A stretch of 64,000 nucleotides of DNA from the NCBI GenBank assembly GCA_030583785.1, contig CP129475.1, positions 768,845 to 832,844 of the forward strand. Reading direction: 5' to 3'. Of this stretch, positions 1 to 64,000 are shown one piece after another. Each line of letters starts with the position of its first letter. Position 1 is the stretch's first letter. A model generated the notes under the pieces. That model did not search any database. It saw only the letters and a program-made list of their open reading frames with translations, and was not told the origin of the DNA. This stretch comes from Candidatus Dojkabacteria bacterium. GTDB lineage: Bacteria; Patescibacteriota; Dojkabacteria; B142; OLB20. Both the position numbers and the translations under genes were made by a program.

Positions 1-585
1 TCTTGAGTGGTTGTAGATTTTGTGAAGAAATATGTTTCAGGGTAAAGGAATCCTTCAAGTGAGACTCCATTAGGTTTGTGTTCATCTAAAAATGTGGCAA
101 CTGTGCTTGTGAAATTTATTTTGTCTGGGTTTTCGGCAATCTTTACATAATCTGCCTCAGAGAAGTTTGTTGCCCCTGCATTTTCAAAGCTTATAGCAAC
201 TATTTTTGCAATCTCATCAAGTCGAAGACCTTCTGGAATTGTTACCTTAAATTCGTCTGCTCGCCTTGAAGACTGCAGTGCCGCAACAATTTCTGGTATA
301 GTTTGCGATGGTGATAAGTCGAATAGCCCTGCTTGAATGCCGGACGAAAGGGAAGTGTTCAAACGCAGATAAATTAATAGAACAGTTTTATCGTTAATCA
401 GGCCTTGTTGAAGTAACTTCTCTGCGATTACATCTGATGATTCTCCGGGCAGCACTTCGAATACGATTCGAGAGTCGCCGCCTACAGAGTTGTTGAGCTG
501 TGTTTCATACCAACGATAAGCTACGAATACCACAAGTCCGAAAATTACTAAAAGCCAGACAATAATTTTTATGAGTTTAACCATG
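1..585 (-). CDS. mltG: Endolytic murein transglycosylase MltG/YceG family, partial (C-terminus runs off the window start). Absent from the ORF track because it is edge-truncated.
   Basis: Minus-strand ATG at 585-583. Translation MVKLIKIIVWLLVIFGLVVFVAYRWYETQLNN... has an N-terminal TM anchor followed by a YceG-like fold (…VTIPEGLRLDEIAKIV…EGFLYPETYFF). Sits just upstream of ruvX, as is common. Confidence 0.7.
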
Positions 586-633
586 TTTGTAGTTTATGAA
601 AGCATATAATTGTATGTATTCTAATTGTTTCGG

Positions 634-1029
634 TCAATTCTTGTCTGTACTGTCAAGGTACTCTTGTAGAATGATTCTTGCGGCTTCGCTGTCAGAATTT
701 TCTCTTTTTCTGCTTCTGGCTCCCAATTCAGCTTTTTTACTGGAATAGGATTCGTCCCAAAGAATTACTTTTAAACCAGTTTCTTTGCTTAGTTCTTCGG
801 CAAAACCTCTGGTGAGCGTTGTCTGTTCTGTATCTCCGTAGTAACCGACCGGCAGGCCCAGAACAATCACCTCGATCTTGTATTTGGAAATTAATTCTTT
901 AAGTGTTCGTAGAAGCTTGGATTTGTCTTTTGCCTTGATTGTTTCAAGAGCCTTTGCAACGATCCCATATTCGTCAGAAACTGCAATGCCAGTTTTGCTT
1001 AATCCGTAGTCAATAGATAGATAAGTCAT
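634..1029 (-). CDS. ruvX: Holliday-junction resolvase-like RuvX/YqgF. The track ORF extends to 1050; the probable start is the internal Met at 1029.
   Basis: MTYLSIDYGLSKTGIAVSD… is the classic YqgF N-terminal RNase H-like motif, and the length fits at about 130 aa. Confidence 0.85.
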   Translation of the reverse strand: MTYLSIDYGLSKTGIAVSDEYGIVAKALETIKAKDKSKLLRTLKELISKYKIEVIVLGLPVGYYGDTEQTTLTRGFAEELSKETGLKVILWDESYSSKKAELGARSRKRENSDSEAARIILQEYLDSTDKN

Positions 1030-1065
1030 AAGCAATTGTAGCAACTTCATCTGCTAATACCAAAA

Positions 1066-1074
1066 AAGTGTTAT
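1066..1074 (+). promoter_or_regulatory. Candidate extended -10 promoter element (TGTTATAAT) for pnp, implying a leader of about 130 nt.
   Basis: tgttataat at 1066-1074 in the ruvX/pnp divergent intergenic region. No convincing -35 was seen. Confidence 0.3.
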
Positions 1075-1204
1075 AATCGGGATGTTTATTTTATCTTGTA
1101 AATAAGTAAATCAGCGTGAAGGAATTTAAAGAGAGTTTAATTAGATTTGAGCGCTCTTCCGAATTTCTCCACCAGTACTTGTTTACAGCAAGAAAGTTAT
1201 TTAT

Positions 1205-3334
1205 ATGAGTACTAAGAATTCAGAGTACAAAAAAATGCTACCTTTTAACGGTGGCGAGTTAGTTTTATCTACTGGCAGACTTGCTCCTAGAGCAGAATCA
1301 TCTGTATTGCTACAGATTGGCGGCACTGTTGTGCTTACAATAGTTTCGATCAGCAAAGAAGATACAGATCTTGATTACTTCCCGCTAACAATAGAATATC
1401 TCGAAAGATTCTATGCCGGAGGCATTATTTCTGGTTCAAGATTTCAAAAACGCGAAGGAAGACCATCAGACGATGCAACACTCGTTGCCAGACAAGTAGA
1501 CCATTCAATTAGATCCTTATTCCCAAAAAGTTTTAAGAAGGATGTAAATGTAATTATTAATGTCATGACCTATGATCAGGAGCATGACCCAGAGACCCTT
1601 GCCGTAACATCGGCGTCCATGGCTTTAATGATTTCCTCTATCCCTTTCAACGGACCAAGCGCCAGCGTAAAGGTTGGTATTAAAGACGGATCATTCATTC
1701 TTAATCCAACTTCATCCGCGCAAGAAGGGCTTGATTCAGAATTCATTGTTTCTGTTCGTGAAGATAGAGTTCTAAATATTGAAGGTTATGGAAACGAAGT
1801 CCCAGAAGAAATGATGGGCGAATTGCTCGATTTCGCGGTTAAGTCCTGCCAACCTTTGTTGGATTTTCAAAAGCAGATTGCCAAAGAAATCGGTAAAGAG
1901 AAATTAGAAGTGCTAGATCTTCCGGTTCCTGAAGAATTAATTGTTGATGCTAAAGAGCTTTTCAGCGAAGACATAACCAAGGGACTTTACGATCAAGAAA
2001 AAAGAAATGTTATCTTTGCAGAAGTCGCAGCTGCACTTCAAAAGAAGCATAACCCAGATAACTTAACAGATGGAATTACTAAAGGACAGGCATTAGAAGC
2101 CGTCGAATATGTCGCAAGAAAACTAATGCGAGAAGGTGTATTAACTTCAGAAAAGCGAACTAGCGGTAGAAAGATAGACGAAATCAGAGAATTAGATATT
2201 GAGGTCGGAGTTCTTCCAAGGGTACATGGTTCGGCTTTGTTCCAAAGAGGACAGACTCAGTGTCTATCTGTTGTTACCTTAGGTAATATGCGCCTTGCTC
2301 AGTTGTCAGAAAGTTTTGAAGGTGAGCACGAAAAAACATTTATACATCACTATAATGGCCCAAGATACTCTCTTGGCGAAGCGGGAAGATTCAATTACTA
2401 TCCCGGAAGGAGAGAAGTAGGCCATGGACACATTACAGAAAACGCACTTAAAGCAGTGCTTCCCTCTAGTGAAGACTTTGCTTATACAATCAGAGTTGTA
2501 TCCGAAATCCTTGCCCAAAGAGGGTCAAGCTCTATGGCGGCGGCATGCGGAACGACCCTTGCACTTATGGATGCGGGAGTCCCAATTCGAAAACCAGTTG
2601 CAGGTATTTCGGTTGGTCTTGTTACCGATGATACAGATTTAAGCAAGTTTAAGTTGCTCACAGATATTGAAGATGTCGAAGACTTTTATGGGGACATGGA
2701 CTTCAAAGTTACAGGAACAGATTTAGGTGTAACTGCGATTCAGTTGGACAACAAACTTATGGGTGTTCCAGTCGCAATTCTTAAAGAAGCTTTTATACGA
2801 GCAAAAGAAGCAAGAACTTATCTTCTGTCCGAAATGACAAAGATAATATCAGCTCCTAGAGGTTCACTTAGTGAATTCGCTCCTAAGGTACAGTCGGTAA
2901 GAATTAACCCTGCAAAGATTGGCGAACTTATCGGTCCCGGTGGAAAAGTCATTAAAGGTATCCTTGAAGCTGTTGGAGAAGATATTGATATCAATATCCA
3001 AGACGATGGAAGAGTCGACATAAGTTCTGTTAAACAAGAACTTATCGACATGGCTAAAGAAAAGGTGCTGTCACTTATGGAAGAGCCAGAAGTTGGAAAA
3101 ATCTACACCGGTGTTGTTGACAAAATTATGGAATACGGAGCTTTTGTTGATGTAAACAGCAATATTTCGGGGTTATTGCATATTTCAGAGATGTCCGATC
3201 AGTTTGTAAAGGATCCAAGACAAGTTGTTAAAGAAGGAGATCGTGTCACAGTTAAACTTCTCAAGATGGAAAACGGCAGGATTAACTTCACAATGAAAGG
3301 TCTAAACAAGCAGAATCCTGAGTCCGAAAGTTAA
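1205..3334 (+). CDS. pnp: Polyribonucleotide nucleotidyltransferase (PNPase)
   Basis: 709 aa with two RNase PH-like domains (GGIISGSRFQKREGRPSD; …GSSSMAAACG…) followed by C-terminal KH and S1 domains (GKIYTGVVDKIMEYGAFVDV). Confidence 0.95.
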   Translation: MSTKNSEYKKMLPFNGGELVLSTGRLAPRAESSVLLQIGGTVVLTIVSISKEDTDLDYFPLTIEYLERFYAGGIISGSRFQKREGRPSDDATLVARQVDHSIRSLFPKSFKKDVNVIINVMTYDQEHDPETLAVTSASMALMISSIPFNGPSASVKVGIKDGSFILNPTSSAQEGLDSEFIVSVREDRVLNIEGYGNEVPEEMMGELLDFAVKSCQPLLDFQKQIAKEIGKEKLEVLDLPVPEELIVDAKELFSEDITKGLYDQEKRNVIFAEVAAALQKKHNPDNLTDGITKGQALEAVEYVARKLMREGVLTSEKRTSGRKIDEIRELDIEVGVLPRVHGSALFQRGQTQCLSVVTLGNMRLAQLSESFEGEHEKTFIHHYNGPRYSLGEAGRFNYYPGRREVGHGHITENALKAVLPSSEDFAYTIRVVSEILAQRGSSSMAAACGTTLALMDAGVPIRKPVAGISVGLVTDDTDLSKFKLLTDIEDVEDFYGDMDFKVTGTDLGVTAIQLDNKLMGVPVAILKEAFIRAKEARTYLLSEMTKIISAPRGSLSEFAPKVQSVRINPAKIGELIGPGGKVIKGILEAVGEDIDINIQDDGRVDISSVKQELIDMAKEKVLSLMEEPEVGKIYTGVVDKIMEYGAFVDVNSNISGLLHISEMSDQFVKDPRQVVKEGDRVTVKLLKMENGRINFTMKGLNKQNPESES

Positions 3335-3354
3335 GCATATATAAATAAGGGCAA

Positions 3355-5073
3355 ATGGTTCGCCGCACTTTTAGTTCACTTAAAAACCTGCTTCTTAAAG
3401 AGCAAAATGAAATCATTTCGGCCGTAGCAGTGCTGATGGTGCTTTCACTGGTGACCAAGTTGACTGGAATGGTCTTCCTAACCTTGGTTGCCAGACAATT
3501 CGGAGCCTCCCTGGAAACAGATAAGTTTTACTTGGCTTCGGTAATCCCAGAAATGATTACAAACATCATCTTGCTGGGTGCTGTCTCTGGTGCGATTATC
3601 CCAATATTCGTAAAACTGCGTGAAGACAAAGGAGAACAAATGTTCTTGCGAAGTTTTAGTTCCACCATGAACACGGCAATGCTTTCCTTTGTGGTGCTTT
3701 CTGTTATCGCAGCTTTGTTTTCCAGAGAACTGGTTCCGTTTGCTATAAACTTATCGGGTGGTAGTCCCCTTAATGATCCTCAAGTTATAAACGATGTTGT
3801 CTGGATGATGCGTATAATGCTCATCCCTCAAATTGTTCTCGGACTAAGTGCCTTTGTTTCAACAAGTCTAAATATCTATAGCAGATTCATTATTCCGCAA
3901 CTTGCTCCGTTATTTTTTAATATTGGTAAGATCATCGGAGTCTTGCTAATTGTTCCGTTAATGGGTGGTAGCATCTGGGGATTAATCTGGGGAACTCTGC
4001 TAGGATCGCTGCTACATTTATTGATTCAGCTACCTTTGCTTTGGCATCTGCGCTTAAAGTTTAACTTACTTCTGTTTGATTTCCGTGATAAATATTTCCG
4101 TCAGGCAGTAAGGTTAGGTGCTCCTAGGGTGGCAAGTCTAAGTGTGGAGCAGTTTGCAAGCGTTATTGATAGTATCATTGCGATAGGTCTAGCAAAAGGA
4201 TCTTTGACTGTTTACCAGCTTGGAGTCAGATTGATATCAATTCCACTTAATCTCTTTGGAACAACATATTCAATTGCAGCATTCCCCACTTTGGCTAGGC
4301 TTCATGCCAATGGAAATCGTGAAGAATTTGGGATGCTCATTAATAAACTAATACAGCAAGTGTTTTTTTTAGCAATTCCGGTAACCGTTCTTCTGCTTGT
4401 ATTAAGAATACCTATTGTGCGTTTAGTTTACGGTATTTTAGGAGGTAATTTTACTTGGGAGGACACACTACAGGTTGCTTGGGTTGTTATGTTCTTTTCT
4501 CTAGGTTTGGTTTTTGAAACTCTCCGCAGTGCTTTGTTCAGGGTTTACTATGCTATGCATAATTCGATAATCCCCTTGATATCTAGTGTGATAGTTGTAG
4601 TAACCGGCATAACTACCGGAATATTATTAACAAATTACTTCAGTCACTTTACTTCTTTCTCTTTGCAAAACATAACCTGGGATATTAATTATTTCTTTAC
4701 AAAATCTGATGGACCTGCTGGAGTTGGAGGTCTGGCATTAAGTTCAAGTATCGTGTTTACGCTCGAGTTCTTTTTCTTGGTTTTTGTTTTATATAAGAAG
4801 AAGGTAATTAAACTAAGACCAATTGTTAAATCTGCGGCAAAAAAATTCTTGGCAGGTCTGATCATGTTTGTTATCTCTTACGCAATGCTCAAACTCTGGG
4901 ATGAAGTGTTAAATACTGCCAGGACTCTTCAACTAACTGTTCTGACTATCACAACAATAATCTCTTCTTTCATGCTTTATCTTTGGACAAGTTTTGTACT
5001 CGGTGTGCCAGAGGTTGAGCTCTTCATGAACTATATAGGTAGACTTCTTCGAAAGCTCAAGAAAAGCATTTGA
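3355..5073 (+). CDS. murJ: Lipid II flippase MurJ/MviN
   Basis: The N-terminus LKNLLLKEQNEIISAVAVLMVLSLVTKLTGMVFLTLVARQFGAS…DKFYLASVIPEMI is a MurJ signature, with 12+ TM helices. It ends with a TGA stop. Confidence 0.9.
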   Translation: MVRRTFSSLKNLLLKEQNEIISAVAVLMVLSLVTKLTGMVFLTLVARQFGASLETDKFYLASVIPEMITNIILLGAVSGAIIPIFVKLREDKGEQMFLRSFSSTMNTAMLSFVVLSVIAALFSRELVPFAINLSGGSPLNDPQVINDVVWMMRIMLIPQIVLGLSAFVSTSLNIYSRFIIPQLAPLFFNIGKIIGVLLIVPLMGGSIWGLIWGTLLGSLLHLLIQLPLLWHLRLKFNLLLFDFRDKYFRQAVRLGAPRVASLSVEQFASVIDSIIAIGLAKGSLTVYQLGVRLISIPLNLFGTTYSIAAFPTLARLHANGNREEFGMLINKLIQQVFFLAIPVTVLLLVLRIPIVRLVYGILGGNFTWEDTLQVAWVVMFFSLGLVFETLRSALFRVYYAMHNSIIPLISSVIVVVTGITTGILLTNYFSHFTSFSLQNITWDINYFFTKSDGPAGVGGLALSSSIVFTLEFFFLVFVLYKKKVIKLRPIVKSAAKKFLAGLIMFVISYAMLKLWDEVLNTARTLQLTVLTITTIISSFMLYLWTSFVLGVPEVELFMNYIGRLLRKLKKSI

Positions 5074-5144
5074 GTCACAGGTGTGCGGTGTTATAAACTG
5101 TAATTGTTTAAGCAGGTTCTTATAACTGAAGAAAAGGAAAAATC

Positions 5145-5966
5145 ATGAATAAAAACAAAGAAATAAGCCCTCTTAAGCAAGTCGGGCCAGAAACAACACG
5201 AGAAAAGATTCCTGCATCAATTCAACAGTTCAATCAATATAACTATTATCAACAGCAAACTACTACAGATAAACCTAAGTCTAGAAAATTCAATCTACTA
5301 TCGCCATTTAAGCTTCTACTTATGCCTTTTAAGTTATTAGGGTTGATTCGAAAGGCTATTACCACAGGTTGTTTTTTTATTGTTTTAGGAATAATACTAT
5401 TCGTTCTTTTCATAGTATTTAGACCAGTGTTTTTGTGGAATCCGTTTAAAGATTTTCTCAACGAAGGTTTGCAGCCATATCCAATGGAAATTGATATGCA
5501 AGGTTTTTATGAAGCAGCAAGTATTTCAGCCAGTTCAACCAGAAGGCTTGAAATCACAGAGGAAGAACTTGCTGCATTGTTCAAGCAACATCTTACAGAT
5601 GAAACCGATTTAAGGACACAAATAAGTCCGGACAGAGTACGAGTAATGGTTAATGTTGAAGAGTCCGACCACCCACTTTGGTTAGTTGCAGATATCAGCA
5701 AAAATGAAGCAGACACTTTTTCTCTAACCAATGCCGGATTTGTCCGCTTCGGGTTCCCCGGAGGAATCAATTCGGTAATTGGAGATAGAATTTTTTCTGT
5801 GCTGGATTTAAAAAAACAACAAGTCGCCGGAAATTCCAATACCAGATTTTTCAACTTTCTACTTGATCATGCTAGATTTACCAAGAATGTTGTCTTAAAA
5901 GATGTTGAACTTGAAGAAGGTCGAATTACTCTAAACTTCGAATCTAAGAAACCGGAGGGCTTTTGA
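5145..5966 (+). CDS. Hypothetical membrane-anchored protein with a single TM near residue 70
   Basis: ORF with a Q/T-rich N-terminus and the TM segment ITTGCFFIVLGIILFVLFIVF. It overlaps the holA start by 4 nt, which suggests translational coupling. Confidence 0.4.
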   Translation: MNKNKEISPLKQVGPETTREKIPASIQQFNQYNYYQQQTTTDKPKSRKFNLLSPFKLLLMPFKLLGLIRKAITTGCFFIVLGIILFVLFIVFRPVFLWNPFKDFLNEGLQPYPMEIDMQGFYEAASISASSTRRLEITEEELAALFKQHLTDETDLRTQISPDRVRVMVNVEESDHPLWLVADISKNEADTFSLTNAGFVRFGFPGGINSVIGDRIFSVLDLKKQQVAGNSNTRFFNFLLDHARFTKNVVLKDVELEEGRITLNFESKKPEGF

Positions 5967-6880
5967 TGATCTATCTACTGCACGGAGAGAATACATTTGC
6001 CAGTAGTCAGCAGATGAATGGACTATTAAATGGTGAATACTCGCTTATTGACGGTTCTGTCCTAGACAGCATTGATCCAATATTTCAGCAGAGCGATTCA
6101 ATTTCTATGTTCGCTGGGTTAACTCAGAAAAAAACACTTGTAAAAAGGTTCTTTTCAAATCGTAAGAAAACCTTGCAAGAAAAATTGTTAACTGAACTCG
6201 AAACTAGAACCGAACTTCCCGAGATTATCTTCTGGGAATCCGGGAAGGTTGATGCCAGACTAAAGTTATACAAATACATAAGCAAGCATGGCAAAGTTGT
6301 CGAATCTACAATCTTGAATGAATCAAATGTGATCAATTGGCTAGTTAAGTATGCGGATGAAAAGGATGTGAATTTGAGTTCTAGTATTGCACGAACAATT
6401 GTAAATCATGTGGGAACAAACCAACATATATTAGCGGGTGAGGTAGATAAGCTTATTCTGCTTGCGAAATCTCACGAAAGGAATTTTTTGGTAGAGGAAG
6501 ATATCTCGATTCTAGCAGGTTCAACCCTAGAGGCAAGCAGGTGGGATCTACTCGAGGCTATAAATAGCGGAAACAAGAAGCTATCGCTACAGCTTGTTAA
6601 TCAGATTCTCCAGAACCCGAACGAATTCCAGCCACTAGTGGGACTCTTGGCTTGGCAATTCAGAACCTTATATTTGGTTTCTAGAAAAGACCTGACAACA
6701 GTAGATCTGGCAGAATTAGGAATTAAGGGATATGTCCTTCAGAAAGCAAGGTCTTACCTGCATAAAACAAATTCGCAAAAGATACTTGTCTTGCATCATA
6801 AGTTGGCCAATCTAGATTTAGCTGTGAAAGAGGGTCGGATTGATGCTAGAATAGGTATCAATATGTTGCTTACTATTTGA
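5963..6880 (+). CDS. holA: DNA polymerase III delta subunit
   Basis: MIYLLHGENTF… N-terminus and a C-terminal helical domain with …LLAWQFRTLYLV…, typical of HolA. Confidence 0.75.
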   Translation: MMIYLLHGENTFASSQQMNGLLNGEYSLIDGSVLDSIDPIFQQSDSISMFAGLTQKKTLVKRFFSNRKKTLQEKLLTELETRTELPEIIFWESGKVDARLKLYKYISKHGKVVESTILNESNVINWLVKYADEKDVNLSSSIARTIVNHVGTNQHILAGEVDKLILLAKSHERNFLVEEDISILAGSTLEASRWDLLEAINSGNKKLSLQLVNQILQNPNEFQPLVGLLAWQFRTLYLVSRKDLTTVDLAELGIKGYVLQKARSYLHKTNSQKILVLHHKLANLDLAVKEGRIDARIGINMLLTI

Positions 6881-8091
6881 TGAGATCCTTTGCAAGAATA
6901 CTATTAGTTATTGTGATAATTGCTTCCAATCTATTTCTTGGTGGTAATACTGTAGATTCTCAACAGGTGATTAGCAGATCAAGTTTTTCTTTAGAAGAGA
7001 ATTCTATACCTACAGATGACTCTTTCTCACCTGCAAAATCAATCTATATTTCTCCGGTTAGCATAGAATCGGCCAGATTTATCAGTGATGAAAAGTGGTA
7101 TGAAGGTATCTATTACTACCAAGCCTTTCGTCTCAATCAGGGTGATTTTCTTTATCATTATGTTGTTACGAGAAATGGATTAATCTATCAGGGCAACTTA
7201 AAGGGAGAAGATCATCGTTTCTTGTTTGAAGACGAGAGTGAGAAGCCAATTGTTATTGCCTATCTTACTCCCGAAGGGGAATCAGACTTCTCGGTAGAAG
7301 CACTAGAAAGAATAAAAGATTTGGCCTCCACAATTGCCAATAGAAACTCTGTTGATCCTTCGTTAATTGAAGCTAGAGATGTGCAGTTCGTGGCAAAGCA
7401 AGGAGAGGCAATTAAATTGCGCAGTCGCAAATTAACTGGCAGATGGGAAAGATCCGTTACTGCAATTTCTGATTTTGTAAAAGATAACTACAATCCAGTC
7501 CCGAAACAGATTAGTTTCGCAGTCGATTCGGTATCACTACCTTCAGAAGCCGTTAATTATGGCGACAATGTTCTAATGAATATTACCATCAGAAACACAG
7601 GTCAAGATATTTATTATCAGGGTCAAGAAGCGGATCCAATTATTTCTAAGGTCTCGTCAGAACCAAGTAAATTCTTTCTAAACCAGATCTGGCTAAGCCA
7701 AACTCAAGCAGCAATTGGTTTAGATAATGCCATAATTAGACCTGGTGAAACCGGCACTTATCAAGTCAGAATAGGTGTGCCATTGTTCTTTGGAGAGATT
7801 GTTGAGACATTCGAGCTAGCTGATTCTTTGGGTAGAACATACCCAGATAGTAGGTTTGATCTTAAATTGCAAGTTAATCGACCCGACCGTGAAGTTGTCG
7901 AAATTACACAAACAGAAACAGGACAGTTAAATGTTAGAGAAAACCCTAACGGATCTGCACCAATTAGTGGAAGAGTCACTCCAGGACAGCGATTCTTTGT
8001 TATTGAAAGAACTACCAATGGCTGGATTAAACTTGACTTAGGAGATAATAAAACAGGGTGGGTGGTGGCTTCGTATACTCGTGTTGTATAG
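6877..8091 (+). CDS. Secreted cell-wall-associated protein: PGRP/amidase_2-like N-terminal domain, Ig-like middle region, C-terminal bacterial SH3 (SH3b) domain
   Basis: Signal peptide MMRSFARILLVIVIIASNLFLG. FLYHYVVTRNGLIYQGN resembles the amidase_2 core. The C-terminus GQLNVRENPNGSAPISGRVTPGQRFFVIERTTNGWIKLDLGDNKTGWV is SH3b-like. Confidence 0.45.
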   Translation: MMRSFARILLVIVIIASNLFLGGNTVDSQQVISRSSFSLEENSIPTDDSFSPAKSIYISPVSIESARFISDEKWYEGIYYYQAFRLNQGDFLYHYVVTRNGLIYQGNLKGEDHRFLFEDESEKPIVIAYLTPEGESDFSVEALERIKDLASTIANRNSVDPSLIEARDVQFVAKQGEAIKLRSRKLTGRWERSVTAISDFVKDNYNPVPKQISFAVDSVSLPSEAVNYGDNVLMNITIRNTGQDIYYQGQEADPIISKVSSEPSKFFLNQIWLSQTQAAIGLDNAIIRPGETGTYQVRIGVPLFFGEIVETFELADSLGRTYPDSRFDLKLQVNRPDREVVEITQTETGQLNVRENPNGSAPISGRVTPGQRFFVIERTTNGWIKLDLGDNKTGWVVASYTRVV

Positions 8092-8113
8092 TGGCGGCAG
8101 TAAACTGCCGCCA
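8092..8113. terminator. Bidirectional intrinsic terminator hairpin shared by the convergent genes at 6877..8091 and 8122..8823
   Basis: Perfect inverted repeat TGGCGGCAG-TAAA-CTGCCGCCA, starting immediately after the TAG stop at 8089-8091. Confidence 0.6.
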
Positions 8114-8121
8114 CAACATCG

Positions 8122-8823
8122 TTAACAACTACTACCAATACATATGTCTCCGTTATGATAGAGTTGCATAAGGTTTCTTTGCCATGATGTTCCGTTGTCG
8201 CCCATCGCCTGGAAATTGACTTTACCTTGATGAACATCTATACGGAAAGTTCTTGTTCCAGAGGCTGCCTGTTCGTCTTCTAACAGTATTGAGGGAATAT
8301 CTCCTTCTTTAAGGTGAAGTCGTGCTTTGGGGATATCGTTTCCAGATGTACTTCCGACAAATTGACCGAGTCCTGTTGCTCTATTGGGGCCATAGAATAA
8401 AAAACCGTTTGTTTCTGACCTTAGGGGACCAGAATATAATTCTAAGTTTGCATAGTCGTTGCTGCCTCTAATCAATGCTCTGGTAGTTTGTCTGTTTTGA
8501 GCATCGGCAGTAGTAAGTTCTAATGTGCTTGGTCCGCCAAGTAATTCTTGTGTAAGTCCGAAAGAGCCACCAACACCATTGGTAATATTCAATAGAGTTT
8601 CTGGGGTTGCTGTGCCAACGCCGACTTTGCCACCACTATAATGGATACCTGTCAGATTGGTTTGCCAACCAGTTGGTTCGTTAGCGAAAGCAGGATTGAA
8701 AACATACGCAAGTGCCAATATAACAGATGCAGACATGGCAAGTCGAAGCATTTTTGCTAGGTGCATATTAAGATAGATAATAAGTAATGTTGTAATTATC
8801 AAAGTTGGAAATAAAAATATCAT
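8122..8823 (-). CDS. Secreted protein with a tail-fibre-like G-V-G-I/V-G-T-x-x-P motif. An alternative start at the second Met (8766) gives a cleaner signal peptide.
   Basis: Signal peptide MHLAKMLRLAMSASVILALAYVFNPAFA. GKVGVGTATPETLLNI matches the motif common in phage tail-fibre and adhesin C-terminal regions. Confidence 0.5.
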   Translation of the reverse strand: MIFLFPTLIITTLLIIYLNMHLAKMLRLAMSASVILALAYVFNPAFANEPTGWQTNLTGIHYSGGKVGVGTATPETLLNITNGVGGSFGLTQELLGGPSTLELTTADAQNRQTTRALIRGSNDYANLELYSGPLRSETNGFLFYGPNRATGLGQFVGSTSGNDIPKARLHLKEGDIPSILLEDEQAASGTRTFRIDVHQGKVNFQAMGDNGTSWQRNLMQLYHNGDICIGSSC

Positions 8824-8973
8824 TAATTTTTTTACTTTCTAGAAAGCTCCAAAGTTAATAAAAAGTTAGATTGACAGCGATAAACTACATCTGTTATTTT
8901 GAGTAAATACTTAGTTCATTTTCACTGCCGATCTACTCGAAATAGCATTATCTTAGCTATTAATATTTAGACT

Positions 8974-9999
8974 ATGGCCAAAGACAAAACAGAAAAAGCA
9001 GTTGTACAAGAGACCGACGGCAAGAAAAAGGCTCTGACAATGGCAGTCGAGCAAATTGAAAAACAGTTCGGCAAAGGCTCAATCATGCGCTTGGGCGAAA
9101 ATGTAAAAAGAACAGATGTAGATGCAATCTCTACAGGTGCTCTATCCTTAGATATTGCATTAGGAGTGGGTGGTGTTCCCAAGGGCAGAATTATTGAGAT
9201 ATACGGACCAGAATCGTCCGGTAAAACAACGCTCGCCCTTCATATTATTGCCGAAGCCCAAGCTCAAGGCGGGGTTGCAGCTTTTATTGATGCCGAACAT
9301 GCACTCGATCCGCTCTATGCTCAACATATCGGAATTAATCTTGACGACCTTCTGATTTCCCAGCCAGACTACGGAGAACAAGCTCTAGAGATACTCGAAA
9401 CTCTGATCCGTTCTGGTGCAGTTGATGTCGTCGTTGTTGACTCTGTTGCTGCCCTGACTCCTAGAGCAGAAATAGAAGGTGATATGGGGGATTCCCATAT
9501 GGGTCTTCAAGCAAGGCTTATGAGTCAGGCACTTAGAAAAATCACTGCTGTTGCTGCAAAAATGGGGACAACAATAATCTTTATAAATCAGTTGCGTATG
9601 AAAATCGGTGTTATGTTCGGAAACCCCGAAACTACAACTGGTGGTAATGCCTTAAAATTCTATTCTTCTGTCAGAATGGAAATTCGAAAAAAAGAGAAGA
9701 TTGGAACTCTAGAAAATGTTGAAGGGCATAAAGTGAAAGTTAAAGTTGTAAAAAATAAAGTGGCGCCACCATTTAAAGAGGCAACCTTTGATATTATATA
9801 TCCAAACGGCATAGATAAACTGAGCTCTTTGCTCGATGCAGCACTTATGTTTAAGATTATCGAAAAAGCCGGATCTTGGTTCAAGATGGGTAATAATCAG
9901 CTCGGACAAGGTGGAGAAGCCGTTAAAGAACTATTAAGAACAGATAAGAATCTGCGCAAAGAAGTATATGCAGCTGTTAAAAAGGCTGCCGCAGTTTAA
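8974..9999 (+). CDS. recA: Recombinase RecA
   Basis: [24 protein letters not shown]…, Walker [10 protein letters not shown], and the conserved RecA L1/L2 regions. Confidence 0.95.
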
Positions 10000-10026
10000 G
10001 AAATTCTATTTAATTTTTAAATTCGA

Positions 10027-10626
10027 ATGGCAATCTCATCAGCTACAAAGAGTTTAAACTACTTGTTTATATCAAAGGTTAGAATTAAATGTGTTAAATA
10101 TTTTCTGTTTAACCCAGATGTCCCCATTCATCTCCGTGGTGCCGTTCGAGACTTTAAAGAAGAGATAAATGCAGTAAGAAGAGAGCTCACCCGACTGGAA
10201 GAAATCAAGCTAATAAAAAGCGAAAGCAGAGGCAATCGTCGTTACTTTGTTCTCAACACAGAATACGAATTTCTTCCAGAGTTAAAGGGAATGTTCCATA
10301 AAACCTTTGGTCTTGGGGGAGCCCTCCGCAGTAATGCAGACAAGCTTGGAGAACTTCAATATGCCATACTCACAGATGCTTTTGTTAATGGAAACAAGCT
10401 CGGCTCACAAGATGTCGACCTTGTAATAATTGGCAATATTGATCTTCAAACACTTGCAGATATTATTTCCGATGCTGAAAAGAAACTTGGTAGAGAAATA
10501 AATTATACAGTTCTTAAAGGAAGTGAATTCATTCTTAGAAAAAAGAGAAGAGACGCCTTTGTTACAGAACTGCTCATGAGAGAAAAGATAGTAGTTTTTG
10601 GAAACCCGTCCGATTTGATTCATTAA
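10027..10626 (+). CDS. Winged-HTH domain fused to a nucleotidyltransferase-like domain
   Basis: The N-terminal wHTH (…VRIKCVKYFLFNPDVPIHLRGAVRDF…GNRRYFVLN) is followed by …LGSQDVDLVIIGN…, a DxD-containing pol-beta NTase-like segment with atypical spacing. Confidence 0.4.
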   Translation: MAISSATKSLNYLFISKVRIKCVKYFLFNPDVPIHLRGAVRDFKEEINAVRRELTRLEEIKLIKSESRGNRRYFVLNTEYEFLPELKGMFHKTFGLGGALRSNADKLGELQYAILTDAFVNGNKLGSQDVDLVIIGNIDLQTLADIISDAEKKLGREINYTVLKGSEFILRKKRRDAFVTELLMREKIVVFGNPSDLIH

Positions 10627-10635
10627 TAGCAAGAA

Positions 10636-11466
10636 TTGCAGAATCCTTTACAACCGCTCAGACAAAAATCATCGAGAAGCCGTTTTCAGGTTTGGTTTAA
10701 ACAGGCAAGATTTGATCTGCAGGCAGCTCATATGAGTTTCGACCACGGTTATTACGAGTGGGCAGTGTATCAGGCAGAACAATCTGTAGAGAAGGCGATA
10801 AAAGCTGTACTGGTTCATGCTGGATGGAAGCCACCAAGAGTTCATAAACTGCAAGTATTAATGGGACTTGCAAACGAAGCTAACGACGAATTTAAAAATA
10901 CCAAGTTCTCTTTTCGACATCTTGAATCGTTCACATTTATATCTAGGTATCCTTTTCTGCTTCCTAATCGCAACGATACACCGCACGAAATAATTAAAAA
11001 AGCAGATGCAAAAAAGGCTCTAGGGCAAGCACAGGAGTTTGTCGATAAAATCGCTACCATCCTGAAGCACGATGTTGTCCTTCCGCAAAAGCCACTACAT
11101 CCGATGAGTGAAATGTACCTTAAAGACAGAGTCTCAGAGAGAATTGATAAAATAAAAGAAGAGCTTGTCAGAGAATTTAATCCAGAAGCGGTTATTCTTT
11201 TTGGTAGTTTTGCAAAAAACCTAGAACCAGCAGAGCCTTCTACTATTGATATCCTCGTTGTCGCAGATTGCGAAGAGAGCTTCGTCGATAGAATTGTTAG
11301 AGCAAGAAAAGCAACTAAGGGTGGGCTACCTGTTGTTGAACCTCTGGTCTATACCAAAGAAGAATTCGAAACAATGCTCAGTGGTGCAGAAGACAGTTTC
11401 ATAGAGTCAGCGTTGCAAGAAGGTAAAGTACTATACGAAAAAACACCTGGAGCAATTACTATTTGA
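10636..11466 (+). CDS. HEPN domain (N-terminal) fused to a minimal nucleotidyltransferase (MNT) domain (C-terminal)
   Basis: The HEPN signature FKQARFDLQAAHMSFDHGYYEWAVYQAEQSVEKAIKAVLV…RVHKL carries the R-x4-6-H-like motif. The C-terminal GSFAKNLEPAEPSTIDILVV matches the GSxAxG…SDIDLLV MNT motif but has Thr in place of the first Asp. Confidence 0.6.
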   Translation: MQNPLQPLRQKSSRSRFQVWFKQARFDLQAAHMSFDHGYYEWAVYQAEQSVEKAIKAVLVHAGWKPPRVHKLQVLMGLANEANDEFKNTKFSFRHLESFTFISRYPFLLPNRNDTPHEIIKKADAKKALGQAQEFVDKIATILKHDVVLPQKPLHPMSEMYLKDRVSERIDKIKEELVREFNPEAVILFGSFAKNLEPAEPSTIDILVVADCEESFVDRIVRARKATKGGLPVVEPLVYTKEEFETMLSGAEDSFIESALQEGKVLYEKTPGAITI

Positions 11467-12136
11467 TATCCACTGAGGCAAGAATCTTGGCAATAACATC
11501 TCCAAAGCTTAAAGAGGGATTGTCTCCATCTACGGTTGAGTTGGTAAATAAAAAGCCAATTTCAGTTTCTTTGGCTTTAACAACATATAATTCGGCCCCT
11601 TTAAAAGTATCTTCATTCTTGTAAAGATTAGTACTCAGTTTATCAACATTGATTTCTGCTGCAAGCTTCCAATCCTTGGAGTTTACCGTGGCTTGTTCTT
11701 TTGATTCTGCGTTAAAAAGTGTGAATGTATAGTATGTTTTGTCAGTTCCATCGTTAAAATTGTAGCTCACATACGAATTGCTTAATCTATTTGACTCTGG
11801 TATTTCTTGTGAATTCTTTACGAAGCCTGCAGGAAGACGAAAACTTAATCCTGTTTGCTCAAAGCTGACAATCAATTGGTTCCCGGCCTGTTTATTTATG
11901 GTTTCTGCCTCTTCGTAGTCTTTTATTGGCGTAAGATCACCAGTAAGTATGTAGTTATTGACTTGATGCAACTGGTTACCTAGGCTTGCCTGAGCTAATG
12001 TAAGATCTTGCACCTGTTTTTGAAGTTGATAGTTTGACCATGCAAGACCGATTAAAACAAACAGAAGTATGACAGTCAAAGGAAATAAAACTCCCGGATA
12101 GGTTTTTGGAGCAGGCATTGCTATGGTGTCAGACAT
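11459..12136 (-). CDS. Hypothetical membrane-anchored protein
   Basis: N-terminal TM segment GVLFPLTVILLFVLIGLAW, with no other recognisable motif. Its 3' end overlaps the convergent upstream gene by 8 nt. Confidence 0.4.
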   Translation of the reverse strand: MSDTIAMPAPKTYPGVLFPLTVILLFVLIGLAWSNYQLQKQVQDLTLAQASLGNQLHQVNNYILTGDLTPIKDYEEAETINKQAGNQLIVSFEQTGLSFRLPAGFVKNSQEIPESNRLSNSYVSYNFNDGTDKTYYTFTLFNAESKEQATVNSKDWKLAAEINVDKLSTNLYKNEDTFKGAELYVVKAKETEIGFLFTNSTVDGDNPSLSFGDVIAKILASVDIK

Positions 12137-12140
12137 TCTA

Positions 12141-13154
12141 CTATTTTTCTGACAATTTAACTTTCTGAAGTTCTGATATTTTAGAGCTTCCTACAGAAAA
12201 CATAGCAATTCTAAATTCATTCTGCAACTTTTCTAATACAGATACACAGGCTTCGGTGCTTTCTAAAGCAGGAGCGAGCAGGGGCTTTGCTGCCGTTGCT
12301 AGTTTGGCTCCAAGCGCGACTGCCTTGGCTATATGAATACCATTTCGTATTCCGCCACCGGCAATAAGATTCAAACCTTTTATACTCCTATTAATCATTA
12401 GTGCTTCTGCGGTAGGTATCCCTTCTGCCTTGAAAAGATCTCCAAGGTCGTCTGTTCTTCTGTATCCTTCAACCCAAGACCATGAAGTTCCGCCCGTTCC
12501 AGAAACATCAATCCATTTAACACCTATCTCGGCAAGTCTTCGAGCTGTTTCATGATCGATTCCTGTTCCGACCTCTTTTATAACGATTGGTTTATGGACT
12601 TTAGGAATGATTTTTTCAAGCTTTGGAATTAGTTCCTTGAAATTCGTATCTCCTTCTGGTTGAACAGCTTCCTGAAGCGGATTAACATGAAGAAATATTC
12701 CATCAGCATTGACCGAGTCAATGATTCTGTTGATCTCATCTGCTCCATATCCGTAGTTAATCTGCACCAGCCCCATGTTGGCCAATAAAGGTACGCTGGG
12801 GCAGTATTTTTTGACATCAAAACTTTTGACTGATTCTGGTTTTCTAAGAATAACTCTCATGGAACCAAGGCCAAGAGCAACGCCCACCTCTTCTGCCGCT
12901 TCTGCAAGACGGCTATTGATTGAGTAACCTTTTTCTGGACCTCCCGTCATCGAAGAAATTATGAAGGGGAAAGATAGTTTGGCTCCAAGAAATGAAGCCG
13001 TTGTATCAATATCCTGCATATCGATTTCAGGTAAAGCCTTAAAAGGCAATCTATATTTATCAAACGATGACGGCAAAGGCTCAACATTTTTTTTGAGTAC
13101 AATGTTGATATGGTCTAGTTTTCGCTCATTTATGTTGTCGTCAAATTCTGCCAT
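12141..13154 (-). CDS. fni: Isopentenyl-diphosphate delta-isomerase, type 2 (FMN-dependent)
   Basis: ERKLDHINI…, FIISSMTGG, and the glycine-rich GTGGTSW / AGGGIRNG motifs of the IDI-2 TIM barrel. Confidence 0.85.
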   Translation of the reverse strand: MAEFDDNINERKLDHINIVLKKNVEPLPSSFDKYRLPFKALPEIDMQDIDTTASFLGAKLSFPFIISSMTGGPEKGYSINSRLAEAAEEVGVALGLGSMRVILRKPESVKSFDVKKYCPSVPLLANMGLVQINYGYGADEINRIIDSVNADGIFLHVNPLQEAVQPEGDTNFKELIPKLEKIIPKVHKPIVIKEVGTGIDHETARRLAEIGVKWIDVSGTGGTSWSWVEGYRRTDDLGDLFKAEGIPTAEALMINRSIKGLNLIAGGGIRNGIHIAKAVALGAKLATAAKPLLAPALESTEACVSVLEKLQNEFRIAMFSVGSSKISELQKVKLSEK

Positions 13155-13156
13155 GG

Positions 13157-14701
13157 CTATTTTGCCTCCTCTGTAACTCTATATTCTCTGATCCCTGTAA
13201 CTTTAACCGATCCGGGATAGCTTTGTGTCTCTTCTATTTCTTTGGCAATCTTATGGCTAAGAAGAGTTACATCCTCGTCGCTAGCGACATCTGGTTTAAA
13301 GATTACGCGAACTTCTCGACCGGCGTGTATAGCGTAGGCCTCTTTAACCGATTCGTATTGCTTGGCAATGTCTTCGAGAGCTTTAACTCTTTTTACATAG
13401 TCTTCGTAGTTATCTCTTCTGGCGCCGGGTCTTGCTCCAGATATTGCATCTGCTATTTGAACAAGAATAGCTTCGGTTGTTTTTGGTTCGATGTCACCGT
13501 GGTGTGATTCTACTGCGTTAGCGAGCACCTCGTCTTTTAGATACTTTCTTACAATATCGCCCGAGATATGATGATGAGGCTTGCCTTCGATCTCATGGGT
13601 AAGCACTTTGCCTATATCGTGAAGCAGGCAAGCTTTTTTAGTTAGTTCGACATTGGCTCCGACCTCAGAGGCAAGTTGTGCACCAAGGTTGACCATTTCC
13701 ATGCTGTGCTTAACCAGGTTTTGTCCATAACTGTATCGGTATTTAAATCTACCTAGCAGTTTGATAACTTCTTGAGGAAGATCGCTGAAGCCTGCATCGT
13801 AGGCCATTTTTTCTCCGGTTCGTTTAATTTCTTTGGCAAGTTCGTTCTTAATGTTTTTGATAGTGTCTTCGATGCTACCAGGATGAACTCTGCCGTCCTT
13901 GAGAAGTTTTTGTAAGGCTAAAGCAGCAACCTCTCTTCTGATTGGATCAAAACAAGATAGAGTGACTTGATTTGGAGCTTCGTCAACAATGATATCGACT
14001 CCTGTAAGTCTTTCGAAGGTTCTAATGTTGCGACCTTCTTTACCTATGATTTTTCCTTTAACTTCTTCGCTTTCAATATCGATAGTGGTTGCTGTACTTT
14101 CAGAAACATAATCGGTTGCACTTTTTTGCATGACATCGATTAATATTTCGCGGGTCATATCTTCGGACTTGGAATTGATTTGAAATTCTGCCTCTTTAAT
14201 TTTTTTGGCGATCCAAGAGGTGAGCTCTTCTTCGGTTTCTTTTATGAGAGCTTCTTTTGCTTCTTCTCGACTAAGTCCGGCAATTTTTTCGAGTTCAACG
14301 GCTAACTGATCTCGTACTTTGCGAACATCTTTTTTGGCCTGTTCAAGAGCTCGTTCTCGTTTTTCGATTGCCCCGAATCTTTCATCCAGTTCTTTGGAGC
14401 GATTAAGAACTTGTTTTTCACGATCATCGAGTCGTTTTTCTTCTTTTTCAAGTTCTAGCCGAGCCTCTCGACTTTTATTGATTGATGCCTGCTTTAATTG
14501 AGACACTTCTTTTTCTGCTTCTAGCAGAATAACTTTTGCTTTTTCACTTGCTTTCGCAATTGCCTCGTCTTCGCTAAGGTCGACATATTTTTTATCTTTT
14601 AGCTGGGTTTCAAGAGCATTTTTTTGCTTTGATAACAAATATGTTCCGCCGACTCCTCCTGTGGCAACTATGGAAAGTACGATTAATGCTATGACTTCCA
14701 T
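13157..14701 (-). CDS. rny: Ribonuclease Y
   Basis: N-terminal TM, coiled-coil region, KH domain (GKIIGKEGRNIRTFERLTGVDIIVD) and HD domain (LLHDIGK). Confidence 0.95.
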   Translation of the reverse strand: MEVIALIVLSIVATGGVGGTYLLSKQKNALETQLKDKKYVDLSEDEAIAKASEKAKVILLEAEKEVSQLKQASINKSREARLELEKEEKRLDDREKQVLNRSKELDERFGAIEKRERALEQAKKDVRKVRDQLAVELEKIAGLSREEAKEALIKETEEELTSWIAKKIKEAEFQINSKSEDMTREILIDVMQKSATDYVSESTATTIDIESEEVKGKIIGKEGRNIRTFERLTGVDIIVDEAPNQVTLSCFDPIRREVAALALQKLLKDGRVHPGSIEDTIKNIKNELAKEIKRTGEKMAYDAGFSDLPQEVIKLLGRFKYRYSYGQNLVKHSMEMVNLGAQLASEVGANVELTKKACLLHDIGKVLTHEIEGKPHHHISGDIVRKYLKDEVLANAVESHHGDIEPKTTEAILVQIADAISGARPGARRDNYEDYVKRVKALEDIAKQYESVKEAYAIHAGREVRVIFKPDVASDEDVTLLSHKIAKEIEETQSYPGSVKVTGIREYRVTEEAK

Positions 14702-14999
14702 GTTATTAACTAATAATAAACGAAAATAAAACTACAAATTTGGCAATGTATATTTATGCCGTCTTGGATGTGAGGGGTGAGTTGCCACAAATAAGATTAT
14801 TGCAGCAGATGCCTGTCTAACAATTGCTTTCTTAGACTAAGATTGTTCGAAGATTCCGTTAAAATAAAAGTATTTTTCAGCATTTGTTTTAAAAAATTCA
14901 GGTCTATTAACCCTTTGTAAACATTCCAAAGACTACCCTGATGATACTTTGTATGACAGTGATAGTCAAGATGGTAGATTCACGCAGGATACGCGGGTA

Positions 15000-16247
15000 T
15001 TATTCAAAGAGGTCGCTAAATGCTCTAAACAGTCTGTCCAGAAAAGTACCTTTATAATTTGGATTAACTCCGTCGTGTTGTTTAACTATTGTTTTGTCTG
15101 AATTTATTTTTTGATATTCGGTAATTTTTTGCTGCATTTCTGCAAGCGAGAGGTTCTTTTCGTTAATTGACTGTTGCATATTATCGAGTATTCTTTGTTG
15201 ATCAGCAGTTTGATTTCGCAGTCTAATAAGCTCTGTCTGTTGATCGTTAAACTTCTTCTTCGTTTTTAGAATTTCTTGCCTGGCTTTAACTAAGTCTGCA
15301 TGCTCTTGAGAGTCAATCATCTTCTTGATTAATTGATCTTCTGTTATTCCAATATTCAGAAAGTAATTCAAATCGTTCTGGTTAGGCTCTCTTCCTAGTA
15401 TTTTAATGTAGTGCTTAGTAATCATGTCTTTTCGTTCATCTCTAGTCATCATCGGCTTCATCCCTCCGCCAGCAGGAGAGGATAGGGGTCGATTTGCGAA
15501 CGGATCTGTGTTAGATATAGTTGATGGTGGTGTGTAAGTAGTAGTTGGTCTTGGGGCTGGAGTAACAGAGCCGTGGTCAGAGATGTTTGTAATTGGTGCA
15601 GGGGTAGGAGTTACACTTGCTGGAGAGGGTGGTGTTGGGATGGTATTTGATCCAGCAGGCAATGAATCCTTGAACTCGATACCGAAATATTTAAGTATTC
15701 CTTTGGCAATTCCGCGTCCTACTTTTTCGATGTTTTCAGGTTTCTTGAGGAATTCTGCATCATCGTTATTATCAATGAATCCGCATTCAATTAATGCTGC
15801 AACAGGTAAGGTTTCATGCAGGAAGGCAAGTGATCCGTATTCGTGATCGTATTCGCTATGTGCACCATTGTTTTTGAGTCCGGTTTCTTCGGCAGTCTTT
15901 TGTAAGATATCTTCAGCAAGCGCTTCTGATTTGTTTTGACCTTCATCTTCGTACCATCCTTCTAGGCCACTGTCGCCGCCACTATTCAAATGCAGTTCGA
16001 TACAAACATCATTATTTTCTTCAGCATAGCCGGATTTGTTAATCCATTCAATTCTTTGTGAGACATCAAGATCGGGGGGTACAGAAAGAGAAATTATGCC
16101 GTTAGCCCTTAAATGAGGCAGAGTGGCCTTAGCAATTTGTCTAATCACATCGACTTCTCTGAGACCATTAGCAATAGTGCCCGGATTCGAGCTAGAGTGA
16201 CCTGTCGATATAATTACTCGTGGCATGATCTTTGCTGATACAGGCAC
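15000..16247 (-). CDS. N-acetylmuramoyl-L-alanine amidase (amidase_3) with a Pro/Thr-rich linker and a C-terminal DUF4214-like, coiled-coil region
   Basis: RVIISTGHSSSNPG…DVCIELHLNSGG…EGWY matches the amidase_3 pattern. The PTPPSPASVTPTPAP linker follows, and …DLNYFLNIGITEDQLIKKMIDSQEH is DUF4214-like. Confidence 0.7.
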   Translation of the reverse strand: MPVSAKIMPRVIISTGHSSSNPGTIANGLREVDVIRQIAKATLPHLRANGIISLSVPPDLDVSQRIEWINKSGYAEENNDVCIELHLNSGGDSGLEGWYEDEGQNKSEALAEDILQKTAEETGLKNNGAHSEYDHEYGSLAFLHETLPVAALIECGFIDNNDDAEFLKKPENIEKVGRGIAKGILKYFGIEFKDSLPAGSNTIPTPPSPASVTPTPAPITNISDHGSVTPAPRPTTTYTPPSTISNTDPFANRPLSSPAGGGMKPMMTRDERKDMITKHYIKILGREPNQNDLNYFLNIGITEDQLIKKMIDSQEHADLVKARQEILKTKKKFNDQQTELIRLRNQTADQQRILDNMQQSINEKNLSLAEMQQKITEYQKINSDKTIVKQHDGVNPNYKGTFLDRLFRAFSDLFE

Positions 16248-16260
16248 ATTATAGCAGAAG

Positions 16261-17109
16261 CTAGTCTGTTAATTGTTTGTATATCTTTTTTAATTCGTCG
16301 TCGTTCTTGAATGGAATAACGATTTTTCCACCTCTCGCAGATCTTTGCAAGGATACTTTTTCGCCATATGATTTTCGGAGGCGAGATTCAATTGTTTGGG
16401 TATATTCATCCAGAATTCTCTCGTTTCTTTTCTTTGGCTTTGTTTTATGACCTTGGTTCAGTCTGCGAACGAGTTCCTCTACAGCTCTAACGCTGAGCTT
16501 GTCACGAACGGTAATCTTAGCAGCCTCGACCATTGTTTCTTTTGATACTAGACCTAAAATTGCTCGAGCATGGCCTTCGCTGATTTTTTCGTCTATAAGT
16601 AGCTTTTTTACTTGTTCAGGAAGAGTTAATAAACGCATCTTGTTAGCAATCGCAGGACGACTGTATCCAACTTTTACAGCGATGTCGCCTTGACCAAGCT
16701 TGAACATTTTTATCAACTGTTCAAAGGCAAGTGCTTCTTCGAGCGGATTAAGATCTTTTCTTTGAATGTTTTCAACTATCGCCAGTTCTAGCATTTGTTG
16801 TGGCGAAGCCTCTTTTACTACGACTGGAACAGTTGGCATTTTAGCGAGTTTTGCCGCTCTCCATCTTCTTTCTCCGGCAATCAATTCGTATTTGCCTTCG
16901 CTTTTTTTTGTAACAATAAGGGGTTCAATGACGCCGTGTTCTCGCAGTGAGTCTGCTAACTCTACAAGTGTTTCTGGTTTGATTTCTGTTCTTGGCTGAT
17001 AGGGGTTTGGCAAGATTTGTTCAATAGGCAGATTAGCTATGTACGCCTGATTGATCTGAGACATAGTGTCTTCAGCGATTAAAGATGATAACCCTTTTCC
17101 TAATGCCAT
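16261..17109 (-). CDS. parB: Chromosome partitioning protein ParB/Spo0J
   Basis: ParB box ELIAGERRWRAAKLA, the N-terminal LPIEQILPNPYQPR motif, and a helix-turn-helix. Confidence 0.9.
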   Translation of the reverse strand: MALGKGLSSLIAEDTMSQINQAYIANLPIEQILPNPYQPRTEIKPETLVELADSLREHGVIEPLIVTKKSEGKYELIAGERRWRAAKLAKMPTVPVVVKEASPQQMLELAIVENIQRKDLNPLEEALAFEQLIKMFKLGQGDIAVKVGYSRPAIANKMRLLTLPEQVKKLLIDEKISEGHARAILGLVSKETMVEAAKITVRDKLSVRAVEELVRRLNQGHKTKPKKRNERILDEYTQTIESRLRKSYGEKVSLQRSARGGKIVIPFKNDDELKKIYKQLTD

Positions 17110-17156
17110 TTTATTGATTTAAACTAAATTAACTATATCTAAGAAATGATCAACTC

Positions 17157-17738
17157 TCAAGACGGAATTTCTTGGCCGATTACAGAGAAATGATTATCTT
17201 GGTCAAGTCTCATCTCTAGGATCTTAAAGGTATCTTGTAAGGCAAGTTTAAGAGCTTCTTCGTTAAAATGGAACTGCTTGAAGTATTCTTGTTTTGGTGC
17301 AAGCTTTGAAGGAACAACTAAAAACAATAATCCACCCGTTCTAAGTAAGCGATTTATTTGTGACAATGTCTCGATAAATTCGGTTGTCGATTGGTAGCTG
17401 AGTGAATCCACAGCAAAGACTCCATCAAAAGATGCATCTGAGAATGCTTTAATCTCTTGATGAATATCAGCAATACTTGCTCTCCCGGGAAGGTTCTTTT
17501 CTTGAAGCCATTTTTGAGCAGTATCAACTGCAGCTGGAGAAAAATCCAGCCCCTGAACATCGAAGCCGTTTTCGGCTAAAGGTATAAGGTGTCTACCGCT
17601 ACCACAACCAAGATCAAGAACACTGACCACGCCGTGAGCTTTGAATACATTGACCACAGATGGAAAGAATGGATGAGGTTCGAGGTGGAATCTGTTGTTT
17701 TTGGTATAAAAATCCTCCCAGTTTTTTTGTCCATTCAT
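17157..17738 (-). CDS. Class I SAM-dependent methyltransferase
   Basis: Motif I VLDLGCGSGRH and the post-I acidic residue (…GFDVQGLDFS). Confidence 0.7.
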   Translation of the reverse strand: MNGQKNWEDFYTKNNRFHLEPHPFFPSVVNVFKAHGVVSVLDLGCGSGRHLIPLAENGFDVQGLDFSPAAVDTAQKWLQEKNLPGRASIADIHQEIKAFSDASFDGVFAVDSLSYQSTTEFIETLSQINRLLRTGGLLFLVVPSKLAPKQEYFKQFHFNEEALKLALQDTFKILEMRLDQDNHFSVIGQEIPS

Positions 17739-17821
17739 TGGTATATAGGGAATAATAAGCTTTTTTTATTCTACAATATACAGATCTTTATTCCCAGACG
17801 CTTAGGTATTATCATGTAGAC

Positions 17822-18982
17822 ATGCAAATAATAATTACTGTCTCAATCATTTTTGGAATTGTTTCTGTTCTGATGTTGCTTATGGCTCGTGTCTGGTACC
17901 ATCGAAGAATCTATCCAGAATCATTACACAAAAAAAAGGTTTTACATATCAAAATACCCCCGGCACAGGCATTGAATCTTGCAAAAGTTAAGAACTTCTT
18001 CGACTTGTTGTATGAAGAATTAGATGAAAACTCTCTTGTAAGTGCAGAACTTATTGCAGGTGTTTACGGTATGCATTTTTTATTTAGCTGTGAAGACTCC
18101 TTTTCGACTCAACTAAAAAGGCTGCTTGAGAAGTCATTCTTGGGTGTAAAAGTCACAGAAGTAACAGATTATGCTTCTGGTCTTGCGCATACGACAAAGA
18201 TTATCAGTGCTGCTGAATATGCAAACATAGGAAACATCCTTCCAATCAGATTGTTTACAGACAAAACAAATGATCCATTGCAGAAGCTGTTTGCCGTTCT
18301 GCAGAGTGTCGATTCTCCTGAAGAAGTATGGATGGAGTTCGTTTTCAGAAAGGCTGATCTATCAAAAGTAAATATCGAAGATATCTGGAAAGAACTTCCC
18401 CCCTTACAGCAAAGATTATTAGTAAACAAGCGCTCACAGAGATGCTTCCAGATAATTATCAGGGTGCTTGTAAAGACGCAGAATAGAAATAATGCACAGC
18501 TACTCTTTAATGAAATTAATTCTGTCTTTTCAAGATTCGGGTATCATCAGTTCGCAGAAATAAAAATGCAAATTGAAACTGAGGATGACATTTATCAACA
18601 TATAAGAAAATTCCTGATTGGTAAAACAAGAGGTGAACGCTTAAATCAGATTGAAAAATATGAATTACGATTTCTGCCGGAAAATCAAATAGGTTATTTC
18701 TCGTCGCAAGAGTTGGCTGCCTTATATCATTTCCCGGATATGGAATTAAAAAGTGTTGTTCCAGAGGAGAAGGAAGTCGAGGTGCCAAGAACTGAGATGA
18801 AACAAGAATCTGCAACAACGCAACAGCAAGTTCAAGTTGAAGCATTAGCTGGCGTTTCAACAGATCTGTCCGATATAAAGCCTGTTGAACCCACAACTAG
18901 AGAAGGCGATCCCTTGGCTCCTGCAGAATCATCTCCGAGCGCACTCAATCCAAATGATTACGACACCTTCGAGGACAGTTAA
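17822..18982 (+). CDS. Hypothetical membrane-anchored protein (386 aa)
   Basis: N-terminal TM segment IIITVSIIFGIVSVLMLLMA, with no recognised catalytic motif. Confidence 0.4.
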   Translation: MQIIITVSIIFGIVSVLMLLMARVWYHRRIYPESLHKKKVLHIKIPPAQALNLAKVKNFFDLLYEELDENSLVSAELIAGVYGMHFLFSCEDSFSTQLKRLLEKSFLGVKVTEVTDYASGLAHTTKIISAAEYANIGNILPIRLFTDKTNDPLQKLFAVLQSVDSPEEVWMEFVFRKADLSKVNIEDIWKELPPLQQRLLVNKRSQRCFQIIIRVLVKTQNRNNAQLLFNEINSVFSRFGYHQFAEIKMQIETEDDIYQHIRKFLIGKTRGERLNQIEKYELRFLPENQIGYFSSQELAALYHFPDMELKSVVPEEKEVEVPRTEMKQESATTQQQVQVEALAGVSTDLSDIKPVEPTTREGDPLAPAESSPSALNPNDYDTFEDS

Positions 18983-19590
18983 TTCTGAGGGAGATAGGTA
19001 AACGAAGAGAATACTTGATCGCATCCATTGACATTACTTTCGTCTGCAAGACATTGAATCTCGATCCAGACTCCATTTAATTCAACTGTCTTAATGAAAC
19101 AATTTTCTTTGTTTGCTGATTCGTCTGCACTGCATCCTAGATTATCGACTTCAGGATTGGCAAATCGACCATATAAATACATATTGTCTTGTTTAATGCG
19201 TCCTAATTCTGGTGAGAAGTTATTGGACAAGTTTACAAAGCTACTATTATCTTCAAAATACTCAAAGTCGATAGCAGACAATGCTTCAATTTCTATTGAG
19301 AAATCACTTCCTTTAATAATACTTTTTTCATAAGAGGGGGTTTGTATTGTGATCGGACTGGATGTTGAGAAAATTAATTCGCCCTTAAGTTTTTGTGGTG
19401 TTGATTCTTCAGTGCCTCGAATGGCTATTGAGTAATGCTTGGTTTCTGTTGTTGTGTCATCTGTGGGTAAAGGTTTTATATCTGGATCTTGAGACGGACT
19501 ACTACAGGAACTTAGCACAAATAAGCATAAGATCATCAAGATCAGATACTGTCGAAATAAGTTTTTATTGGTATTTTTGAGCGACCTCAT
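18979..19590 (-). CDS. Putative lipoprotein. The track ORF extends to 19635; the likely start is Met at 19590.
   Basis: Lipobox-like LFVLSSC after a basic n-region (MRSLKNTNKNLFRQYLILMILC). Confidence 0.45.
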   Translation of the reverse strand: MRSLKNTNKNLFRQYLILMILCLFVLSSCSSPSQDPDIKPLPTDDTTTETKHYSIAIRGTEESTPQKLKGELIFSTSSPITIQTPSYEKSIIKGSDFSIEIEALSAIDFEYFEDNSSFVNLSNNFSPELGRIKQDNMYLYGRFANPEVDNLGCSADESANKENCFIKTVELNGVWIEIQCLADESNVNGCDQVFSSFTYLPQN

Positions 19591-20344
19591 TGGCCAAAGA
19601 TTTATAAGCTTGTGCACCTTGTGATAATGGATCATAATCCGAGATTGCTTTTCCGTGAGAAGGAGCTTCTGATAATCTTACATTTCTGGGAATTATTGTT
19701 CTAAATACTTTGTCTCCGAAAAACTTTTGTACTTCTTCTGTAACCTGTTTTGCCAGATTTGTTCTTGAATCGTACATGGTAAGAATAACGCCTCCTATCT
19801 CTAAGCGAGAGTTAAGTCTGTTCTTTACAATTTTGATCGTGTTAATGAGTTGACCAAGCCCTTCTAGAGCAAAGTATTCTGCTTGTACCGGTATGTAAGC
19901 CTGATCGCTTGCGGTTAGAGCGTTAATTGTAAGTATCCCAAGTGAAGGCGGACAGTCGATAAAGATAAAGTCAAAGCTGTCTTTTACTTTTGCCAAAGCA
20001 CCCTTTAGAATAGATTCTCTGGATAGCGCTGATACGAGCTCAACTTCTGCCCCAGCCAATTCTATTCCCGCAGGTGCCAAGAATAGATTGTTATAAGGGG
20101 TCGCTAGAAAAATCTGGGATATGTCCATATCTCCGGTAAGAACATCGTAAACAGTGTTACTTATCTTTTTTTCTGCTCCATTTTGAACTGTCATCCCAAA
20201 ACCTAAGCCTGATGTTAGGTTAGATTGTGGGTCAAGATCGACAAGGAGAACTTTTTTACCCTTTTCGGCCATGAACACACCTAGATTAATAGTTGTGGTC
20301 GTTTTTCCGACTCCTCCTTTTTGGTTGATTATTGAGATTATCAT
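19565..20344 (-). CDS. parA: Chromosome partitioning ATPase ParA/Soj
   Basis: Deviant Walker A IINQKGGVGKTTTTINLG. Its start overlaps the lepB stop (ATGA). Confidence 0.9.
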   Translation of the reverse strand: MIISIINQKGGVGKTTTTINLGVFMAEKGKKVLLVDLDPQSNLTSGLGFGMTVQNGAEKKISNTVYDVLTGDMDISQIFLATPYNNLFLAPAGIELAGAEVELVSALSRESILKGALAKVKDSFDFIFIDCPPSLGILTINALTASDQAYIPVQAEYFALEGLGQLINTIKIVKNRLNSRLEIGGVILTMYDSRTNLAKQVTEEVQKFFGDKVFRTIIPRNVRLSEAPSHGKAISDYDPLSQGAQAYKSLANEVAQKYQ

Positions 20345-21003
20345 TGATTACTGTTTTGTTCTGTAAACTCACCTTGTCTAATAATACCAAATTTGTTTAC
20401 GGGCCAGTATCTGAAGAATACCCGTCCTTTTAGATTAGATCTTGAAACAAATCCAACCTCGATAAATCTTGAATCTTTTGAGTTCTCTCGATTGTCTCCC
20501 ATAAGAAAGTAATGACCGGAAGGAACAACAAGTTCTTCACCTTCGCTAAGAAATGCCTGTGACCTGAAGGGGACACGGGTTCTAGTCGTTGTGGGAATAT
20601 ATCGTTCGTCGATCTTTTGTCCGTTTATGAAAACCTTGTCATCCTCAATTTTAATTCTGTCACCTGGAGTAGCGATTACTCTTTTAATAAGATCTGTGCC
20701 TTTGTTGTCGAATATAACGACATCCCCACGCTTGTAGTTGTAGTCAATGTTTAATGCCTTGGCAATATCGCTGTCACCAAACCACTGAACAACCTTGTTT
20801 GTAAGAAGTAATTCAGTATTTTTAAAATTAGGTTCCATTGATTGACCTTCAACCTGATTGGGGATTGCAATAAACATATAGACAACTACGCTTATTGCCA
20901 AGGCGATAATAACGGTTTGTAATATGTCTACAAAGAAAGCCCTGGCTTTATTAGCGGGCTTGTATTCTATCGGAGTTGCTATTGGTCCTGTTGTTAGTGC
21001 CAT
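20341..21003 (-). CDS. lepB: Signal peptidase I (paralogue 1)
   Basis: Catalytic Ser box GQSMEPNF, a Lys box, and GDNRENSKDSR. Confidence 0.85.
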   Translation of the reverse strand: MALTTGPIATPIEYKPANKARAFFVDILQTVIIALAISVVVYMFIAIPNQVEGQSMEPNFKNTELLLTNKVVQWFGDSDIAKALNIDYNYKRGDVVIFDNKGTDLIKRVIATPGDRIKIEDDKVFINGQKIDERYIPTTTRTRVPFRSQAFLSEGEELVVPSGHYFLMGDNRENSKDSRFIEVGFVSRSNLKGRVFFRYWPVNKFGIIRQGEFTEQNSNQ

Positions 21004-21039
21004 CTTGCTTGCTTAGTATAACTTTAAAACCAAGTGGGA

Positions 21040-21687
21040 TCAATCAAGATTAGTTGTGCCTCTTCCAATGATTCCGAAAGCGTTGAGTGGCCAGTATCTA
21101 AGAAATACCCTTCCAGAAAGATTTTCTGCAGGGACAAAGCCGACATCTGAAAACCTTGAATCTTTGCTGTTCGGTCTATTGTCTCCAAGTATGAAAAAGT
21201 GATCATCTGGAACCACAACTGTTTCTCCTTCGCGAAAAGTCGCTTGTGATCCGAAAGGCATAAAAGTCGGTTTATCTAGTGGATCTATGTAATCTTCGTC
21301 TAGCAGTGTGTCGTTTACATAAACTCTGCCGTTTTCGACCTTAACAAAATCTCCAGATTTAGCAATTATCCTTTTAATAAGAAGAATATCTTCGAAGGGA
21401 AATACAACGACATCGCCTCTATCATAGTCGTAATTTAAGCTTGCCCCGATTGGAGTATTTCTAAACAGGTTTATAGTTTTATCTGTGAACAGTTGTTCTT
21501 TATCGCGGAAGTTTGGTTCCATAGATACTCCGTCAACCTGGTTTGGAAGGAGAATTACTAAATAGAGGAGTACGACAACAACAAGACCAATTGCCAAGAA
21601 TTGAAGTAAATTGACAAATTTGCCACATTTACTGCTTTGTTTTGTTTCGTTGTAAAAAAACTCATTTGTTTTAATATCGGCAGCCAT
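21040..21687 (-). CDS. lepB: Signal peptidase I (paralogue 2)
   Basis: GVSMEPNF and GDNRPNSKDSR, with the same architecture as the adjacent paralogue. Confidence 0.85.
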   Translation of the reverse strand: MAADIKTNEFFYNETKQSSKCGKFVNLLQFLAIGLVVVVLLYLVILLPNQVDGVSMEPNFRDKEQLFTDKTINLFRNTPIGASLNYDYDRGDVVVFPFEDILLIKRIIAKSGDFVKVENGRVYVNDTLLDEDYIDPLDKPTFMPFGSQATFREGETVVVPDDHFFILGDNRPNSKDSRFSDVGFVPAENLSGRVFLRYWPLNAFGIIGRGTTNLD

Positions 21688-21693
21688 TGTTGT

Positions 21694-24600
21694 TTATTCC
21701 TTATTAATTTTCACCATCAGTTTAATTCCATCGAGCACGATTTGTTTCCAATCTTCTGAAACCTCTTTTGATCTGGTAAGTGCTTTTGCACCTGTACCTT
21801 CTTTAAGGGTGTCTTCTAGCAGATTGAACACATTGGCAATATCTGCGTCTTCACAGTAATAATGGAGATTGATCTTGTCACTCAATTGTAGACCAGTTTG
21901 TTTTCGCAAGTCTTGGACATGCCTGATTATTTCGCGAGCTATTCCTTCGCGTTTTAGCTCTGCGCTAATGTTAAAATCGACTGCTATCTTAATGTTCGCC
22001 TGCTCGTCTTCGGCGAGAACCCAGCCTTCTGATGTAGTAATTTCTTTTTCCTCGTCCACGGTTTTAATGTTTAGCTCTTCACTTATCAGATTCTTCATCC
22101 ATTCCTCTATCTCGAAATTTCTTGAAGGTTCTGAGTCAGACTTAATCTCTATCTCTGACAGAGGCTGTCGAACTTTAACGCCATGTTTTACTCGAAGAGC
22201 TTGACCAAGAGCAACTATGCTTCTGACTTTTTCCATTTGCATAAGTATCAAGTCTGACTTCTCAAGAAAGTCCTTGTCTGTTTCGGGATAATCACACAAA
22301 TGAACAGATTGCGGGATGTTCTGCAATCTTTTTGCACTTAGGTTTAAATAGATCGCCTCTGAAAGGAATGGTGTGAATGGCGCTAGCAATTGAATGTACT
22401 CGTTAAGGACATAATACAAAACATCCATTGCCTGCTGATCTCCGGATGCAAAGCGATCTCGAGATCTTCTTATGTACCATTTTGACAAATCCTCAAGAAA
22501 CATTGGAAGCTCTCTGAGGGCTGCAGGCAGATTGTATTCATTCATGCGTATTCTTACCTCGCGGATGATCATCTGCAACTTTGCTATTATCCATTGATCG
22601 AGTTTGTTGTCAATATTGCTAAATGGTACTTTGTCCCATATCTCGTTTGGATTGTCTGTTTGAGCCTGAACAAGTTCTGCTGATGGTTGCCAATTATGCA
22701 TATTTGCATAGGTAACGAAGAACGAGTAACTGTTCCATAATGGCAGTATAAAGTTCCTAACTTGTTCGCTAATATTTTTTTCGTCGATATTCATGTCGTC
22801 TCCAACCATTAATGGAGAGGCCATTAGATATAATCTCAGGGCTTCTGCTCCGTAGGTTTCGAGGACGCCTTTGGGGTCGGGATAGTTGCCGTAGCTTTTA
22901 CTCATCTTTCTTCCGTCGTTTCCAAAGATGATTCCTGTCGTAACGACATTTTTAAAAGAGGGTTTTTTCATTAATGCTGTTGAAAGAACATGCATAACAT
23001 AAAACCAAGCTCGGGTTTGTCCGATATATTCAACGATGTAATCCGCCGGGTAGCTGGCTTCATACTTTTCTTTATTCTCGAAAGGGTAGTGAACTTGAGC
23101 GTTAGGCATAGAAGCACTGTCCATCCATACATCAAGTACTTCTGGGACGCGGGTAAGCTCTCCATGTTCTCCTTTTAACTTGATGCTGTCGATTTTGGGT
23201 CTATGGAGATCAAGCATCTCGTCTCCTGTAAAGAAGTAGGTTATAAATTCTCCTTTTTTGACCTGCATCATAAGAACCTCGTTTAGGTTTCTTCCTTCAA
23301 CAAAATGTCTGATTAGTGAAATCATTAACTCTGAAGTTGAAGCCAAGATGTACTTACCTTTATTGTTGTCCAGAAAGATCTCGAATTCTTTTCTGAGTTC
23401 GTACAAATGCTCTTTTAGGCTTTGTTGAATATCTGCCTCTGAAAGTGAGCTGACTTCTTCTACACCTTTGCTTTGTAGCAGTTCTTTTAGGGCGTTCTGG
23501 ATTTCGTTTGCTAGAGAAGGGGATCCAAGAAACTGTACTTCTTGAGGTTCGAGTTTATTTCGTTGTGCAAGTTCGGTTAAAGACTGCACGGCATTGCTTC
23601 CCGCAGAAGTTATTATCAGGTCAAACTTCTCGTTTTCAAGTCTATTATTCGTTGTTGCTGCGATTTTTTCGTCATCTGCCAGATTAAGGAACAGAACCTT
23701 AGTTATAGGCTCAATAGATTTTTCGCGAAGTTCATCTCTTGAACCGATAACTATCCTTTCTACAACAGTGCCAGCTTCTTCTCGTTGCCAGACAGGTAAA
23801 GGTGTGCCCCAGAATCTGGTTCTTGAGATGCCCCAATCGGGAGCCATTTCTATTCCTTTCTTAAAGCGTCCGTGTTTTAGATGCGCAGGAACCCAATTAA
23901 TCTTTTCGTTATTTGCCAGAAGCTCTGGCTTCATTTTCTGAATGTTTATGAACCACGAGTGTTGAGCTCTTTGGATGAGAGCTACTCCTGATCTTGGCGA
24001 GAATGGGAACCGATGAATAATCCTTTCGCTTTTGAATAGAATATTCTTATTCTTTAGGTCTCTTGTTATGATGCTGTCTGCATCTTTTATGTACATGCCT
24101 GCGTAATCCACAACATAGCTGTTGTATTTGCCTTCGTCATCGATTACATCAACGGCAATGTCTATACCGTTGTCTTTACCCATTTCTGTGTCAATCTCTC
24201 CGAAACCTGGGGCTGAGTGAACAATTCCCGTTCCGTCTTCCATATGTACCATGCCTTCGTACGCATAGACTTTATGGTCATTTTCTTTTGAAGGGATGAA
24301 ATCGAATGGTGGCTGATAAGAAAGCCCAAGTAATATTTCTCCTTTGAAGGTATCTAGCTTTTCGAAATCCATTCTATCAAGAACAGCTTCAATTCTTTTT
24401 TCTGCCAAAATCACCTCTTCGTAAACAACGGCTTTTTCATAGTCGTGAGCTTCTTGAACAAAAGCGTCGTTTATGGCTTGAACTTGAGAGATATCGAGTC
24501 CGGCAATTTTGGGTGGATAGATACCTTCGCTGTCTGTAACTTCTTTACCAAACCAGCTAGGCGGAACAAATTGATTTGCAGCTTTTGCACTTGGAAATTC

Positions 24601-25746
24601 GACTTCAACAACAGTTAAGCCGGATAAGTTGTTTTGATAAACATCAATCTCTGCGGTCAGCTTTTCGTCTAACGGATAATAGTATCTAACTTTTACAACT
24701 TTGTTTTGCGCCTTTTTAATAAGCTCAACATATTTATCTTTACTGATTTCTTCTGTGTTCTCAAGAAGACTACCTGTTGTATCTGATCCCCTTGCAAATG
24801 ACTTTTTTGTAAGTTCATATTTGTTGTCGATTTTTCTAATTCGGACATCTTTATAAACTACACCATCAGTTTCGTCGTAACTTTCGAGATATGCCTGCGT
24901 TATTTGTGATTGTTTAGCTTTTTTAATGTCTGCCGGAAGCTCATTGAGCAACCAAGCTCGTTCGATTTCGCTATCAAGTCTCGCAACTTTAACTAGACAA
25001 TAGTTTTCTTGTGGATCGACGACAAGTGCCTTGTTGGCAGGTAATGTCCAGGGAGTGGTCGTCCAGGCAAGAATAGACTTGCCTTGCAAGTTACCCTCTG
25101 AAGTTATTGGGAATTTGATCGTAACAGCTGGATCTTCGACATCTCCATAAGAATTATCCATAGCTATTTCGAAGTTCGAGATAGGCGTCCCAAGAATCGT
25201 GTCATACAACGATGTCCTAACTCCTTCGTATATGTAGCCATTTTCGTATAGCTGTTTAAAGTTCCACATAACGGATTCCATGTAGTCTTGATCCATTGTT
25301 TTATAGCTGTTGTTGAAATCAACCCAGCGTCCAATTTTTTCAATGTAGAATCTCCATTCTGCAGAGGTTTCTCTGGTGTATGTGTAGCAGCGGTCGATAA
25401 ATTTTTGTACTCCGTAAGCTTCGATATCTTTTCTGGTCTTAAGTCCTAGTTCTTTTTCTACCTTTGACTCTATTGGCAATCCATGACAATCCCAGCCCCA
25501 GACTCTTTCAACTTTTTTGCCAAGCATTGTCTGGTATCTTGGAACAACATCTTTGGCAATGCTTCCAAGCAGGTGTCCGTAATGTGGAAGTCCGGTAATA
25601 AAAGGTGGTCCATCATAAAAAACATAACTTTCAGAATCGTCGCGATTGGAAATTGATTTTTCGAAGATCGAATTTTCTTTCCAAAAATTATTTATCTTAG
25701 ATTCGAGGTCTGGAAGGTTAAGTTTGGGATTTACCGGATCAAACAT
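21694..25746 (-). CDS. ileS: Isoleucyl-tRNA synthetase (type-2-like), unusually long at 1350 aa with two large insertions
   Basis: HIGH-type motif PHYGHLLGS, KMSKS present, and a CP1 editing region. There are insertions of about 230 aa and about 150 aa relative to typical IleS. Confidence 0.95.
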   Translation of the reverse strand: MFDPVNPKLNLPDLESKINNFWKENSIFEKSISNRDDSESYVFYDGPPFITGLPHYGHLLGSIAKDVVPRYQTMLGKKVERVWGWDCHGLPIESKVEKELGLKTRKDIEAYGVQKFIDRCYTYTRETSAEWRFYIEKIGRWVDFNNSYKTMDQDYMESVMWNFKQLYENGYIYEGVRTSLYDTILGTPISNFEIAMDNSYGDVEDPAVTIKFPITSEGNLQGKSILAWTTTPWTLPANKALVVDPQENYCLVKVARLDSEIERAWLLNELPADIKKAKQSQITQAYLESYDETDGVVYKDVRIRKIDNKYELTKKSFARGSDTTGSLLENTEEISKDKYVELIKKAQNKVVKVRYYYPLDEKLTAEIDVYQNNLSGLTVVEVEFPSAKAANQFVPPSWFGKEVTDSEGIYPPKIAGLDISQVQAINDAFVQEAHDYEKAVVYEEVILAEKRIEAVLDRMDFEKLDTFKGEILLGLSYQPPFDFIPSKENDHKVYAYEGMVHMEDGTGIVHSAPGFGEIDTEMGKDNGIDIAVDVIDDEGKYNSYVVDYAGMYIKDADSIITRDLKNKNILFKSERIIHRFPFSPRSGVALIQRAQHSWFINIQKMKPELLANNEKINWVPAHLKHGRFKKGIEMAPDWGISRTRFWGTPLPVWQREEAGTVVERIVIGSRDELREKSIEPITKVLFLNLADDEKIAATTNNRLENEKFDLIITSAGSNAVQSLTELAQRNKLEPQEVQFLGSPSLANEIQNALKELLQSKGVEEVSSLSEADIQQSLKEHLYELRKEFEIFLDNNKGKYILASTSELMISLIRHFVEGRNLNEVLMMQVKKGEFITYFFTGDEMLDLHRPKIDSIKLKGEHGELTRVPEVLDVWMDSASMPNAQVHYPFENKEKYEASYPADYIVEYIGQTRAWFYVMHVLSTALMKKPSFKNVVTTGIIFGNDGRKMSKSYGNYPDPKGVLETYGAEALRLYLMASPLMVGDDMNIDEKNISEQVRNFILPLWNSYSFFVTYANMHNWQPSAELVQAQTDNPNEIWDKVPFSNIDNKLDQWIIAKLQMIIREVRIRMNEYNLPAALRELPMFLEDLSKWYIRRSRDRFASGDQQAMDVLYYVLNEYIQLLAPFTPFLSEAIYLNLSAKRLQNIPQSVHLCDYPETDKDFLEKSDLILMQMEKVRSIVALGQALRVKHGVKVRQPLSEIEIKSDSEPSRNFEIEEWMKNLISEELNIKTVDEEKEITTSEGWVLAEDEQANIKIAVDFNISAELKREGIAREIIRHVQDLRKQTGLQLSDKINLHYYCEDADIANVFNLLEDTLKEGTGAKALTRSKEVSEDWKQIVLDGIKLMVKINKE

Positions 25747-25788
25747 GAAATCATTTTTGATAAGTTATTTTTTGAATGGCTCATTATA

Positions 25789-25983
25789 TCACTCCGCTGA
25801 TTCTCCTGCAGTCCCACCTTCTTTGCTGGCTCTATAAAGTCTTTCTAGGATAGCCAGAAGGAGGAGTACGAAATCGTCTGCTACTCCGAGTGGTATAAGA
25901 ACATCGGGGATAAAGTCTATCGGCCAGATAAAATAAAGCAACACTAAAATCAAAAGAATATTTCTTTTTAAGAAGTTTTTCAT
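25789..25983 (-). CDS. Small DUF1232 (YkvA-like) membrane protein
   Basis: WPIDFIPDVLIPLGVADDF matches the DUF1232 consensus. It is 42 nt upstream of ileS on the same strand. Confidence 0.5.
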   Translation of the reverse strand: MKNFLKRNILLILVLLYFIWPIDFIPDVLIPLGVADDFVLLLLAILERLYRASKEGGTAGESAE

Positions 25984-26073
25984 AATGCTCTATAATCGCT
26001 TACTGACAGTATGATAACATTTGCACAGAGAGATATGATACTCTGAAGAGTAATTAAATGTTAATAATAATCA

Positions 26074-26337
26074 ATGGCAAACGATGACAGCTCACTTGTA
26101 GATGATTTTAATCAATTGAAAGCAGATGATCCCTCAGCTCAGACAGATGGATTCTATGCAGATGATGTTCAGGCTGCAGCTTTAGCAGACAATCAAATGG
26201 AAGCAGATCTTCTAGTTGAAGACGATGATGTTCCTGTTACTAGCGGAGAAATGGAAATTGGGGATCTTGATTTAGAAAGCGATGAAGTAAGCGAAGACGA
26301 AGAAGCCGTCCCCGGAAGCGATAATGTTATTGGATAA
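26074..26337 (+). CDS. Hypothetical, highly acidic 87-aa protein
   Basis: ORF enriched in D/E and lacking hydrophobic segments. It lies 6 nt upstream of the next gene, so it probably belongs to the same operon. Confidence 0.3.
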   Translation: MANDDSSLVDDFNQLKADDPSAQTDGFYADDVQAAALADNQMEADLLVEDDDVPVTSGEMEIGDLDLESDEVSEDEEAVPGSDNVIG

Positions 26338-26342
26338 AGACC

Positions 26343-27038
26343 ATGGCAGTAAAAAACTATCAAGCAACAGTTTCGATAAAAGAAGAGGTAGCCAAGTCGA
26401 CTTACCTGGTTAGGTTCTCTCTACCAGAAAACGAAACGATGGACTTTCTTCCCGGACAGTTTGTTACAATTGCGGTTGCTCCGAACGCTCGTCGTAGTTA
26501 CTCAATTGCTTCGTCGCCAAGTCATAATACATATGTTGAAACATTCGCAGACACTTTTGCTGGCGGTCCTGGCTCTCAGTTCTTCGAGAATGTAAAAGTT
26601 GGCGATCAGGTATCTTTTCTTGCTCCACTTGGCAAGTTCGTCTATAAGTCTGATAACAAACCAGTCTACTTCTATGCTACGGGAACAGGACTTACGCCAT
26701 TTCTATCCATGATAAGCTATGCGCTCGAAACCGAAGGAACAAAGAGAGACATTTTTCTGAAACAGGGATTTAGAAACGAAGAAAATGTTTTTGCCGAAAA
26801 AATATTAAGCGATCTTTCCGCTCGTTTTCCGAATTTCCATTATGAGATATGCCTATCGCAACCAACCGATGAATGGCATGGTACTAAAGGAAGGATAACA
26901 ACTACAATAGATGCGATTACAGATACTGATATTGATGTATACATCTGTGGAGCAAAGCAAATGATTACCGATGTTGAAACTGCCTTTAAAGAAAAAGGCG
27001 TTCCTCCACAACAAATTTACTATGAGCAGTTCTATTAA
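26343..27038 (+). CDS. FNR-like FAD/NAD(P)-binding oxidoreductase
   Basis: RRSYSIASSP (the RxYS FAD-binding motif) and ATGTGLTPFLSMI (the NAD(P)-binding GTG motif). Confidence 0.65.
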   Translation: MAVKNYQATVSIKEEVAKSTYLVRFSLPENETMDFLPGQFVTIAVAPNARRSYSIASSPSHNTYVETFADTFAGGPGSQFFENVKVGDQVSFLAPLGKFVYKSDNKPVYFYATGTGLTPFLSMISYALETEGTKRDIFLKQGFRNEENVFAEKILSDLSARFPNFHYEICLSQPTDEWHGTKGRITTTIDAITDTDIDVYICGAKQMITDVETAFKEKGVPPQQIYYEQFY

Positions 27039-27867
27039 GGTTTCTTTGCTATTAACTTGTTTGCTGGCTTTCATATTTGGTCTGTTCGTGTTTGTGCGTT
27101 CGTCTTTGGCAATACCTTCGGCCTTTACGATTGGTCCATTGACTATTAGGTATTATGCACTAGCAATAATGGCTGGAGTACTTCTTGCTTTGTACCTTTT
27201 TCATGAGGAGAAAAAAAAGTACAAGCAGTTTTCGTCTTTTCAAACAGAAGACGCTTTGCTGTGGGCGTTTGTACCGGCAATAGTTCTAGCAAGGATCTGG
27301 CACTTCATTGCAGAATATCCCGCATACAGTTCTGATCCGTTGCAAATATTCTTTGTTTGGCAGGGTGGTTTAACAATCATGGGCGCTGTGCTTGGAGGAA
27401 TAATCGGAGCAAGTATATATGCTCGAAAAGTGAATGTGAAACCTCTCGAAATAATTGATTTGGCAATTATATTTGTGCCACTCGCGCAACTGGTAGGCAG
27501 ATTCGGAAACTTTTTCAATCAGGAGTTATATGGCCCGGTAACAAATCTCCCTTGGGGTATGTATATTGACGAAACCAAGCAATTTCATCATCCTGCATTT
27601 TTATATGAGCAGGTACTTAATCTGCTCCTTTTTCAGTTGCTATATCAACTGTATCGCAAGAAAAAATCTCTGGGTAAAGGCATTTATCTAACTGTATATA
27701 TTCTTGGTTATTCGGTGATTCGTTTTAGTCTAGATTTTTTCAGAATGGATAGAAAAATACTTTTTGATTTGACAAGTCCGCAATTGATTGCAATACCTAC
27801 TGCTATTATGGCAATGGTAATTTTATTCAGAATTTGGAATCAGAGTTATGTCTCAAAACAAGCTTAA
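27022..27867 (+). CDS. lgt: Prolipoprotein diacylglyceryl transferase. The track ORF begins at 26971; the likely start is MSSSIKV at 27022.
   Basis: Lgt signature GRFGNFFNQELYG, multiple TM helices, and the LYQLYRKKK basic loop. Confidence 0.85.
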   Translation: MSSSIKVSLLLTCLLAFIFGLFVFVRSSLAIPSAFTIGPLTIRYYALAIMAGVLLALYLFHEEKKKYKQFSSFQTEDALLWAFVPAIVLARIWHFIAEYPAYSSDPLQIFFVWQGGLTIMGAVLGGIIGASIYARKVNVKPLEIIDLAIIFVPLAQLVGRFGNFFNQELYGPVTNLPWGMYIDETKQFHHPAFLYEQVLNLLLFQLLYQLYRKKKSLGKGIYLTVYILGYSVIRFSLDFFRMDRKILFDLTSPQLIAIPTAIMAMVILFRIWNQSYVSKQA

Positions 27868-28825
27868 AATTCTTTTTTTTGGATCGGGTACATTTGCTGC
27901 GCCGATTCTGAGAAAGTTGTTAACGATTGATAATTATGACATTTGCGGTGTTGTAACGCAGCCCGATAGGCCTTCCGGCAGAAGGAAAGAAATGACTGCG
28001 GTGCCAGTGAAAAAATTATTGGATGAAAATGGTTTTGCCTCTGAAAAGATATTCCAGCCAGACAAAATTAAAGATGAGTATGTTCAAATACTAAATAAGG
28101 CAAAGCCGGATTTGATTCTTGTTGCAGATTACGGACAAATTCTTCCGGAGTCGCTACTTGATTTTCCACAATACAAAAGTATTAATGTCCATGCATCACT
28201 CCTTCCTAAATGGAGAGGTGCTGTTCCGATTAATGCTGCCATTCTTGCCGGAGAAAGGACAACTGGAATTACCTTTATGCGGATGACAGCCGGTCTTGAT
28301 GAAGGACCAATGTTATCTAGAAGAGAAGTTCCGATTTCTGAGCAGGATAATAGAGCCACCTTAGAACTGAACCTTGCCCTGCAGGCAAGTGATATGCTCG
28401 AAGATGTAATTGACGGCTGGGTGAACGGCTTACTTGTTGAGCAACCGCAAGACGACTCGTTGGCAACATATGCTCCTGCTTCCTTGATCTCAAAAGACAA
28501 GGCAAGGTTTTCAGTTGATGTGACCCCAGAAGAGCTTCAGAGATTAGTCAGAGGAATGTACCCATGGCCCGTTGCCTGGTGTAACATCTCTTTAGAAGGA
28601 AAGCAGAAGAGGTTAAAAGTTTACCGAGCAGATATTGATAAGGATTTGAATAATGCAGATTCTTCAGAAAAACCCGGAAACATATTTAAAAATTCAGGCA
28701 GATTGTTTCTGAAATTAAATGAAGGGAATATAGAGTTACTGGAATTGCAACTCGAAGGTTTAAAACGAATGCAGGCATCTTCATATCTATACCTGTCTTC
28801 TCTTGAAGAAACATATATACTTTAA
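27848..28825 (+). CDS. fmt: Methionyl-tRNA formyltransferase
   Basis: LKILFFGSGTFAAPIL, the SLLPKWRGAVPI formyltransferase motif, and a C-terminal beta-barrel domain. Confidence 0.9.
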   Translation: MSQNKLKILFFGSGTFAAPILRKLLTIDNYDICGVVTQPDRPSGRRKEMTAVPVKKLLDENGFASEKIFQPDKIKDEYVQILNKAKPDLILVADYGQILPESLLDFPQYKSINVHASLLPKWRGAVPINAAILAGERTTGITFMRMTAGLDEGPMLSRREVPISEQDNRATLELNLALQASDMLEDVIDGWVNGLLVEQPQDDSLATYAPASLISKDKARFSVDVTPEELQRLVRGMYPWPVAWCNISLEGKQKRLKVYRADIDKDLNNADSSEKPGNIFKNSGRLFLKLNEGNIELLELQLEGLKRMQASSYLYLSSLEETYIL

Positions 28826-28827
28826 GA

Positions 28828-29526
28828 ATGTACGAATACGAATTATTTCGATTTCTTGCTAAATGGCGAAAGGCGGGTAAATACCCACCGGCTTCAGCCT
28901 GGCCGGGTTATTTGCAATTCGGCAGTTCCATCTGGGCGACTATTAACAAACTTCACAGCTTTACGGCAACAGATATGCATGAGTACGAGGCAAGTTTTTT
29001 TGCAGAAGGAGAAAAAATCATTACGACAAAACCGATCCGTGGAAGTGAGGCAAGTGTAACAGCGAGCCATTCTTTCCAAGTAAAATATATTCCGGATAAT
29101 GGCAGGGGTGTATATCAAAAACAGGTGATACTTGATGGGTCCGTGATAAATCGCGAGACAGTTTTACCTAACAATGTTCCTCAAGAAATTGTTGCTGGAT
29201 TTTTGTTCAATGTACATACTCACCCTAAGCACTTCAATTCCAATAACGAAGAAACCTATGGATTTTTTTCTCCTGTTGATGTAGGTAGTCTTCTGAAATC
29301 AAAGGCCTACTTAATGGGTCTAGTTACAAGTGAGTTCTGGCTTTGTTGTAAAACGGATAGAGTTATTTCTGAAGTCGGAACCGTTGGTGAAGAAATGTTA
29401 ATGCGTATCACAGAAGAGGCATACTCAGGCAACTCATTTTTAAATGATGTTATTCGCACCGAAATGAAGAACTGGGGACTAATTTTTTATCGGGGTGAGT
29501 TTAACGGCAAACTAATCAGAATCTAA
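28828..29526 (+). CDS. Hypothetical protein with a possible JAB/MPN-like HxH…SxxD metal-binding arrangement
   Basis: NVHTHPKHF…FFSPVD has atypical spacing, so the assignment is weak. Confidence 0.35.
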   Translation: MYEYELFRFLAKWRKAGKYPPASAWPGYLQFGSSIWATINKLHSFTATDMHEYEASFFAEGEKIITTKPIRGSEASVTASHSFQVKYIPDNGRGVYQKQVILDGSVINRETVLPNNVPQEIVAGFLFNVHTHPKHFNSNNEETYGFFSPVDVGSLLKSKAYLMGLVTSEFWLCCKTDRVISEVGTVGEEMLMRITEEAYSGNSFLNDVIRTEMKNWGLIFYRGEFNGKLIRI

Positions 29527-29535
29527 TTCATTTTA

Positions 29536-30342
29536 TTGTCTCGTATGAGCTATAATGCTTACGACATGAAATTACGCAAACAAAAAAATAGCATTGATCT
29601 TCTTAGAGAGCTTATCAAGACAAATCTTAAGCTTAGATACAACGATTCTTTGCTCGGTGTTCTTTGGGTAATGATGAAGCCACTACTCAATTTCTTGGTT
29701 CTGTTTTTTGTCTTTAGCGCATTTAGAGGTGGCGTTGATAAAGAAAATTATGCGGCAAGTCTACTGATTGGATTAATTGTCTATACCTTTATTCAAGAGG
29801 GAATCACTTTTGGTATGAACTCTTTGCTTAGTATGCAGGGAATCATTTTAAAAGTTAACTTTCCAAGAAATCTGGCCGTGCTCAGTGCCGTGCTAGTTTC
29901 TATGATCAACTTCTTTATTAATTTGTTTATCATTTTGCTACTGACTTTGTTTGTCAATTTTGTCCCAAATCCGCTAGGCGTATTGTATTTCTTCCTGATT
30001 ATGCTTGTTATTCTTGTGATCATCTATAGTGCTTCTTTGATTCTTAGCATATTAGTCATTCGCATTCGTGATCTTGAAAACATAGTGCCGATCTTTTTTC
30101 AATTACTCTTTTGGGGATCGGCAATTTTCTACGATATAAATAGCTTGTCCGGCACTGTTGGAGATATAGTTAGACATAATCCAGTTGCCATTTTAATCGA
30201 TGCCTCTAGGCAGGCTCTAATTAACGGTAGCTTTAATTATCTGCACGAGATGGCTTTTCTTGTAGTTGTAGCATTGGTAATGTTTGTAGTTTCTCGTTTG
30301 TTCTTCAATGTAGAAGTTAAAAAAATAGCAGAACATATATAA
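29536..30342 (+). CDS. wzm: ABC-2 type polysaccharide exporter permease (Wzm/TagG-like)
   Basis: Six TM helices with ABC-2 architecture. It is immediately followed by a Wzt-like ATPase with a 1-nt gap. Confidence 0.8.
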   Translation: MSRMSYNAYDMKLRKQKNSIDLLRELIKTNLKLRYNDSLLGVLWVMMKPLLNFLVLFFVFSAFRGGVDKENYAASLLIGLIVYTFIQEGITFGMNSLLSMQGIILKVNFPRNLAVLSAVLVSMINFFINLFIILLLTLFVNFVPNPLGVLYFFLIMLVILVIIYSASLILSILVIRIRDLENIVPIFFQLLFWGSAIFYDINSLSGTVGDIVRHNPVAILIDASRQALINGSFNYLHEMAFLVVVALVMFVVSRLFFNVEVKKIAEHI

Positions 30343-31638
30343 ATGGATAAACCAATAATCGAAGTAAAGAATTTAGACAAGAATTTTGTAATCCCCAGAG
30401 AGAAAAGGGACACATTAAAAAGTTATGTGATTAACCCGTTTAGAAAGATTCCAAAAGAAACATTTCGTGCTCTAAACGATGTTTCGTTTTCTATCAATGC
30501 CGGAGAATTTGTCGGGCTGATTGGCAGAAACGGTAGTGGTAAAAGTACTCTTTTGCAGCTTATTGCAGGAATATATGCACCTACCTCAGGTAGCGTCACG
30601 GTAAGAGGAAGTATTGTTCCTTTTCTACAATTAGGAGTTGGCTTTAACGATAATTTATCCGGAAGAGAGAATGTTTTTCTAAACGGTGCAATACTTGGAA
30701 TGAGTAGAAAATACCTTGAGAAGAAATACGAAGAAATTGTAGATTTTGCAGAGATTGAAGACTTTATGGATCTACAACTGAAAAACTATTCCAGTGGCAT
30801 GCGTGTTAGGTTGGCACTTGCGATTGCTGTCCAAGCAAAAGCTGACATCTATCTGTTAGACGAAGTATTGTCGGTTGGCGATGAATCCTTCCGTCAAAAG
30901 AGTTTAAAGAAGATGCAGGAAATGCTGACCAATGGAGCAACCGTTATGTATGTCAGCCATGGGTTGGAGTCAATCGAGCAAATTTGTTCTAGGGTTATTT
31001 ATCTTGAAGATGGCAAGCTGGCATACGATGGTAATGTTACAGAAGGGTTGTCGAGGTATCGGTTCTCTCTGCTGAACAAAGCTACTAGCAATAATGAGTC
31101 TCGATTCGGAAACGAAAAGAAATCCGAAGAGAAGCCATTAATGGCTGATGTCAATACAGAAAGGATCGAGATTGAAAGCATAATGATTGACGAGAGAGAA
31201 GATGGTTACGAAGTTGAAAGCAATAAGGATTTCTTGTTTAAAGTTAATATTAAGATCCTTGAAGATATTGATGATGATTTCTGGATTGGAGCTATGTTTT
31301 CTAGTGTAGATATACCAACTTCTGATGTTTACGGTTTCAGATATGACAACCTAGAAAAAAAGATACACCCAAAGGCCGGAGATCGATATTCATTTGAAAT
31401 TAAGTCACCTTTTCCTTTTAATCCTGGTAGTTATGTATGTAAATTTAAAATTGGATCACATGTTAAAGTTAAAAGGGCCGCTCATCTGAAAGACATTGAT
31501 TACTATCGTAAGGTGCACACAGAAGAACAGGGATACCTTCTAGCCAAGAGATCCTTCATTATTAACTGCTGTGGTGAAGATCGTAGATACTATTCCTTAA
31601 TTACATCTAAGAGTAGTATTTCCGTTGATAAAAAATAA
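30343..31638 (+). CDS. wzt: ABC transporter ATP-binding protein (Wzt/TagH-like) with a C-terminal extra domain of about 180 aa (putative glycan-terminus-binding domain)
   Basis: Walker A GRNGSGKST, signature YSSGMRVRLALA, and Walker B IYLLDEVLSVGD. The beta-rich C-terminal extension spans residues 250-431. Confidence 0.85.
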   Translation: MDKPIIEVKNLDKNFVIPREKRDTLKSYVINPFRKIPKETFRALNDVSFSINAGEFVGLIGRNGSGKSTLLQLIAGIYAPTSGSVTVRGSIVPFLQLGVGFNDNLSGRENVFLNGAILGMSRKYLEKKYEEIVDFAEIEDFMDLQLKNYSSGMRVRLALAIAVQAKADIYLLDEVLSVGDESFRQKSLKKMQEMLTNGATVMYVSHGLESIEQICSRVIYLEDGKLAYDGNVTEGLSRYRFSLLNKATSNNESRFGNEKKSEEKPLMADVNTERIEIESIMIDEREDGYEVESNKDFLFKVNIKILEDIDDDFWIGAMFSSVDIPTSDVYGFRYDNLEKKIHPKAGDRYSFEIKSPFPFNPGSYVCKFKIGSHVKVKRAAHLKDIDYYRKVHTEEQGYLLAKRSFIINCCGEDRRYYSLITSKSSISVDKK

Positions 31639-31762
31639 TGCTGGAAAACGAAGCCTATATGCATTATAATAACGGCTCAGCACTTTCTGATTGAGAATCT
31701 GTTTACAAAAATCTGCCAACAAGGTTAAAATCCTTATTAATTCTATATGATATCTAGGTAAT

Positions 31763-32899
31763 ATGAATCAGCCTCATGGTGGTGTTCTCATAAATCGCTT
31801 TGCAAATAAAGATAAACTTTCTTTTGATAATATAGCTCTGTCTATCGAGCTCGATGACGATCAGCTTAGTGAGGTTAAAAATATTGCAGTCGGAACATAT
31901 AGTCCATTAAACGGCTACATGAATAAAGATGACTTTGAAAGTGTTCTTGAGAAAGCTAGGTTAACAAACGGAGTACCATGGAGTGTTCCTGTATTTCTGC
32001 CTGTTTCCAAGGTAGATTATCGATGCATAAAAGTTGGTGGTCAGGTATCCTTGCGTTACAAAGGCAAAGATATTGCGCTTATGGAGGTCTCTGATAAATT
32101 TACCTTCGATGCAGAAAAGTATGTAAAAAGTGTTTATGGCACAACAGACCCCAATCACCCTGGAGTGGCGATGATTAATTCGCTAAGTACTTATGTCATC
32201 GGAGGAGAAATCTGGGTGTATGAAGAACTTCCATCCAAGTATCTTGAATTTGATTTACCTCCACAAAAAACGAGAGAGCTATTCGCCGAAAAAGGCTGGA
32301 ATACAGTCGTAGGTTTTCAGACTCGTAATGCAGCCCACCGTGCTCATGAATTCATTCAAAAGATGTGTCTTGAATTTGTTGATGGGTTATTCATTAATCC
32401 AATCATAGGCAAAAAGAAGAGCGGGGATTTTACAGACGAGGTCATCTTAGCTGTCTATAAAATGCTGGTAAGAGATTTTTATCCTGCCAACTCTACTGCT
32501 ATCGGTGTTTATAGTTCGAGAATGCACTATGCTGGTCCCAAAGAGGCAATCTTTCATGCGATAGTTCGAAAAAACTTCGGTTGTACACATTTTATTGTGG
32601 GTAGAGACCATGCCGGCGTGGGCGACTATTACGACAAATTTGCAGCACACAGAATATTCGATGAGTTTGAAGATATCGGAATTGTACCTATGCGAGTAAG
32701 TAATGCCTTCTTTGATAAAAAATCCGATATGTATACGACTCAAAAGGCGTCACCATTCGGACCAGAACATTGGATTTCTCCTAGTGGGACAGAAGTGCGC
32801 AGACTAATCAAAGAAAAAAATTATAAAGACTTGAAGTATATTCTTCGACCAGAAGTTTTGGAAGAAATTCTTAAGTTCAAAGAGCCCTTCGTGTTATAG
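31763..32899 (+). CDS. sat: Sulfate adenylyltransferase (ATP sulfurylase)
   Basis: N-terminal PHGGVLINR and the ATP-sulfurylase motifs QTRNAAHRAHE and GRDHAGVGDYY. Confidence 0.85.
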   Translation: MNQPHGGVLINRFANKDKLSFDNIALSIELDDDQLSEVKNIAVGTYSPLNGYMNKDDFESVLEKARLTNGVPWSVPVFLPVSKVDYRCIKVGGQVSLRYKGKDIALMEVSDKFTFDAEKYVKSVYGTTDPNHPGVAMINSLSTYVIGGEIWVYEELPSKYLEFDLPPQKTRELFAEKGWNTVVGFQTRNAAHRAHEFIQKMCLEFVDGLFINPIIGKKKSGDFTDEVILAVYKMLVRDFYPANSTAIGVYSSRMHYAGPKEAIFHAIVRKNFGCTHFIVGRDHAGVGDYYDKFAAHRIFDEFEDIGIVPMRVSNAFFDKKSDMYTTQKASPFGPEHWISPSGTEVRRLIKEKNYKDLKYILRPEVLEEILKFKEPFVL

Positions 32900-32919
32900 T
32901 AGATTTTTAATGCTTTAAT

Positions 32920-33453
32920 ATGAAGATAAGCAAGCCTTTCTGTCTTTGGTTTACAGGACTTCCTTCATCCGGAAAGACAACAACAGCATTAGCATTGAAA
33001 GATAAATTTACAGAGTCTGGAATAAATATCGTACATCTAGATGGAGATGTGGTTAGAAAGGGATTAAATTCTGACCTCGGTCTTTCTAAAGAAGATAGAG
33101 AAGAAAACAACAGAAGGGTTATTCATGTCTCCGAAATTGTTGTTGGTAGCGGCATTCCTGTAATAAGCTCTTTCATCTCTCCATATAAATCTACTCGAGA
33201 TTTTGCCAAATTAACAATTCCAAATTATATTGAGGTGTTTGTAAATACACCTTTAAAAGAATGTGAGAGACGCGATGTAAAGGGCCTTTACGCAAAAGCT
33301 AGAGCAGGTGAAATAAAAGGGTTAACCGGATACGACGACCCCTACGAAGAGCCTCTTGCTGCAGATATTATTCTGGATACTGTTGACCACGATCTAGAAG
33401 AAAATATGATTCAAATAATTTCCTTTCTAAGACAGCAGAATTTCATTAATTAA
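32920..33453 (+). CDS. cysC: Adenylylsulfate (APS) kinase
   Basis: P-loop FCLWFTGLPSSGKTT and the LDGDVVRKGLNSDLGLSKEDREENNRR motif typical of APS kinase. Confidence 0.85.
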   Translation: MKISKPFCLWFTGLPSSGKTTTALALKDKFTESGINIVHLDGDVVRKGLNSDLGLSKEDREENNRRVIHVSEIVVGSGIPVISSFISPYKSTRDFAKLTIPNYIEVFVNTPLKECERRDVKGLYAKARAGEIKGLTGYDDPYEEPLAADIILDTVDHDLEENMIQIISFLRQQNFIN

Positions 33454-33464
33454 TATCTTAACTA

Positions 33465-34364
33465 TTGAAAATGCAAAAACACATATACCACAAATATGTT
33501 TCAACGGATTACTTCAATATTGCTGTCAATATCTCTCTTCAAAACAATTACTTGTACGTAGAAACCCCAAAGGTCGCTTGTTCAAAGATTAAATCGATTA
33601 TTGAATGTATAGAACTGGGCAGAAACGATGTTTATGAACATAAAAGTCGGGATTTGATCCATCACAGGTCACATGCGCCTCTTCTGTCACCAAGACAAGT
33701 CTTTGACCTTGAGAAATTAATAACTGAAAGGAAAATGTATAAGTTCTGTTTCGTTAGAAATCCATATACAAGGATACTCTCTGCCTATTTGAACAAGATT
33801 GAAGCAAACGAACCTGAGAAATATCAAATACTTTATCAACTGGGTCACCCTGCTGACCTGAACATAAAACTGACATTTCATGAATTCGTAAGCGCCATAT
33901 ATGAGACACCGCTTGCACACCTAGATCCACATTGGAAGCATCAGTATTATTTAACTTATCAAGATGATATTGATTATGATTATGTTGGAAAAATTGAGAA
34001 TTTCCAAAAAGATTTCACTAACATCCTAAAAGTGATAAATAAGCGCAAGCTAGTATTTGACTTAGGTAGCAAGATCAATTCTACAGATACTGATAAGATG
34101 ATGAAGAAGCTCTATACTCGAGAAATTCGAGACATGGTATATAATAAATATCGGATCGATTTTGATTATTTTGAATATTCTCCAGAGCTAAGCGTTTTTC
34201 CCGGTGAGAAGCCAAAAACCTGCGAAATGTTTGTAGATAAAAAAGTTAACGAAGATTATATTGGAGAGAGATATGCAGCACTTAAGGAGGAGATGGAAAC
34301 GATTAATAGTACAAGACCTTGGAAAATGTATAAGAAAGTTAGAAAGACAATATTAAAGCGATAA
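33465..34364 (+). CDS. PAPS-dependent sulfotransferase, carbohydrate-sulfotransferase-like family
   Basis: 5'-PSB-like ETPKVACSKIKS and 3'-PB-like FVRNPYTRILSAY (RxPxxRxxSxY), immediately downstream of sat and cysC. Confidence 0.65.
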   Translation: MKMQKHIYHKYVSTDYFNIAVNISLQNNYLYVETPKVACSKIKSIIECIELGRNDVYEHKSRDLIHHRSHAPLLSPRQVFDLEKLITERKMYKFCFVRNPYTRILSAYLNKIEANEPEKYQILYQLGHPADLNIKLTFHEFVSAIYETPLAHLDPHWKHQYYLTYQDDIDYDYVGKIENFQKDFTNILKVINKRKLVFDLGSKINSTDTDKMMKKLYTREIRDMVYNKYRIDFDYFEYSPELSVFPGEKPKTCEMFVDKKVNEDYIGERYAALKEEMETINSTRPWKMYKKVRKTILKR

Positions 34365-34408
34365 GGGTTGTGTACAATAGCTGTCCAGCTACTTTATAAA
34401 CTTAAGAT

Positions 34409-37400
34409 ATGGAAAAAACAAAAAAAGCAGCATGGCTGATTGATTATCCCATCAAGGGGTCTGGAGGACATAAAACATTCTTCTACTACATTAATCATCT
34501 GATAGAAATTGGTTACGAAGTCGATGTATATGTCTATGATTTTCTTGGAGTAAATGCTTCACCAGCAACTGACCCGTCTTCACTTGCTGCAGTTGTAGCC
34601 GACTATCTTATCCCTAGTCGGGCAAACTTTTATTATGGTTGGAAACCTAAAGGAGTCTACGATTTCATGTTTGCAACTTGGTTCCCGAATGCACCTGTTG
34701 TAGCTGATTATCCCTACGCAAAGCACAAAATCTTTTTTGAGCAGGAGTACGAACCATTCTTCACCATGATGGGTGATCAAACTATCAAAGCTCAAAATGC
34801 ATATCATCTTGGGCTTACAGGTATAACTATGGGAGGATGGCTAGCAAAAGAGCTGACTGCAAAACATAACATGGAGGCATATCCACTCTATCTGGGAGCC
34901 GACTTAGACTCGTATTACGATAAAGGTCGATTTAGAGATAATGCTGTGTGTTTTATCTATCAGTCTAATAAGCCACGCCGTTGTCCGCAACTTACGATAG
35001 AAACGATAGATGTTTTGCACGCAGTTGATCCAAGCATTCGCATCTATACTTTTGGTGGTGAAGATGTGCCACCTGTTGCCGGAGCTACGCATCAAGGGTT
35101 ATTGCGCATCAAAGACTTGAATAAACTTTATAATCAATGCAAGGTAGGCGTTGCTTACAGCACCACTAATCCTTCAAGAATTCCTTTTGAAATGATGGCT
35201 GCCGGATTACCTGTTGTTGAGCTTTATGCAGATAATAATCTCTACGATATACCTACAAAAGCTGCTTTGCTAGCAAAACCAGATCCATTTGCCGCAGCTA
35301 CTGCTATCTTAAAACTACTCAAAGACGAAAAATTGTGGGCAGAAAAGAGCCGAGGCGGCTTGGAATTTATGCGAACTAAGTCCTTAGACAAATCTGTAAA
35401 AGACTTCGCGAAGATTCTTTCTGATATTACTATCAGCAAGCAGAATCCGAATACCAAGATTGAAAAGCTTTATCTTGATAAACAGATTGATGCAGATCCG
35501 AGGTTGGTAAAGAAATATAATTATGTTAAAGCTACTCATTCAGACTTTCTAAAAACAGGAGATAAGCTCTCCTTTAACGGAAGCCTTACCAGATTCGCAA
35601 AGTATCAGGTCAAAAGAGCAGTAAGCCCGGTGCGTAGTTTCAAATCATTTGTCCTAAATCTTATTCAAAGTACTGTTTCTGTATCTAAGAACCTGATTTC
35701 CAGAGTTAAGCTGGAGCTGTTTATTCTGGGAAATACGAAACTATTCTCAAGCGACATCTTTGATACTTTAGTACGCAGAGAAGTACATCCAGATGAAATT
35801 AAGTTACGCTCAAGCTGGATGATGAAGCTAAAGTTTAACAATTATGCCAAGAGACTCTCAGTTTTAGAGCTCTTTGAACTCCGTAGATCAGTTGAATCAA
35901 AAATCGGGGCAGAGAATGTTGCTCAAGGAAAAGATCATGAATACGAACTTGAACAAGTATTTGAACAAGTATTACGAATAATTACACCAGACAGATCAAA
36001 GTTGTTCTACCAAGATAATGCTCGTCAGCTTGCTGAATGGGAAATGCAACACGAAATGAAGGTACTTTATCCAGATCGATTTGGGCAATCCGTATTTAAA
36101 CGGATTAAGGCCGAAACAAAAATTCTTTTGTCAGATTTCTATATGACTAAAGAGGCGCTGAATAAGATTCTGCCGCTTAAAGATATTCGTAGTGAAATCA
36201 AGCAGATCGTAAGTTCGGCAGACACAAGATTAAATAAAATCAGCGGTAGAGCTTATGATCACCTCCATAGAAGATTTAAGGTTAACCCTTCAGAGCATAA
36301 ACATCTCGGAGACAACAAATGGTCTGATTTCGAGAAACCAGCCAGTATCGGAATTAAATCAGCATTGTTTATAAATCCAAAGGAGGAAGAAAAACGGGCA
36401 GCTCTCAATGAGGCATTTTCTCAAAGACTAAACAAAGAGGGCTTTCCATACAAAGAAGAAATGGAATCTTTACTAAATGAGATCAAAGTCCCAGAAGGAT
36501 ATTCCAAAGAAGAGTCTGAGTTATTCAAGTTGGGTACAAAATATTCCCCGATTTACTTTTTCTATGTTCTTCAGCTTTGGGAAACAGCTTATAAGCTTGG
36601 AATCGAAACAATCCACTACTTCACTCGTGAGGGCATATTCTTTAAAAAGATTCACGATCAGTTCGCCAAACAGTCATTCTTTCCTTTTAAAGAAATTAAG
36701 TCAGATTTAATAGAAGTCAGCAGAATGTCTACTTTTGCAGCCTCTGTAGGTTCTGTTGAATTTTACGAACTTAAAAGAATTTGGAATCAGTACAAATATC
36801 AGTCAATTAATTCTTTTCTCGTTACACTTGGAATTGATCCAGCTCTATTTGCAGAAGATATTCAGAAGTTCAAGATTGATCCCGAAAAAGAGGTTGAAAT
36901 TTGGAAGGTTGCCAAGTATCAGGACTTGTTTGCAGATAAAAATTTCGTCGAAAAATTGCAAGGTATGCTCAATAAGAAAAGAGAGCTTCTTGTTGGATAC
37001 CTACAGCAGAAAGGGATAAGTCAGCAATCCAAGCAGGTACTGGTAAGCGATATAGGTTGGAGAGGCACTATACAAGATAACATTGCCAGAATATTCAATC
37101 AGGTGGACTTTTACGGAGTTTATCTAGGCTATATTCACCCACTAAATAATCAAGAATTTAATACATTCAAACATGCATACGGACCTTACTTTGTGAGTGA
37201 TGCTCCGTACTTTATGCAAATGCTTCATGGTGGAGCAACTTTTGTTGAGATGCTTTCCACTTCCCCTGGCGGAAGCACAATAGGCTATGAACATGCGGAT
37301 AAAAACAAAATTGTTGCCATAAAAGAAATCTCAAAAGTTGAAGACGAGTACATTCACAACAAATATGTTCGATTCTTCCAGGAAGGTGTAATTGCCTCGG

Positions 37401-37834
37401 TGGCAGCCCTTGCAAATTTTACAGACAAACATGCGCTACAGAGTTCCGAGGTGAGGCCTTATGTACTAAGGCTTATGGACGATTTAATCAAAAAGCCGAA
37501 TTACTTGTTTAGTAAGATATTCTTTAATCTTACCTACAGTGAAACATTTGGGGTGGGTGAGTATTTCGACATGAAGAAGAGATCAACCCTGAAAAAACGA
37601 AATCTTGTTCTTGCCGTAATCTCCAAATCAAGAAGAGAAAATATCGAAGAAGCAGTAAATAAATCGCAATGGAAACAGGGGTTCTGGAGATACCAAGATA
37701 GGCTTGGCATATTCAGCGTAGCCAGTAAGGTTTATTATGATTTGCAAAACGCCAGAAATGCTCTTGCTCCAAAAAGAAGGATATTGCAACTATTATCTAA
37801 AGTTGGGAAACTAAAAAAGAAAATACTTGGTTAA
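34409..37834 (+). CDS. Multidomain 1141-aa protein: N-terminal GT-B (GT4-like) glycosyltransferase domain plus about 800 aa of unassigned C-terminal region
   Basis: GT4-type E-x7-E motif IPFEMMAAGLPVVE around residue 255. The rest (…LVSDIGWRGTIQDN…) has no motif I can assign. Confidence 0.5.
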   Translation: MEKTKKAAWLIDYPIKGSGGHKTFFYYINHLIEIGYEVDVYVYDFLGVNASPATDPSSLAAVVADYLIPSRANFYYGWKPKGVYDFMFATWFPNAPVVADYPYAKHKIFFEQEYEPFFTMMGDQTIKAQNAYHLGLTGITMGGWLAKELTAKHNMEAYPLYLGADLDSYYDKGRFRDNAVCFIYQSNKPRRCPQLTIETIDVLHAVDPSIRIYTFGGEDVPPVAGATHQGLLRIKDLNKLYNQCKVGVAYSTTNPSRIPFEMMAAGLPVVELYADNNLYDIPTKAALLAKPDPFAAATAILKLLKDEKLWAEKSRGGLEFMRTKSLDKSVKDFAKILSDITISKQNPNTKIEKLYLDKQIDADPRLVKKYNYVKATHSDFLKTGDKLSFNGSLTRFAKYQVKRAVSPVRSFKSFVLNLIQSTVSVSKNLISRVKLELFILGNTKLFSSDIFDTLVRREVHPDEIKLRSSWMMKLKFNNYAKRLSVLELFELRRSVESKIGAENVAQGKDHEYELEQVFEQVLRIITPDRSKLFYQDNARQLAEWEMQHEMKVLYPDRFGQSVFKRIKAETKILLSDFYMTKEALNKILPLKDIRSEIKQIVSSADTRLNKISGRAYDHLHRRFKVNPSEHKHLGDNKWSDFEKPASIGIKSALFINPKEEEKRAALNEAFSQRLNKEGFPYKEEMESLLNEIKVPEGYSKEESELFKLGTKYSPIYFFYVLQLWETAYKLGIETIHYFTREGIFFKKIHDQFAKQSFFPFKEIKSDLIEVSRMSTFAASVGSVEFYELKRIWNQYKYQSINSFLVTLGIDPALFAEDIQKFKIDPEKEVEIWKVAKYQDLFADKNFVEKLQGMLNKKRELLVGYLQQKGISQQSKQVLVSDIGWRGTIQDNIARIFNQVDFYGVYLGYIHPLNNQEFNTFKHAYGPYFVSDAPYFMQMLHGGATFVEMLSTSPGGSTIGYEHADKNKIVAIKEISKVEDEYIHNKYVRFFQEGVIASVAALANFTDKHALQSSEVRPYVLRLMDDLIKKPNYLFSKIFFNLTYSETFGVGEYFDMKKRSTLKKRNLVLAVISKSRRENIEEAVNKSQWKQGFWRYQDRLGIFSVASKVYYDLQNARNALAPKRRILQLLSKVGKLKKKILG

Positions 37835-37843
37835 ATTAATACC

Positions 37844-38821
37844 TTGAAAATATCAGTCGTCATCAACACCCTAAATAGACCTGAACAGGTTTCCTTGTGC
37901 CTAGAGTCACTTAGACTCCAGACTTATAAGGATTTCGAGGTGATAGTAGTAGATCAGTCACGCAACAGGAGAACAAAAGAAGTCTGTAAGCCTTACAATC
38001 TTAAATACTACCGCATTAAAAAGCGCAATAACCTTTCAATATCCAGAAATTTTGGAATCAACATGGCAGCAGGCGAGATCGTTGCCTTTATCGATGACGA
38101 TGCACAGGCAAAAGAGGACTGGATCGAACGAATTTCAAATCATTTTTTGCAAGATGATAAACCTGGATTCATTGCAGGTAGAGTTATTGATGTCTCAGAC
38201 AGTGAGAATCCCGTTACCCAGTTTCAAAACGGAATTGTTTCTGCCTTCGGCTACAGTGAAGATATCCGCCCCACAGATGAAAAAAGATATCAAAGGGGGC
38301 ATGCAGGGTGGTATGTTCGACCGATGGGTGCAAATATGGTTTTTCAAAAAAAATCTCTAGAAAAAATCGGCGGATTCGATGAATTCTATGAATATATTCA
38401 CGACGAAACAGATGTCGCAGTTCGGGTTATTAAGTCAGGGGATTATGGTTTGTATGATGATTCATTAATTGTTTATCACAACCCAGCTCTTGGTAGAAAC
38501 CGTAAACGCAAAAGATTCAGTACAAATTGGTATGCACTTACAAAAAATAACATATATTTTGCTCTTAAAAATGGATCTGGAATTTTGCCATTAAGGGTTT
38601 TAAGGTCTTTCTGGAGAGTACTTGGAGCTCGCGGACCATTCATTGCTTTGTTCAAGCTATTTTTGCACCGAAAAATTTCAATATTTAGTTACATGTTTGG
38701 AAACATTCGAAGCGGTTTAGGGCTTCTTAAAGGGTTCTTCTGGGGAACGAGAAAAAAGAGGAAGCTTATGAAAGTTACTGAACCATCTGCATATTTATTG
38801 TTTGCAAAAAGACATGGATAA
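37844..38821 (+). CDS. Family 2 glycosyltransferase
   Basis: MKISVVINTLNRPEQV…FEVIVVDQS and the DXD motif FIDDDA. Confidence 0.8.
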   Translation: MKISVVINTLNRPEQVSLCLESLRLQTYKDFEVIVVDQSRNRRTKEVCKPYNLKYYRIKKRNNLSISRNFGINMAAGEIVAFIDDDAQAKEDWIERISNHFLQDDKPGFIAGRVIDVSDSENPVTQFQNGIVSAFGYSEDIRPTDEKRYQRGHAGWYVRPMGANMVFQKKSLEKIGGFDEFYEYIHDETDVAVRVIKSGDYGLYDDSLIVYHNPALGRNRKRKRFSTNWYALTKNNIYFALKNGSGILPLRVLRSFWRVLGARGPFIALFKLFLHRKISIFSYMFGNIRSGLGLLKGFFWGTRKKRKLMKVTEPSAYLLFAKRHG

Positions 38822-39173
38822 ACAAAGTGAAAATGCCAAAATGTTTGTATCTAGAATGAGAGAACTACTAAATGAAGAGGAACTGGGTGGCATGAGAAGA
38901 GAAGATGATCCAGATGTACTAATTCGCGAGTATGTATTGCCCGCTCTTGAATCAAGTAAGAATGTGCTTGCAGATTTGTACCATGACATTCATGGAGGTA
39001 GCGGACCGTTTGCTAAAATCAAACGCATAATAATAACCAAGGTTGCCAACATCTCCAGAAATACTATGGAACGGAGTATGATATCCCAACAGAGATACAA
39101 CGACATGGTTTATACTCTGCTTAAATATTTGTACGAAAAAAACAGTACATCTTCACCCAATAAGAAAAAATGA
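38802..39173 (+). CDS. Hypothetical small cytoplasmic protein, translationally coupled to both flanking GT genes
   Basis: 123-aa ORF that overlaps the GT2 end by 20 nt and overlaps the next start by ATGA. No motif recognised. Confidence 0.35.
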   Translation: MQKDMDKQSENAKMFVSRMRELLNEEELGGMRREDDPDVLIREYVLPALESSKNVLADLYHDIHGGSGPFAKIKRIIITKVANISRNTMERSMISQQRYNDMVYTLLKYLYEKNSTSSPNKKK

Positions 39174-41347
39174 GAATCCAAATTATTGGTCCCTTTGTTT
39201 CCGAATATTCTTTGGCCAGGGTAAATAGGGCAATAGCAGAAAAACTAAGACACGATCATAAAAATATAAAGCTTTCATTCTTCTCTCCAAAATATCTGTC
39301 AGGCAGTGCCGTAACCAAGTCCGATATAAAGAAGTATCCAATCCTGGAGACCCTTGTCGATGATATAGATCAAGAAGCAGATGTTCATCTTTATAGCGCT
39401 TTCCCAAAAAGCACTGCAGACAATTTAGGATTAGAGATGTTGTGTGGAAAAATTAATGCTGCCTTAATTGCATGGGAAGAAAGCGTTTTTCCAGAAAAAT
39501 GGGTGCAAGAAATCAATATGCATCTTGATGCGGTTTTTGCAATTAGTAGCCATGTGGCAAGGATTCTTGAAAGATGCGGGGTAAGAGTGCCAATCAGCAT
39601 ATTAAGCTTAGGCGTTAGCAAAGTTGAAGCCGATAATAATTATAAACTTGACTTACAGACAAGCTTCAATTTCTTGCATATTAGCTCAGGCCATATGCGT
39701 AAGGGCTTAGACTTATTGTTGCAGGCTTTCGTAGAAGAGTTCTCGCAATCTGATGAAGCTGGGCTAATTATCAAAGCACTTCCGAATCCGAATTTTAATG
39801 CCAAAAATTTCATTAAGAGTGCCAAAGGTGTCGAAGGTAGAGTTGTTCTAATTGAGGACAGTAATTTGTCAGATGCTCAAATTGCCAGTCTATATGAATA
39901 TTCTGATTGTGTGGTGCTTCCTGCTCGTGTTGAGGGGTTTAATCTGCCTGCAGCAGAGGCGATGCTCTATGAACGACCTTTAATTACAACTGCCTATAGT
40001 GGTCATTTAGATTTTTGCAATGAAACCAATTCAAGATTACTACCATACACAATTGTGCCTGCAACAGGGTCCCACTTGGCACTACCGGGTTCAAAATGGG
40101 CTGAACCAGATATCTCGGCATTAAAAACCGAGATGAGAAATATTTATAAGAATCGAGAAGTTTTTAATCGTATGGTAGCTAAGGCTAGATCGGATATTAG
40201 CAATTTCACTTGGGATAATACTGCAAGTCGCTTGCTAGAACAACTTCGGCTTTACTTGGCTATCAAAAATGCCGGTTCAATAAAGCTAGACCTAGTAAGT
40301 CCTTTTTATTCTCAAGGTGGGGTTTCGGAGTATTCTGCTGATTTATATCGTTCTTTGCCGAAGAATATTGAAGTCGAGATTCACGCTGATAAAACCAGTT
40401 CACCTACAAATACTTCTGAACCAGTAAAGCGAGATTGGTCTTCAGGGCGTGGCAAACAGCAAGAACTCATGTCGGCCTTGACTGGAAGGGACATAGTTCA
40501 TATTCAATACCATACAGATTTCTTTCCGGTGTCAATTCTAAGAGATTTGATCGCAGTTCCAAGCAAGTGCATATTGACTCTGCATATCTTAACCGCTGAA
40601 ATGACTAACACCGAAACAATTGAAGCCTTTAAAAAGTGCTCAAAGATTTATGTTCATAACCAAAGGGATTTTAATACTCTAGAATCAAAAGGGCTAAAGA
40701 ATATTCAGTTGTTCACGCATGGAATAATAGATTTTCCAGATCACTTAAGGTCAATGCTTAGATCCAGAATCGGGATCTCTGCAACAAAAGTCATTGCCAC
40801 ACATGGGCTTCTTCACGATAGAAAAGGGGTACTTGAGCTGATAGAGGCATTGGCGCTAATAAAATCGCAGATTCCGGATATTTTACTGTTATGTTTGACA
40901 GCGGTCAGCAGTCAATCTCTAAGCTCGCAGAGTATTTTCAAGAAATGTTTGAATCTTATCAGAGAAAGGAATCTTGAAGAAAATGTCATTTTTATTCCAG
41001 ACTATCTTGCTAGAGAAGAAGTATTATTTGGATTACAGATGGCAGATTTAATTGTTCTTCCGTATGCAGAACTACCAGAAGGGTCGAGTGGCGCGATTCG
41101 TACATGCGCTGCTGCCAAGAGACCAATCCTCTGCACAGAGTCAACAATATTTACGGACTTTCCTGCTGCAGAGAGAATTTCTGATAATAATCCAAAAACA
41201 ATTGCGGATGAAGTTATTGCGATGTTAAACGATGAGGGGCCCTTGCACTCGGCTGAAAGCAAGGTAAGACAATTCGTTGCTTCAAACCAATGGAGGAATC
41301 TTTCGTTGGAGTATTTTCGAGACTTAGCTCAAATAAGTGCATCCTGA
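39170..41347 (+). CDS. Tandem double-GT4 glycosyltransferase (two GT-B modules in one polypeptide)
   Basis: Two E-x7-E motifs, EGFNLPAAEAMLYERPLITT and EGSSGAIRTCAAAKRPILCT. This architecture resembles serotype-specifying mannosyltransferase-type polymerases. Confidence 0.75.
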   Translation: MRIQIIGPFVSEYSLARVNRAIAEKLRHDHKNIKLSFFSPKYLSGSAVTKSDIKKYPILETLVDDIDQEADVHLYSAFPKSTADNLGLEMLCGKINAALIAWEESVFPEKWVQEINMHLDAVFAISSHVARILERCGVRVPISILSLGVSKVEADNNYKLDLQTSFNFLHISSGHMRKGLDLLLQAFVEEFSQSDEAGLIIKALPNPNFNAKNFIKSAKGVEGRVVLIEDSNLSDAQIASLYEYSDCVVLPARVEGFNLPAAEAMLYERPLITTAYSGHLDFCNETNSRLLPYTIVPATGSHLALPGSKWAEPDISALKTEMRNIYKNREVFNRMVAKARSDISNFTWDNTASRLLEQLRLYLAIKNAGSIKLDLVSPFYSQGGVSEYSADLYRSLPKNIEVEIHADKTSSPTNTSEPVKRDWSSGRGKQQELMSALTGRDIVHIQYHTDFFPVSILRDLIAVPSKCILTLHILTAEMTNTETIEAFKKCSKIYVHNQRDFNTLESKGLKNIQLFTHGIIDFPDHLRSMLRSRIGISATKVIATHGLLHDRKGVLELIEALALIKSQIPDILLLCLTAVSSQSLSSQSIFKKCLNLIRERNLEENVIFIPDYLAREEVLFGLQMADLIVLPYAELPEGSSGAIRTCAAAKRPILCTESTIFTDFPAAERISDNNPKTIADEVIAMLNDEGPLHSAESKVRQFVASNQWRNLSLEYFRDLAQISAS

Positions 41348-41796
41348 ATTGCTTCTGCATCTTGTTTTTCTGGAGTCTTAAACACCCAAAGTTTGTAAAC
41401 CAAAAAGGTCCAAGATACCTGAAGCCCAGTGACGACGATTTTTGCCGGAACAGGATTAAGAAACACCACATATAGAAGAAATCCAAGGATTGCATTATTC
41501 GTTACATAGTTGAATGAAGCAATACTTACATATCTAAAGAGCTTCTGCTTCTTCTTTTTCCCACCTGCCTTGAATGTCCAGTAATTTGAGGCAAGGAAGT
41601 TAAACACAAGTGATAGAAGCAAAGAGATTACATTTGCAGAAAGCGGGGCGACAGAGAATACAAAAATTAGTGTATTAAAGATTAGAAAATCCAGTCCAAA
41701 CGAAGAAAAACCGACTATCAAATAGCGAACAAAGTTGATTCCCAAGGTTTTTCTTGCTCTGTTAACGAGTCTGGTTATCATAGTTTGCCGAATCAA
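41329..41796 (-). CDS. gtrA: GtrA-family small membrane protein
   Basis: INFVRYLIVGFSSFGLDFLIFNTLIFV and 4 TM helices, adjacent to a GtrB-like GT2. Confidence 0.65.
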   Translation of the reverse strand: MIRQTMITRLVNRARKTLGINFVRYLIVGFSSFGLDFLIFNTLIFVFSVAPLSANVISLLLSLVFNFLASNYWTFKAGGKKKKQKLFRYVSIASFNYVTNNAILGFLLYVVFLNPVPAKIVVTGLQVSWTFLVYKLWVFKTPEKQDAEAIQDALI

Positions 41797-42859
41797 TTAT
41801 TTTGGAAAGCTTGTCTGCGCTTTTTTCCCAGCTGTAGTTGTCAGATAGATAATCCGGGCTGGATTTTGATTTTTTTTCCTTAACCAAAGAAACCAAACCC
41901 GTGCCAATGCTTTCTACACTTTGCTGATTGCAATAACGAACTTTGTCGCCTAAGGTTTCATGAAAGATTGGAATATCTGAAACGAGTAGGGGAAGACCAT
42001 GATAAAGCGCTTCAATCGGAGGAATCCCGAAACCTTCGTAATGGCTAATGTATACAAACGCTTTGGCCTGACTGTAGAGCATTGAAAGATCTTCGTCAGC
42101 AATGTATCCGGCAAGTATAACTTTCTTTTCTAGATTGTTTTCGATTATTGTTTTGTATATCTCCTCAAAATACCAACCTTTTTTGCCAACAATGACTAAT
42201 GGAATATTTAATTGATCCTTGTATTTCGCATATGCTGTAATAAGATTAATGTAGTTTTTTCTGGGTTCTAATGTGCCAACGCTGAGAATGAATTCGGCCG
42301 GCAGGCTTTGAATTAACTCAGATGCAAGGACATCTTTGGAAGACTTGGTTATCCAGGGATTTAGACCTGGGTAGAGGACCTCAATATCATTTCGTTTTTG
42401 TTTTGAATATTCTTCAAGCTCCTTTTTAATTGTATTTGAGACTGTAACGATCTTCCAGGCTTTTTTCATAGCCTTTGACAGAGATCTTTTATACTTAAAT
42501 GCTGCTAAAGCAGGGAAGTAGTTCGGGAATTTCAGGGGCGCGATATCATGCACAAACTGTATTGTTTTTGGGAAATACCAACTAAATGAATGATTTGATG
42601 GAGAAATAAAAATATCTACCGAGTGTTTTTTTGCATGTTTTGCCACGGCTTTAATCCAGCGTTTTCCTGAAAAGGGAAGACTTCTGTTTACTTTTATGAC
42701 AACATTTTTTGTATGTGGGAGAAGCCGAGGAGTTCGTGTATAAACAATGTACTCATTTTTCTTGTCGTGTTCTACGAGTTCGGAGACTAAATTTATAGTG
42801 TATTGACCTATACCTGCAGGAGAGTCTTCGACAGGTGATAAATCTATAGCAATTTTCAT
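41762..42859 (-). CDS. Family 4 glycosyltransferase
   Basis: EGFGIPPIEALYHGLPLLVSD, a GT4 E-x7-E motif. Confidence 0.8.
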   Translation of the reverse strand: MKIAIDLSPVEDSPAGIGQYTINLVSELVEHDKKNEYIVYTRTPRLLPHTKNVVIKVNRSLPFSGKRWIKAVAKHAKKHSVDIFISPSNHSFSWYFPKTIQFVHDIAPLKFPNYFPALAAFKYKRSLSKAMKKAWKIVTVSNTIKKELEEYSKQKRNDIEVLYPGLNPWITKSSKDVLASELIQSLPAEFILSVGTLEPRKNYINLITAYAKYKDQLNIPLVIVGKKGWYFEEIYKTIIENNLEKKVILAGYIADEDLSMLYSQAKAFVYISHYEGFGIPPIEALYHGLPLLVSDIPIFHETLGDKVRYCNQQSVESIGTGLVSLVKEKKSKSSPDYLSDNYSWEKSADKLSKIIDSANYDNQTR

Positions 42860-43548
42860 TTATTAAATCTTAATCTAAGTATCTGACTCATTATATCGAT
42901 TCCATCTTTCAAATTGATTTTCTTTCCGTCTTTTTTGCCTCTGGGGAAATATTCAATATCTAGTTCTTTAATTTTCCATTTCTTTTTTAGGGCTTTTACT
43001 ACCCATTCAATTTCTAGGCCAAATCTTTCAGATTCAATATGCAGAGACTTGAAGCTGTTTAACTTGCAGAGTTTGTATGCGCATAAAGGGTCTTTAATGC
43101 TCCTGCCAAAGCAAATAAACAGCATTATTCTTGTGATAAATCTGGCTAGTTTCGTAACGAAATTCACCTTATCTCTTAGTAGTCTGCTACCTGCAACCAT
43201 ATCCACCTTATCTGTATTTATGATATGAAGCATTCGCAGAATGTCCTGCGGGTCGAGTTCGGAGTCGGCATCTTCAACGATCATGTATTTACCTTTGGCA
43301 TGGGCTGCACCATTAAGAACAGCAGCGCCTTTACCTTTATTTTTGGCATGAAGTATTAGTTTTAGCCTAAGTTCGGGCTGCAGTTTTTTTAATAATTCCC
43401 TACTTCCGTCTGTGGAATAATCATCGATAACGATGATTTCTTTGTCGACATCAAGTTCGTGTATCGTTCTTACAACATGCTCGACCGTCTTTATCTCGTT
43501 CCAGACAGGGATAATGATACTGATTTCAGGTTGTCGAATTTTAAGCAT
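42856..43548 (-). CDS. gtrB: Polyprenyl-phosphate sugar synthase, GT2 (GtrB/DPM1/ArnC-like). The track ORF extends to 43629; an internal start at 43548 avoids overlap with galE.
   Basis: ISIIIPVWNE…IVIDDYSTDGS, the DXD motif VEDADS, and a C-terminal hydrophobic region. Confidence 0.7.
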   Translation of the reverse strand: MLKIRQPEISIIIPVWNEIKTVEHVVRTIHELDVDKEIIVIDDYSTDGSRELLKKLQPELRLKLILHAKNKGKGAAVLNGAAHAKGKYMIVEDADSELDPQDILRMLHIINTDKVDMVAGSRLLRDKVNFVTKLARFITRIMLFICFGRSIKDPLCAYKLCKLNSFKSLHIESERFGLEIEWVVKALKKKWKIKELDIEYFPRGKKDGKKINLKDGIDIMSQILRLRFNK

Positions 43549-44542
43549 AATCGGTTTTTGGTCTTTTTTGTTCCCATTCCCAAGCACTGCTAATGATGTC
43601 TTCGAGATCGTATTTTGCTTTCCAGCCAATCATTTTTTCAATTTTGCTTGGATCTGCAATTAAACTTGCTGAATCCCCTATTCTTCTTGGGGCAACTTCA
43701 TAATTGATTTTTTTGCCTGTAATGGCTTCTGCTGATTGGATTACTTCAAGAATACTTGTTCCTTTGCCTGTACCAATATTGAATACTTCGAAACCCTTGT
43801 TGGCCATGACATAATCTATGCAGGTGGCGTGTGCTTCTGCTAGATCAACGATATGAATATAATCCCTAACGGCTGTTCCGTCAGGAGTATCATAATCGTT
43901 TCCGAAAACCTTCATGACAAAATCGTCTGTAGTTAAGCCATGAAGTAGTCTTGGTATGAGGTGGGTTTCTGGGTTGTGTCGTTCTCCGATAAGGCCGTTA
44001 TAGGAGCCTGCAGGATTGAAGTATCTAAGTGCAACAACATTTACATCGGCAAAATTCGCATAACTTCTAAGAATCTCTTCTGTGACATATTTAGTCATGG
44101 CATAAGGGTTCTCTAAGCTGATTTTGTCAGTTTCTTTAATGGGGACAGATTCAGGTGTGCCGTAAACTGCAGCAGATGACGAGAAGATGAAGTTTTTGTT
44201 CCCGTTAGCGATCAAGGCATCAAATAGAAATTGGCTACCAACAACATTATTATTAACAAAGGCCACTGGTTTTTCAGTTGAAATGCCAACTTCGATAGAT
44301 GCTGCAAAGTGTATAACTGCATCAAAGGTTCGGTTTTCAAGAGCATGTTGCAGTTCTTGCTGGTTTTGAAGTTCGAGCTTTAAAAGTTCAAAATCCCCTG
44401 CTTCAGATCTTAGGGTCTCGAGTATGTCTTCTTTGTGTTTTTGCAGATGATCGAGAATTGTGACTTTATGACCTGCCTTGATTAGTGTCAGTGCAGTATG
44501 TGAGCCTATATAACCCGCTCCTCCTGTGATAAGAATGTTCAT
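43541..44542 (-). CDS. galE: UDP-glucose 4-epimerase
   Basis: MNILITGGAGYIGSH Rossmann motif, YAMTKYVTE (YxxxK), and the SDR extended family. Confidence 0.85.
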   Translation of the reverse strand: MNILITGGAGYIGSHTALTLIKAGHKVTILDHLQKHKEDILETLRSEAGDFELLKLELQNQQELQHALENRTFDAVIHFAASIEVGISTEKPVAFVNNNVVGSQFLFDALIANGNKNFIFSSSAAVYGTPESVPIKETDKISLENPYAMTKYVTEEILRSYANFADVNVVALRYFNPAGSYNGLIGERHNPETHLIPRLLHGLTTDDFVMKVFGNDYDTPDGTAVRDYIHIVDLAEAHATCIDYVMANKGFEVFNIGTGKGTSILEVIQSAEAITGKKINYEVAPRRIGDSASLIADPSKIEKMIGWKAKYDLEDIISSAWEWEQKRPKTDYA

Positions 44543-44553
44543 AGATGTTTGAA

Positions 44554-46335
44554 TTACATGTAAAGTATATCATCCCAGGCATGTCGGTACAGCCCTTGTT
44601 TTAGTCGTTTTTGATCTAGTGCATGTCCGATTATTCCGATTGATCTGCTTAGCGCAAACAAACCGTTAAGCATTCCTGCATCTACAATTTCTTCTATCTC
44701 GGTTTGTGTGAATCGACTTGATTTTAGAATATCAAGAAAGATTGCAGCAGTTGCACCATCGACATTCAGAATCAAGTTATTCTTCTTTTTTAGTGTTTCC
44801 TGTTCAACAGCCAGTGCGTAGTTTAAATACCTTGTGGCTTTTAGATTCTGTTTAGCAAATTTTCTAAGTAATAATACCCGCTTGTCAGGATTAAGAGAGG
44901 TTCGAATCTTGTGACCAATCCCAAGTATAAGCTCACCTTTATTTTTCATTTCGTCGATAAATTCACGAGGCGAGATTTTTCTTTGGTCGCAGGAAAGCAT
45001 CCATTTAGCAGCTCCATCAAGAGCTCCTCCATGTCTTGGCCCGATAGTAGTAAGACCAGCTATTAAGCTGTCGATGACATCTTTCCCTGCTCGTGCAGTA
45101 ACAATCGCGTTATGTGCAGTTGCAACCGCAGGTCCGTGATCGGCCATAAGTTTAACTGCGAGTTCAAGAAAATCTTCCCCGACTTTGTTTAATTTTCCCT
45201 TAAACCACAGTTGATTGAGTAAGAAACCAATTGATCTTGATACAAAAGAGCTTATCTCTTTTTTATTGTATAAAGGTTCAGCGCCTCGGTCGTCTGATAT
45301 TGAGCTGACGATGCTTGTAGGTCTTCGAAAACTTGTTGATAATTGTGGACTGATTTGACTCGGCTCTTTGTATTCTTTGTCGCTAAGCACAAATTTTGTG
45401 AAGACATCGTTAATTGTCTTCCCAAGTTCGTTAAAAGATTTTGGAATATATGCGCCTGCATTTTTCAAGGCAGTATTTTTTGCTTGTGCCGATTCTTGAT
45501 CATTCCCCGATCTTGCGTTGGCGTGACCAAATTGGACTTCGGAGTTGAATTGGCTAGCAACAGTTCCGCTTACCCATGCCACAATTGGTTTTGTAATCTT
45601 ACCAGAAGTTATTGCCTCGGCCACTTCAATTTCTGCTTTGCCTCCGATTTCGCCAAGCATGACAAGCATCTTTGTTTGTGGATAACTATGTAGTCGCAGA
45701 AGATTTTCTAATAAGGTCGTCCCAGGATAAGTATCACCACCAACTGCTATGCCTTCGCTCACCCCATCGCTGTTTTGGCTGATAATATGATACATCTCAA
45801 GTGACATTCCTCCAGACACTGTAACTACACCAACGCTTCCGGGGCGATATAGTTTTGCACTTACAATGCTTTCTATAGAACCTGCTGTGTTTCCTATTCT
45901 GAATGATCCTGGTTTGATTCCCCCAACTGTTGCCGGTCCGATAAACCAAACATTATTCAGTTTCGCAAGCCTGATTAATTCTCTGGTTTGGTTTTCTGGC
46001 ATTCCTTCTGCAGTAACTGCTACAGTGCGAATGCTATCTTGCAGAATTGCTTCTTTTGTCGAGACAAACGCAGAACGCATCGAAGCGAAGCTTACAAACA
46101 CATCTGCCCGTGCATGGTTCTTACATGCTTCGGCAATCGAATCATAAACCGGTATTAGTATTTCGGAACTTCCGAAAAATGCTTTGTGCAATCCAGATGA
46201 TCCTTTGTGCACAATTGCTACAATGCTAGGGTTCTCTCTTCTGCAAAGCCAGTCATAATCGAGCATATGTTGGATAGGTTCAGGGTGAAGATTGTAAAAA
46301 ATTGCCTGTGTTTGTTTACTGAATAGTTCTTTCAT
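44554..46335 (-). CDS. aclA: ATP-citrate lyase large subunit (CoA-binding, phosphohistidine and citrate-synthase-like/citryl-CoA lyase domains)
   Basis: Succinyl-CoA synthetase alpha-like region with active-site His (QFGHANA), plus a C-terminal citrate-synthase-like GIIGHALDQ. Its start overlaps the aclB stop (TAATG). Confidence 0.85.
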   Translation of the reverse strand: MKELFSKQTQAIFYNLHPEPIQHMLDYDWLCRRENPSIVAIVHKGSSGLHKAFFGSSEILIPVYDSIAEACKNHARADVFVSFASMRSAFVSTKEAILQDSIRTVAVTAEGMPENQTRELIRLAKLNNVWFIGPATVGGIKPGSFRIGNTAGSIESIVSAKLYRPGSVGVVTVSGGMSLEMYHIISQNSDGVSEGIAVGGDTYPGTTLLENLLRLHSYPQTKMLVMLGEIGGKAEIEVAEAITSGKITKPIVAWVSGTVASQFNSEVQFGHANARSGNDQESAQAKNTALKNAGAYIPKSFNELGKTINDVFTKFVLSDKEYKEPSQISPQLSTSFRRPTSIVSSISDDRGAEPLYNKKEISSFVSRSIGFLLNQLWFKGKLNKVGEDFLELAVKLMADHGPAVATAHNAIVTARAGKDVIDSLIAGLTTIGPRHGGALDGAAKWMLSCDQRKISPREFIDEMKNKGELILGIGHKIRTSLNPDKRVLLLRKFAKQNLKATRYLNYALAVEQETLKKKNNLILNVDGATAAIFLDILKSSRFTQTEIEEIVDAGMLNGLFALSRSIGIIGHALDQKRLKQGLYRHAWDDILYM

Positions 46336-47612
46336 TATAGTTTGTTAACTGCTAATTCAATTATGTGTGTCATATAAGTTTCTGGTCCAAACACATGAGC
46401 TTCTATGTCTAGATTTTGCATTTCGGTCTTCATCAATTGAAGTCCTTCTTCGTAATTAGGTCCACCTCGTCGAACAAAAATTACGATCCCTTGTCTCTTG
46501 ATCTGTTGAGAGTTCTGTTTTATTGCAGATATAAGTCCAATAAATGTTTTCTTGATATCTGTGAAATTGGCTATCCCCCCTCCAATAATTAAAACTTTCT
46601 TCTTGGCTTTGCTATTGAGCATCAGTTTAATCACAATGTCGGCATATTCCTCTGTTTCATCTGTGCTTGGGTTTCCGCTATATTCCCCATAATTTGCTAA
46701 CTGATTTGCAAAACCCAGGTCTCCAACTGTATCTGCAAAGATAACGCTTCCTCCTCCCCCCGATGTCAGCATCCAGATACTACCGTTTCTATTTAGAACT
46801 TTAAGTTTTAACGAGGCTCCCGATTTTGAGTCAATCTGTTCTACAACAAGCTCCTCTGGAAGTGCTTCTCCTCCGAAGGGTTTAGGGAAAGTTATCCCCG
46901 CTCGACCCCAAATCAGCGAGTTTTTGTAGTACGCTGTATCATCAAGTCTGGCGACGCAATCAAGCATTTGTATGCCTTGGTCGGTTAGTACAAACGGATT
47001 AATTTCTAGGTATGTAAAATCTAGTTCGCAATATAATTGATAGAGTGCATCAATGAATGTGAGGACTATATCTTTCTCGTTCTCTGAAAGTTGAGCCGAT
47101 ATTTTGTCTAAGACAAGTTTTGGTAAAGGAGTAGGCTCGATTGTAAATGGAATCTTCAACTCAATTGTGTCATTCCAATTCTCTTCAATATCTACTCCGC
47201 CCTTATTTGAGAAATAAATCACATTGTGATCTCTTTGGCTACTAATAGACAGGTAGAATTCCTTCTCGTGAGGGATTTTGGGCTCAACCAGAAAAGTGAA
47301 AAGCTTTCCTTGTATTGTCCTGACACTTGAAACTTGTAGTTTTATTGTTTGAGAAGACTTCTGTTTAATCCACTGAATTATTTCAGTTTTGTTATTACTC
47401 ATAAAGATTAAGTTGTTCTTGCCCCTTTTGCCGAATAACTCGTCGGGCTTTGCTACATAGCCGTTATCGAAATCCGGAAGACTGATGCTATCGACATTGT
47501 CCGGTGTAATCTGAACTCCTTGGTACTCTTGGAAAAAATGATCTGTATATTTGCTAATATTCTGGTGAATAAGTTTCTTGGCAGAGAATTCTTGTATTGC
47601 TTTTTGTGCCAT
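46335..47612 (-). CDS. aclB: ATP-citrate lyase small subunit (ATP-grasp, succinyl-CoA synthetase beta-like)
   Basis: Near-colinear match to the eukaryotic ACLY N-terminus: VAKPDELFGKRGK; YLEINPFVL; KSGASLKLKVLNRNGSIWMLTSGGGGSV…ANYGEYSGNPS; FVRRGGPNYEEGL. Confidence 0.85.
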   Translation of the reverse strand: MAQKAIQEFSAKKLIHQNISKYTDHFFQEYQGVQITPDNVDSISLPDFDNGYVAKPDELFGKRGKNNLIFMSNNKTEIIQWIKQKSSQTIKLQVSSVRTIQGKLFTFLVEPKIPHEKEFYLSISSQRDHNVIYFSNKGGVDIEENWNDTIELKIPFTIEPTPLPKLVLDKISAQLSENEKDIVLTFIDALYQLYCELDFTYLEINPFVLTDQGIQMLDCVARLDDTAYYKNSLIWGRAGITFPKPFGGEALPEELVVEQIDSKSGASLKLKVLNRNGSIWMLTSGGGGSVIFADTVGDLGFANQLANYGEYSGNPSTDETEEYADIVIKLMLNSKAKKKVLIIGGGIANFTDIKKTFIGLISAIKQNSQQIKRQGIVIFVRRGGPNYEEGLQLMKTEMQNLDIEAHVFGPETYMTHIIELAVNKL

Positions 47613-47614
47613 TA

Positions 47615-48535
47615 TTATTTCAGGACTGATATTAATTCCGACTTCGCTTTCTTGAAGCGAGCGTCAGGCAATAAACCATATTCTATACTGTCTGGATCAG
47701 TTTCGTGATGCGTTAGTTTGAAAAAATCTTCAATATTTTCTGCGAATGTCTGATTGTATTGAGCAGCAATGCAGGCTCCTTCTCGAAGGTAGAGATAATT
47801 TAGTCCCTTCCAGTCGTTTATATTTTTAATTATTTCAATAGCGTCTGTATTTGATTTCAGACGATAAAAAGGAGATTCTTCGATGAAGCTGAATAGTTCT
47901 CGTTTATCTATGCTATTTAGGAATTGTTCGATCAAGCTTGCAATTACTCTTCTTTTAGAAGGATATCTGCGAGCTAGGTTAATGTACAGCATATAGACAA
48001 CGCCGAATCTGTTGTTGTGGCTTAGGATTCTAATATTATAAAACTCACCTTCAATTTCCGGAACTTCTTGAGTCAAGTGTCCACGATAATTAACCTTTGG
48101 TGGCATAAAATCAACATAGCAGAAATCCCCTTCGTGAATCCTAAATACGCAGTTGCGGATTGCCGTGTCTATTCCTACAGGAAGAATCTCATTATTTGTT
48201 GAAGAAAGTAGTGGTTTGTAGATGTCGTTAAGCATTCGTTCTAGGTACATTTCGAAGTTGCTTTCGTCAACGACATCGACAAAATCTAGTCCTTCAAATT
48301 TCTCGATGACTACAAGTTGAAAAAGATTATCCTCTTTCTGAATCTCGATATTCTCTAATCTTGAAATTGGGATATGAAGATCTTCAAAGGCAGATCTTTG
48401 CAGTACGATTCTTTGCATCAGGTCCTCTAGGTCTTGTCTGTTTAGTGTGGGTAGAGTGTATCTCTTTTCGATATACTTACTTCCAGACTTATCAAATATC
48501 CTTAGGTTTGAATAGTATTTTATTTCTTTCGACAT
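47615..48535 (-). CDS. Hypothetical protein with a possible divergent kinase-like fold
   Basis: …AIRNCVFRIHEGDFCYVDFMPPK… loosely resembles a kinase catalytic/DFG region, which is weak evidence. Sits between aclB and manC. Confidence 0.3.
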   Translation of the reverse strand: MSKEIKYYSNLRIFDKSGSKYIEKRYTLPTLNRQDLEDLMQRIVLQRSAFEDLHIPISRLENIEIQKEDNLFQLVVIEKFEGLDFVDVVDESNFEMYLERMLNDIYKPLLSSTNNEILPVGIDTAIRNCVFRIHEGDFCYVDFMPPKVNYRGHLTQEVPEIEGEFYNIRILSHNNRFGVVYMLYINLARRYPSKRRVIASLIEQFLNSIDKRELFSFIEESPFYRLKSNTDAIEIIKNINDWKGLNYLYLREGACIAAQYNQTFAENIEDFFKLTHHETDPDSIEYGLLPDARFKKAKSELISVLK

Positions 48536-48540
48536 TATCT

Positions 48541-49629
48541 TTAGAGAAACTTTTCCAGCTCTGTGTTTTCAAATTCCTTAAGCATGGCCTTTATAGTCGG
48601 GATCTGATTTTTATGGCAGACAAGAACAGCATCTGGTGTATTGACTACGATATAACCATCTAGACCGATTGTTGTTACGATTTGCTTTTTTACGAAATTG
48701 TATACTAGCGAATCTTTGGTCTGGAAGTTGTAAACAAGCCCTTTTGTTACATTGTCGTCTTCGTTCTCCTGCAGAAATTGTTTTAAGGCATATAGAGTAC
48801 CGGGGTCAGCCCAATTATACTCTCCGCCAAGAACTAGGCTAAGGTCGTCGTCCATCTTTTCTAGGATAGCATCATCAAAAGAAATTGATTCCATTGATGG
48901 GTATATTTTTGCTAGAACTTCACTCTCTTGATCTGTGTCGAGAGCTTTTTGTATCGTCATTAACTGCTGATACATTTCTGGCTGATGTGTTTTGTACTGA
49001 TCAATAATAAAGTTGGGAGTGGTTACAAAATACCCAGGATTCCAAAGGTGGGTGTCTTTTTCAAACCACTGTTTGGCATCTTCTAATTTTGGTCGGTAAA
49101 CAAATCCTGCCTTTTCGTAAATGATAAGTCCGTTATCTTTGTTTATAATCTTGCCCTTTTTAATCCAGCCAAGGTTTTCGTTAGGGTAGGCAGGTTTCTC
49201 TCCAAGAAACAATAGTTTGTTTGGATCCTTTTTGATAAAGGATTCAGCGACAGAAAGAGCCTTTTTAAAATTCGATTTGTTGCCAATGTAGCCGTCGCTC
49301 CACAGAATTGTTGTGGGTTCTGATCCTGCGCCGTGTTTTGCCAGGGTAATCATCGCCAGTCCTACAGCCGGAGCCAGATCTCTTCTAACCGGTTCGGTAA
49401 TAATATGATTGAGGGGAAGCGATGGAAAGTTATTTTTAACAAGTGCGGCTAGAAGTTCGGTTGTCGGTACATATATTTGATTCCAACCGTACCATTCAGA
49501 AAGGTCATCTAGCAGTCGAGCTATTGTGGATTTATTGTTTATTAAGGGTATAAATTGTTTGGGGTACTTGTTTCTGCTGATTGGCCAGAATCTCGTCCCT
49601 GAACCTCCAGCGAATAGAATAATTTTCAT
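48541..49629 (-). CDS. manC: Mannose-1-phosphate guanylyltransferase (nucleotidyltransferase domain only)
   Basis: MKIILFAGGSGTRFWPISRNKYPKQF is the ManC/CpsB N-terminal signature. No cupin PMI domain follows. Confidence 0.7.
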   Translation of the reverse strand: MKIILFAGGSGTRFWPISRNKYPKQFIPLINNKSTIARLLDDLSEWYGWNQIYVPTTELLAALVKNNFPSLPLNHIITEPVRRDLAPAVGLAMITLAKHGAGSEPTTILWSDGYIGNKSNFKKALSVAESFIKKDPNKLLFLGEKPAYPNENLGWIKKGKIINKDNGLIIYEKAGFVYRPKLEDAKQWFEKDTHLWNPGYFVTTPNFIIDQYKTHQPEMYQQLMTIQKALDTDQESEVLAKIYPSMESISFDDAILEKMDDDLSLVLGGEYNWADPGTLYALKQFLQENEDDNVTKGLVYNFQTKDSLVYNFVKKQIVTTIGLDGYIVVNTPDAVLVCHKNQIPTIKAMLKEFENTELEKFL

Positions 49630-49697
49630 TAATTTATAATGATTAAGTATGAGATTCTAGCACATTGGCACCGATTCAGTCGAAATTGACAAGCCAA

Positions 49698-50678
49698 TTA
49701 TAGCTTGGAAATGATTTCTGCAATCTTTGCTGGATCATGCCTGATAAAGCTTCTTGGAACAACATCACTTGATACTCTTTTGAATTCGTGACCTTCTAGC
49801 CATAATTTGTCACGAATGACATTGTAGGCATCTGTGTCAGCCAGATCGTCTAATACCATTTCCCACTTTTCATCTTGATACTTTTGGTTAATATCTTGAG
49901 GAAGTGGAGAATTATTTACAATAACATGATCGATTTCTGTTCCTAAATACTTCTGAACTTCATTGACAAAATTAGAGGCTCGCCAGCCGTGAGTTTGGTT
50001 AAATTTTGTCATCAAATTACATACATAAATGATTTCTGCATTTGATTCTTTTATTGCATCTGTAATCCCCTCTACCAGTAAATTCGCCACGATATTGGAA
50101 TAGATATCGCCAGGTCCAAGCACGATTTTGTCTGCACTTCGAAGTGCAGCAAGGGCTTTGTCGTATGCCTTGGGTGTAGGCTTTAGATAAGCTCTAGTAA
50201 CTTTATGTCCGTTCATTAATGGTAGGTTATCAATTTCGTGCTGGCTTTCTAGTATCGTTCCGTCATCGTATTCGCAACCTAGGGTAATGCTTTCTGTGGT
50301 AGATGGGTAAACTTCGCCTCGTACACGCAGTATTTGATGTGCAATACGCAATGCTTCTGGAATATCTCCTTTCGTAGCTTCGAATAAGCCAAGTAATATA
50401 ATGTTTCCCACACTATGACCTTTTAAATCTTTACCTTTTTCGAAACGGTGCATGAAGACTTTTGCCAGAGCTTCGTTTTCTGCAAGACCAACTAAGGCAT
50501 CTCTAAAGTCGCCTCCAAAAGAAGGCATTCCATACTCTTCACGCATTCTGCCAGTGCTGCCTCCATCGTCGGCCATAGCCAAAACAGTAGCTACATCAAT
50601 ATCTGAATAATCTCTAAGTCCGGTAAGTATCATTAATGATCCTGTACCTCCACCAAGGGTGACAATTTTTTGTTTCAT
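49698..50678 (-). CDS. YvcK/CofD family (UPF0052) protein. The track ORF extends to 50756; the likely start is MKQKIV at 50678.
   Basis: KIVTLGGGTGSLMILTGL…VLAMADDGGSTGRMR…GGDFRDALVGL matches the family consensus. Confidence 0.75.
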   Translation of the reverse strand: MKQKIVTLGGGTGSLMILTGLRDYSDIDVATVLAMADDGGSTGRMREEYGMPSFGGDFRDALVGLAENEALAKVFMHRFEKGKDLKGHSVGNIILLGLFEATKGDIPEALRIAHQILRVRGEVYPSTTESITLGCEYDDGTILESQHEIDNLPLMNGHKVTRAYLKPTPKAYDKALAALRSADKIVLGPGDIYSNIVANLLVEGITDAIKESNAEIIYVCNLMTKFNQTHGWRASNFVNEVQKYLGTEIDHVIVNNSPLPQDINQKYQDEKWEMVLDDLADTDAYNVIRDKLWLEGHEFKRVSSDVVPRSFIRHDPAKIAEIISKL

Positions 50679-50712
50679 AATTTTATATATACCTGTTCGA
50701 GATTGTACATCT

Positions 50713-51612
50713 TTACGAAATGAAACTGAACCCCCTGCTGCAATATGTAGATCCATCTGCGAATACGATCATTCCTTCTATCTCTTCGGTCGTATCCAGA
50801 AGATCTGGGCCTTGTTTTCCGGAGGCAAATAAGATTGTCGCCCAAACATCGGCTGTTTGCGCATCGTTTGCCAAAGTAAATGTCTGGCTAACCTCGTTGA
50901 TAGGCATGCCTGTTTTTGGATTTAAAAGGTGATGAAAGAAACGAACTCTTCTTCCCCAGCCACCAGATGCAGCTAAACTTTGGTTGATAATATTTATGTG
51001 GCCAAAGTAGCCACCGCCAACACCTTTGTTTGGAAGCTCGTGCTGAGCCAAGCCGACAGTCCAAGGGCCATCGGGTTTGCTACCATGAGCTCTAATATCT
51101 CCGCCTGCATTGATAATAAAATTATTGACAGGTTCTAATACAGATGCTGCCAGATCGATAGCCAATCCTTTACCGATGCTGCCCAGGTCGATCCGTTGTC
51201 CTGCTTGCAACTTGATTGCCGAGTTGGTTTTGTCAAATTTTATGTCTCGAAACGAGGGACGAGTTTTCAGATAGGTTTGAATATTCTTCAATAGGTTCTC
51301 GTCTTTGAGCTCTTCATAGTTCGAATCTTTTTTAAAACCATACATCTCAAGTAAATCAATAATTGTAGGATCAAAGGCGCCTTCGGTCAGGGTTGAGTAT
51401 TGTATTAGTTTTTCTATCAGCGTAAAAAGTTCAGGATTTACTTTATGAAAATGACCGCTGTTTCTATTAAGTGATGAAAGCTCGCTAGTTTGATTAAACC
51501 TTGTGTATTTTTCGGTTACATAATCAAACTTAGAGAAGGCCTCTTTGATTAAGTCGCGTGAAGACACCGTTCCCAGGTCAGAGAAAATACGGATTCTAAC
51601 TTTTGTGTTCAT
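50713..51612 (-). CDS. apbE: FAD:protein FMN transferase ApbE family. The track ORF extends to 51651; the likely start is MNTKV at 51612.
   Basis: SELSSLN, GAFDPTI and IDLGSIGKGLAID, which are ApbE family motifs. Confidence 0.75.
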   Translation of the reverse strand: MNTKVRIRIFSDLGTVSSRDLIKEAFSKFDYVTEKYTRFNQTSELSSLNRNSGHFHKVNPELFTLIEKLIQYSTLTEGAFDPTIIDLLEMYGFKKDSNYEELKDENLLKNIQTYLKTRPSFRDIKFDKTNSAIKLQAGQRIDLGSIGKGLAIDLAASVLEPVNNFIINAGGDIRAHGSKPDGPWTVGLAQHELPNKGVGGGYFGHINIINQSLAASGGWGRRVRFFHHLLNPKTGMPINEVSQTFTLANDAQTADVWATILFASGKQGPDLLDTTEEIEGMIVFADGSTYCSRGFSFIS

Positions 51613-51625
51613 ATATATTCTCTCT

Positions 51626-52348
51626 TCAGAGAACTCTCTTGTTTCTGGCATCGGAGATTTTGCGAAGAGTTAATGCCCCAAGGCTTATTAGGAGTAGCCC
51701 TAAAACGAGTCCGGCTGGACCGCCAATATCGCCCGTGATGCTGTTGTTGGGAAGCCTTGTTGGGAATGCTGTGCCACTTGTAATTATTGTTGGTGTAACT
51801 GTTACTGAACTATCTGAAACAGTAATACTTAAACTATTTGTATATTGAAGAATATCTGTAGAGTTAAGCGTTTGGAGCGAACTATTATTCTTGTTAACTT
51901 CTACCTGACCTAGCCCAAGCTGCTTTCCTTTAAAGGTTATTCTTGCAACGCTTCTGTTGCTAAAACTTGCCCCTCCTTGTGGACTGGAAGCCTTAAGGTT
52001 GATTACTCCATTTGCTTGGTTTACAGAGTTTTCATCGACTTCAAAAAAATTATCTAGGTATGCAATTTGTGTATTTGAAACAGCTGGTTGTGCGTCGACG
52101 ACTTCAAGCAGATTGGGATTATAAACAATTTGCACATTGTAACTACTTATTTCTTGAGATTTCGAGTCAATAACAATATCTACGGTCATATTCTGCCCAA
52201 TACCAATTCCGAACTGATCTGTTGTCATGGTAATGCTTGGACCTGTAACTGTTGTTGGCGTAACTGCTCCTCCGGGAGGATCGAAAGGAATAGTTGGACT
52301 AGCGATTTCGTCCAAAGTTTGAGCTTGTGCCGATTGTATAATATTCAT
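51626..52348 (-). CDS. Hypothetical Thr/Ser-rich protein with a C-terminal TM anchor and basic tail (sorting-signal-like), but no N-terminal signal peptide
   Basis: The C-terminus …ITGDIGGPAGLVLGLLLISLGALTLRKISDARNKRVL. An in-frame small ORF (52352..52552) lies upstream, separated by a single TAA codon. Confidence 0.4.
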   Translation of the reverse strand: MNIIQSAQAQTLDEIASPTIPFDPPGGAVTPTTVTGPSITMTTDQFGIGIGQNMTVDIVIDSKSQEISSYNVQIVYNPNLLEVVDAQPAVSNTQIAYLDNFFEVDENSVNQANGVINLKASSPQGGASFSNRSVARITFKGKQLGLGQVEVNKNNSSLQTLNSTDILQYTNSLSITVSDSSVTVTPTIITSGTAFPTRLPNNSITGDIGGPAGLVLGLLLISLGALTLRKISDARNKRVL

Positions 52349-52603
52349 TCCTTAAGTTTTGCACGAAGCCTTGTCTTTGTAAAGAATATCACTGCTTGTA
52401 TGCTCTGAAGATTTTACAGATTGTGTCTGCTTGCAAAGCAAATCGACCTGCTGTTTGAGAAGCAGGATGTCACACCTGATTCTGCTTTCAATTTCTCCTA
52501 GCCTTTTATAAATAGCTGTATTATCTGTATTGTTACTGCTGAGTTTAAACATTTGTGATAGTATCCTTAAGAAGATTACCTTGAAATTCTTAATAAATTA
52601 TCA

Positions 52604-53314
52604 ATGGCAAACATTTTTGTAATAAAGCTCGGCGGATCAATGCTATCTAAGGGAGAAAACAATATTTTTGATTTTGAATATCTGCGAGATCTTCGAAGTA
52701 CACTCGATCCTTTCATTCAAAGAGGCGATAAGTTTTTCATTGTTTTGGGTGGAGGTTACACAATGCGCAAGTATCGGGATCTTGCGATGGCTGCAGGTCT
52801 GCAAGAGAAGGAGCAACTTCATTGGATCGGAACAACTGTCAATGTGCTTCATGCAGAAATTGTAAGAGCTTATTATCATGATATCAGCGATGAAGGTGTG
52901 TTTAAGTACGAAGATTATTATCAGGATGCTAATCTGACAATCACAAAATCAATTAAAGTTGGGGGAGGTGGAAGGCCAGGTCATAGTGGTGATGTTGATG
53001 CAGTTCTTGCTGCCAACAAGGTTTCATCTAAGACAATCATTAGCTTGAAGAATGTTGATGGCGTCTACGACAAAGACCCGTCCAAAAATCCCGATGCAGT
53101 GCGTCAAGAAAAACTATCCTGGGATGAATACCTAGACATTATTGGTAATAAAGACGAACATGAACCCGGAGGAAACTATCCGATTGATCCTATAGCTTCC
53201 CGTATGTCCAAAGACAGCGACATTAGTTTTAATGTGCTTCATGGAAATGATTTGCAGAGTTTGTCTTCGGCTTTGAAGGGAGAAGAATTTACAGGTACAA
53301 TAGTAGGTAATTAA
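52604..53314 (+). CDS. pyrH: Archaeal-type UMP kinase (amino-acid-kinase fold)
   Basis: IKLGGS…, VLGGGYTMRKYRDLA, GGGRPGHSGDVDAVLAA, NVDGVYDKDPSKNPDA, and a YPIDPIAS block colinear with archaeal PyrH. Isopentenyl-phosphate kinase is the alternative call. Confidence 0.55.
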   Translation: MANIFVIKLGGSMLSKGENNIFDFEYLRDLRSTLDPFIQRGDKFFIVLGGGYTMRKYRDLAMAAGLQEKEQLHWIGTTVNVLHAEIVRAYYHDISDEGVFKYEDYYQDANLTITKSIKVGGGGRPGHSGDVDAVLAANKVSSKTIISLKNVDGVYDKDPSKNPDAVRQEKLSWDEYLDIIGNKDEHEPGGNYPIDPIASRMSKDSDISFNVLHGNDLQSLSSALKGEEFTGTIVGN

Positions 53315-53324
53315 AATAATAATT

Positions 53325-53735
53325 ATGAAGAATATTTTTAGGTTGGTTTTATATACTTTGTTATTCTTTACTTTTGTAGGTCTAATGCCAGGTATCGATG
53401 CCAAGAATGGACCTGTCGCGGTTATCTTGGCAGGCTTGGGGTTTTCTCTGATAATGGTATTCATCGGTGCAATTTTGGGTTTCTTCAAGTTTCCAAAAAA
53501 CTTTTGGGGAAAGTTTCTAATTGGTTCACTTATGTCGTTGTTGTATTTTGCTTTCCTTCATTTTGTACTTGTTGGATTTATTCAGTTTGGACCGGGCTAT
53601 ATCGGGGGTAGCGACTTTATCATCTTTACCTTACCTAAGCTTGTCGTTCTTGCCGATCCTATCGCGGTGTTAATTTTTAGTGCTATAACCCTTGTACTCT
53701 GTAGTATAATACTCGGGAACCTGTCCGAAGAATAA
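53325..53735 (+). CDS. DUF360 (YvlD / phage-holin-4-like) membrane protein
   Basis: 4 TM helices, with …LMPGIDAKNG… matching the LPGI…G loop of DUF360. Confidence 0.5.
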   Translation: MKNIFRLVLYTLLFFTFVGLMPGIDAKNGPVAVILAGLGFSLIMVFIGAILGFFKFPKNFWGKFLIGSLMSLLYFAFLHFVLVGFIQFGPGYIGGSDFIIFTLPKLVVLADPIAVLIFSAITLVLCSIILGNLSEE

Positions 53736-53752
53736 TTTATTTTTATAGAACA

Positions 53753-53995
53753 ATGGAATTATTAACTGTATTAAGTGTAGTTGAAATAATTATTAGCATA
53801 TTGCTAATAATCGCTATTGTTATGCAACAAAGAGGTTCCGGTCTGGGTACAATGTTTGGCGGATCCGGTGGCGAAAGTTACAGGTCAAAAAGAGGTGCAG
53901 AAGCAGTACTATTTAACGCTACAGTTTTTCTAATCTCACTATTTATAGTTGTCGGCTTGGCAATAGCAATCGTATCGGCCCAGTCCGGCGCATAA
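53753..53995 (+). CDS. secG: Preprotein translocase subunit SecG
   Basis: Two TM helices flanking the Gly-rich QQRGSGLGTMFGGSGG loop. Confidence 0.7.
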   Translation: MELLTVLSVVEIIISILLIIAIVMQQRGSGLGTMFGGSGGESYRSKRGAEAVLFNATVFLISLFIVVGLAIAIVSAQSGA

Positions 53996-54000
53996 GCTGA

Positions 54001-55824
54001 ATGTTTTTATTAAGACACATAGAACAGCTACTGTATTCAATTCGTGATTTTCTTTGGTCGTATCCAGAGAGGTTATTTATTGACAAACATTCGCTCTACA
54101 ATCAATTTCGTTCCACTTATCATGCACTGCGACCCTTAAGTCATTACCTGATGGTTGCTTTTATTACTTTTCTTGTAGTTACAATCACAGGAAGCAATGT
54201 TTCTGCCATGTTAAGGATCAACTCGGACACATTAATAGAAGGAGTTATTGTTGGTTTGGATGAGCAAGGAGATGTGCAAGAAATCAGTCGAATTAACCCT
54301 TTAATCAACTCAAATATTCAACTTGAACGAGATATTATTGAACTCATTTACGAAAGTCTTATCAGTGTTAACCAAAGTGGTGAAAGCACTGCTGCTCTTG
54401 CAGATTACGGTGAACTTGATAAAGGCAGGCTATACAGATTCAAATTAAGAGAGGGCATGCTCTGGTCAGATGGTCAACCAATTACTACTGCCGATGTAGA
54501 AGCTACTTTTAATCTATTGCAGCAGTTAGAAGGAGACCCAACAACGAGTACCTTGTATTCAAGGGCTGCAACTAAAATGGAGATCATTATTCTAGATGAC
54601 CTTACTTTCGAATTCAAATTGAACTCGGTAATTCCGGGTTTCTTTGAGGCTATAAGCTATAAAATTCTGCCTGCACACCTACTTTCCGATGTTAACACTG
54701 ACAACATTGTTACTTCAGATCCTCTAATTAATAGAAATCCGGTCGGAAGTGGCAGGTACAAAATCAATAGTGTTTCCGACGATACGATCACACTTTCGCA
54801 GAATCCAAATTACCATGGAGAGCACGGAAGTATTAAAAAAATTGTATTTAGAATGTATCCCGATGAATCCTCTGCCGTTGAAGCGCTTCGCGGTGGGCAG
54901 ATTCATACTTTGTCTGGAATCTCTACAGATTCGGTTCGCAATCTTCAGTCACAACAAAACATAGAGTTAATCGGAAGCAATATTATTTATAGTCAGTATT
55001 GGGCGTTGTTTTTCAACCTAAATGAAGAAGGACCTGCTGCTTTTGACGATGTAGCTGTGCGAAGGGCAATTTCTTCTGCCGTCAATCGTGATTTTGTCAT
55101 AGATAATCTTTTGGGCTATGCAACCGAAGCAATCGGGCCAATTCCAGAAAGCTCTTGGGCATATACTGCAGTTCCCACTTATCGTTTTGATAAAAGTAAA
55201 GCGTCAGAAATTCTTGAAGATGCTGGTTGGAGAAGGCCGGCTGGTTCAGAGATAAGAGAGAAAGACGGAAAGAAACTGGAATTTACGCTACTCTTAATAG
55301 AGAATTCCGACAGAGTAAAGATTGCTCAATCCATTCAAAAAGATTTGCTTGATGTTGGCATCAGAGTCAATGTCGTTTCTAAAGAAAAAAACAGACTTGT
55401 TTCAGAAAATCTGGTTCCCAGAGTTTTCGATATGATTTTATATGGAGTTCAAACATTCATCGATCCAGATAGATACGAGCTGTTTCATAGTTCGCAAATC
55501 GATCACCCAGGTTTGAATATTTCTTCCTATGCATCAAAAAATACTGTGTTAACGGTACAAGGTGGAGAACAAATCAGAATCCCTGAGGTCGATGACTTGC
55601 TAGATGACGCTCGAAGACTTGTCGACGAGAGTGATCGTAAGAAAAAATACGAGTTGTTTCAGCGAACTATCGGGTCAGAAGTGCCTGCAGTCTTCCTCTT
55701 TCACCCTGCCGAGGTGTATGCTGTTAACAAAAGGGTGCGAGGTGTATCTTTAGAGAGATTAAACTCCCTTGAGAACAGATTCGATAGTATTCGCGACTGG
55801 TTTATTTCGACAGAATCGTCTTGA
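54001..55824 (+). CDS. ABC transporter substrate-binding protein, family 5 (peptide/nickel type), membrane-anchored
   Basis: N-terminal TM LMVAFITFLVVTITG. The size and …ESSAVEALRGGQIH… fit SBP_bac_5. Confidence 0.55.
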   Translation: MFLLRHIEQLLYSIRDFLWSYPERLFIDKHSLYNQFRSTYHALRPLSHYLMVAFITFLVVTITGSNVSAMLRINSDTLIEGVIVGLDEQGDVQEISRINPLINSNIQLERDIIELIYESLISVNQSGESTAALADYGELDKGRLYRFKLREGMLWSDGQPITTADVEATFNLLQQLEGDPTTSTLYSRAATKMEIIILDDLTFEFKLNSVIPGFFEAISYKILPAHLLSDVNTDNIVTSDPLINRNPVGSGRYKINSVSDDTITLSQNPNYHGEHGSIKKIVFRMYPDESSAVEALRGGQIHTLSGISTDSVRNLQSQQNIELIGSNIIYSQYWALFFNLNEEGPAAFDDVAVRRAISSAVNRDFVIDNLLGYATEAIGPIPESSWAYTAVPTYRFDKSKASEILEDAGWRRPAGSEIREKDGKKLEFTLLLIENSDRVKIAQSIQKDLLDVGIRVNVVSKEKNRLVSENLVPRVFDMILYGVQTFIDPDRYELFHSSQIDHPGLNISSYASKNTVLTVQGGEQIRIPEVDDLLDDARRLVDESDRKKKYELFQRTIGSEVPAVFLFHPAEVYAVNKRVRGVSLERLNSLENRFDSIRDWFISTESS

Positions 55825-55870
55825 TTTGTTAATCTATATATCTAAGTATTTTAATTCTTAATTTGTAAAA

Positions 55871-56455
55871 ATGCCGATACTCATATTATTTTGCTTTGCA
55901 GCGCCAATCACTCTAGTTGTCGGCGCACTTGTCTTTGCTGTTGGTCTCTATAACGGCTTAGTAAGAGCCAAAGTTATTGTAGACGAGGCTTGGAGTGGTA
56001 TTGATGTTCAGCTTAAGCGAAGGTACGATCTTATCCCAAATATTGTTGAAACAATTAAAGGGTATGCCAAACACGAAAAGGAGACTTTCGAGAAAGTAAC
56101 CATGCTCAGAAGTCAGGCAATGCAGACATCTGATGTTGCAGAAAAGGGCAAACTAGAAAACCAACTTACACAAACATTAAAGTCCTTATTTGCAGTTGCA
56201 GAAAACTATCCAGAGCTTAAAGCTAACGAAAACTTTCTTAATCTGCAGGGTACTCTTAACGAGATTGAGAACGAAATTCAAGGGGCAAGAAGATATTACA
56301 ACGGTGCAGTTAGAGACTATAATACAAAAATAATGGTATTTCCAAACAATCTTATTGCCGGATTGTTAGGCTTTAAGTCTCGTGAATTCTTCGAAGCTGA
56401 TGAAGCCGAAAAAGAGAATGTAAAAGTTAGCTTCAGCGAAGAAGAAAAAGCTTAA
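55871..56455 (+). CDS. lemA: LemA family protein
   Basis: N-terminal TM and GLYNGLVRAKVIVDEAWSGIDVQLKRRYDLIPNIVETIKGYAKHE, the LemA consensus. Confidence 0.8.
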   Translation: MPILILFCFAAPITLVVGALVFAVGLYNGLVRAKVIVDEAWSGIDVQLKRRYDLIPNIVETIKGYAKHEKETFEKVTMLRSQAMQTSDVAEKGKLENQLTQTLKSLFAVAENYPELKANENFLNLQGTLNEIENEIQGARRYYNGAVRDYNTKIMVFPNNLIAGLLGFKSREFFEADEAEKENVKVSFSEEEKA

Positions 56456-56471
56456 CGCATTTTGTAATTTC

Positions 56472-58496
56472 ATGTTAGCCAATAAGGTAAAGCAGCTAAT
56501 AATTATCTTGGGTCTGGTTGCGACAATATTCTTTCTGCCGCAATCAGTCCAGGCCCAAGATCGTTCCTATGTATACGATTCAATCGATGTCCAATTAGAT
56601 GTCAATAAAGACTCTTCTGTAGTAGTTACAGAAAAAATTACTCAACGCTTCGATGGAGTATTTAGAGGCGTATTTAGAGAAATAACTCTTTCGGATTCTG
56701 TTGCTCTAGGCAAATGCAGAGTTAATCCTTCGCTTCAATGCGGTGGGTTCTCATTCATGGAACTACTTGGAGTATATGACAATAACAATCAGTTAATCTC
56801 TCCAAATAAGTACACTACCGAAACAATAACGAAATCCGGCGAACAGAGATTGAAGATCACTTGGGTATTTTCCGATTCAGGTAAAGATTTTGACAACGAA
56901 CTTTTCTCTTACACAATTAAATATAAGGTCTATGGAAGTCTCGGTTATTTCACTGATTATGACATGCTTTATTGGGATGCAATATTCCCTGATAGAGAGG
57001 TGATTGTTGAGAATGCAAGCGTTAGAATCACTTTTCCAGAGGACATAAGCTATAGCCAAGATAATCTGAGAATTCCAGACAGAGGATACAACTATACTGC
57101 CAGTTATAACGACTCAAATAATCAGTTAATTATTGAAACCCAAAGAATCTCGCCGTTTGAAGATTTTACAGTTATGCTAAGGTTTCCAAAGGGGATTATT
57201 GATGAATATGCCACCCTTCAGTTAGATATTAATCCTAAGCCTGATTTCATAACAATAAACGGAACAACTCTAAATGAACCATCTTCAGAGGTCAGTGGCA
57301 TAATTCCAGGACAAACAAATGTTCTTATAGGAGCTTCTGGCTATCAAGACTTCGAAACAAGTTTTCCTCTGCAGGCAAGTGAAACTAAATTGATAACTGC
57401 TAGCTTGCAACCTTCGCTTGCCACGATATTATTCTTCGCAAGTCTTGTAATTTGTAATCTACTGGGTTTGATTTTACTTCCTTTGATTTTGCTTCTTATT
57501 TACAGAGAGTATCGAACTAAAGGAAGAGATGTGGGCAGAAGTCCTGTAGTTGTTCCAGAATATTCTCCACCAGATAAGATACGACCCTATCTTCTTGGCT
57601 CGCTCAAAGATGAATCTGTCGATACGGTAGATATATCATCAACAATAATTGATGTTGCCTATAGAGGTTACATAAAAATTCGCGAATTTGATTCTGTATC
57701 TATACTTGGCATCAAGATTACAGCCAGAGAATATGAATTTCTTAAGTTAAAAGATTTTACAGACCTTACTCCGGTAGAACAAAAAATACTGACGGCAATA
57801 TTTGACGGAAAAGACAGGGTTACCACCAGCGATCTAAAAAACAGATTCTATTCAAAGATACCTGGAATAAATGATGCTATTTACGCAGAAATGGTCAATC
57901 GAACCTATTTCCCTAAAAGACCAGATAAAGTTAGGAGCAAATACAGAACTATCGGAATCACTATGGCAGTATTTGGATCAATTCTCGCCTCTGTCTTGGT
58001 CTTTTTGCCTTTTGCGGTCACAACAGCCTTTACTCTTGTTATTACGGGTATAGTTCTTATAGTTGTTTCCGGTAGCATGCCCGCAAAAACTAAACTCGGA
58101 TCCAAAATCTTCGACAAAGTTTTGGGCTTTAAGATGTACATGGAAACAGCAGAAAGATTTAGAGTACAGGATTTGACTCCCGAGACTTTTGAAAAGTATC
58201 TGCCATATGCAATGGTGTTTGGTATAGAAAATCAGTGGGCAGAAAGATTTAAGGACATATATACCGAAGCTCCGGAATGGTTTGAGGCCAGTTCTCAAGA
58301 AAGAATGCTCAATACAATTTATCTGGTTAATTCCCTTTCCAACTTTAGCAGAGTAACAAATACTTCTCTGACTTCGACCCCGGCAAGCTCATCTTCCGGA
58401 AGTGGTTGGAGTGGTGGGGGTTGGAGTGGAGGTGGCGGTTTTTCTGGAGGGTTCTCCGGCGGTGGAGGTGGCGGTGGCGGCGGCGGAGCATTTTAG
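56472..58496 (+). CDS. DUF2207 membrane protein (LemA partner) with a Gly-rich C-terminal tail
   Basis: Signal peptide, extracellular domain, TM helices, and a C-terminal SGWSGGGWSGGGGFSGGFSGGGGGGGGGG. Confidence 0.7.
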   Translation: MLANKVKQLIIILGLVATIFFLPQSVQAQDRSYVYDSIDVQLDVNKDSSVVVTEKITQRFDGVFRGVFREITLSDSVALGKCRVNPSLQCGGFSFMELLGVYDNNNQLISPNKYTTETITKSGEQRLKITWVFSDSGKDFDNELFSYTIKYKVYGSLGYFTDYDMLYWDAIFPDREVIVENASVRITFPEDISYSQDNLRIPDRGYNYTASYNDSNNQLIIETQRISPFEDFTVMLRFPKGIIDEYATLQLDINPKPDFITINGTTLNEPSSEVSGIIPGQTNVLIGASGYQDFETSFPLQASETKLITASLQPSLATILFFASLVICNLLGLILLPLILLLIYREYRTKGRDVGRSPVVVPEYSPPDKIRPYLLGSLKDESVDTVDISSTIIDVAYRGYIKIREFDSVSILGIKITAREYEFLKLKDFTDLTPVEQKILTAIFDGKDRVTTSDLKNRFYSKIPGINDAIYAEMVNRTYFPKRPDKVRSKYRTIGITMAVFGSILASVLVFLPFAVTTAFTLVITGIVLIVVSGSMPAKTKLGSKIFDKVLGFKMYMETAERFRVQDLTPETFEKYLPYAMVFGIENQWAERFKDIYTEAPEWFEASSQERMLNTIYLVNSLSNFSRVTNTSLTSTPASSSSGSGWSGGGWSGGGGFSGGFSGGGGGGGGGGAF

Positions 58497-58566
58497 CTTG
58501 CATGTCGATAAAAATCTGCTGTATGATACGATTGCCCCGTGATATTAATTAATATGGATTAATGGT

Positions 58567-59961
58567 TTGAAACGCTCAAGATTCCGATTATTCATTGCTG
58601 CGCTGGTGTTAATCCTTGCTGCAGTTATTGCTCTTCCTTCAATTGTTATTAAGGTCGGAGATGACAATATCCGTATTAGAGGATTTGATCCGTTAGATCT
58701 TAACTCTGCATTCGTAACACAAAGATTTGAATTACAACCATCATTAGATTTTCAAGAAGGTCAGGTGTCTGTATTTGATGTAAATCTTGCACCTATTCCC
58801 AGAAGTCAAAGACTTGAATATTTAACCAGGATTCGAAATATTGTTTTTACTCGAATTCAAAGATCCGGGCTTTCAGATTTTGAGCTTGATTCGCTTCATA
58901 ATCACGATATTGATTCTTATCAATTAATCTTACATTCTGCAACAAAAATTGATTCATCACTGTTGGCACTCCTCACCCGAACAGGCGAATTATCCGCCTG
59001 GATAAACGATCCAAATATCGATAGAAATCTTGCAACAGATGAAGATCTACAAGATCCGTTTTATGGGAGAAATCAAACTGGAATAAGCAACGAAGATATT
59101 GAATCTGCAACAGTAATTTCTGATTCCAGGATATATTTGTTCGATCCATCTAGGCCAAGTAACTATGGTATCAGACTTAATTACAGAGAAGAGTCTGCTC
59201 CAATGTATGTTGCTGCAGCTCAGCAAAGCTCAAACTCAACTTCTCCGATTCTTTATGCGATAGATAATGAACCAATTGCTTTTCAGTCACCAGGTCAAAT
59301 ATATGACTTCCTAAATCCTGGAAGGACATCTCTTCTGGTTACACTTGCAGATGACAGTTATCGAGTAAATGCAATCATAGCTTCTGTATTAAGTACGCCT
59401 AAACTTGATTTTTCCGTTTCATTAATTAGTTCAGAAACAGTTGCTCCCAGGTATGGAAGCATAACCCTGCAGATATTGCAGGTGTCAGGGTTAGTACTAC
59501 TTACCCTAATGATTGCGCTGTTATCTTTCTGGTATAAAAAACACGCCAGGTTTATTGCTGTAGCTTTAATCAGTTTATCGATTATCAATTTGGCGCTAGC
59601 CAAGGTATTCGGTTTAACTCTAAGTCTGTCTATGATATTAGGTCTCTTGGTGGGCTATTTTGCCTTTGTACTGTTTCTAGTTAATGCAATTAGGTATATC
59701 CAAGACAAGACAGCTAATGGCATCACAAAAGAGGAGCTTCAACAAGTTTACAGTGACTCGCTTGGATCAATTAGAAATTCATCGATAATAATCATTTTCC
59801 TTATTCTTGTCAGCCAAACCTATGGCATTATAAGTGTTGTCCATTTTGGAAACGGACTAGGATTTACACTCGTCAGTGCAATTCTAACCTTAATGATAAT
59901 AATAAGACCTCTACTGCCGGAACTTTATCTGAGACCAAGCAAGAAAAATGAAAAGAATTAA
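58567..59961 (+). CDS. secD: SecD-like protein-export membrane protein
   Basis: N-terminal TM, a large extracytoplasmic domain, and a C-terminal 6-TM bundle, followed by a SecF-like gene whose start overlaps. Confidence 0.5.
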   Translation: MKRSRFRLFIAALVLILAAVIALPSIVIKVGDDNIRIRGFDPLDLNSAFVTQRFELQPSLDFQEGQVSVFDVNLAPIPRSQRLEYLTRIRNIVFTRIQRSGLSDFELDSLHNHDIDSYQLILHSATKIDSSLLALLTRTGELSAWINDPNIDRNLATDEDLQDPFYGRNQTGISNEDIESATVISDSRIYLFDPSRPSNYGIRLNYREESAPMYVAAAQQSSNSTSPILYAIDNEPIAFQSPGQIYDFLNPGRTSLLVTLADDSYRVNAIIASVLSTPKLDFSVSLISSETVAPRYGSITLQILQVSGLVLLTLMIALLSFWYKKHARFIAVALISLSIINLALAKVFGLTLSLSMILGLLVGYFAFVLFLVNAIRYIQDKTANGITKEELQQVYSDSLGSIRNSSIIIIFLILVSQTYGIISVVHFGNGLGFTLVSAILTLMIIIRPLLPELYLRPSKKNEKN

Positions 59962-60862
59962 TAAAACACTGGTAATAATTATTGTTCATCTAACTGTCCT
60001 GATAGCTGCTGTATTTGCAGTTTACAATTACGACTTTAAGCAGGGAATTGACTTTGATAATTCCCGAGCTGTCCAAATTTCGTTCGAGTCAGAAGTAAAC
60101 AGAACTGAACTGGCAGATTTTGTAAACACAACTCTTCCCTACGAAAGATTTGATAATAGCGGGAATAGAGTTTTCAGAGTTTACTATCAAAACGCTGAAG
60201 ATGGAAAAGTCGACGACCTTATTGAAAGAATACAAGAAAGGTTCGGAACGATAACCGAGACTGTTAAATACAACAGTAATCCCGGGAACCTATTCATCTT
60301 CGCCCAACAAAGAATCGAGGCTTCCGTTTGGATATACTTACTTGGAGTTGTAATCTTTGTGTTGTTTACATTCCGTAAAAAAGGATTCTTAATAATTGAT
60401 TTGCTTGAATACATGTTGGCCCAGCTGGCCGGGTTCATGTGGTTCGCTGCAATCTTGGTTCTACTTACTGTTGTATTGAACGAGCTGGGTGTTGCAATTT
60501 CTTATTGGTATCTAAGCGGACTTATCGCTGCCTCAGCTATAGCTTTCCTGTTTATGCTTATAGTTATTACCAGACTTCTTTCTCGGCAACAGACAGAAAA
60601 ACCTAATTCACTTTTTGAAGAATACACGCTTTTACTAAAAGAAGAGAATAACGATTTCTTTAAATCGGGATTACTAGCTTCTACAATATTTCTTGGGTTA
60701 GTAATACTGCCATATCCTCAGTTGACAACTCTATTCGTTGTCTTATTATCGGTTCTGCTTGCTTTAGTTATGCAGACTACGGTTGTTCAATCCTTGTTGA
60801 TGTCGATTCATCTGCTTTCAACAAAGATTAAATTGAACAAAAGAATTAGAGGGAGATGGTAA
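59948..60862 (+). CDS. secF: SecF-like protein-export membrane protein
   Basis: N-terminal TM, then …KQGIDFDNSRAVQISF (the SecF GxDFxGG-like start of the periplasmic domain), then a 6-TM bundle. Confidence 0.5.
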   Translation: MKRINKTLVIIIVHLTVLIAAVFAVYNYDFKQGIDFDNSRAVQISFESEVNRTELADFVNTTLPYERFDNSGNRVFRVYYQNAEDGKVDDLIERIQERFGTITETVKYNSNPGNLFIFAQQRIEASVWIYLLGVVIFVLFTFRKKGFLIIDLLEYMLAQLAGFMWFAAILVLLTVVLNELGVAISYWYLSGLIAASAIAFLFMLIVITRLLSRQQTEKPNSLFEEYTLLLKEENNDFFKSGLLASTIFLGLVILPYPQLTTLFVVLLSVLLALVMQTTVVQSLLMSIHLLSTKIKLNKRIRGRW

Positions 60863-61359
60863 TCGAAGTATTAAGGCCTCAAGATTTTGAGGATTTTTAT
60901 CAGCTCTTTTCTAAGTTGATGTTAGAAGCCTTCCCCACATTCTCTCCAAGGCTAAAAAAGCACTTTCTGGATAAAGATTACAATCCTCAAGTACTTCGTT
61001 ACTGGATAGATAATAACATGCGAAAAGTTCTAATCGCACGAGATTCAGGAAAATCTATAGGTTTCATTATCGGAGATAATTCATACGGAGGAGTATCTTT
61101 TATCAGTTGGTTGGGAGTTGTCGAGCATTACCGAGGCTTAGGGATTGGATCAAAACTTTTAAATACTTATGAAGATTTTGCAATATCCTGTGGGTCGCAT
61201 CTTCTCGAACTGTTTACTTTCGAAAAAGTAAAGCCATTTTACCAAAGACATGGGTTCTCAGAAATAGGTAGAAGAGAAGAAGGTTACTATGGACAGAAGA
61301 ACCTAATTATGAACAAAACTATTGGTAAATGGAACGAGAATTATCTTGATAGAAGATAA
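60856..61359 (+). CDS. GNAT family N-acetyltransferase
   Basis: Acetyl-CoA-binding motif VVEHYRGLGIGSKLL (R/QxxGxG/A). Confidence 0.75.
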   Translation: MVIEVLRPQDFEDFYQLFSKLMLEAFPTFSPRLKKHFLDKDYNPQVLRYWIDNNMRKVLIARDSGKSIGFIIGDNSYGGVSFISWLGVVEHYRGLGIGSKLLNTYEDFAISCGSHLLELFTFEKVKPFYQRHGFSEIGRREEGYYGQKNLIMNKTIGKWNENYLDRR

Positions 61360-61836
61360 TTAATTAGCCTCGATAAGCTCACTGTAGAAACGGGATATTA
61401 TTTTAACCCTTGAGTCTAAGACATCAATTCTTAATCGATAGTTGGTACCAAGAAATAGTTCTGACGGAAGACTAAACTTACCTTCTTCTGAAGCTATTAT
61501 GTTTATCTCTTTTCCTTCTAGAGGAATGAATCCAAGTTCTGTTTCAAGTTCGATCGTACCAATACAAGTATATTCTTGGCAGATATCTGCAGTTTCATCT
61601 TCGATTGATGTTGTGATAATCAATTCTTCTGAATTAATGCTAATTGTTTCTGTTTGGATTGTTATTTGATCTGTTGGAGGTTGCTTGATTTCGACTGCTT
61701 CGCTAAGCTCTTCTTGTTCGGTGTTACCTGTTTTTTGTAAATTTCTGGCTTCAATGCCGGCCAGTGCAAATACTGCGATAATAATTACCAGAACAATGAG
61801 CAAACGAGTTCTTTTTATTTTGGATTCTTCCTGCAT
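61360..61836 (-). CDS. Hypothetical membrane-anchored acidic protein
   Basis: N-terminal TM RLLIVLVIIIAVFALAGI. Its stop and the GNAT stop share the palindrome TAATTAATTA. Confidence 0.35.
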   Translation of the reverse strand: MQEESKIKRTRLLIVLVIIIAVFALAGIEARNLQKTGNTEQEELSEAVEIKQPPTDQITIQTETISINSEELIITTSIEDETADICQEYTCIGTIELETELGFIPLEGKEINIIASEEGKFSLPSELFLGTNYRLRIDVLDSRVKIISRFYSELIEAN

Positions 61837-61858
61837 TTTTTAATTATATTCTAGGCAA

Positions 61859-62569
61859 TCAAACTGAGGCAATAATGTAATAATTACTGTCTCCTGATCT
61901 ACCATCAGCTTTGTAGGTTTTCTCAATCTTCAATTCTGCCTGAGTCATTAACTGCTCAGCTTCTTCTTGCGTAAAGCTATGAACATAGCGCACCAGCTTT
62001 TCGTCGTTATTCCAGGTTAATAGATAATCTCCTGTCTCGCATTCTTCTTCTTTTATGCCAACGGTGCTGAAGGGAAGTCTACGATCTAATAGCTCCGGCT
62101 GAGTATCAAGGTTCCAGAAAGTGGCAAGCATTTTCCCTTTATTGGTTAGAAGTTGCGCAGATTTAGTAATTAGCTCCGCTCTTTTTTCTGATCCTGGAAT
62201 ATGATGAAGTACTGCAATAAGAGCTACAAAATCGAATTTCTTATTTAGTTTCAGATCTAAGGTTAAATCTTTCTGAAGGAATTCTGTGTTTGGATTTTTT
62301 TCTTCGGCAATTTTCAGCAGTTGCTTTGAACTATCGACTCCTGTAGCTGTTAAATCGGGATAATACTTTCGTACATACTCAATGAATCTGCCGTTACCAC
62401 AGCCAAGATCAATTAACGCCTTAGGGTCGAAAGGCAAATCCTTGAAATATTCAATTACCCTTTGCCATCCAGCCCACGGAATTCCCCTAGATTTTGAGAA
62501 ATCGTCAGCCGTGTCTATATAGAACTTTTTGTTCAGATCAAGTAAGACTTTTCTTGTATTTGCATTCAT
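61859..62569 (-). CDS. Class I SAM-dependent methyltransferase. The track ORF extends to 62617; the internal start at 62569 avoids overlap with elp3.
   Basis: Motif I LIDLGCGNGRF and motif II FDFVALIAVLHH. Confidence 0.7.
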   Translation of the reverse strand: MNANTRKVLLDLNKKFYIDTADDFSKSRGIPWAGWQRVIEYFKDLPFDPKALIDLGCGNGRFIEYVRKYYPDLTATGVDSSKQLLKIAEEKNPNTEFLQKDLTLDLKLNKKFDFVALIAVLHHIPGSEKRAELITKSAQLLTNKGKMLATFWNLDTQPELLDRRLPFSTVGIKEEECETGDYLLTWNNDEKLVRYVHSFTQEEAEQLMTQAELKIEKTYKADGRSGDSNYYIIASV

Positions 62570-62590
62570 GATGATACAATTATACAGCTT

Positions 62591-64000
62591 ATGAGCAAAT
62601 ACAAATTCGATCCACAACCATATCTAAAAGAAATTCAATCTATTTGCGAATTAGTTGAAAGCAAAGATAAATGGAGACATAACAGTCTGCAAAGAATTCT
62701 TACAAAATACCCCCGAGACGGAAAAGCGATCTTCAGTAGAGATCAATTAGTTATCGGTTATCGCCAATTGATCTCTGCCGGAGTAATGGCAGAGAACAAA
62801 CTTGTGATGGATCGAATTCGTATGAAGCCTACAAGAACCTTGTCAGGTTTAGCAACAGTAACGGTTCTAACTAAGCCTTTTCCTTGTCCTGGTAAATGCA
62901 TTTTTTGCCCGAACGATGTACGCATGCCGAAAAGCTATTTAGCAAGCGAACCAGGGGCGCAAAGGGCCGAAAGAAACAGTTTCGATCCATATCTACAAAC
63001 TTATAATCGATTACTTGCACTTCACAATACGGGTCATAATGTGGAGAAGGTTGAGTTAATAATTCTTGGTGGAACTTGGTCGTTCTATCCAAGGTCTTAC
63101 CAGATCTGGTTTGTGAAGAGGTGCTTTGACGCACTTAATGACTTTTTAAAGGTTGATAATCGTGAACTCGTTAAGGCACAAAACTCATTTGTTGAAGCCG
63201 ATCGGATTCCAAGAATAGATGAGAAAGGCCGAGCCAGATCCTATAACGAAATTGTTCATGCAGTTAGCAGAGGAGACTCAGCAAAACTTCTTTCAGAAGG
63301 TGAGAGTGCAGATATTAGAGAATTATCTAAGGCACACAAGATAAACGAAACAGCTATTTGTAGATGCGTGGGCCTTGTTATCGAAACAAGACCCGATTTC
63401 CTTGACGAAGAAGAGGTAACATTTACTCGTAGTTTAGGAGCAACTAAAATACAAATTGGAATCCAGAGTTTGAACGATAAGGTATTAGGATTAAATAAAC
63501 GCGGCCACAACGCTGAATCTACAAAGAAAGCGATCTCGCTTCTCAGAAGAGCCGGATTTAAAATTCATGCCCACTGGATGCCTAACCTTTATGGCGCAAC
63601 GCCAAAAATCGATATTGAGGATTTTAAAAAATTGTGGGAGAGCGATGTGGCTCCGGACGAGCTCAAGCTTTATCCAACCTCAATTATTGCCAATACCGAA
63701 CTCTTCAATCTTTATAAACAAGGATCTTATAAACCATATACTCAAGATGAGTTGCTCCATATCTTAAAAGAAACTATGGCCATGACTCCTAGATACTGCA
63801 GGCTAACCAGGGTGATTAGAGATATTCCTTCTACAGATATAGTTGCAGGAAATAAAAAAACTAATTTCAGACAAATTGCCGAAAGGGTTCTGGAAGAGGA
63901 AGGTAGGGCCTGTAAGTGCATCAGGTGTCGTGAGGTTAAGTCGGGCATGATTTATCCTGAAAACGAACTTAGCTTCAAGGAGCTGAAGTATATGACAACA
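62591..64000 (+). CDS. elp3: ELP3-family radical-SAM enzyme (tRNA wobble-uridine modification), partial. It runs off the 3' edge and is absent from the ORF track.
   Basis: CPGKCIFCPND cysteine cluster. …DPYLQTYNRLLALHNTGHNVEKVELIILGGTW… and …GLVIETRPDF…IQIGIQS…GFKIHAHWMPNL…DELKLYPT… are colinear with eukaryotic and archaeal Elp3 radical-SAM domains. Confidence 0.8.
   Translation, partial: MSKYKFDPQPYLKEIQSICELVESKDKWRHNSLQRILTKYPRDGKAIFSRDQLVIGYRQLISAGVMAENKLVMDRIRMKPTRTLSGLATVTVLTKPFPCPGKCIFCPNDVRMPKSYLASEPGAQRAERNSFDPYLQTYNRLLALHNTGHNVEKVELIILGGTWSFYPRSYQIWFVKRCFDALNDFLKVDNRELVKAQNSFVEADRIPRIDEKGRARSYNEIVHAVSRGDSAKLLSEGESADIRELSKAHKINETAICRCVGLVIETRPDFLDEEEVTFTRSLGATKIQIGIQSLNDKVLGLNKRGHNAESTKKAISLLRRAGFKIHAHWMPNLYGATPKIDIEDFKKLWESDVAPDELKLYPTSIIANTELFNLYKQGSYKPYTQDELLHILKETMAMTPRYCRLTRVIRDIPSTDIVAGNKKTNFRQIAERVLEEEGRACKCIRCREVKSGMIYPENELSFKELKYMTT

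Follow-up and report, generated by a model that had tools for sequence, protein, structure and literature searches.

A single-chain fusion of a GT4 glycosyltransferase and a PRP-gPRT module in a Dojkabacteria Wzm/Wzt operon: a probable polymerase of a ribofuranose-containing surface glycan

The addition of ribofuranose (Ribf) to bacterial surface polysaccharides by a two-domain module, made up of a HAD-type phosphoribose 5-phosphatase (PRP) and a PRPP-dependent glycan phosphoribosyltransferase (gPRT), was described by Kelly et al. (2022, Nat Chem Biol 18:530), as cited in PMC11294581 and PMC11231755, where the mechanism is also described. According to these citing papers, PDB entry 7SHG is the polysaccharide ribofuranosyltransferase of Thermobacillus composti. 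The module has also been described for Bcs3 (PMC10299916) and Cj1432 (PMC12096443). Bcs3, the capsule polymerase of H. influenzae type b, has the domain order CroT-CrpP-CriT-SH3b (PDB 8A0C/8A0M), and alanine mutants of D386, D680 and E818 are (partially) inactive (PMC10299916). Cj1432 of the C. jejuni HS:2 capsule contains a GT4 domain (1-356), a HAD phosphatase (357-573), a PRPP-dependent ribosyltransferase (574-914) and a helical appendage, and has been shown biochemically to carry out three successive reactions in making the repeat (PMC12096443). In K. pneumoniae O4, ORF6 (GT4, UDP-Galp-dependent) and ORF5 (PRPP) alone make [4-alpha-Galp-1,2-beta-Ribf-1]n in vitro (PMC11231755). PRP-gPRT-based polymerase cassettes are widespread, and have been biochemically defined since 2022-2025.

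Here we describe such an enzyme encoded in a stretch of 64,000 nucleotides (hereafter the 64-kb window) from a WS6/Dojkabacteria-like host. The open reading frame (ORF) 34409-37834 on the + strand runs through 1141 codons without interruption to its stop, the opposite strand having stops throughout, and its product is laid out as GT4, joint, PRP, gPRT and basic tail. A 98% identical protein, likewise of 1141 aa (P0001), is found on 16 contigs; because independent assemblies carry the same ORF, the fusion of GT4 with PRP-gPRT is no assembly artefact. Another Candidatus Dojkabacteria protein (P0002) is 42% identical and colinear across 100% of the query, and the AF2 model of the 1141-aa protein has a mean pLDDT of 85.4. 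The initial annotation was right that transmembrane segments are absent, the maximum Kyte-Doolittle value over 19-residue windows being 1.15. It had also regarded the C-terminal ~800 aa as uncharacterised, an impression that arises because Pfam and NCBIfam have no above-threshold match in this part: when the whole protein was scanned, WsaF_C alone passed the threshold, and the C-terminal part gave only sub-threshold HAD matches. The module looks nameless by domain scan because PRP and gPRT are absent from both collections. The peptides LVSDIGWRGTIQDNIARIF and GVYLGYIHP, quoted in that annotation, are both present in the translation. As detailed below, the protein is two enzymes, mostly encoded elsewhere by adjacent separate genes, in one chain, and all of it is accounted for except the variable basic joint (~383-440) and the basic amphipathic C-terminal helix (~1100-1141).

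The PRP domain (35729..36376, + strand; residues 441-656), aligned to Bcs3 CrpP and 7SHG, is a HAD-type phosphatase, and thereby the HAD-like fold that had been proposed for checking is found. Motif I is D449-I-F-D452-T453 (D449 codon 35753-35755), motif II S575-D576, motif III K610 and motif IV G634-D635...D640, and all of these residues are invariant in 14 sequences except I450 and F451 (W or F). In 55 homologs of 22-47% identity, a set that includes both fusion orders, D449, T453, S575, D576, K610, G634 and D640 are invariant, while D452 is Asp in 49 of the 55 (Ser in six) and D635 in 53 (Asn in two). Position 451 is Phe or Trp and never Asp, which matches the description of CrpP (PMC10299916); like Bcs3, whose corresponding nucleophile is D386, the domain keeps only the first Asp of motif I together with motifs II-IV. 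D449 aligns with the Asp of FDIFDT in Bcs3, and K610 corresponds to Bcs3 K548.

The gPRT domain (36377..37705, + strand; residues 657-1099) has a PRTase-like core plus helical bundles, and the HAD-fold phosphatase lies directly N-terminal to it, as in other members of the PRP-gPRT family. Its two catalytic acids are E741 in R740-E741-G742 (codon 36629-36631) and D881 in VSDIGWRGTIQD (codon 37049-37051), the latter peptide having been quoted in the initial annotation among the unexplained sequence; a further conserved motif lies near the C-terminus of the domain, around W1088. R740-E741-G742, D881, G883, W884 and G886 are invariant in the same 55 homologs. E741 (R-E-G) aligns with Bcs3 D680, and D881 (VSDIGWRG) with Bcs3 E818 once the register of the HMMER alignment is moved manually by one column, so that equivalents of both Bcs3 acids are present, although the residues are exchanged, D680 and E818 in Bcs3 versus E741 and D881 here; 7SHG has the same E and D as the present protein. 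With every catalytic residue intact, a pseudo-enzyme is ruled out. Residues 448-1058 align to the solved 7SHG at E 2.4e-41, and residues 441-1099 match a stand-alone PRP-gPRT protein of Klebsiella type with 33% identity over 670 aa (E 4e-106). In contrast to the protein described here, 7SHG is a stand-alone 648-aa protein without GT4, the match to it stops at 1058, before the conserved W1088 motif, and its two domains are oriented differently to each other, the rmsd across the whole module being 6.5-8.5 A. About 660 of the C-terminal 800 residues are accounted for by PRP and gPRT with intact catalytic residues. Judged by these alignments, the C-terminal ~800 aa represent the described ribofuranose-adding module, which would transfer Ribf-5-P from PRPP to a glycan and then remove the 5-phosphate, and the proposal of a novel module does not survive, residues 340-1141 essentially resolving into known domains.

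Among described multi-enzyme polymerases of ABC-transporter-dependent pathways, Bcs3 likewise has a central HAD phosphatase and a C-terminal PRPP-dependent ribofuranosyltransferase; however, its N-terminal partner is a TagF-like ribitol-phosphate transferase rather than a GT4, and its SH3b polymer-binding domain is absent here. Cj1432, compared by its published description, is closer in layout, with the order GT4-HAD-gPRT in one polypeptide and a helical C-terminal appendage. It differs in that its GT4 transfers GlcA and its trisaccharide repeat needs a second enzyme (PMC12096443), and in that it ends in a four-helix bundle, whereas the present protein ends in a single basic helix. In the comparison with K. 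pneumoniae O4, both halves are homologous to a Klebsiella-type pair: identity is 36% (E 1e-70) between the GT4 half and P0138, and 33% (E 4e-106) between the C-terminal half and the 676-aa product of the gene adjacent to that of P0138. P0138, whose cluster includes K. pneumoniae proteins, was found via a Pantoea GT4 homolog and the members of the cluster, and the order of its locus, GT4-wzm-wzt-705 aa-GT4-676 aa, matches the six-gene O4 cluster orf10-wzm-wzt-orf7-orf6-orf5; by species names and gene order, P0138 and L082 are the probable counterparts of K. pneumoniae O4 ORF6 and ORF5. The O4 pair shares with our locus the position of GT4 before PRP-gPRT and the wzm/wzt setting. Unlike the O4 pair, the two enzymes are here joined in one chain via the variable basic joint, with an extra basic C-terminal helix, in a host that synteny and the 42% identity place near WS6/Dojkabacteria and that is not an enterobacterium; homologs of the O4 alpha-Kdo terminator ORF7 and of ORF10 are absent from the window, which holds PAPS and sulfotransferase genes instead. 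Literature descriptions of E. coli Ribf O antigens do not include these genes.

The pairing of the two enzymes extends well beyond these systems. Of 79 related genome loci, 67 have a WsaF-like GT4 gene immediately before a separate PRP-gPRT gene, with a gap of at most 30 nt or an overlap in 53 of the 67, and six have the two fused; fusions are known in both orders. This adjacency and fusion indicate that GT4 and PRP-gPRT are functionally coupled. The PRP-gPRT module itself has 1741 cluster representatives at E <= 1e-10. Species-representative genomes contain at least 579 matching stretches, mostly two adjacent genes at the ORF level rather than fused full-length homologs. A Wzt homolog is found within 8 kb in about 50 of the 79 loci, and the GT4/PRP-gPRT pair forms their conserved core, while the accompanying glycosyltransferases vary.

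WsaF is a GT4 rhamnosyltransferase of S-layer glycan synthesis in Geobacillus stearothermophilus (PDB 2X0D/E/F). The N-terminal domain of our protein (34409..35431, + strand; residues 1-341) belongs to the same WsaF-like, retaining GT4 type: it has a GT-B fold, scores above threshold with the WsaF_C family model, and carries in its C-terminal Rossmann domain the E-x7-E motif EMMAAGLPVVE at residues 261-271, in which E261 (codon 35189-35191) is invariant in 14 aligned sequences, so that the initial assignment of this part stands. Identity to WsaF itself is ~15-16%; a PDB search with residues 1-443 as a single sequence gave no match, and WsaF was reached only with a profile. Since identity to characterised enzymes is only 23-36%, the sequence of the GT4 half does not reveal which donor and acceptor it uses. 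Our best guess by analogy is that it adds alpha-Gal from UDP-Gal, a guess based on its homology to the partner enzyme of K. pneumoniae O4 type and on a nearby GalE, a UDP-glucose 4-epimerase (43541..44542, - strand; NCBIfam TIGR01179, 379.5 bits against a cutoff of 262.3) encoded 6 kb downstream of the polymerase gene, which could supply UDP-Gal to this domain. The same three-domain enzyme might instead use dTDP-L-Rha, as WsaF does, and build a Rha-Ribf rather than a Gal-Ribf repeat. Ribf is combined with Rha in K. pneumoniae O7 (PMC11231755), homologs carry the database name 'rhamnosyltransferase WsaF family' in accordance with the sole Pfam match, RmlB (TIGR01181, 508.8 bits) is encoded near the cassette in 13 of the 79 loci, and RMNT_CmcI (rhamnosyl O-methyltransferase family) genes are nearby in 18. 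The family label, however, does not fix the donor, because the Klebsiella O4-type GT4, the closest homolog linked to experiment, bears the same label and is reported as UDP-Galp-dependent; moreover, the low identity to WsaF speaks against a shared donor, and the 64-kb window is without rml genes, yet has GalE close by. We consider rhamnose a somewhat unlikely donor, and going by the Klebsiella homolog, UDP-Gal is preferred.

In E. coli O9a, WbdA is the polymerase and WbdD a coiled-coil kinase-methyltransferase that acts as the terminator. The initial annotation had placed our protein in a Wzt-dependent setting, which is confirmed by Pfam matches of Wzm and Wzt in the same operon, and had suggested a polymerase or a terminator of the WbdA/WbdD kind. 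The former part of the suggestion holds in a general sense, as a soluble polymerase of several modules that works at the membrane as part of a Wzm/Wzt pathway; the protein is in neither family, having no second GT4 mannosyltransferase module and no kinase, methyltransferase or conserved coiled coil. Most probably, it is a single-chain polymerase module with three activities in an ABC-transporter-dependent surface-glycan pathway, fusing enzymes usually encoded by adjacent genes. In the cycle we propose, gPRT would move ribofuranose-5-phosphate from PRPP to the non-reducing-end sugar of a lipid-linked chain; the PRP domain, with D449 as nucleophile, would take off the 5-phosphate; and the retaining GT4 would put a hexose from an NDP-sugar on the new ribofuranose, which would regenerate the acceptor of the first step. 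Processive repetition of this cycle at the cytoplasmic face would yield a [sugar-Ribf]n polymer of disaccharide repeats, which would then probably be sulfated by the neighbouring sulfotransferase and exported via Wzm/Wzt.

That the C-terminal 800 aa form a novel WbdD-type terminator or chain-length ruler is highly improbable, since most of them are taken up by the two catalytic domains, and Pfam, NCBIfam and PDB searches found no terminating kinase, methyltransferase or Kdo-transferase domain. Such a function would fit the setting of the gene, a Wzm/Wzt operon in which Wzt may carry a carbohydrate-binding domain, and two long helices, 394-439 and 1101-1140, are predicted in the protein; in other lineages, however, the cassette comes with a methyltransferase that is separate and ends in a long helix-like tail. 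A coiled-coil ruler made of these two helices was ruled out by their low confidence and their lack of conservation in length and sequence. The first helix lies in the region comprising the C-terminal tail of the GT4 unit (an alignment with a stand-alone GT4 homolog reaches residue ~382) and the fusion joint (35432..35728, + strand; residues 342-440), which shows no conservation and large length variation, carries a net charge of +12, has pLDDT values of 34-46 for residues 376-427, and contains the position at which the gene boundary of split loci falls. The second (37706..37831, + strand; residues 1100-1141) is a basic amphipathic helix not alignable among homologs, with 41 residues from 1101, a net charge of +9, a pLDDT of ~45-60 and a hydrophobic moment of 0.67 against a protein-wide maximum of 0.68; it is a candidate tail for membrane or partner binding. 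In the polymerase proposed here, the basic joint and this helix would probably keep the soluble enzyme at the membrane.

The genes around the polymerase, all on the + strand, begin with Wzm (29536-30342; Pfam ABC2_membrane) and Wzt (30343-31638; Pfam ABC_tran), whose C-terminal extension is weakly similar to Wzt_C (E 2.4e-4, below the cutoff), a carbohydrate-binding domain more clearly recognised in the orthologous loci L001 and L021. These are followed by Pfam-identified ATP sulfurylase (31763-32899), APS kinase (32920-33453) and, directly upstream of the polymerase gene, a Sulfotransfer_2 sulfotransferase (33465-34364). Downstream are a GT2 (37844-38821), a 123-aa ORF (38802-39173) and a dual-GT4 protein of 725 aa (39170-41347), the GT2 and the dual GT4 identified by Pfam and all three conserved in L001 and L021. 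A promoter and terminator scan of the operon gave a result no better than shuffles, and genes for an initiating phosphoglycosyltransferase, a PRPP synthetase or a lipid carrier were not seen across the 64-kb window. Related loci from other lineages have, alongside the cassette, a separate methyltransferase whose long helix-like tail, rich in alanine, arginine and glutamate, was judged by eye to be coiled coil.

The GT2, the 123-aa ORF and the dual-GT4 protein are candidates for primer or adaptor synthesis, and the GT2 and dual GT4 could also have a part in building the repeat unit, in which case a repeat longer than a disaccharide is conceivable. The presence of three further GT modules in the operon permits the converse arrangement, in which the GT2 and dual GT4 build the repeat and our protein adds just a single sugar-Ribf unit, as an adaptor between primer and polymer or as a non-reducing-end cap; a Ribf-GT of Salmonella T1 indeed starts a second glycan domain atop galactan (PMC11294581). 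We regard this as quite improbable, since it is the GT4/PRP-gPRT pair that is conserved among loci in which the other GTs change, since the homologous O4 pair polymerises alone in vitro (PMC11231755), and since recurrent fusion in either order is expected of enzymes that alternate on one chain end. A polymerase therefore remains the preferred reading.

The absence of a gPRT model from Pfam and NCBIfam, where PRP gives only sub-threshold HAD matches, is an annotation gap: such enzymes end up under the names 'HAD family hydrolase', 'hypothetical protein' or 'WsaF rhamnosyltransferase'. A family model for PRP-gPRT would clear many false leads of apparent dark matter. The neighbouring PAPS and sulfotransferase genes are a more interesting feature than the polymerase ORF itself. 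The locus predicts a ribofuranose-containing, probably sulfated, Wzm/Wzt-exported surface glycan in a Candidate Phyla Radiation (CPR) bacterium, a testable statement on the poorly known cell envelope of this group. [quoted passage not shown] Searching the literature for ABC-transporter-dependent pathways in which sulfate serves as a terminator gave no relevant result. The idea is suggested by the methyltransferases with long helix-like tails that other lineages have at the corresponding position, by the missing homolog of the O4 Kdo terminator in the window, and by the finding that PAPS genes and 1-4 sulfotransferases go with the cassette only in WS6/Dojkabacteria loci, two others of which carry PAPS genes and 2-4 sulfotransferases. 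One sister locus encodes four different sulfotransferases, which points to multi-site decoration instead of a terminator.

The open reading frame (ORF) at 34409-37834 (+) is a real one and carries an N-terminal GT4 domain, as the initial annotation had stated; the remaining ~800 aa of its product, which had been described as uncharacterised, are for the most part a PRP-gPRT module with aligned catalytic residues. In the literature, the N-terminal part of this module is a HAD-type phosphoribose phosphatase (PRP; CrpP in Bcs3, the H. influenzae type b capsule polymerase), and the C-terminal part is a PRTase-like glycan phosphoribosyltransferase (gPRT; CriT), which uses PRPP as the donor to place Ribf-5-P on a sugar acceptor; the PRP then removes the 5-phosphate (PMC11294581; PMC11231755; PMC10299916). 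The Bcs3 nucleophile D386 is aligned with D449 of the window protein, located within SSDIFDT. The DxD motif retains just its first Asp, a feature also reported for CrpP of Bcs3, and has F or W at position 451 in 55 of 55 homologs. HAD motifs II-IV are represented by S575-D576, K610 (equivalent to Bcs3 K548) and G634-D635...D640. In the gPRT domain, E741 (R-E-G) is placed opposite Bcs3 D680 by the alignment, and D881 (VSDIGWRGTIQD) opposite Bcs3 E818 in a HMMER alignment whose register was shifted by one column by hand; 7SHG, the Thermobacillus composti ribofuranosyltransferase, carries the same Glu and Asp. It has been shown that alanine mutants of Bcs3 at D386, D680 and E818 are (partially) inactive (PMC10299916). 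Nearly all these catalytic positions are invariant in the 55 homologs (22-47% identity), D635 being Asp in 53 of them. As D881 lies in the peptide that had been quoted as unexplained, this peptide is the active-site motif of the gPRT. The conserved stretch extends to W1088 in the same 55 homologs, and a stand-alone homolog can be aligned as far as residue ~1099. The window protein is an example of an annotation gap, its kind of module being already known.

Two independent lines of evidence link the protein to characterised enzymes. The GT4 of a Pantoea cassette led to P0138, a Klebsiella-type GT4 homolog of 396 aa, whose 90% cluster contains many K. pneumoniae entries with the name 'WsaF family glycosyltransferase'. 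The gene order at the P0138 locus, i.e. GT4 (381 aa), wzm, wzt (with Wzt_C), a 705-aa protein, P0138 and a 676-aa protein (the 705-aa and 676-aa products have no Pfam match), is the same as in the O4 cluster of K. pneumoniae, whose six genes are orf10-wzm-wzt-orf7-orf6-orf5. ORF6 of that cluster is a CAZy GT4 enzyme using UDP-Galp as the donor and beta-Ribf as the acceptor, ORF5 is a PRPP-dependent Ribf-GT, and in vitro the pair builds the [Galp-Ribf] repeat polymer (PMC11231755). Names and gene order, rather than a comparison with LT174605, suggest that P0138 is ORF6. Over 336 aa, the window GT4 domain and P0138 share 36% identity (E 1e-70), and residues 441-1099 show 33% identity to its 676-aa neighbour over 670 aa (E 4e-106). 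The other line of evidence is Cj1432 of C. jejuni, which has the same linear architecture as the window protein, with a GT4 (1-356), a HAD (357-573) and a gPRT (574-914) domain followed by a helical C-terminal appendage, and has been shown to catalyse three successive reactions in building the capsule repeat (PMC12096443).

When residues 441-1060 were used for an exhaustive HMMER search, the cluster representatives numbered 4555 with E <= 1e-3, 1741 with E <= 1e-10 and 343 with E <= 1e-30; among the best 150 matches, 46 are multidomain proteins of at least 1000 aa, and most of the rest stand alone, with lengths of 620-800 aa. WsaF-like GT4 and PRP-gPRT occur fused in both orders in the protein database, GT4-PRP-gPRT as in the window and PRP-gPRT-GT4. 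A genome scan found at least 579 matching stretches in species-representative genomes, the best 79 loci of which were taken into the ORF-level analysis. A separate GT4 gene lies immediately upstream of the PRP-gPRT gene in 67 of the 79, with a gap of at most 30 nt or an overlap in 53 of these 67; the cassette is fused in six loci, and another six have one part only. As most loci are split and some fused, the window protein represents the fused form of a conserved cassette of two genes, whose range comprises Planctomycetota, Alpha-, Beta- and Gammaproteobacteria, Firmicutes and CPR. The joint of the window protein (residues ~383-440) coincides with the gene boundary of the split loci; it has a basic character (net +12 for residues 341-440), varies in length, cannot be aligned and was modelled with low confidence. 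The fused form is also found in L001, a Dojkabacteria MAG whose flanking genes, too, are syntenic with the window, so that the window is tentatively placed in this CPR lineage, whereas in L021 (WS6 bacterium OLB20; 7983-11416) the homolog consists of two ORFs in different frames, a 490-aa GT4 and a 642-aa PRP-gPRT ~30 nt apart, which points to either fusion or fission within the lineage or a frameshift in the MAG.

We propose that the gPRT domain would extend the chain end by Ribf-5-P taken from PRPP, that the PRP domain would take the 5-phosphate off the added ribofuranose, and that the GT4 domain would then add a hexose to it, restoring the gPRT acceptor. By alternating, these steps would build a polymer of disaccharide repeats, carried on a lipid at the cytoplasmic face and then exported via Wzm/Wzt. 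Of the earlier proposal of a novel polymerase or a terminator or ruler of a Wzm/Wzt pathway, the polymerase and the pathway are retained, while novelty and the roles of ruler and terminator are not. The second sugar is uncertain; the Klebsiella homolog, together with a GalE gene 6 kb from the polymerase gene (TIGR01179, 379.5 bits), favours UDP-Gal as the putative GT4 donor. A dTDP-Rha donor is possible, given the WsaF family label of the GT4 and the RmlB and rhamnosyl-O-methyltransferase-family genes close to some homologs, but a search of the 64-kb window found no rml genes. The C-terminal ~42 residues are predicted to form a basic helix (1101-1141, net +9) for which membrane binding is plausible; its hydrophobic moment is 0.67, and the highest value anywhere in the protein is 0.68.

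The gene lies in an operon in the order of Wzm, Wzt, ATP sulfurylase, APS kinase, sulfotransferase, window protein, GT2, a conserved 123-aa ORF and a dual-GT4 protein, an arrangement that recurs in L001 (with four sulfotransferases) and L021 (with two). The 123-aa ORF (38802-39173, +), without a family match, overlaps the end of the GT2 gene and holds the same position in both relatives. Just upstream of wzm, and kept there in both, is a gene for a 232-aa protein (28828-29526, +) without a Pfam or NCBIfam match, whose H-T-H-P-K-H...S-P-V-D is by eye akin to the JAMM/MPN metalloprotease motif. Abutting the operon is a convergent set (41329-43629, -) of a GtrA-like membrane protein, a GT4 and a DPM-synthase-like GT2, all with homologs in L021, which resembles polyprenyl-phosphate-sugar systems for extracytoplasmic glycan modification.

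The ATP sulfurylase, APS kinase and Sulfotransfer_2 genes (31763-34364, +) lie inside the operon directly upstream of the polymerase, and predict a sulfated surface glycan in this CPR lineage. The corresponding regions of L001 (4621-10004) and L021 (3263-7174) keep the PAPS genes, with sulfotransferases of other Pfam families (Sulfotransfer_1/3); the remaining 76 related loci all lack PAPS genes. Since they are confined to the WS6/Dojkabacteria loci, and since homology comparison revealed no O4 Kdo terminator homolog in the window, sulfate might serve as the chain cap in this lineage; nothing relevant to such a role was found in the literature. Plain decoration fits equally well, and the several sulfotransferases in one sister locus speak for it. 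The sulfation genes are a modest lead. The C-terminal extension of Wzt (residues ~270-431; gene at 30343-31638, +) bears on this question, as a Wzt carbohydrate-binding domain would imply that a capped chain end is needed for export; here the match to Wzt_C is weak (E 2.4e-4; its 21.6 bits fall short of the 30.4-bit cutoff), that of the L001 and L021 orthologs is clearer (31.1 bits in L021), and the Klebsiella-type Wzt can be aligned over the ATPase part only.

Wzt homologs lie beside the cassette in ~50 of the 79 loci and Wzm in ~48. Outside the WS6/Dojkabacteria lineage the cassette has other companions. In 27 of the 79 loci there is a methyltransferase (Methyltransf_24) with a long helix-like tail rich in alanine, arginine and glutamate, a putative coiled coil by eye, and by eye these proteins look like a WbdD-type terminator/ruler. 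Further methyltransferases occur in 18-19 of the 79 loci (RMNT_CmcI-family ones in 18), and among L002-L080 a GT2 with a helix-like tail is present in 24 loci and RmlB in 13; examples of neighbour genes are found at L035 6415-7947, L061 4119-5405 and L027 11798-12376.

Elsewhere in the window, a 1350-aa ORF (21694-25746, -), which from its translation looks like an isoleucyl-tRNA synthetase, greatly exceeds the usual length of the bacterial enzymes and has a large internal insertion. Two adjoining genes at 44554-47612 (-) resemble ATP-citrate lyase subunits (Citrate_bind, Citrate_synth_N ATP-grasp, CoA-ligase and citrate synthase C-terminal domain), which is unexpected in a genome otherwise of reduced CPR appearance.

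Follow-up and report, generated by a model that had tools for sequence, protein, structure and literature searches.

The ATP-citrate lyases (ACLs) with which the present gene pair can be compared differ in the way the reaction is divided among polypeptides. Human ACLY is one chain, in which a linker (residues 420-490, about 70 in all) bears regulatory phosphorylation sites. The archaeal enzyme of Methanothrix (Methanosaeta) concilii, ACLY-A/B (6HXI, 6ZNW), is built from two separate subunits, and so is AclBA of Chlorobium limicola (6HXJ), the classical bacterial enzyme, which serves the autotrophic reverse TCA (rTCA) cycle. In Hydrogenobacter the same two chemical steps are carried out by homologous domains placed on separate enzymes, citryl-CoA synthetase and citryl-CoA lyase (CCS and CCL; 6HXQ, 6HXP). 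Among CPR bacteria, ACL has already been published for Gracilibacteria and Saccharimonadia (PMC6851277, PMC12577380). In one Gracilibacteria genome (BD1-5; Sieber et al. 2019, PMC6851277), which is without glycolysis and has citrate transporters, the ACL has two subunits and archaeal affinity, and was interpreted as a means of splitting imported citrate into acetyl-CoA and oxaloacetate.

Judged by sequence, aclB and aclA of the 64-kb stretch of DNA analysed here (the window), from a Candidatus Dojkabacteria bacterium with a tiny genome, are a genuine two-subunit ACL (EC 2.3.3.8) of the archaeal/eukaryote-like type. The small subunit AclB (46335..47612, minus strand; 425 aa) comprises the ATP-grasp and citrate-binding domains, and the large subunit AclA (44554..46335, minus strand; 593 aa) joins a CoA-binding/CoA-ligase part with the phosphohistidine loop to a fused citryl-CoA lyase domain; both were assigned by Pfam, human ACLY and the PDB entries 6hxi_A (AclB) and 6hxi_B (AclA). 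In Pfam, AclB matched Citrate_synth_N (PF24948) with 194 bits (cut-off 83) and Citrate_bind (PF16114) with 237 bits (cut-off 27), and AclA matched Ligase_CoA with 60.5 bits and Citrate_synt (PF00285) with 86 bits over residues 374-584. The genes are adjacent and co-oriented, as in the heteromeric AclA/AclB type, and their junction reads CTATAATGAAAG, base 46335 being common to the TAA stop of aclB and the ATG of aclA (1-nt overlap). The sequence-only reading had described overlapping TAATG stop/start codons; this is right for the aclB/aclA junction, but the stop of the preceding 306-aa ORF (47615) and the start of aclB (47612) are closely packed without a true overlap.

AclB residues 1-422 align with human ACLY 1-419 (42.0% identity, E about 1e-90) and AclA residues 3-592 with human 491-1093 (49.8% identity, E 2.5e-182). 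The pair is colinear with the human protein over all catalytic domains, and the gene break falls exactly at the human linker. The best PDB matches were the M. concilii subunits (AclB to 6hxi_A, E 9.5e-102; AclA to 6hxi_B, E 8.6e-187), and E-values ranging from 1e-90 to 1e-187 rule out chance similarity. Bit scores against the M. concilii, human and C. limicola proteins were 625, 611 and 308 for AclA and 344, 306-313 and 143 for AclB, i.e., those of M. concilii and human are about twice those of C. limicola. The earlier claim of a eukaryote-like, two-subunit ACL colinear with human ACLY is thus borne out, and its ORF coordinates and quoted identical blocks (ANYGEYSG, FVRRGGPNY and YLEINP in AclB, GIIGHALDQ in AclA) were all found as given. 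The window subunits have the same lengths and domain order as those of M. concilii, and differ from them in a ligase-lyase linker of AclA that is approximately 10 residues shorter and in the phosphohistidine loop, which reads GHAGA there and GHANA here. The C. limicola enzyme has the reaction, the two subunits and the aclB-aclA order in common with the window pair, but is far more distant and belongs to an autotrophic rTCA cycle, of which nothing was found in the sequence scanned here. The ACL of Gracilibacteria, likened by description, belongs to another CPR lineage.

The residues expected of an active enzyme are in place. G313, N349, T351 and R382 of AclB, which we take to be the equivalents of G309, N346, T348 and R379, the citrate-binding residues of human ACLY citrate-complex structures, are invariant across 79 aligned AclB sequences. 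In AclA, residues E110, H271, H400, H475, D526, R564 and R584 align with human E599, H760, H900, H975, D1026, R1065 and R1085, and none of the seven varies among the aligned residues of 104 sequences, R584 being gapped in one. The window pair therefore has both its catalytic and its citrate-site residues in common with human ACLY. These alignments take in 17 AclA and seven AclB sequences of Dojkabacteria. AclA carries the citryl-CoA lyase domain as a C-terminal fusion, with the catalytic His/His/Asp in place; in 6ZNW of M. concilii the catalytic Asp is mutated (NVDG to NVAG), whereas its counterpart here, D526, is intact. The residue that changes GHAGA to GHANA replaces a glycine found in 101 of the 104 sequences, the histidine itself being kept, and the variant loops GHANA or GHAKA occur in the window and in one related locus (L008). 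We count this substitution among the points against the explanation that we prefer.

By analogy with ACLY and with the enzymology of M. concilii ACLY-A/B, ATP would be bound by the ATP-grasp domain of AclB, which would also bind citrate. His271 of AclA would take the phosphate and hand it on to citrate, and CoA would attack the resulting citryl-phosphate to give citryl-CoA. The citrate-synthase-like domain at the C-terminus of AclA (His400, His475, Asp526) would then split citryl-CoA to acetyl-CoA and oxaloacetate. Knowledge of the ACL enzyme itself is unchanged by the present findings.

Homologues were found by an alignment-based profile search of genome contigs; a single-protein query gave no relative. 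At least 569 GTDB species genomes from many phyla of archaea and bacteria encode this ACL type; among them are genomes of Anaerolineae, Syntrophia, Myxococcota, Elusimicrobia and Peribacteria. The view taken in the sequence-only reading, that ACL in bacteria occurs mostly in rTCA autotrophs, is outdated. Since ACL of CPR bacteria had been published before, the present case is also less of a surprise than was assumed there. An identical protein is encoded on the NCBI MAG contig JACFOF010000007.1 (GCA_019454465.1) and recurs on at least 23 contigs that stem from several runs of sequencing, and the nearest relatives come from named Candidatus Dojkabacteria (CPR), with 56-66% identity. For the assembly accession, the literature shows only that run SRR12344472 is part of an anammox-enrichment study. 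In a neighbor-joining tree with midpoint rooting and without a Chlorobi-type outgroup, the Dojkabacteria AclA sequences formed one clade (bootstrap 100/100) with internal identities down to 54%, and the one other CPR sequence in the tree, from Peribacteria (L039), fell outside it. As the nearest homologues are from Dojkabacteria, form a single, internally diverged clade and the GC content is unremarkable, the gene is suggested to be old and vertically kept in this lineage. Dojkabacteria grouped with DPANN archaea and plants at 52% bootstrap, a value at which no claim on a donor is made. A deep bacterial clade is hereby added to the archaeal/eukaryote-like ACL family, one relevant to the debate on the origin of eukaryotic ACL without resolving it. 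Proteins of approximately 1026 aa (P0002-P0009), considered as candidates for a fused prokaryotic ACLY, proved to be tandem duplications of the large subunit without the AclB part.

In the window, aclBA is embedded in a run of minus-strand genes related to surface glycans. At its head are an ApbE flavin transferase (50713..51651; Pfam ApbE, with a weak match to NF007774) and a CofD/YvcK-like protein (49698..50756; TIGR01826, 254.6 bits, cut-off 196). Past a 68-nt gap, the first gene encodes a manC-like mannose-1-phosphate guanylyltransferase (48541..49629; Pfam NTP_transferase and ManC_GMP_beta-helix), which lacks the isomerase part and for this reason scores 200 bits with TIGR01479, under the cut-off of 373. 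Between manC and aclB lies the 306-aa ORF (47615..48535), which has a protein-kinase-like fold and no match in PHROGs. Downstream of aclA, after 11 nt, follow galE for UDP-glucose 4-epimerase (43541..44542; TIGR01179, 379.5 bits, cut-off 262), a GT2 glycosyltransferase of the polyprenyl-phosphate hexose synthase/AglJ type (42856..43548; Pfam Glycos_transf_2, with NCBIfam matches to AglJ, PpgS and dolichyl-phosphate hexose transferase, each under cut-off), a GT4 glycosyltransferase (41762..42859; Pfam Glyco_transf_4 and Glycos_transf_1) and, at the end of the co-directional run, a GtrA-family membrane protein (41329..41796; Pfam GtrA_DPMS_TM).

The position of aclBA next to manC and galE on the same strand, which had been pointed out as unusual, is real and conserved across Dojkabacteria. 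manC precedes aclB, either immediately or separated by no more than the kinase-like ORF, at all nine Dojkabacteria loci with upstream sequence, and galE follows aclA at seven of the ten with downstream sequence; neither gene was found at the 77 non-Dojkabacteria loci. The common order is ApbE-manC-(kinase-like ORF)-aclB-(HAD)-aclA-galE-GT2-GT4-GtrA, the HAD gene standing between the subunit genes in some relatives. ApbE is found ahead of manC in L008, L009, L090, L091 and L092, and the GT4 gene is kept downstream in L007-L010, L091 and L092. The core ApbE-manC-aclBA is retained despite differing outer flanks: L090 has SMC-like genes there, and L091 and L092 have an ATP synthase operon. The wider order (LemA, SBP, SecG, PyrH) is also kept in L008 and L009, and part of the synteny may therefore reflect small-genome inertia rather than functional coupling. 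With gaps around aclBA of -1 to 11 nt, the genes from manC to GtrA, possibly with ApbE and CofD, appear to be transcribed together. A promoter/terminator scan gave 32 promoter-like sites vs. 30.5 expected from shuffled sequence, so the operon structure is drawn from spacing alone; Rfam and tRNA scans of the window gave no match. One candidate promoter lies in the 68-nt gap ahead of manC. The new point is a modest one: Dojkabacteria keep ACL inside a cell-surface sugar operon, not beside citric-acid-cycle genes. No glycan-operon context is given for the Gracilibacteria enzyme in PMC6851277.

We favor, with a probability of about 0.6, the reading that these tightly packed genes encode a functional heteromeric ACL that most likely splits scavenged citrate for acetyl-CoA and oxaloacetate. 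The citrate would come from hosts or the environment, both products would serve as building blocks, and the role would resemble that of cytosolic ACLY in eukaryotes, with which it would share the logic of making acetyl-CoA from citrate outside the TCA cycle, rather than carbon fixation. A preference for such a role over rTCA had been voiced before, and it is also the best reading here. The archaeal-like ACL of a Gracilibacteria genome with citrate transporters has been understood likewise (PMC6851277). CPR bacteria have very few routes to central metabolites, and each route informs on what they take from their hosts. The retention of ACL throughout Dojkabacteria, a lineage reported to be without glycolysis, suggests that scavenged citrate serves as a currency for both acetyl-CoA and oxaloacetate, and the fixed place of ACL in a surface-glycan operon offers a concrete connection, open to testing, of carbon scavenging with the building of the envelope.

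Other explanations differ in how far they depart from this reading. That the pair is succinyl-CoA synthetase (SucCD), the outcome named beforehand as the one that would overturn the assignment, or citryl-CoA synthetase and lyase as distinct enzymes, taken for ACL in error, has practically no chance of being true. Common ancestry and weak matches to the SucC and SucD models speak for it, but these matches are far under the cut-offs (TIGR01016, 93 vs. 376 bits; NF004230, 141 vs. 336 bits), the ACL-specific Pfam domains are far above theirs, the alpha-like subunit carries the lyase domain in the same chain, and PDB matches to the Hydrogenobacter CCS and CCL reach only E 1e-17 and 5e-9 (individual values 3e-17, 6e-18 and 5e-9). 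It is also very improbable that the pair was re-purposed for another carboxylic acid in glycan decoration and is no longer a citrate lyase. Such a change would fit the conserved place amid genes for sugar nucleotides and glycosyltransferases, the unusual loop of the window and L008, and the insertion into the gene pair of a kinase-like ORF or HAD phosphatase peculiar to the lineage; against it, none of the four citrate-binding residues and no catalytic residue of the citryl-CoA lyase varies within the Dojkabacteria clade, and full-length identity to characterised ACLs is 42-50%. We give as little credence to the view that ACL is the citrate-cleaving step of an rTCA cycle by which CO2 is fixed autotrophically, the case in Chlorobi, Nitrospira or Campylobacterota. 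ACL is a classical rTCA marker, and most other prokaryotic loci of this type adjoin aconitase or IDH: the flanks fetched contain one or both at 58 of the 77 non-Dojkabacteria loci, and among the loci fetched those of Methanothrix have either in their flanks except L079, a short 5.3-kb contig. Yet both genes are absent from all ten distinct Dojkabacteria loci and the window, with none in 258 kb (window plus L001-L012) and none in L090-L092. No TCA or rTCA enzyme, be it 2-oxoglutarate:ferredoxin oxidoreductase, fumarate reductase, PFOR, aconitase or IDH, was recognised when window ORFs of 150 aa or more were scanned with Pfam or NCBIfam. The CPR genomes studied in PMC5113843, those of Dojkabacteria included, are moreover reported to be without a complete TCA cycle and an electron-transport chain. 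The window protein is also far nearer to the archaeal/eukaryotic type than to Chlorobium ACL.

Two further explanations accept the enzyme and question its use. The ACL reaction is close to equilibrium, so its direction is unreadable from sequence, and reverse operation is known in Desulfobacter. An enzyme running as an ATP-yielding citrate synthase, with substrate-level phosphorylation as in Desulfobacter postgatei, would provide extra ATP of value to a fermentative CPR cell; F-type ATP synthase genes nearby in L091 and L092 say little either way. We regard this as improbable, given that it needs independent sources of acetyl-CoA and oxaloacetate as well as use or export of citrate, none of which was seen, and that the Dojkabacteria of PMC5113843 are reported to have neither near-complete glycolysis nor fermentation routes to acetyl-CoA. 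Somewhat less improbable, but still unlikely, is that ACL is the entry to a mainly catabolic citrate metabolism (pyruvate from oxaloacetate, acetate plus ATP from acetyl-CoA), its glycan-operon place being mere conserved order without functional meaning. A like scheme was proposed for Gracilibacteria (PMC6851277), the flanking housekeeping order is kept between the window, L008 and L009, and the operon holds no acetyl-CoA-using enzyme. On the other side, the core ApbE-manC-aclBA persists where outer flanks differ (L090, L091, L092), its stop and start codons overlap or nearly touch, the ATP cost of ACL would cancel the ATP gained from acetyl-CoA so that little energetic gain is left, and acetate-forming capacity is reported absent in Dojkabacteria (PMC5113843).

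If scavenged citrate is split as we prefer, the acetyl-CoA may feed envelope synthesis by way of mevalonate-derived polyprenyl-phosphate carriers or N- or O-acetylated sugars. Dojkabacteria are reported to have enzymes of the mevalonate pathway, the genes for which are clustered in CPR bacteria with cis-prenyltransferase (PMC6107057). We consider it possible, though doubtful, that the Dojkabacteria ACL is a dedicated envelope-biogenesis enzyme, co-transcribed with genes for GDP-mannose, UDP-galactose and polyprenyl-phosphate glycosyltransferases, and the main or only source of acetyl-CoA for the mevalonate lipid carriers of surface glycans and possibly for sugar acetylation. Such an enzyme would parallel, in bacteria, the citrate-ACLY-mevalonate/acetylation axis of eukaryotes and would have been retained from the phylum ancestor onward, and the lineage-specific kinase-like ORF or HAD phosphatase inserted in the gene pair might tune it. 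The operon has no citrate transporter, GlmU, mevalonate gene beyond IDI-2 or other clear acetyl-CoA consumer. A 236-aa ORF of the amino-acid-kinase family (52604..53314), considered as an isopentenyl phosphate kinase, scored better as an archaeal-type UMP kinase, under cut-off, and the 225-aa ORF adjoining the IDI-2 gene matched no family even at an E of 1. Bearing on acetyl-CoA demand, the window does encode this type-2 IPP isomerase (IDI-2; TIGR02151, 374 bits, cut-off 281), and its sole candidate acetyl-CoA consumer is a GNAT acetyltransferase at 60856..61359.

The two open reading frames of the ATP-citrate lyase (ACL) lie on the minus strand, exactly where the sequence-only reading had placed them: aclB, encoding the small subunit (425 aa), at 46335..47612, and aclA, encoding the large subunit (593 aa), abutting it at 44554..46335. 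The overlapping stop and start codons described in that reading were seen at the aclB/aclA junction, where the final A of the aclB TAA doubles as the A of the aclA ATG, and every sequence block that it had quoted was found in the two proteins. Pfam searches gave AclB an ATP-grasp domain of the ACL-specific kind (PF24948, 194 bits) together with the citrate-binding domain of ACL (PF16114, 237 bits); AclA matched CoA-ligase and citrate-synthase-like domains. Among solved structures, AclB and AclA aligned end to end with Methanothrix concilii ACLY-A/B (6HXI; E 9.5e-102 and 8.6e-187), and they aligned with residues 1-419 (E about 1e-90) and 491-1093 (E 2.5e-182) of human ACLY, respectively. Identity to the human enzyme, counted from the structure-database alignments, was 42.0% for the N-terminal and 49.8% for the C-terminal part. 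Chlorobium limicola ACL (6HXJ), in contrast, scored at most half as high against the window proteins as the M. concilii and human enzymes did. The identification as ACL is thus supported by both domains and alignments. The alternative that the pair encodes succinyl-CoA synthetase (SucCD), already doubted in the earlier reading, is excluded, since the NCBIfam SucC and SucD models gave 93 and 141 bits, far under their cut-offs of 376 and 336.

Residues were numbered via alignments to human ACLY. AclA E110, H271 (the phosphohistidine), H400, H475, D526, R564 and R584 correspond to human E599, H760, H900, H975, D1026, R1065 and R1085, and D526 also matches the position that is mutated in 6ZNW, an M. 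concilii entry in which citryl-CoA is trapped. These seven positions are conserved across 104 aligned sequences (17 from Dojkabacteria), with R584 gapped in one of them. AclB G313, N349, T351 and R382, counterparts of the human citrate-site residues G309, N346, T348 and R379, are invariant in 79 aligned sequences (7 from Dojkabacteria). From these conserved residues and the characterised homologues it follows that the pair is predicted to carry out ACL chemistry. The phosphohistidine signature GHAGA reads GHANA in the window AclA (residues 270-274, 45519..45533, minus strand) and GHAKA in its nearest relative (locus L008, protein P0012); Gly occupies the variant position (N273 in the window) in 101 of the 104 aligned AclA sequences and in 117 of 120 database hits.

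An identical AclA is encoded on the MAG contig JACFOF010000007.1 (GCA_019454465.1) and on 23 or more contigs spread over several sequencing runs, one of which (SRR12344472) comes from an anammox-enrichment study. The nearest named homologues belong to Candidatus Dojkabacteria (56-66% identity), followed by DPANN archaea and plants (52-55%), and several of the Dojkabacteria relatives are already annotated as ATP citrate synthase at NCBI. The GC content stays at about 39% across the window and does not shift at the ACL genes, and the housekeeping genes are of CPR (Candidate Phyla Radiation) style (PNPase, MurJ, RecA, RNase Y, ParAB, IleRS, Lgt, Fmt and SecDF-like).

A phylogeny against Chlorobi, archaeal and eukaryotic ACL had been proposed in the sequence-only reading. 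AclA was placed relative to archaea and plants in a neighbour-joining tree (a simple distance method; 104 sequences, 600 columns) that lacks a Chlorobi-type outgroup. The Dojkabacteria AclA form a single clade (bootstrap 100/100) with internal identity down to 54%. In our reading, the ancestor of those Dojkabacteria that carry ACL probably either acquired the gene once, long ago, or inherited it. Plants cluster with three sequences from Micrarchaeota (91/100), in agreement with the reported branching of eukaryotic ACLA/B with DPANN archaea (PMC11976288). The grouping of Dojkabacteria, DPANN archaea and plants reached only 52/100, and the Peribacteria AclA is placed elsewhere, apart from Dojkabacteria.

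Scanning GTDB by pattern, with each species represented by one genome, yielded a confirmed relative of the archaeal/eukaryote-like ACL in at least 569 genomes. The best 80 of these include archaea (Bathyarchaeia, Thermoplasmatota, Methanothrix, Asgard and DPANN archaea), bacteria (Anaerolineae, Syntrophia, Myxococcota, Elusimicrobia, Aquificota, Bacillota and Vicinamibacterales) and, besides Dojkabacteria, one CPR lineage, Peribacteria. Given this spread, the view that ACL in bacteria belongs mostly to autotrophs using the reductive TCA cycle (rTCA) is outdated. Within CPR, a Gracilibacteria genome was described with a two-subunit, archaeal-like ACL, "rarely detected in CPR" (PMC6851277), and aclAB was found enriched in Saccharimonadia MAGs (PMC12577380); our literature search found no paper on ACL in Dojkabacteria. 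Neither the kind of enzyme nor its archaeal/eukaryote-like form in bacteria is thus new, and its occurrence in CPR was known before. New here are the Dojkabacteria-wide clade, its conserved glycan-operon embedding without TCA neighbours, the kinase-like and HAD genes inserted specifically in this lineage, and the GHANA loop variant.

To describe this embedding, we compared ten distinct Dojkabacteria loci (the window, L007-L012 and L090-L092), plus one contig by gene table alone. manC lies upstream of aclB in all nine loci with upstream sequence, and galE downstream of aclA in 7 of the 10 with downstream sequence, followed in these seven by GT4 and GtrA and in five of them also by GT2. Near ACL at 77 non-Dojkabacteria loci, neither manC, galE nor the 306-aa ORF described below was found. 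The position beside manC and galE, noted earlier as unusual, holds across the Dojkabacteria. Aconitase and/or isocitrate dehydrogenase occur in the fetched flanks of 58 of the 77 other loci, whereas none was found in those of Dojkabacteria (Fisher's p 5e-6, uncorrected for shared ancestry), and tblastn with representatives of both enzymes gave no match in 258 kb (the window and fetched loci L001-L012). Given the lack of TCA neighbours and the manC/galE context, the Dojkabacteria ACL stands apart from TCA genes, within a run of envelope-glycan genes.

The 306-aa ORF (47615..48535) separates manC from aclB in four Dojkabacteria loci. It had no match in Pfam, NCBIfam or PHROGs. One search gave only 18 homologous clusters, the named hits being Dojkabacteria, WS6 or Patescibacteria; in another, just 94 of 1.84 billion representatives matched at E up to 1e-3, the distant ones with weak similarity to DUF6206. 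Its AlphaFold model (17 sequences) is confident (pLDDT 89.2, pTM 0.89), and the invariant motifs D123-x4-N128 and D142-F143 are compatible with an active kinase; in this setting, a kinase acting on sugars or small molecules would make sense. In one group of Dojkabacteria (four loci), a HAD-IA phosphatase gene lies between aclB and aclA (L011, 2810..3490; L012, 6406..7068; L090, 9346..9993; and the contig of P0013); it is PpaX/phosphoglycolate-phosphatase-like, although under every cut-off. L012 additionally carries a PIN-like toxin/antitoxin pair there. ApbE precedes manC in five other loci (L008, L009, L090-L092) and is also upstream in the window, with CofD/YvcK in between. In the window (50713..52348, minus strand), the gene for this ApbE flavin transferase overlaps the end of one for a secreted or anchored protein of 240 aa that weakly matches a cohesin domain and may be flavinylated outside the cytoplasm. 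In L090, manC-aclBA likewise follows these two genes, and L009, L091 and L092 have an unannotated ORF of about 250 aa at the position of the cohesin-like gene.

The physiological role we infer is cleavage of scavenged citrate, which would supply acetyl-CoA and oxaloacetate for biosynthesis. We favour it because the Dojkabacteria loci have no TCA neighbours, and because the CPR genomes of PMC5113843 have no complete TCA cycle and their Dojkabacteria no near-complete glycolysis or fermentation capacity. The same reading, cleavage of imported citrate, was given for Gracilibacteria (PMC6851277) and further favours it. It is also favoured by the mevalonate-pathway enzymes reported in Dojkabacteria (in CPR, mevalonate genes cluster with cis-prenyltransferase; PMC6107057) and by a type-2 isopentenyl-diphosphate isomerase in the window (12141..13154, minus strand; TIGR02151, 374 bits, cut-off 281), which hints at mevalonate-type isoprenoid synthesis. 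The 225-aa ORF beside it (11459..12136) had no family match.

Judging by the operon context, the acetyl-CoA may go into the envelope, by way of polyprenyl-phosphate carriers and acetylated sugars, although neither an enzyme that uses acetyl-CoA nor a citrate carrier is encoded at the ACL locus itself. Rival readings are an rTCA role, ATP-yielding flux through ACL in reverse, a changed substrate, which the invariant citrate site speaks against, and a purely catabolic use in which the synteny has no meaning. Some of the synteny may indeed be inertia, as the window, L008 and L009 also share their outer flanks (LemA, a solute-binding protein, SecG and a PyrH-like kinase), yet the core is kept in L090-L092 despite different outer flanks. 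Overall, the ACL observation of the sequence-only reading is real and its interpretation essentially right.

Several other features were observed. Metagenomic proteins of about 1026 aa (P0002-P0009) contain the ACL large subunit tandemly duplicated within one polypeptide, AclA being followed by a second copy that lacks the N-terminal part (aligning from query residue 143); the copies share 47% and 44% identity with the window AclA, and an AclB part is missing. The first lyase domain seems degenerate in P0002 (ADRDP, GIGHCTYS), the one member that was compared closely. In the window, a 276-aa protein (10636..11466, plus strand) fuses a HEPN domain to a nucleotidyltransferase domain, resembling a toxin-antitoxin module. 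A class-I aminoacyl-tRNA synthetase of the Ile/Leu/Val/Met family (21694..25746, minus strand) is unusually long (1350 aa), with a large insertion separating the two halves of its catalytic domain. At 29536..34364 (plus strand), genes for an ABC-2 type permease and ATPase come before those for ATP sulfurylase, APS kinase, a Sulfotransfer_2 protein, a 1141-aa WsaF_C-domain protein and a GT2, which suggests synthesis and export of a sulfated surface glycan.

What the first reader, a model, noticed from the sequence alone, without database searches (positions are those of the whole stretch)
62591..64000. Bacterial ELP3 homologue (radical-SAM tRNA wobble-uridine modification enzyme) hidden from the ORF track
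The open reading frame runs off the 3' edge, so the track shows only short spurious ORFs here. The translation is colinear with the Elp3 radical-SAM domain. ELP3 is universal in eukaryotes and archaea but sporadic in bacteria. Its presence, together with an archaeal-type PyrH and type-2 IDI, hints at an archaeal/eukaryote-like flavour to this genome's information-processing set.
Basis: partly seen in the sequence, partly recalled or inferred. Interest (0 to 1): 0.5.

Follow-up and report, generated by a model that had tools for sequence, protein, structure and literature searches.

The report
Bacterial Elp3 with Trm9-like partner gene
The open reading frame at the window's right edge is a genuine, complete Elp3 tRNA wobble-uridine modification enzyme of a WS6/Dojkabacteria bacterium, and it sits back-to-back with a Trm9-like methyltransferase, a pairing conserved across several bacterial phyla that points to a eukaryote/archaea-style (m)cm5U pathway in bacteria.

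Summary
Window 62591-64000 (+) is an uninterrupted 470-codon ORF that runs off the edge. Truncated, it already passes the curated Elp3 model (TIGR01211, 373 bits; cutoff 350). The source is 'candidate division WS6 bacterium OLB21' (JYPD01000025.1). That contig supplies the missing 117 residues, which carry the KAT/GNAT domain (full length 587 aa, about 500 bits). The Fe-S cysteine triad, the Zn CxCxxC motif and all DmcElp3 functional residues are conserved, and the predicted fold matches only Elp3 structures. The public label 'coproporphyrinogen III oxidase' is wrong.

The protein is not a recent archaeal import. It belongs to a distinct bacterial Elp3 clade found in at least 598 species-level genomes of several phyla. 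The clade carries a specific 15-92 aa insertion and a folded, basic N-terminal region. DmcElp3 is closer to archaeal Elp3 than to this clade.

The divergent neighbour (61862-62569, minus strand, 21 bp away) is a Trm9-like SAM methyltransferase, with eight of nine Trm9 functional residues conserved. It lies directly upstream of Elp3 in 43 of 75 evaluable loci. The likely pathway is U34 to cm5U (Elp3) to mcm5U (methyltransferase). The chemistry is inferred, not shown.

The parts
62591..64000 (+). Elp3 gene, codons 1-470 of 587. The gene continues 354 nt beyond the window (public contig L001 11216-11569).
   Evidence: No stop in 470 codons. TIGR01211 373 bits truncated and 499-503 bits full length, cutoff 350. 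PDB Elp3 hits at E 1e-82 to 1e-109. Fold matches Elp3 only.
62591..62824 (+). Clade-specific N-terminal region of Elp3 (residues 1-78). It is basic (net charge +6) and predicted to be helical and folded. DmcElp3 has no counterpart.
   Evidence: AF2 helices at 9-24, 32-39 and 50-62, with 10-residue block-mean pLDDT of 86-94 over residues 11-70. Charge. Conserved in 19 homologues. PDB alignments start only at residue 61 or later.
62885..62908 (+). Radical-SAM [4Fe-4S] cysteine motif C99-x3-C103-x2-C106 (CPGKCIFC)
   Evidence: Invariant in alignment A1. CX3CX2C is present in 80 of 81 sequences checked (80 loci plus the window). The spacing matches DmcElp3 (CPGKCIYC), not MinElp3 (CPHGKCIFC).
63146..63319 (+). 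Clade-specific insertion in the radical-SAM domain (residues 186-243, 58 aa), absent from the aligned archaeal (Min) and Dehalococcoides (Dmc) Elp3 and bridged by about 3 residues there
   Evidence: The PDB alignments break at query 185/244, bridged by about 3 residues in Min and Dmc. All 80 loci carry 15-92 extra residues here. The model is of low to moderate confidence here, block-mean pLDDT 56-70.
63653..63892 (+). Radical_SAM_C domain (residues 355-434)
   Evidence: PF16199 at 7.8e-20, 71.2 bits, cutoff 31.9.
63911..63928 (+). Zn-binding CxCxxC motif (C441, C443, C446; CKCIRC) in the rSAM-KAT linker
   Evidence: Aligned to CRCIRC of both Min and Dmc Elp3. The motif is described as Zn-binding and conserved in bacterial and archaeal Elp3 in PMC6367351.
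61859..62569 (-). Trm9-like class-I SAM methyltransferase gene (236 aa plus stop), divergent from Elp3
   Evidence: Best PDB hit is YlTrm9 5cm2_Z by sequence, by family profile and by Foldseek. HHalign against fungal Trm9 gives 99.7% probability, E 5.5e-26. The reciprocal search is specific. The gene is conserved next to Elp3 in 43 of 75 loci and in the closest relatives.
62570..62590 (.). 21-bp spacer between the two divergent start codons
   Evidence: Read directly from the sequence. Both starts are supported by homologue N-termini. The equivalent spacer is 27-28 nt in the closest relatives and mostly 10-150 nt elsewhere. No sigma-70-like site falls in the spacer.

Best explanation
Window 62591-64000 encodes the first 470 of 587 residues of a stand-alone bacterial Elp3. 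The enzyme binds a [4Fe-4S] cluster through C99/C103/C106 and cleaves SAM to a 5'-deoxyadenosyl radical. Its C-terminal KAT domain, just beyond the window edge, binds acetyl-CoA. Together the two domains attach a carboxymethyl group to C5 of the wobble uridine (U34) of tRNAs, giving cm5U. The gene is transcribed divergently from a Trm9-like SAM-dependent methyltransferase only 21 bp away. That enzyme most likely methyl-esterifies the cm5U carboxylate to mcm5U, so the two genes form a two-step wobble-uridine module. Shown here: the identity, domain completeness and conserved catalytic residues of Elp3; the sequence relationship of the neighbour to Trm9; and the cross-phylum conservation of the gene pair. 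Inferred: the chemistry (cm5U, then mcm5U), the tRNA substrates, and whether the methyltransferase needs a Trm112-like partner.
For: Elp3 identity. TIGR01211 scores 373 bits truncated and 499-503 bits over model positions 41-520 of 522 for the full-length P0001/P0002. P0002 is 100% identical to the window over the shared part. GNAT Pfam domains hit the C-terminus. The top PDB hits are all Elp3: Min 369 bits, Dmc 343, eukaryotic 279-294. The AF2 model (pLDDT 83.6) matches 11 Elp3 structures at E 1e-33 to 1e-40 and TM 0.82-0.90, and the next hit, HemN, is at 1.7e-6.

Elp3 functional residues. DmcElp3 K77, K193, E386, H388, R411 and Y441 (PMC6367351) correspond to K153, K324, E514, H516, R539 and Y568. 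All are conserved in this protein, and all but R539 are invariant in 19 homologues. The Fe-S triad and the Zn CxCxxC motif are present.

Methyltransferase. YlTrm9 is the top PDB hit by phmmer (1.6e-11), by family profile (2.7e-16, and the only hit aligned through the C-terminal motifs) and by Foldseek (4.5e-15). HHalign against 19 fungal Trm9 gives 99.7% probability and E 5.5e-26 over 203 columns. Eight of the nine residues that affect ScTrm9 activity (PMC4678810) are conserved: R29, D72, H115, H116, W145, W168, R241 and N271. YlTrm9 searched against all 2,588 ORF segments of the window plus 80 loci hits only this family, with the window copy best at 1.5e-13.

Linkage. 43 of 75 evaluable Elp3 loci have the methyltransferase divergent and directly upstream. 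They come from Patescibacteria, Chloroflexota, Acidobacteriota, Myxococcota/'Deltaproteobacteria', Verrucomicrobiota and 'Ca. Multivorans'. It is the only neighbour conserved that widely. The closest relatives are syntenic.

Precedent. Elp3 and Trm9 genes cluster in Sulfolobus, and HvoTrm9-Trm112 makes mcm5U in Haloferax (PMC6144793).
Against: No biochemical data exist for any member of this bacterial clade. The 2020 Elongator review says there is no direct evidence for xcm5U34 derivatives even in Dehalococcoides (PMC7663514).

The Trm9 residue Y243 is not conserved: it is Val in the window and Cys in most of the family. N271 aligns only across a 6-residue loop insertion.

31 of 75 evaluable Elp3 loci, including the six other Dojkabacteria, have no such methyltransferase within 6 kb. 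No Trm112 homologue was looked for or found. The KAT domain itself lies outside the window and is taken from a public contig that is 99.87% identical, not from the window.
Confidence: 0.85

Rival explanations
1. The gene is a HemN-like oxygen-independent coproporphyrinogen III oxidase, or another HemN-family radical-SAM enzyme, as the public record annotates it.
For: NCBI names P0002 and P0007 'coproporphyrinogen III oxidase'. There are weak HemN/HemW/HemZ-family hits of 22-34 bits.
Against: Those hits are 6- to 25-fold below their curated cutoffs (205-653 bits), while Elp3 passes its own. The C-terminal GNAT domain and Elp3-specific residues are present. By Foldseek, HemN is at E 1.7e-6 and TM 0.28-0.36, against Elp3 at 1e-40 and TM up to 0.90. 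Newer NCBI records of relatives are named Elp3.
Confidence: 0.01
2. Elp3 is genuine, but the neighbouring methyltransferase is functionally unrelated or acts on another target: a different tRNA or rRNA position, a small molecule, or Elp3 itself. In that case the bacterial end product is cm5U or ncm5U, not mcm5U.
Against: The divergent adjacency is conserved across at least five phyla and is the only widely conserved neighbour. The specific Trm9 N-terminal (FYxxxAxxFxxTR) and C-terminal (DxxxxW, RYxH, D...N) motifs surround the methyl-transfer site and are invariant or nearly so. The reciprocal hit is specific. JGI's pipeline independently names two homologues TRM9 and ALKBH8.
Confidence: 0.3
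3. The Elp3 is a recently acquired archaeal gene, part of an 'archaeal flavour' of this CPR genome, rather than a bacterial lineage.
For: The best-scoring solved structure is archaeal MinElp3, at 369 bits against 343 for Dmc. The same window holds a PyrH that scores best on the archaeal model.
Against: Over 441 shared columns the window protein is 43% identical to Min and 41% to Dmc, but 56-63% identical to the 80 bacterial loci. Within-clade identity is at least 48%, and clade-to-Min is at most 45%. The clade forms one group on the NJ tree, which roughly follows phyla. It shares the CPGxC spacing and the lack of the 5-residue post-motif insert with Dmc, not Min, and has its own insertion and N-terminal domain. 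Part of Min's higher score comes from extra N-terminal overlap.
Confidence: 0.07

Closest known systems
DmcElp3 (Dehalococcoides mccartyi Elp3; PDB 5L7J, 5L7L, 6IA6)
   Same: Stand-alone bacterial Elp3 with an rSAM plus KAT architecture. Same CPGKC-x2-C Fe-S motif spacing, same Zn CxCxxC motif, and all acetyl-CoA-pocket residues (K77, K193, E386, H388, R411, Y441) conserved. Fold TM 0.89-0.90 normalised to the target.
   Different: Only 41% identity over 441 core columns, and Dmc is closer to archaeal Min (52%) than to this clade. Dmc lacks the roughly 78-residue N-terminal region and the 58-residue insertion. No Trm9-like neighbour has been reported for Dmc, and this was not examined here.
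Archaeal Elp3 (Methanocaldococcus infernus MinElp3; PDB 6IA8, 6IAD, 6IAZ)
   Same: Highest-scoring solved relative (369 bits). Monomeric stand-alone enzyme with an extended basic N-terminus that is needed for tRNA binding (PMC6367351). The window protein also has a basic N-terminal extension.
   Different: Min has Cx4Cx2C spacing and a 5-residue insert after the motif, and lacks the 58-residue insertion. Its N-terminus is described as flexible, whereas here it is predicted to be folded. Identity is 43%.
Eukaryotic Elongator Elp3 (PDB 6QK7, 8ASV, 8PTX)
   Same: Same two-domain catalytic core and fold. The best query-normalised TM, 0.77, is to human Elp3 bound to tRNA. Same predicted reaction.
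   Different: Eukaryotic Elp3 works inside the Elp1-6 complex and lacks the three Zn cysteines (PMC6367351). Sequence scores are lower, at 279-294 bits.
Trm9-Trm112 (Yarrowia lipolytica, PDB 5CM2; S. cerevisiae Trm9; human ALKBH8 methyltransferase domain; Haloferax HvoTrm9)
   Same: The neighbour shares the Trm9-specific N-terminal helix motif, the HH dyad, both Trp residues, the RYxH strand and the terminal D...N. HHalign gives 99.7% probability. Genomic coupling to Elp3 is also reported for Sulfolobus (PMC6144793).
   Different: ScY243 is replaced by Val or Cys. There is a 6-residue loop between the D270 and N271 equivalents. Identity is only 22-28%. Trm112 dependence is unknown, and a 2017 review found no bacterial homologues of Trm112-partner methyltransferases (PMC5372719).
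CmoM (bacterial cmo5U34 to mcmo5U34 methyl-ester-forming methyltransferase)
   Different: The CmoM model scores 25 bits against a cutoff of 366, and only in one family member. It is not among the profile-to-PDB top hits. It has no known link to Elp3.

Membership tests
Elp3 (TIGR01211; tRNA uridine(34) carboxymethyl radical SAM/GNAT enzyme) | Scores above the curated family cutoff of 350 bits | tested here: met
   373 bits for the 469-aa window fragment. 503.2 bits for P0001 and 498.9 for P0002 at full length.
Elp3 (TIGR01211; tRNA uridine(34) carboxymethyl radical SAM/GNAT enzyme) | Radical-SAM core with three cluster-binding cysteines | tested here: met
   PF04055 and PF16199. C99, C103 and C106 are invariant. 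The CX3CX2C motif is in 80 of 81 sequences checked, the 80 loci plus the window.
Elp3 (TIGR01211; tRNA uridine(34) carboxymethyl radical SAM/GNAT enzyme) | C-terminal KAT/GNAT domain with the acetyl-CoA motif (QHxGxG) and a YY pair | tested here: met
   This lies outside the window. The continuation on the public contig (L001 11216-11569) encodes ...QHLGLGRRLL...REYYKKNGY. PF00583 scores 24.3-24.4 bits against a cutoff of 20.7. It aligns to the Min and Dmc KAT domains.
Elp3 (TIGR01211; tRNA uridine(34) carboxymethyl radical SAM/GNAT enzyme) | Functionally validated DmcElp3 residues K77, K193, E386, H388, R411 and Y441 | tested here: met
   They correspond to K153, K324, E514, H516, R539 and Y568. 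All but R539 are listed as invariant in 19 homologues. The residue list is from PMC6367351.
Elp3 (TIGR01211; tRNA uridine(34) carboxymethyl radical SAM/GNAT enzyme) | Zn-binding Cys triad in the linker (prokaryotic Elp3) | tested here: met
   CKCIRC at residues 441-446 aligns to CRCIRC of Min and Dmc.
Elp3 (TIGR01211; tRNA uridine(34) carboxymethyl radical SAM/GNAT enzyme) | The overall two-domain Elp3 fold | tested here: met
   Foldseek's top 11 hits are all Elp3 (E 1e-33 to 1e-40, TM 0.82-0.90), followed by a gap of more than 27 orders of magnitude. The model's pLDDT is 83.6.
Elp3 (TIGR01211; tRNA uridine(34) carboxymethyl radical SAM/GNAT enzyme) | Catalyses cm5U34 formation on tRNA | not testable with these tools
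   This needs biochemistry or tRNA mass spectrometry. No window tRNA genes are available to inspect.
Trm9 / ALKBH8-type tRNA (cm5U34) carboxyl methyltransferase | Closest characterised relative by sequence, reciprocally | tested here: met
   5cm2_Z is top by phmmer and by profile. HHalign against 19 fungal Trm9 gives 99.7% probability, E 5.5e-26. YlTrm9 hits only this family among 2,588 ORFs.
Trm9 / ALKBH8-type tRNA (cm5U34) carboxyl methyltransferase | SAM-binding motif I and the acidic residue D72 (ScTrm9) | tested here: met
   D54-x-GCGNG is invariant, and D79 (the D72 equivalent) is nearly invariant.
Trm9 / ALKBH8-type tRNA (cm5U34) carboxyl methyltransferase | Substrate and catalytic residues R29, H115, H116, W145, W168, R241 (ScTrm9 numbering) | tested here: met
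   They correspond to R28, H122, H123, W152, W186 and R194, which are invariant or nearly invariant in 37 and 47 homologues. The mapping is and the residue list from PMC4678810.
Trm9 / ALKBH8-type tRNA (cm5U34) carboxyl methyltransferase | Y243 (ScTrm9); the Y243A mutant keeps about 10% activity | tested here: not met
   The aligned position is V196 in the window and Cys in most of the family.
Trm9 / ALKBH8-type tRNA (cm5U34) carboxyl methyltransferase | N271 (ScTrm9), proposed to read the uracil ring | tested here: inconclusive
   N229 aligns to it in HHalign, but only across a 6-residue insertion after the D270 equivalent. It is nearly invariant in A2 but below 90% in A3.
Trm9 / ALKBH8-type tRNA (cm5U34) carboxyl methyltransferase | Fold closest to Trm9 | tested here: inconclusive
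Trm9 / ALKBH8-type tRNA (cm5U34) carboxyl methyltransferase | Obligate Trm112 activator partner | not tested
   No Trm112 search was made. No small conserved neighbour was seen among ORFs of at least 100 aa, but a roughly 60-aa Trm112 would have been missed by that threshold.
Trm9 / ALKBH8-type tRNA (cm5U34) carboxyl methyltransferase | Functional or genomic coupling to Elp3 | tested here: met
   43 of 75 evaluable loci have it divergent and adjacent. Synteny holds in the closest relatives.
HemN / coproporphyrinogen III oxidase (the public annotation) | Scores above the curated HemN-family cutoffs | tested here: not met
   The best HemN-family scores are 22-34 bits against cutoffs of 205-653.
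MnmL/YtqA (TIGR01212), the second-best radical-SAM family | Scores above the cutoff of 180 bits | tested here: not met
   61.8-66.3 bits.

The most novel reading that the evidence does not exclude
A distinct bacterial lineage of Elp3 has its own N-terminal domain and radical-SAM insertion. Together with a Trm9-like methyltransferase that may work without Trm112, it forms a two-gene module producing mcm5U-type wobble uridines in many Patescibacteria, Chloroflexota, Acidobacteriota, Myxococcota and Verrucomicrobiota. This is a modification pathway so far documented only in eukaryotes and archaea, and reviews have stated that bacteria lack homologues of Trm9. In these bacteria it would replace or supplement the canonical MnmE/MnmG route.
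Probability: 0.5. Interest if true: 0.6.

Novelty: new member of a known kind. Interest (0 to 1): 0.4.

Why it matters
For the window itself, this corrects a public mis-annotation ('coproporphyrinogen III oxidase', with the N-terminus truncated by a homopolymer indel) to a full-length Elp3.

More broadly, Elongator reviews still describe bacterial Elp3 as confined to Dehalococcoides (PMC7663514), and a Trm112 review states that bacteria lack relatives of Trm9 (PMC5372719). The data here show three things: a large and separate bacterial Elp3 clade, that the Dehalococcoides enzyme used as 'the' bacterial model is really archaeal-like, and that a Trm9-like gene is physically coupled to Elp3 across phyla.

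This makes the question 'do bacteria make xcm5U wobble modifications?' directly testable, because some of the carrier groups may include cultivable members. It also offers small, stand-alone Elp3/Trm9 pairs for mechanistic work on a disease-relevant enzyme.

Tried and rejected
I rebuilt the alignment from homologous-protein hits.

4. The Biopython NJ bootstrap timed out. I replaced it with pairwise-identity separation and a nearest-neighbour resampling.

5. My first regex for measuring the insertion failed and was redone on a MAFFT alignment.

6. An early frame error for the methyltransferase was corrected to 61862-62569.

7. My first mapping of ScTrm9 D72 to D54 was wrong. HHalign shows D72 corresponds to D79.

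8. The promoter/terminator scan found nothing in the 21-bp spacer, and fewer promoter-like sites than in shuffles.

9. There are no tRNA genes in the window.

10. No other conserved neighbour was found, and no Elp3-methyltransferase fusion was seen among the listed hits.

11. NCBIfam and Pfam have no specific model for the methyltransferase.

12. Papers PMC5018218 (the Dmc structure) and PMC4479141 (archaeal Elp3 activity) are not held. Literature searches for a bacterial Elp3-Trm9 pairing found nothing. That is absence in the searchable library only.

13. The rivals HemN, MnmL/YtqA and CmoM were rejected on curated cutoffs.
Full report
**Observation.** From the ATG at 62591 to the last base of the window (64000) there are 470 sense codons and no stop. 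The ORF tool does not list the frame because it runs off the edge. It shows only short out-of-frame or antisense ORFs of 41-87 aa there. The start is supported by the nearly identical N-termini of homologues.

**Source and missing C-terminus.** The fragment alone passes the curated Elp3 model: TIGR01211 at 373 bits against a cutoff of 350. It also hits PF04055 and PF16199. A database search found two proteins:
- P0002 is 100% identical over the shared part. It is 522 aa, from 'candidate division WS6 bacterium OLB21', contig JYPD01000025.1, and is annotated 'coproporphyrinogen III oxidase'.
- P0001 is 99% identical and 587 aa long.

The contig was fetched as L001. Window 52791-64000 equals L001 1-11215 at 99.87% identity. 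The two differ by ten substitutions and five one-base homopolymer-length differences. One of these lies at window 62636, which explains why the public gene call starts at Met66. Another, at 62181, splits the upstream methyltransferase in the public record. The window version keeps both ORFs intact.

L001 11216-11569 supplies the remaining 117 residues plus the stop codon, giving a 587-aa protein. That tail contains QHLGLGRRLL and REYYKKNGY. It scores as GNAT (PF00583) and raises the TIGR01211 score to about 500 bits over model positions 41-520 of 522.

**Elp3 membership.** The PDB sequence search returns only Elp3: MinElp3 at 369 bits, DmcElp3 at 343, and eukaryotic Elp3 at 279-294. The residues shown to matter in DmcElp3 are K77, K193, E386, H388, R411 and Y441 (PMC6367351). 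They align to K153, K324, E514, H516, R539 and Y568, and nearly all of these are invariant in 19 homologues.

The Fe-S triad C99/C103/C106 and the Zn CxCxxC motif (441-446) are present. An AlphaFold model (pLDDT 83.6) matches 11 Elp3 structures at E 1e-33 to 1e-40 with TM 0.82-0.90. The next hit is HemN at 1.7e-6. HemN-family and MnmL/YtqA models score far below their cutoffs, so the public annotation is wrong.

**What kind of Elp3.** A scan of one genome per GTDB species used two clade-typical peptides, KIHAHWM and LTKP[FY]PCPG. The best 80 come from these groups:
- Patescibacteria: Dojkabacteria, Saccharibacteria, WWE3, Woesebacteria and Paceibacterota
- Chloroflexota: Anaerolineae, Aggregatilineales, Phototrophicales and Thermoflexus
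- Acidobacteriota
- Myxococcota/'Deltaproteobacteria'
- Verrucomicrobiota
- Bacteroidetes
- 'Ca. Multivorans'

Identity over 441 columns shared with Min and Dmc:

| Comparison | Identity |
|---|---|
| Window vs the 80 loci | 56-63% |
| Within the clade | at least 48%, median 62% |
| Clade vs Min | at most 45% |
| Clade vs Dmc | at most 43% |
| Min vs Dmc | 52% |

Min is Dmc's nearest sequence in 200 of 200 column resamples. An NJ tree shows the clade as one group that roughly follows phyla. So the standard 'bacterial' model enzyme (Dmc) is archaeal-like, while the window's protein belongs to a separate and much larger bacterial lineage.

The lineage has three distinguishing features:
- A 15-92-residue insertion in the radical-SAM domain, 58 residues here (186-243). 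Min and Dmc bridge this point with about 3 residues.
- A conserved, basic (net +6), confidently folded helical N-terminal region of about 78 residues, which Dmc lacks.
- CX3CX2C spacing, as in Dmc and unlike Min's CX4CX2C.

[quoted passage not shown] NCBI's pipeline already names relatives in Dojkabacteria as Elp3. The Elp3 identification itself is therefore a new member of a known kind.

**The neighbour.** A 236-aa class-I SAM methyltransferase is encoded on the minus strand at 61862-62569, with its stop codon at 61859-61861. Its start codon is 21 bp from that of Elp3. Several lines of evidence tie it to Trm9:
- Its best solved relative is Yarrowia Trm9 (5cm2_Z) by phmmer, at 1.6e-11.
- A 37-member family profile also ranks Trm9 first, at 2.7e-16. 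Trm9 is the only hit aligned through the C-terminal substrate-binding motifs.
- Foldseek on a pLDDT-96 model ranks Trm9 first at 4.5e-15.
- Profile-profile comparison with 19 fungal Trm9 proteins gives 99.7% probability and E 5.5e-26 over 203 columns.

That comparison also maps the residues shown by mutagenesis to matter in ScTrm9 (PMC4678810):

| ScTrm9 residue | Window residue | Status |
|---|---|---|
| Y18 (modelled near the cm5U carboxylate; not mutated) | Y17 | conserved |
| R29 | R28 | conserved |
| D72 | D79 | conserved |
| H115 / H116 | H122 / H123 | conserved |
| W145 | W152 | conserved |
| W168 | W186 | conserved |
| R241 | R194 | conserved |
| N271 | N229 | aligned, but only after a 6-residue loop |
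| Y243 | V196 (Cys in most of the family) | not conserved |

The conserved residues are invariant or nearly invariant in the family.

A reciprocal search with YlTrm9 against all 2,588 ORF segments of the window and the 80 loci hit only this family, and the window copy was the best hit. JGI's pipeline names two homologues TRM9 and ALKBH8, while NCBI calls them generic class-I methyltransferases. No NCBIfam model reaches its cutoff.

**Linkage.** Of the 80 Elp3 loci, 75 have enough upstream sequence to judge. In 43 of them a homologue of this methyltransferase lies divergently and directly upstream of Elp3, mostly 10-150 nt away. One locus has it elsewhere, and 31 have none within 6 kb. The 43 span all the phyla listed above except Bacteroidetes. 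The methyltransferase is the only neighbour conserved that widely.

The two closest Elp3 relatives, at 67-68% identity and including WS6 OLB20, are syntenic with the window. Their order is methyltransferase (-), 27-28 nt, Elp3 (+), then RpiB and Rpe. The six other Dojkabacteria loci belong to a short-insertion subclade that mostly lacks the adjacent methyltransferase. It is adjacent in 3 of the 16 short-insertion loci, against 40 of the 64 long-insertion sequences, a count that includes the window itself.

**Mechanism.** By homology with archaeal and eukaryotic systems, Elp3 would make cm5U34 from acetyl-CoA and SAM, and the Trm9-like enzyme would esterify it to mcm5U34. Two precedents exist: an Elp3-Trm9 gene cluster in Sulfolobus, and mcm5U made by HvoTrm9-Trm112 in Haloferax (PMC6144793).

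For bacteria, a 2017 review stated that no homologues of the Trm112-partner methyltransferases could be detected (PMC5372719). Searches of the held literature found no report of a bacterial Elp3-Trm9 pair. The chemistry, the substrates and any Trm112 requirement are inferred, not shown.

**Side claims.** The PyrH at 52604-53314 scores 138.6 bits on the archaeal-type model (cutoff 158) and 68.1 on the bacterial one. The type-2 IDI at 12141-13154 is confirmed, at 373.7 bits against a cutoff of 281.3. On my own knowledge, type-2 IDI is common in bacteria, so it says little about an 'archaeal flavour'. RecA, RNase Y and Fmt in the window are ordinary bacterial genes.

**Verdict.** The finding is correct, and as stated it is an ordinary, though publicly mis-annotated, member of a known family. 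Its added value is the context: a large, distinct bacterial Elp3 lineage and a conserved Trm9-like partner. Together these make a bacterial xcm5U pathway a concrete, testable hypothesis.

Noticed in passing
window 54834, 59943, 60953, 62181, 62636 (L001 2045, 7155, 8166, 9395, 9851): The window differs from public record JYPD01000025.1 by five one-base homopolymer-length differences, with the public record one base longer each time. In the public gene calls, each coincides with a split or shortened gene: SBP_bac_5 is in two pieces, the 464/304-aa pair overlaps, the GNAT is 113 aa instead of 167, the methyltransferase is split, and the Elp3 N-terminus is lost. The window version gives intact ORFs, so the public assembly probably carries homopolymer errors.
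   Followed up: partly
window 52604-53314 (+): This UMP kinase scores best on the archaeal-type PyrH model: TIGR02076 at 138.6 bits, below its cutoff of 158, against 68.1 bits on the bacterial model.
   Followed up: partly
window 12141-13154 (-): Type-2 (FMN-dependent) isopentenyl-diphosphate isomerase, TIGR02151 at 373.7 bits against a cutoff of 281.3.
   Followed up: partly
window 61360-61836 (-); L082 1748-2242; L083 1802-2248: A 158-aa protein with a hydrophobic N-terminus and no Pfam hit lies 22 bp downstream of the Trm9-like gene on the same strand. A gene of similar size (148-164 aa, no Pfam hit) occupies the same position in the two closest relatives. It may be co-transcribed with the methyltransferase. 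Its function is unknown, and homology between the three was not tested.
   Followed up: no
window 60856-61359 (+); L082 454-945; L083 1-343: A stand-alone GNAT acetyltransferase of 167 aa lies just upstream of the methyltransferase/Elp3 pair and is also present in both closest relatives.
   Followed up: no
L003, L012, L021, L034, L049, L050 compared with the window: On the NJ tree the window's Elp3 does not group with the six other Dojkabacteria Elp3s. Those belong to a short-insertion (15-24 aa) subclade shared with Saccharibacteria, and it mostly lacks the adjacent methyltransferase (adjacent in 3 of 16, against 40 of the 64 long-insertion sequences). This suggests two Elp3 sublineages within Dojkabacteria, or transfer between CPR groups.
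   Followed up: partly
L002, L035, L054, L057, L078: MAGs labelled 'uncultured Pseudomonadales' carry Elp3 genes that nest among the Patescibacteria sequences on the tree. These record titles are probably taxonomic mislabels.
   Followed up: no
L001 11607-16126 (just beyond the window's right edge): Downstream of Elp3 the contig carries a 311-aa protein with no family hit. It is followed by a non-oxidative pentose-phosphate cluster: RpiB, Rpe, a transketolase split into N- and C-terminal genes, and transaldolase.
   Followed up: no
P0072: One Elp3 homologue is 715 aa, about 125 aa longer than the rest. The extra region was not examined. It is too short to be a fused Trm9-like domain.
   Followed up: no
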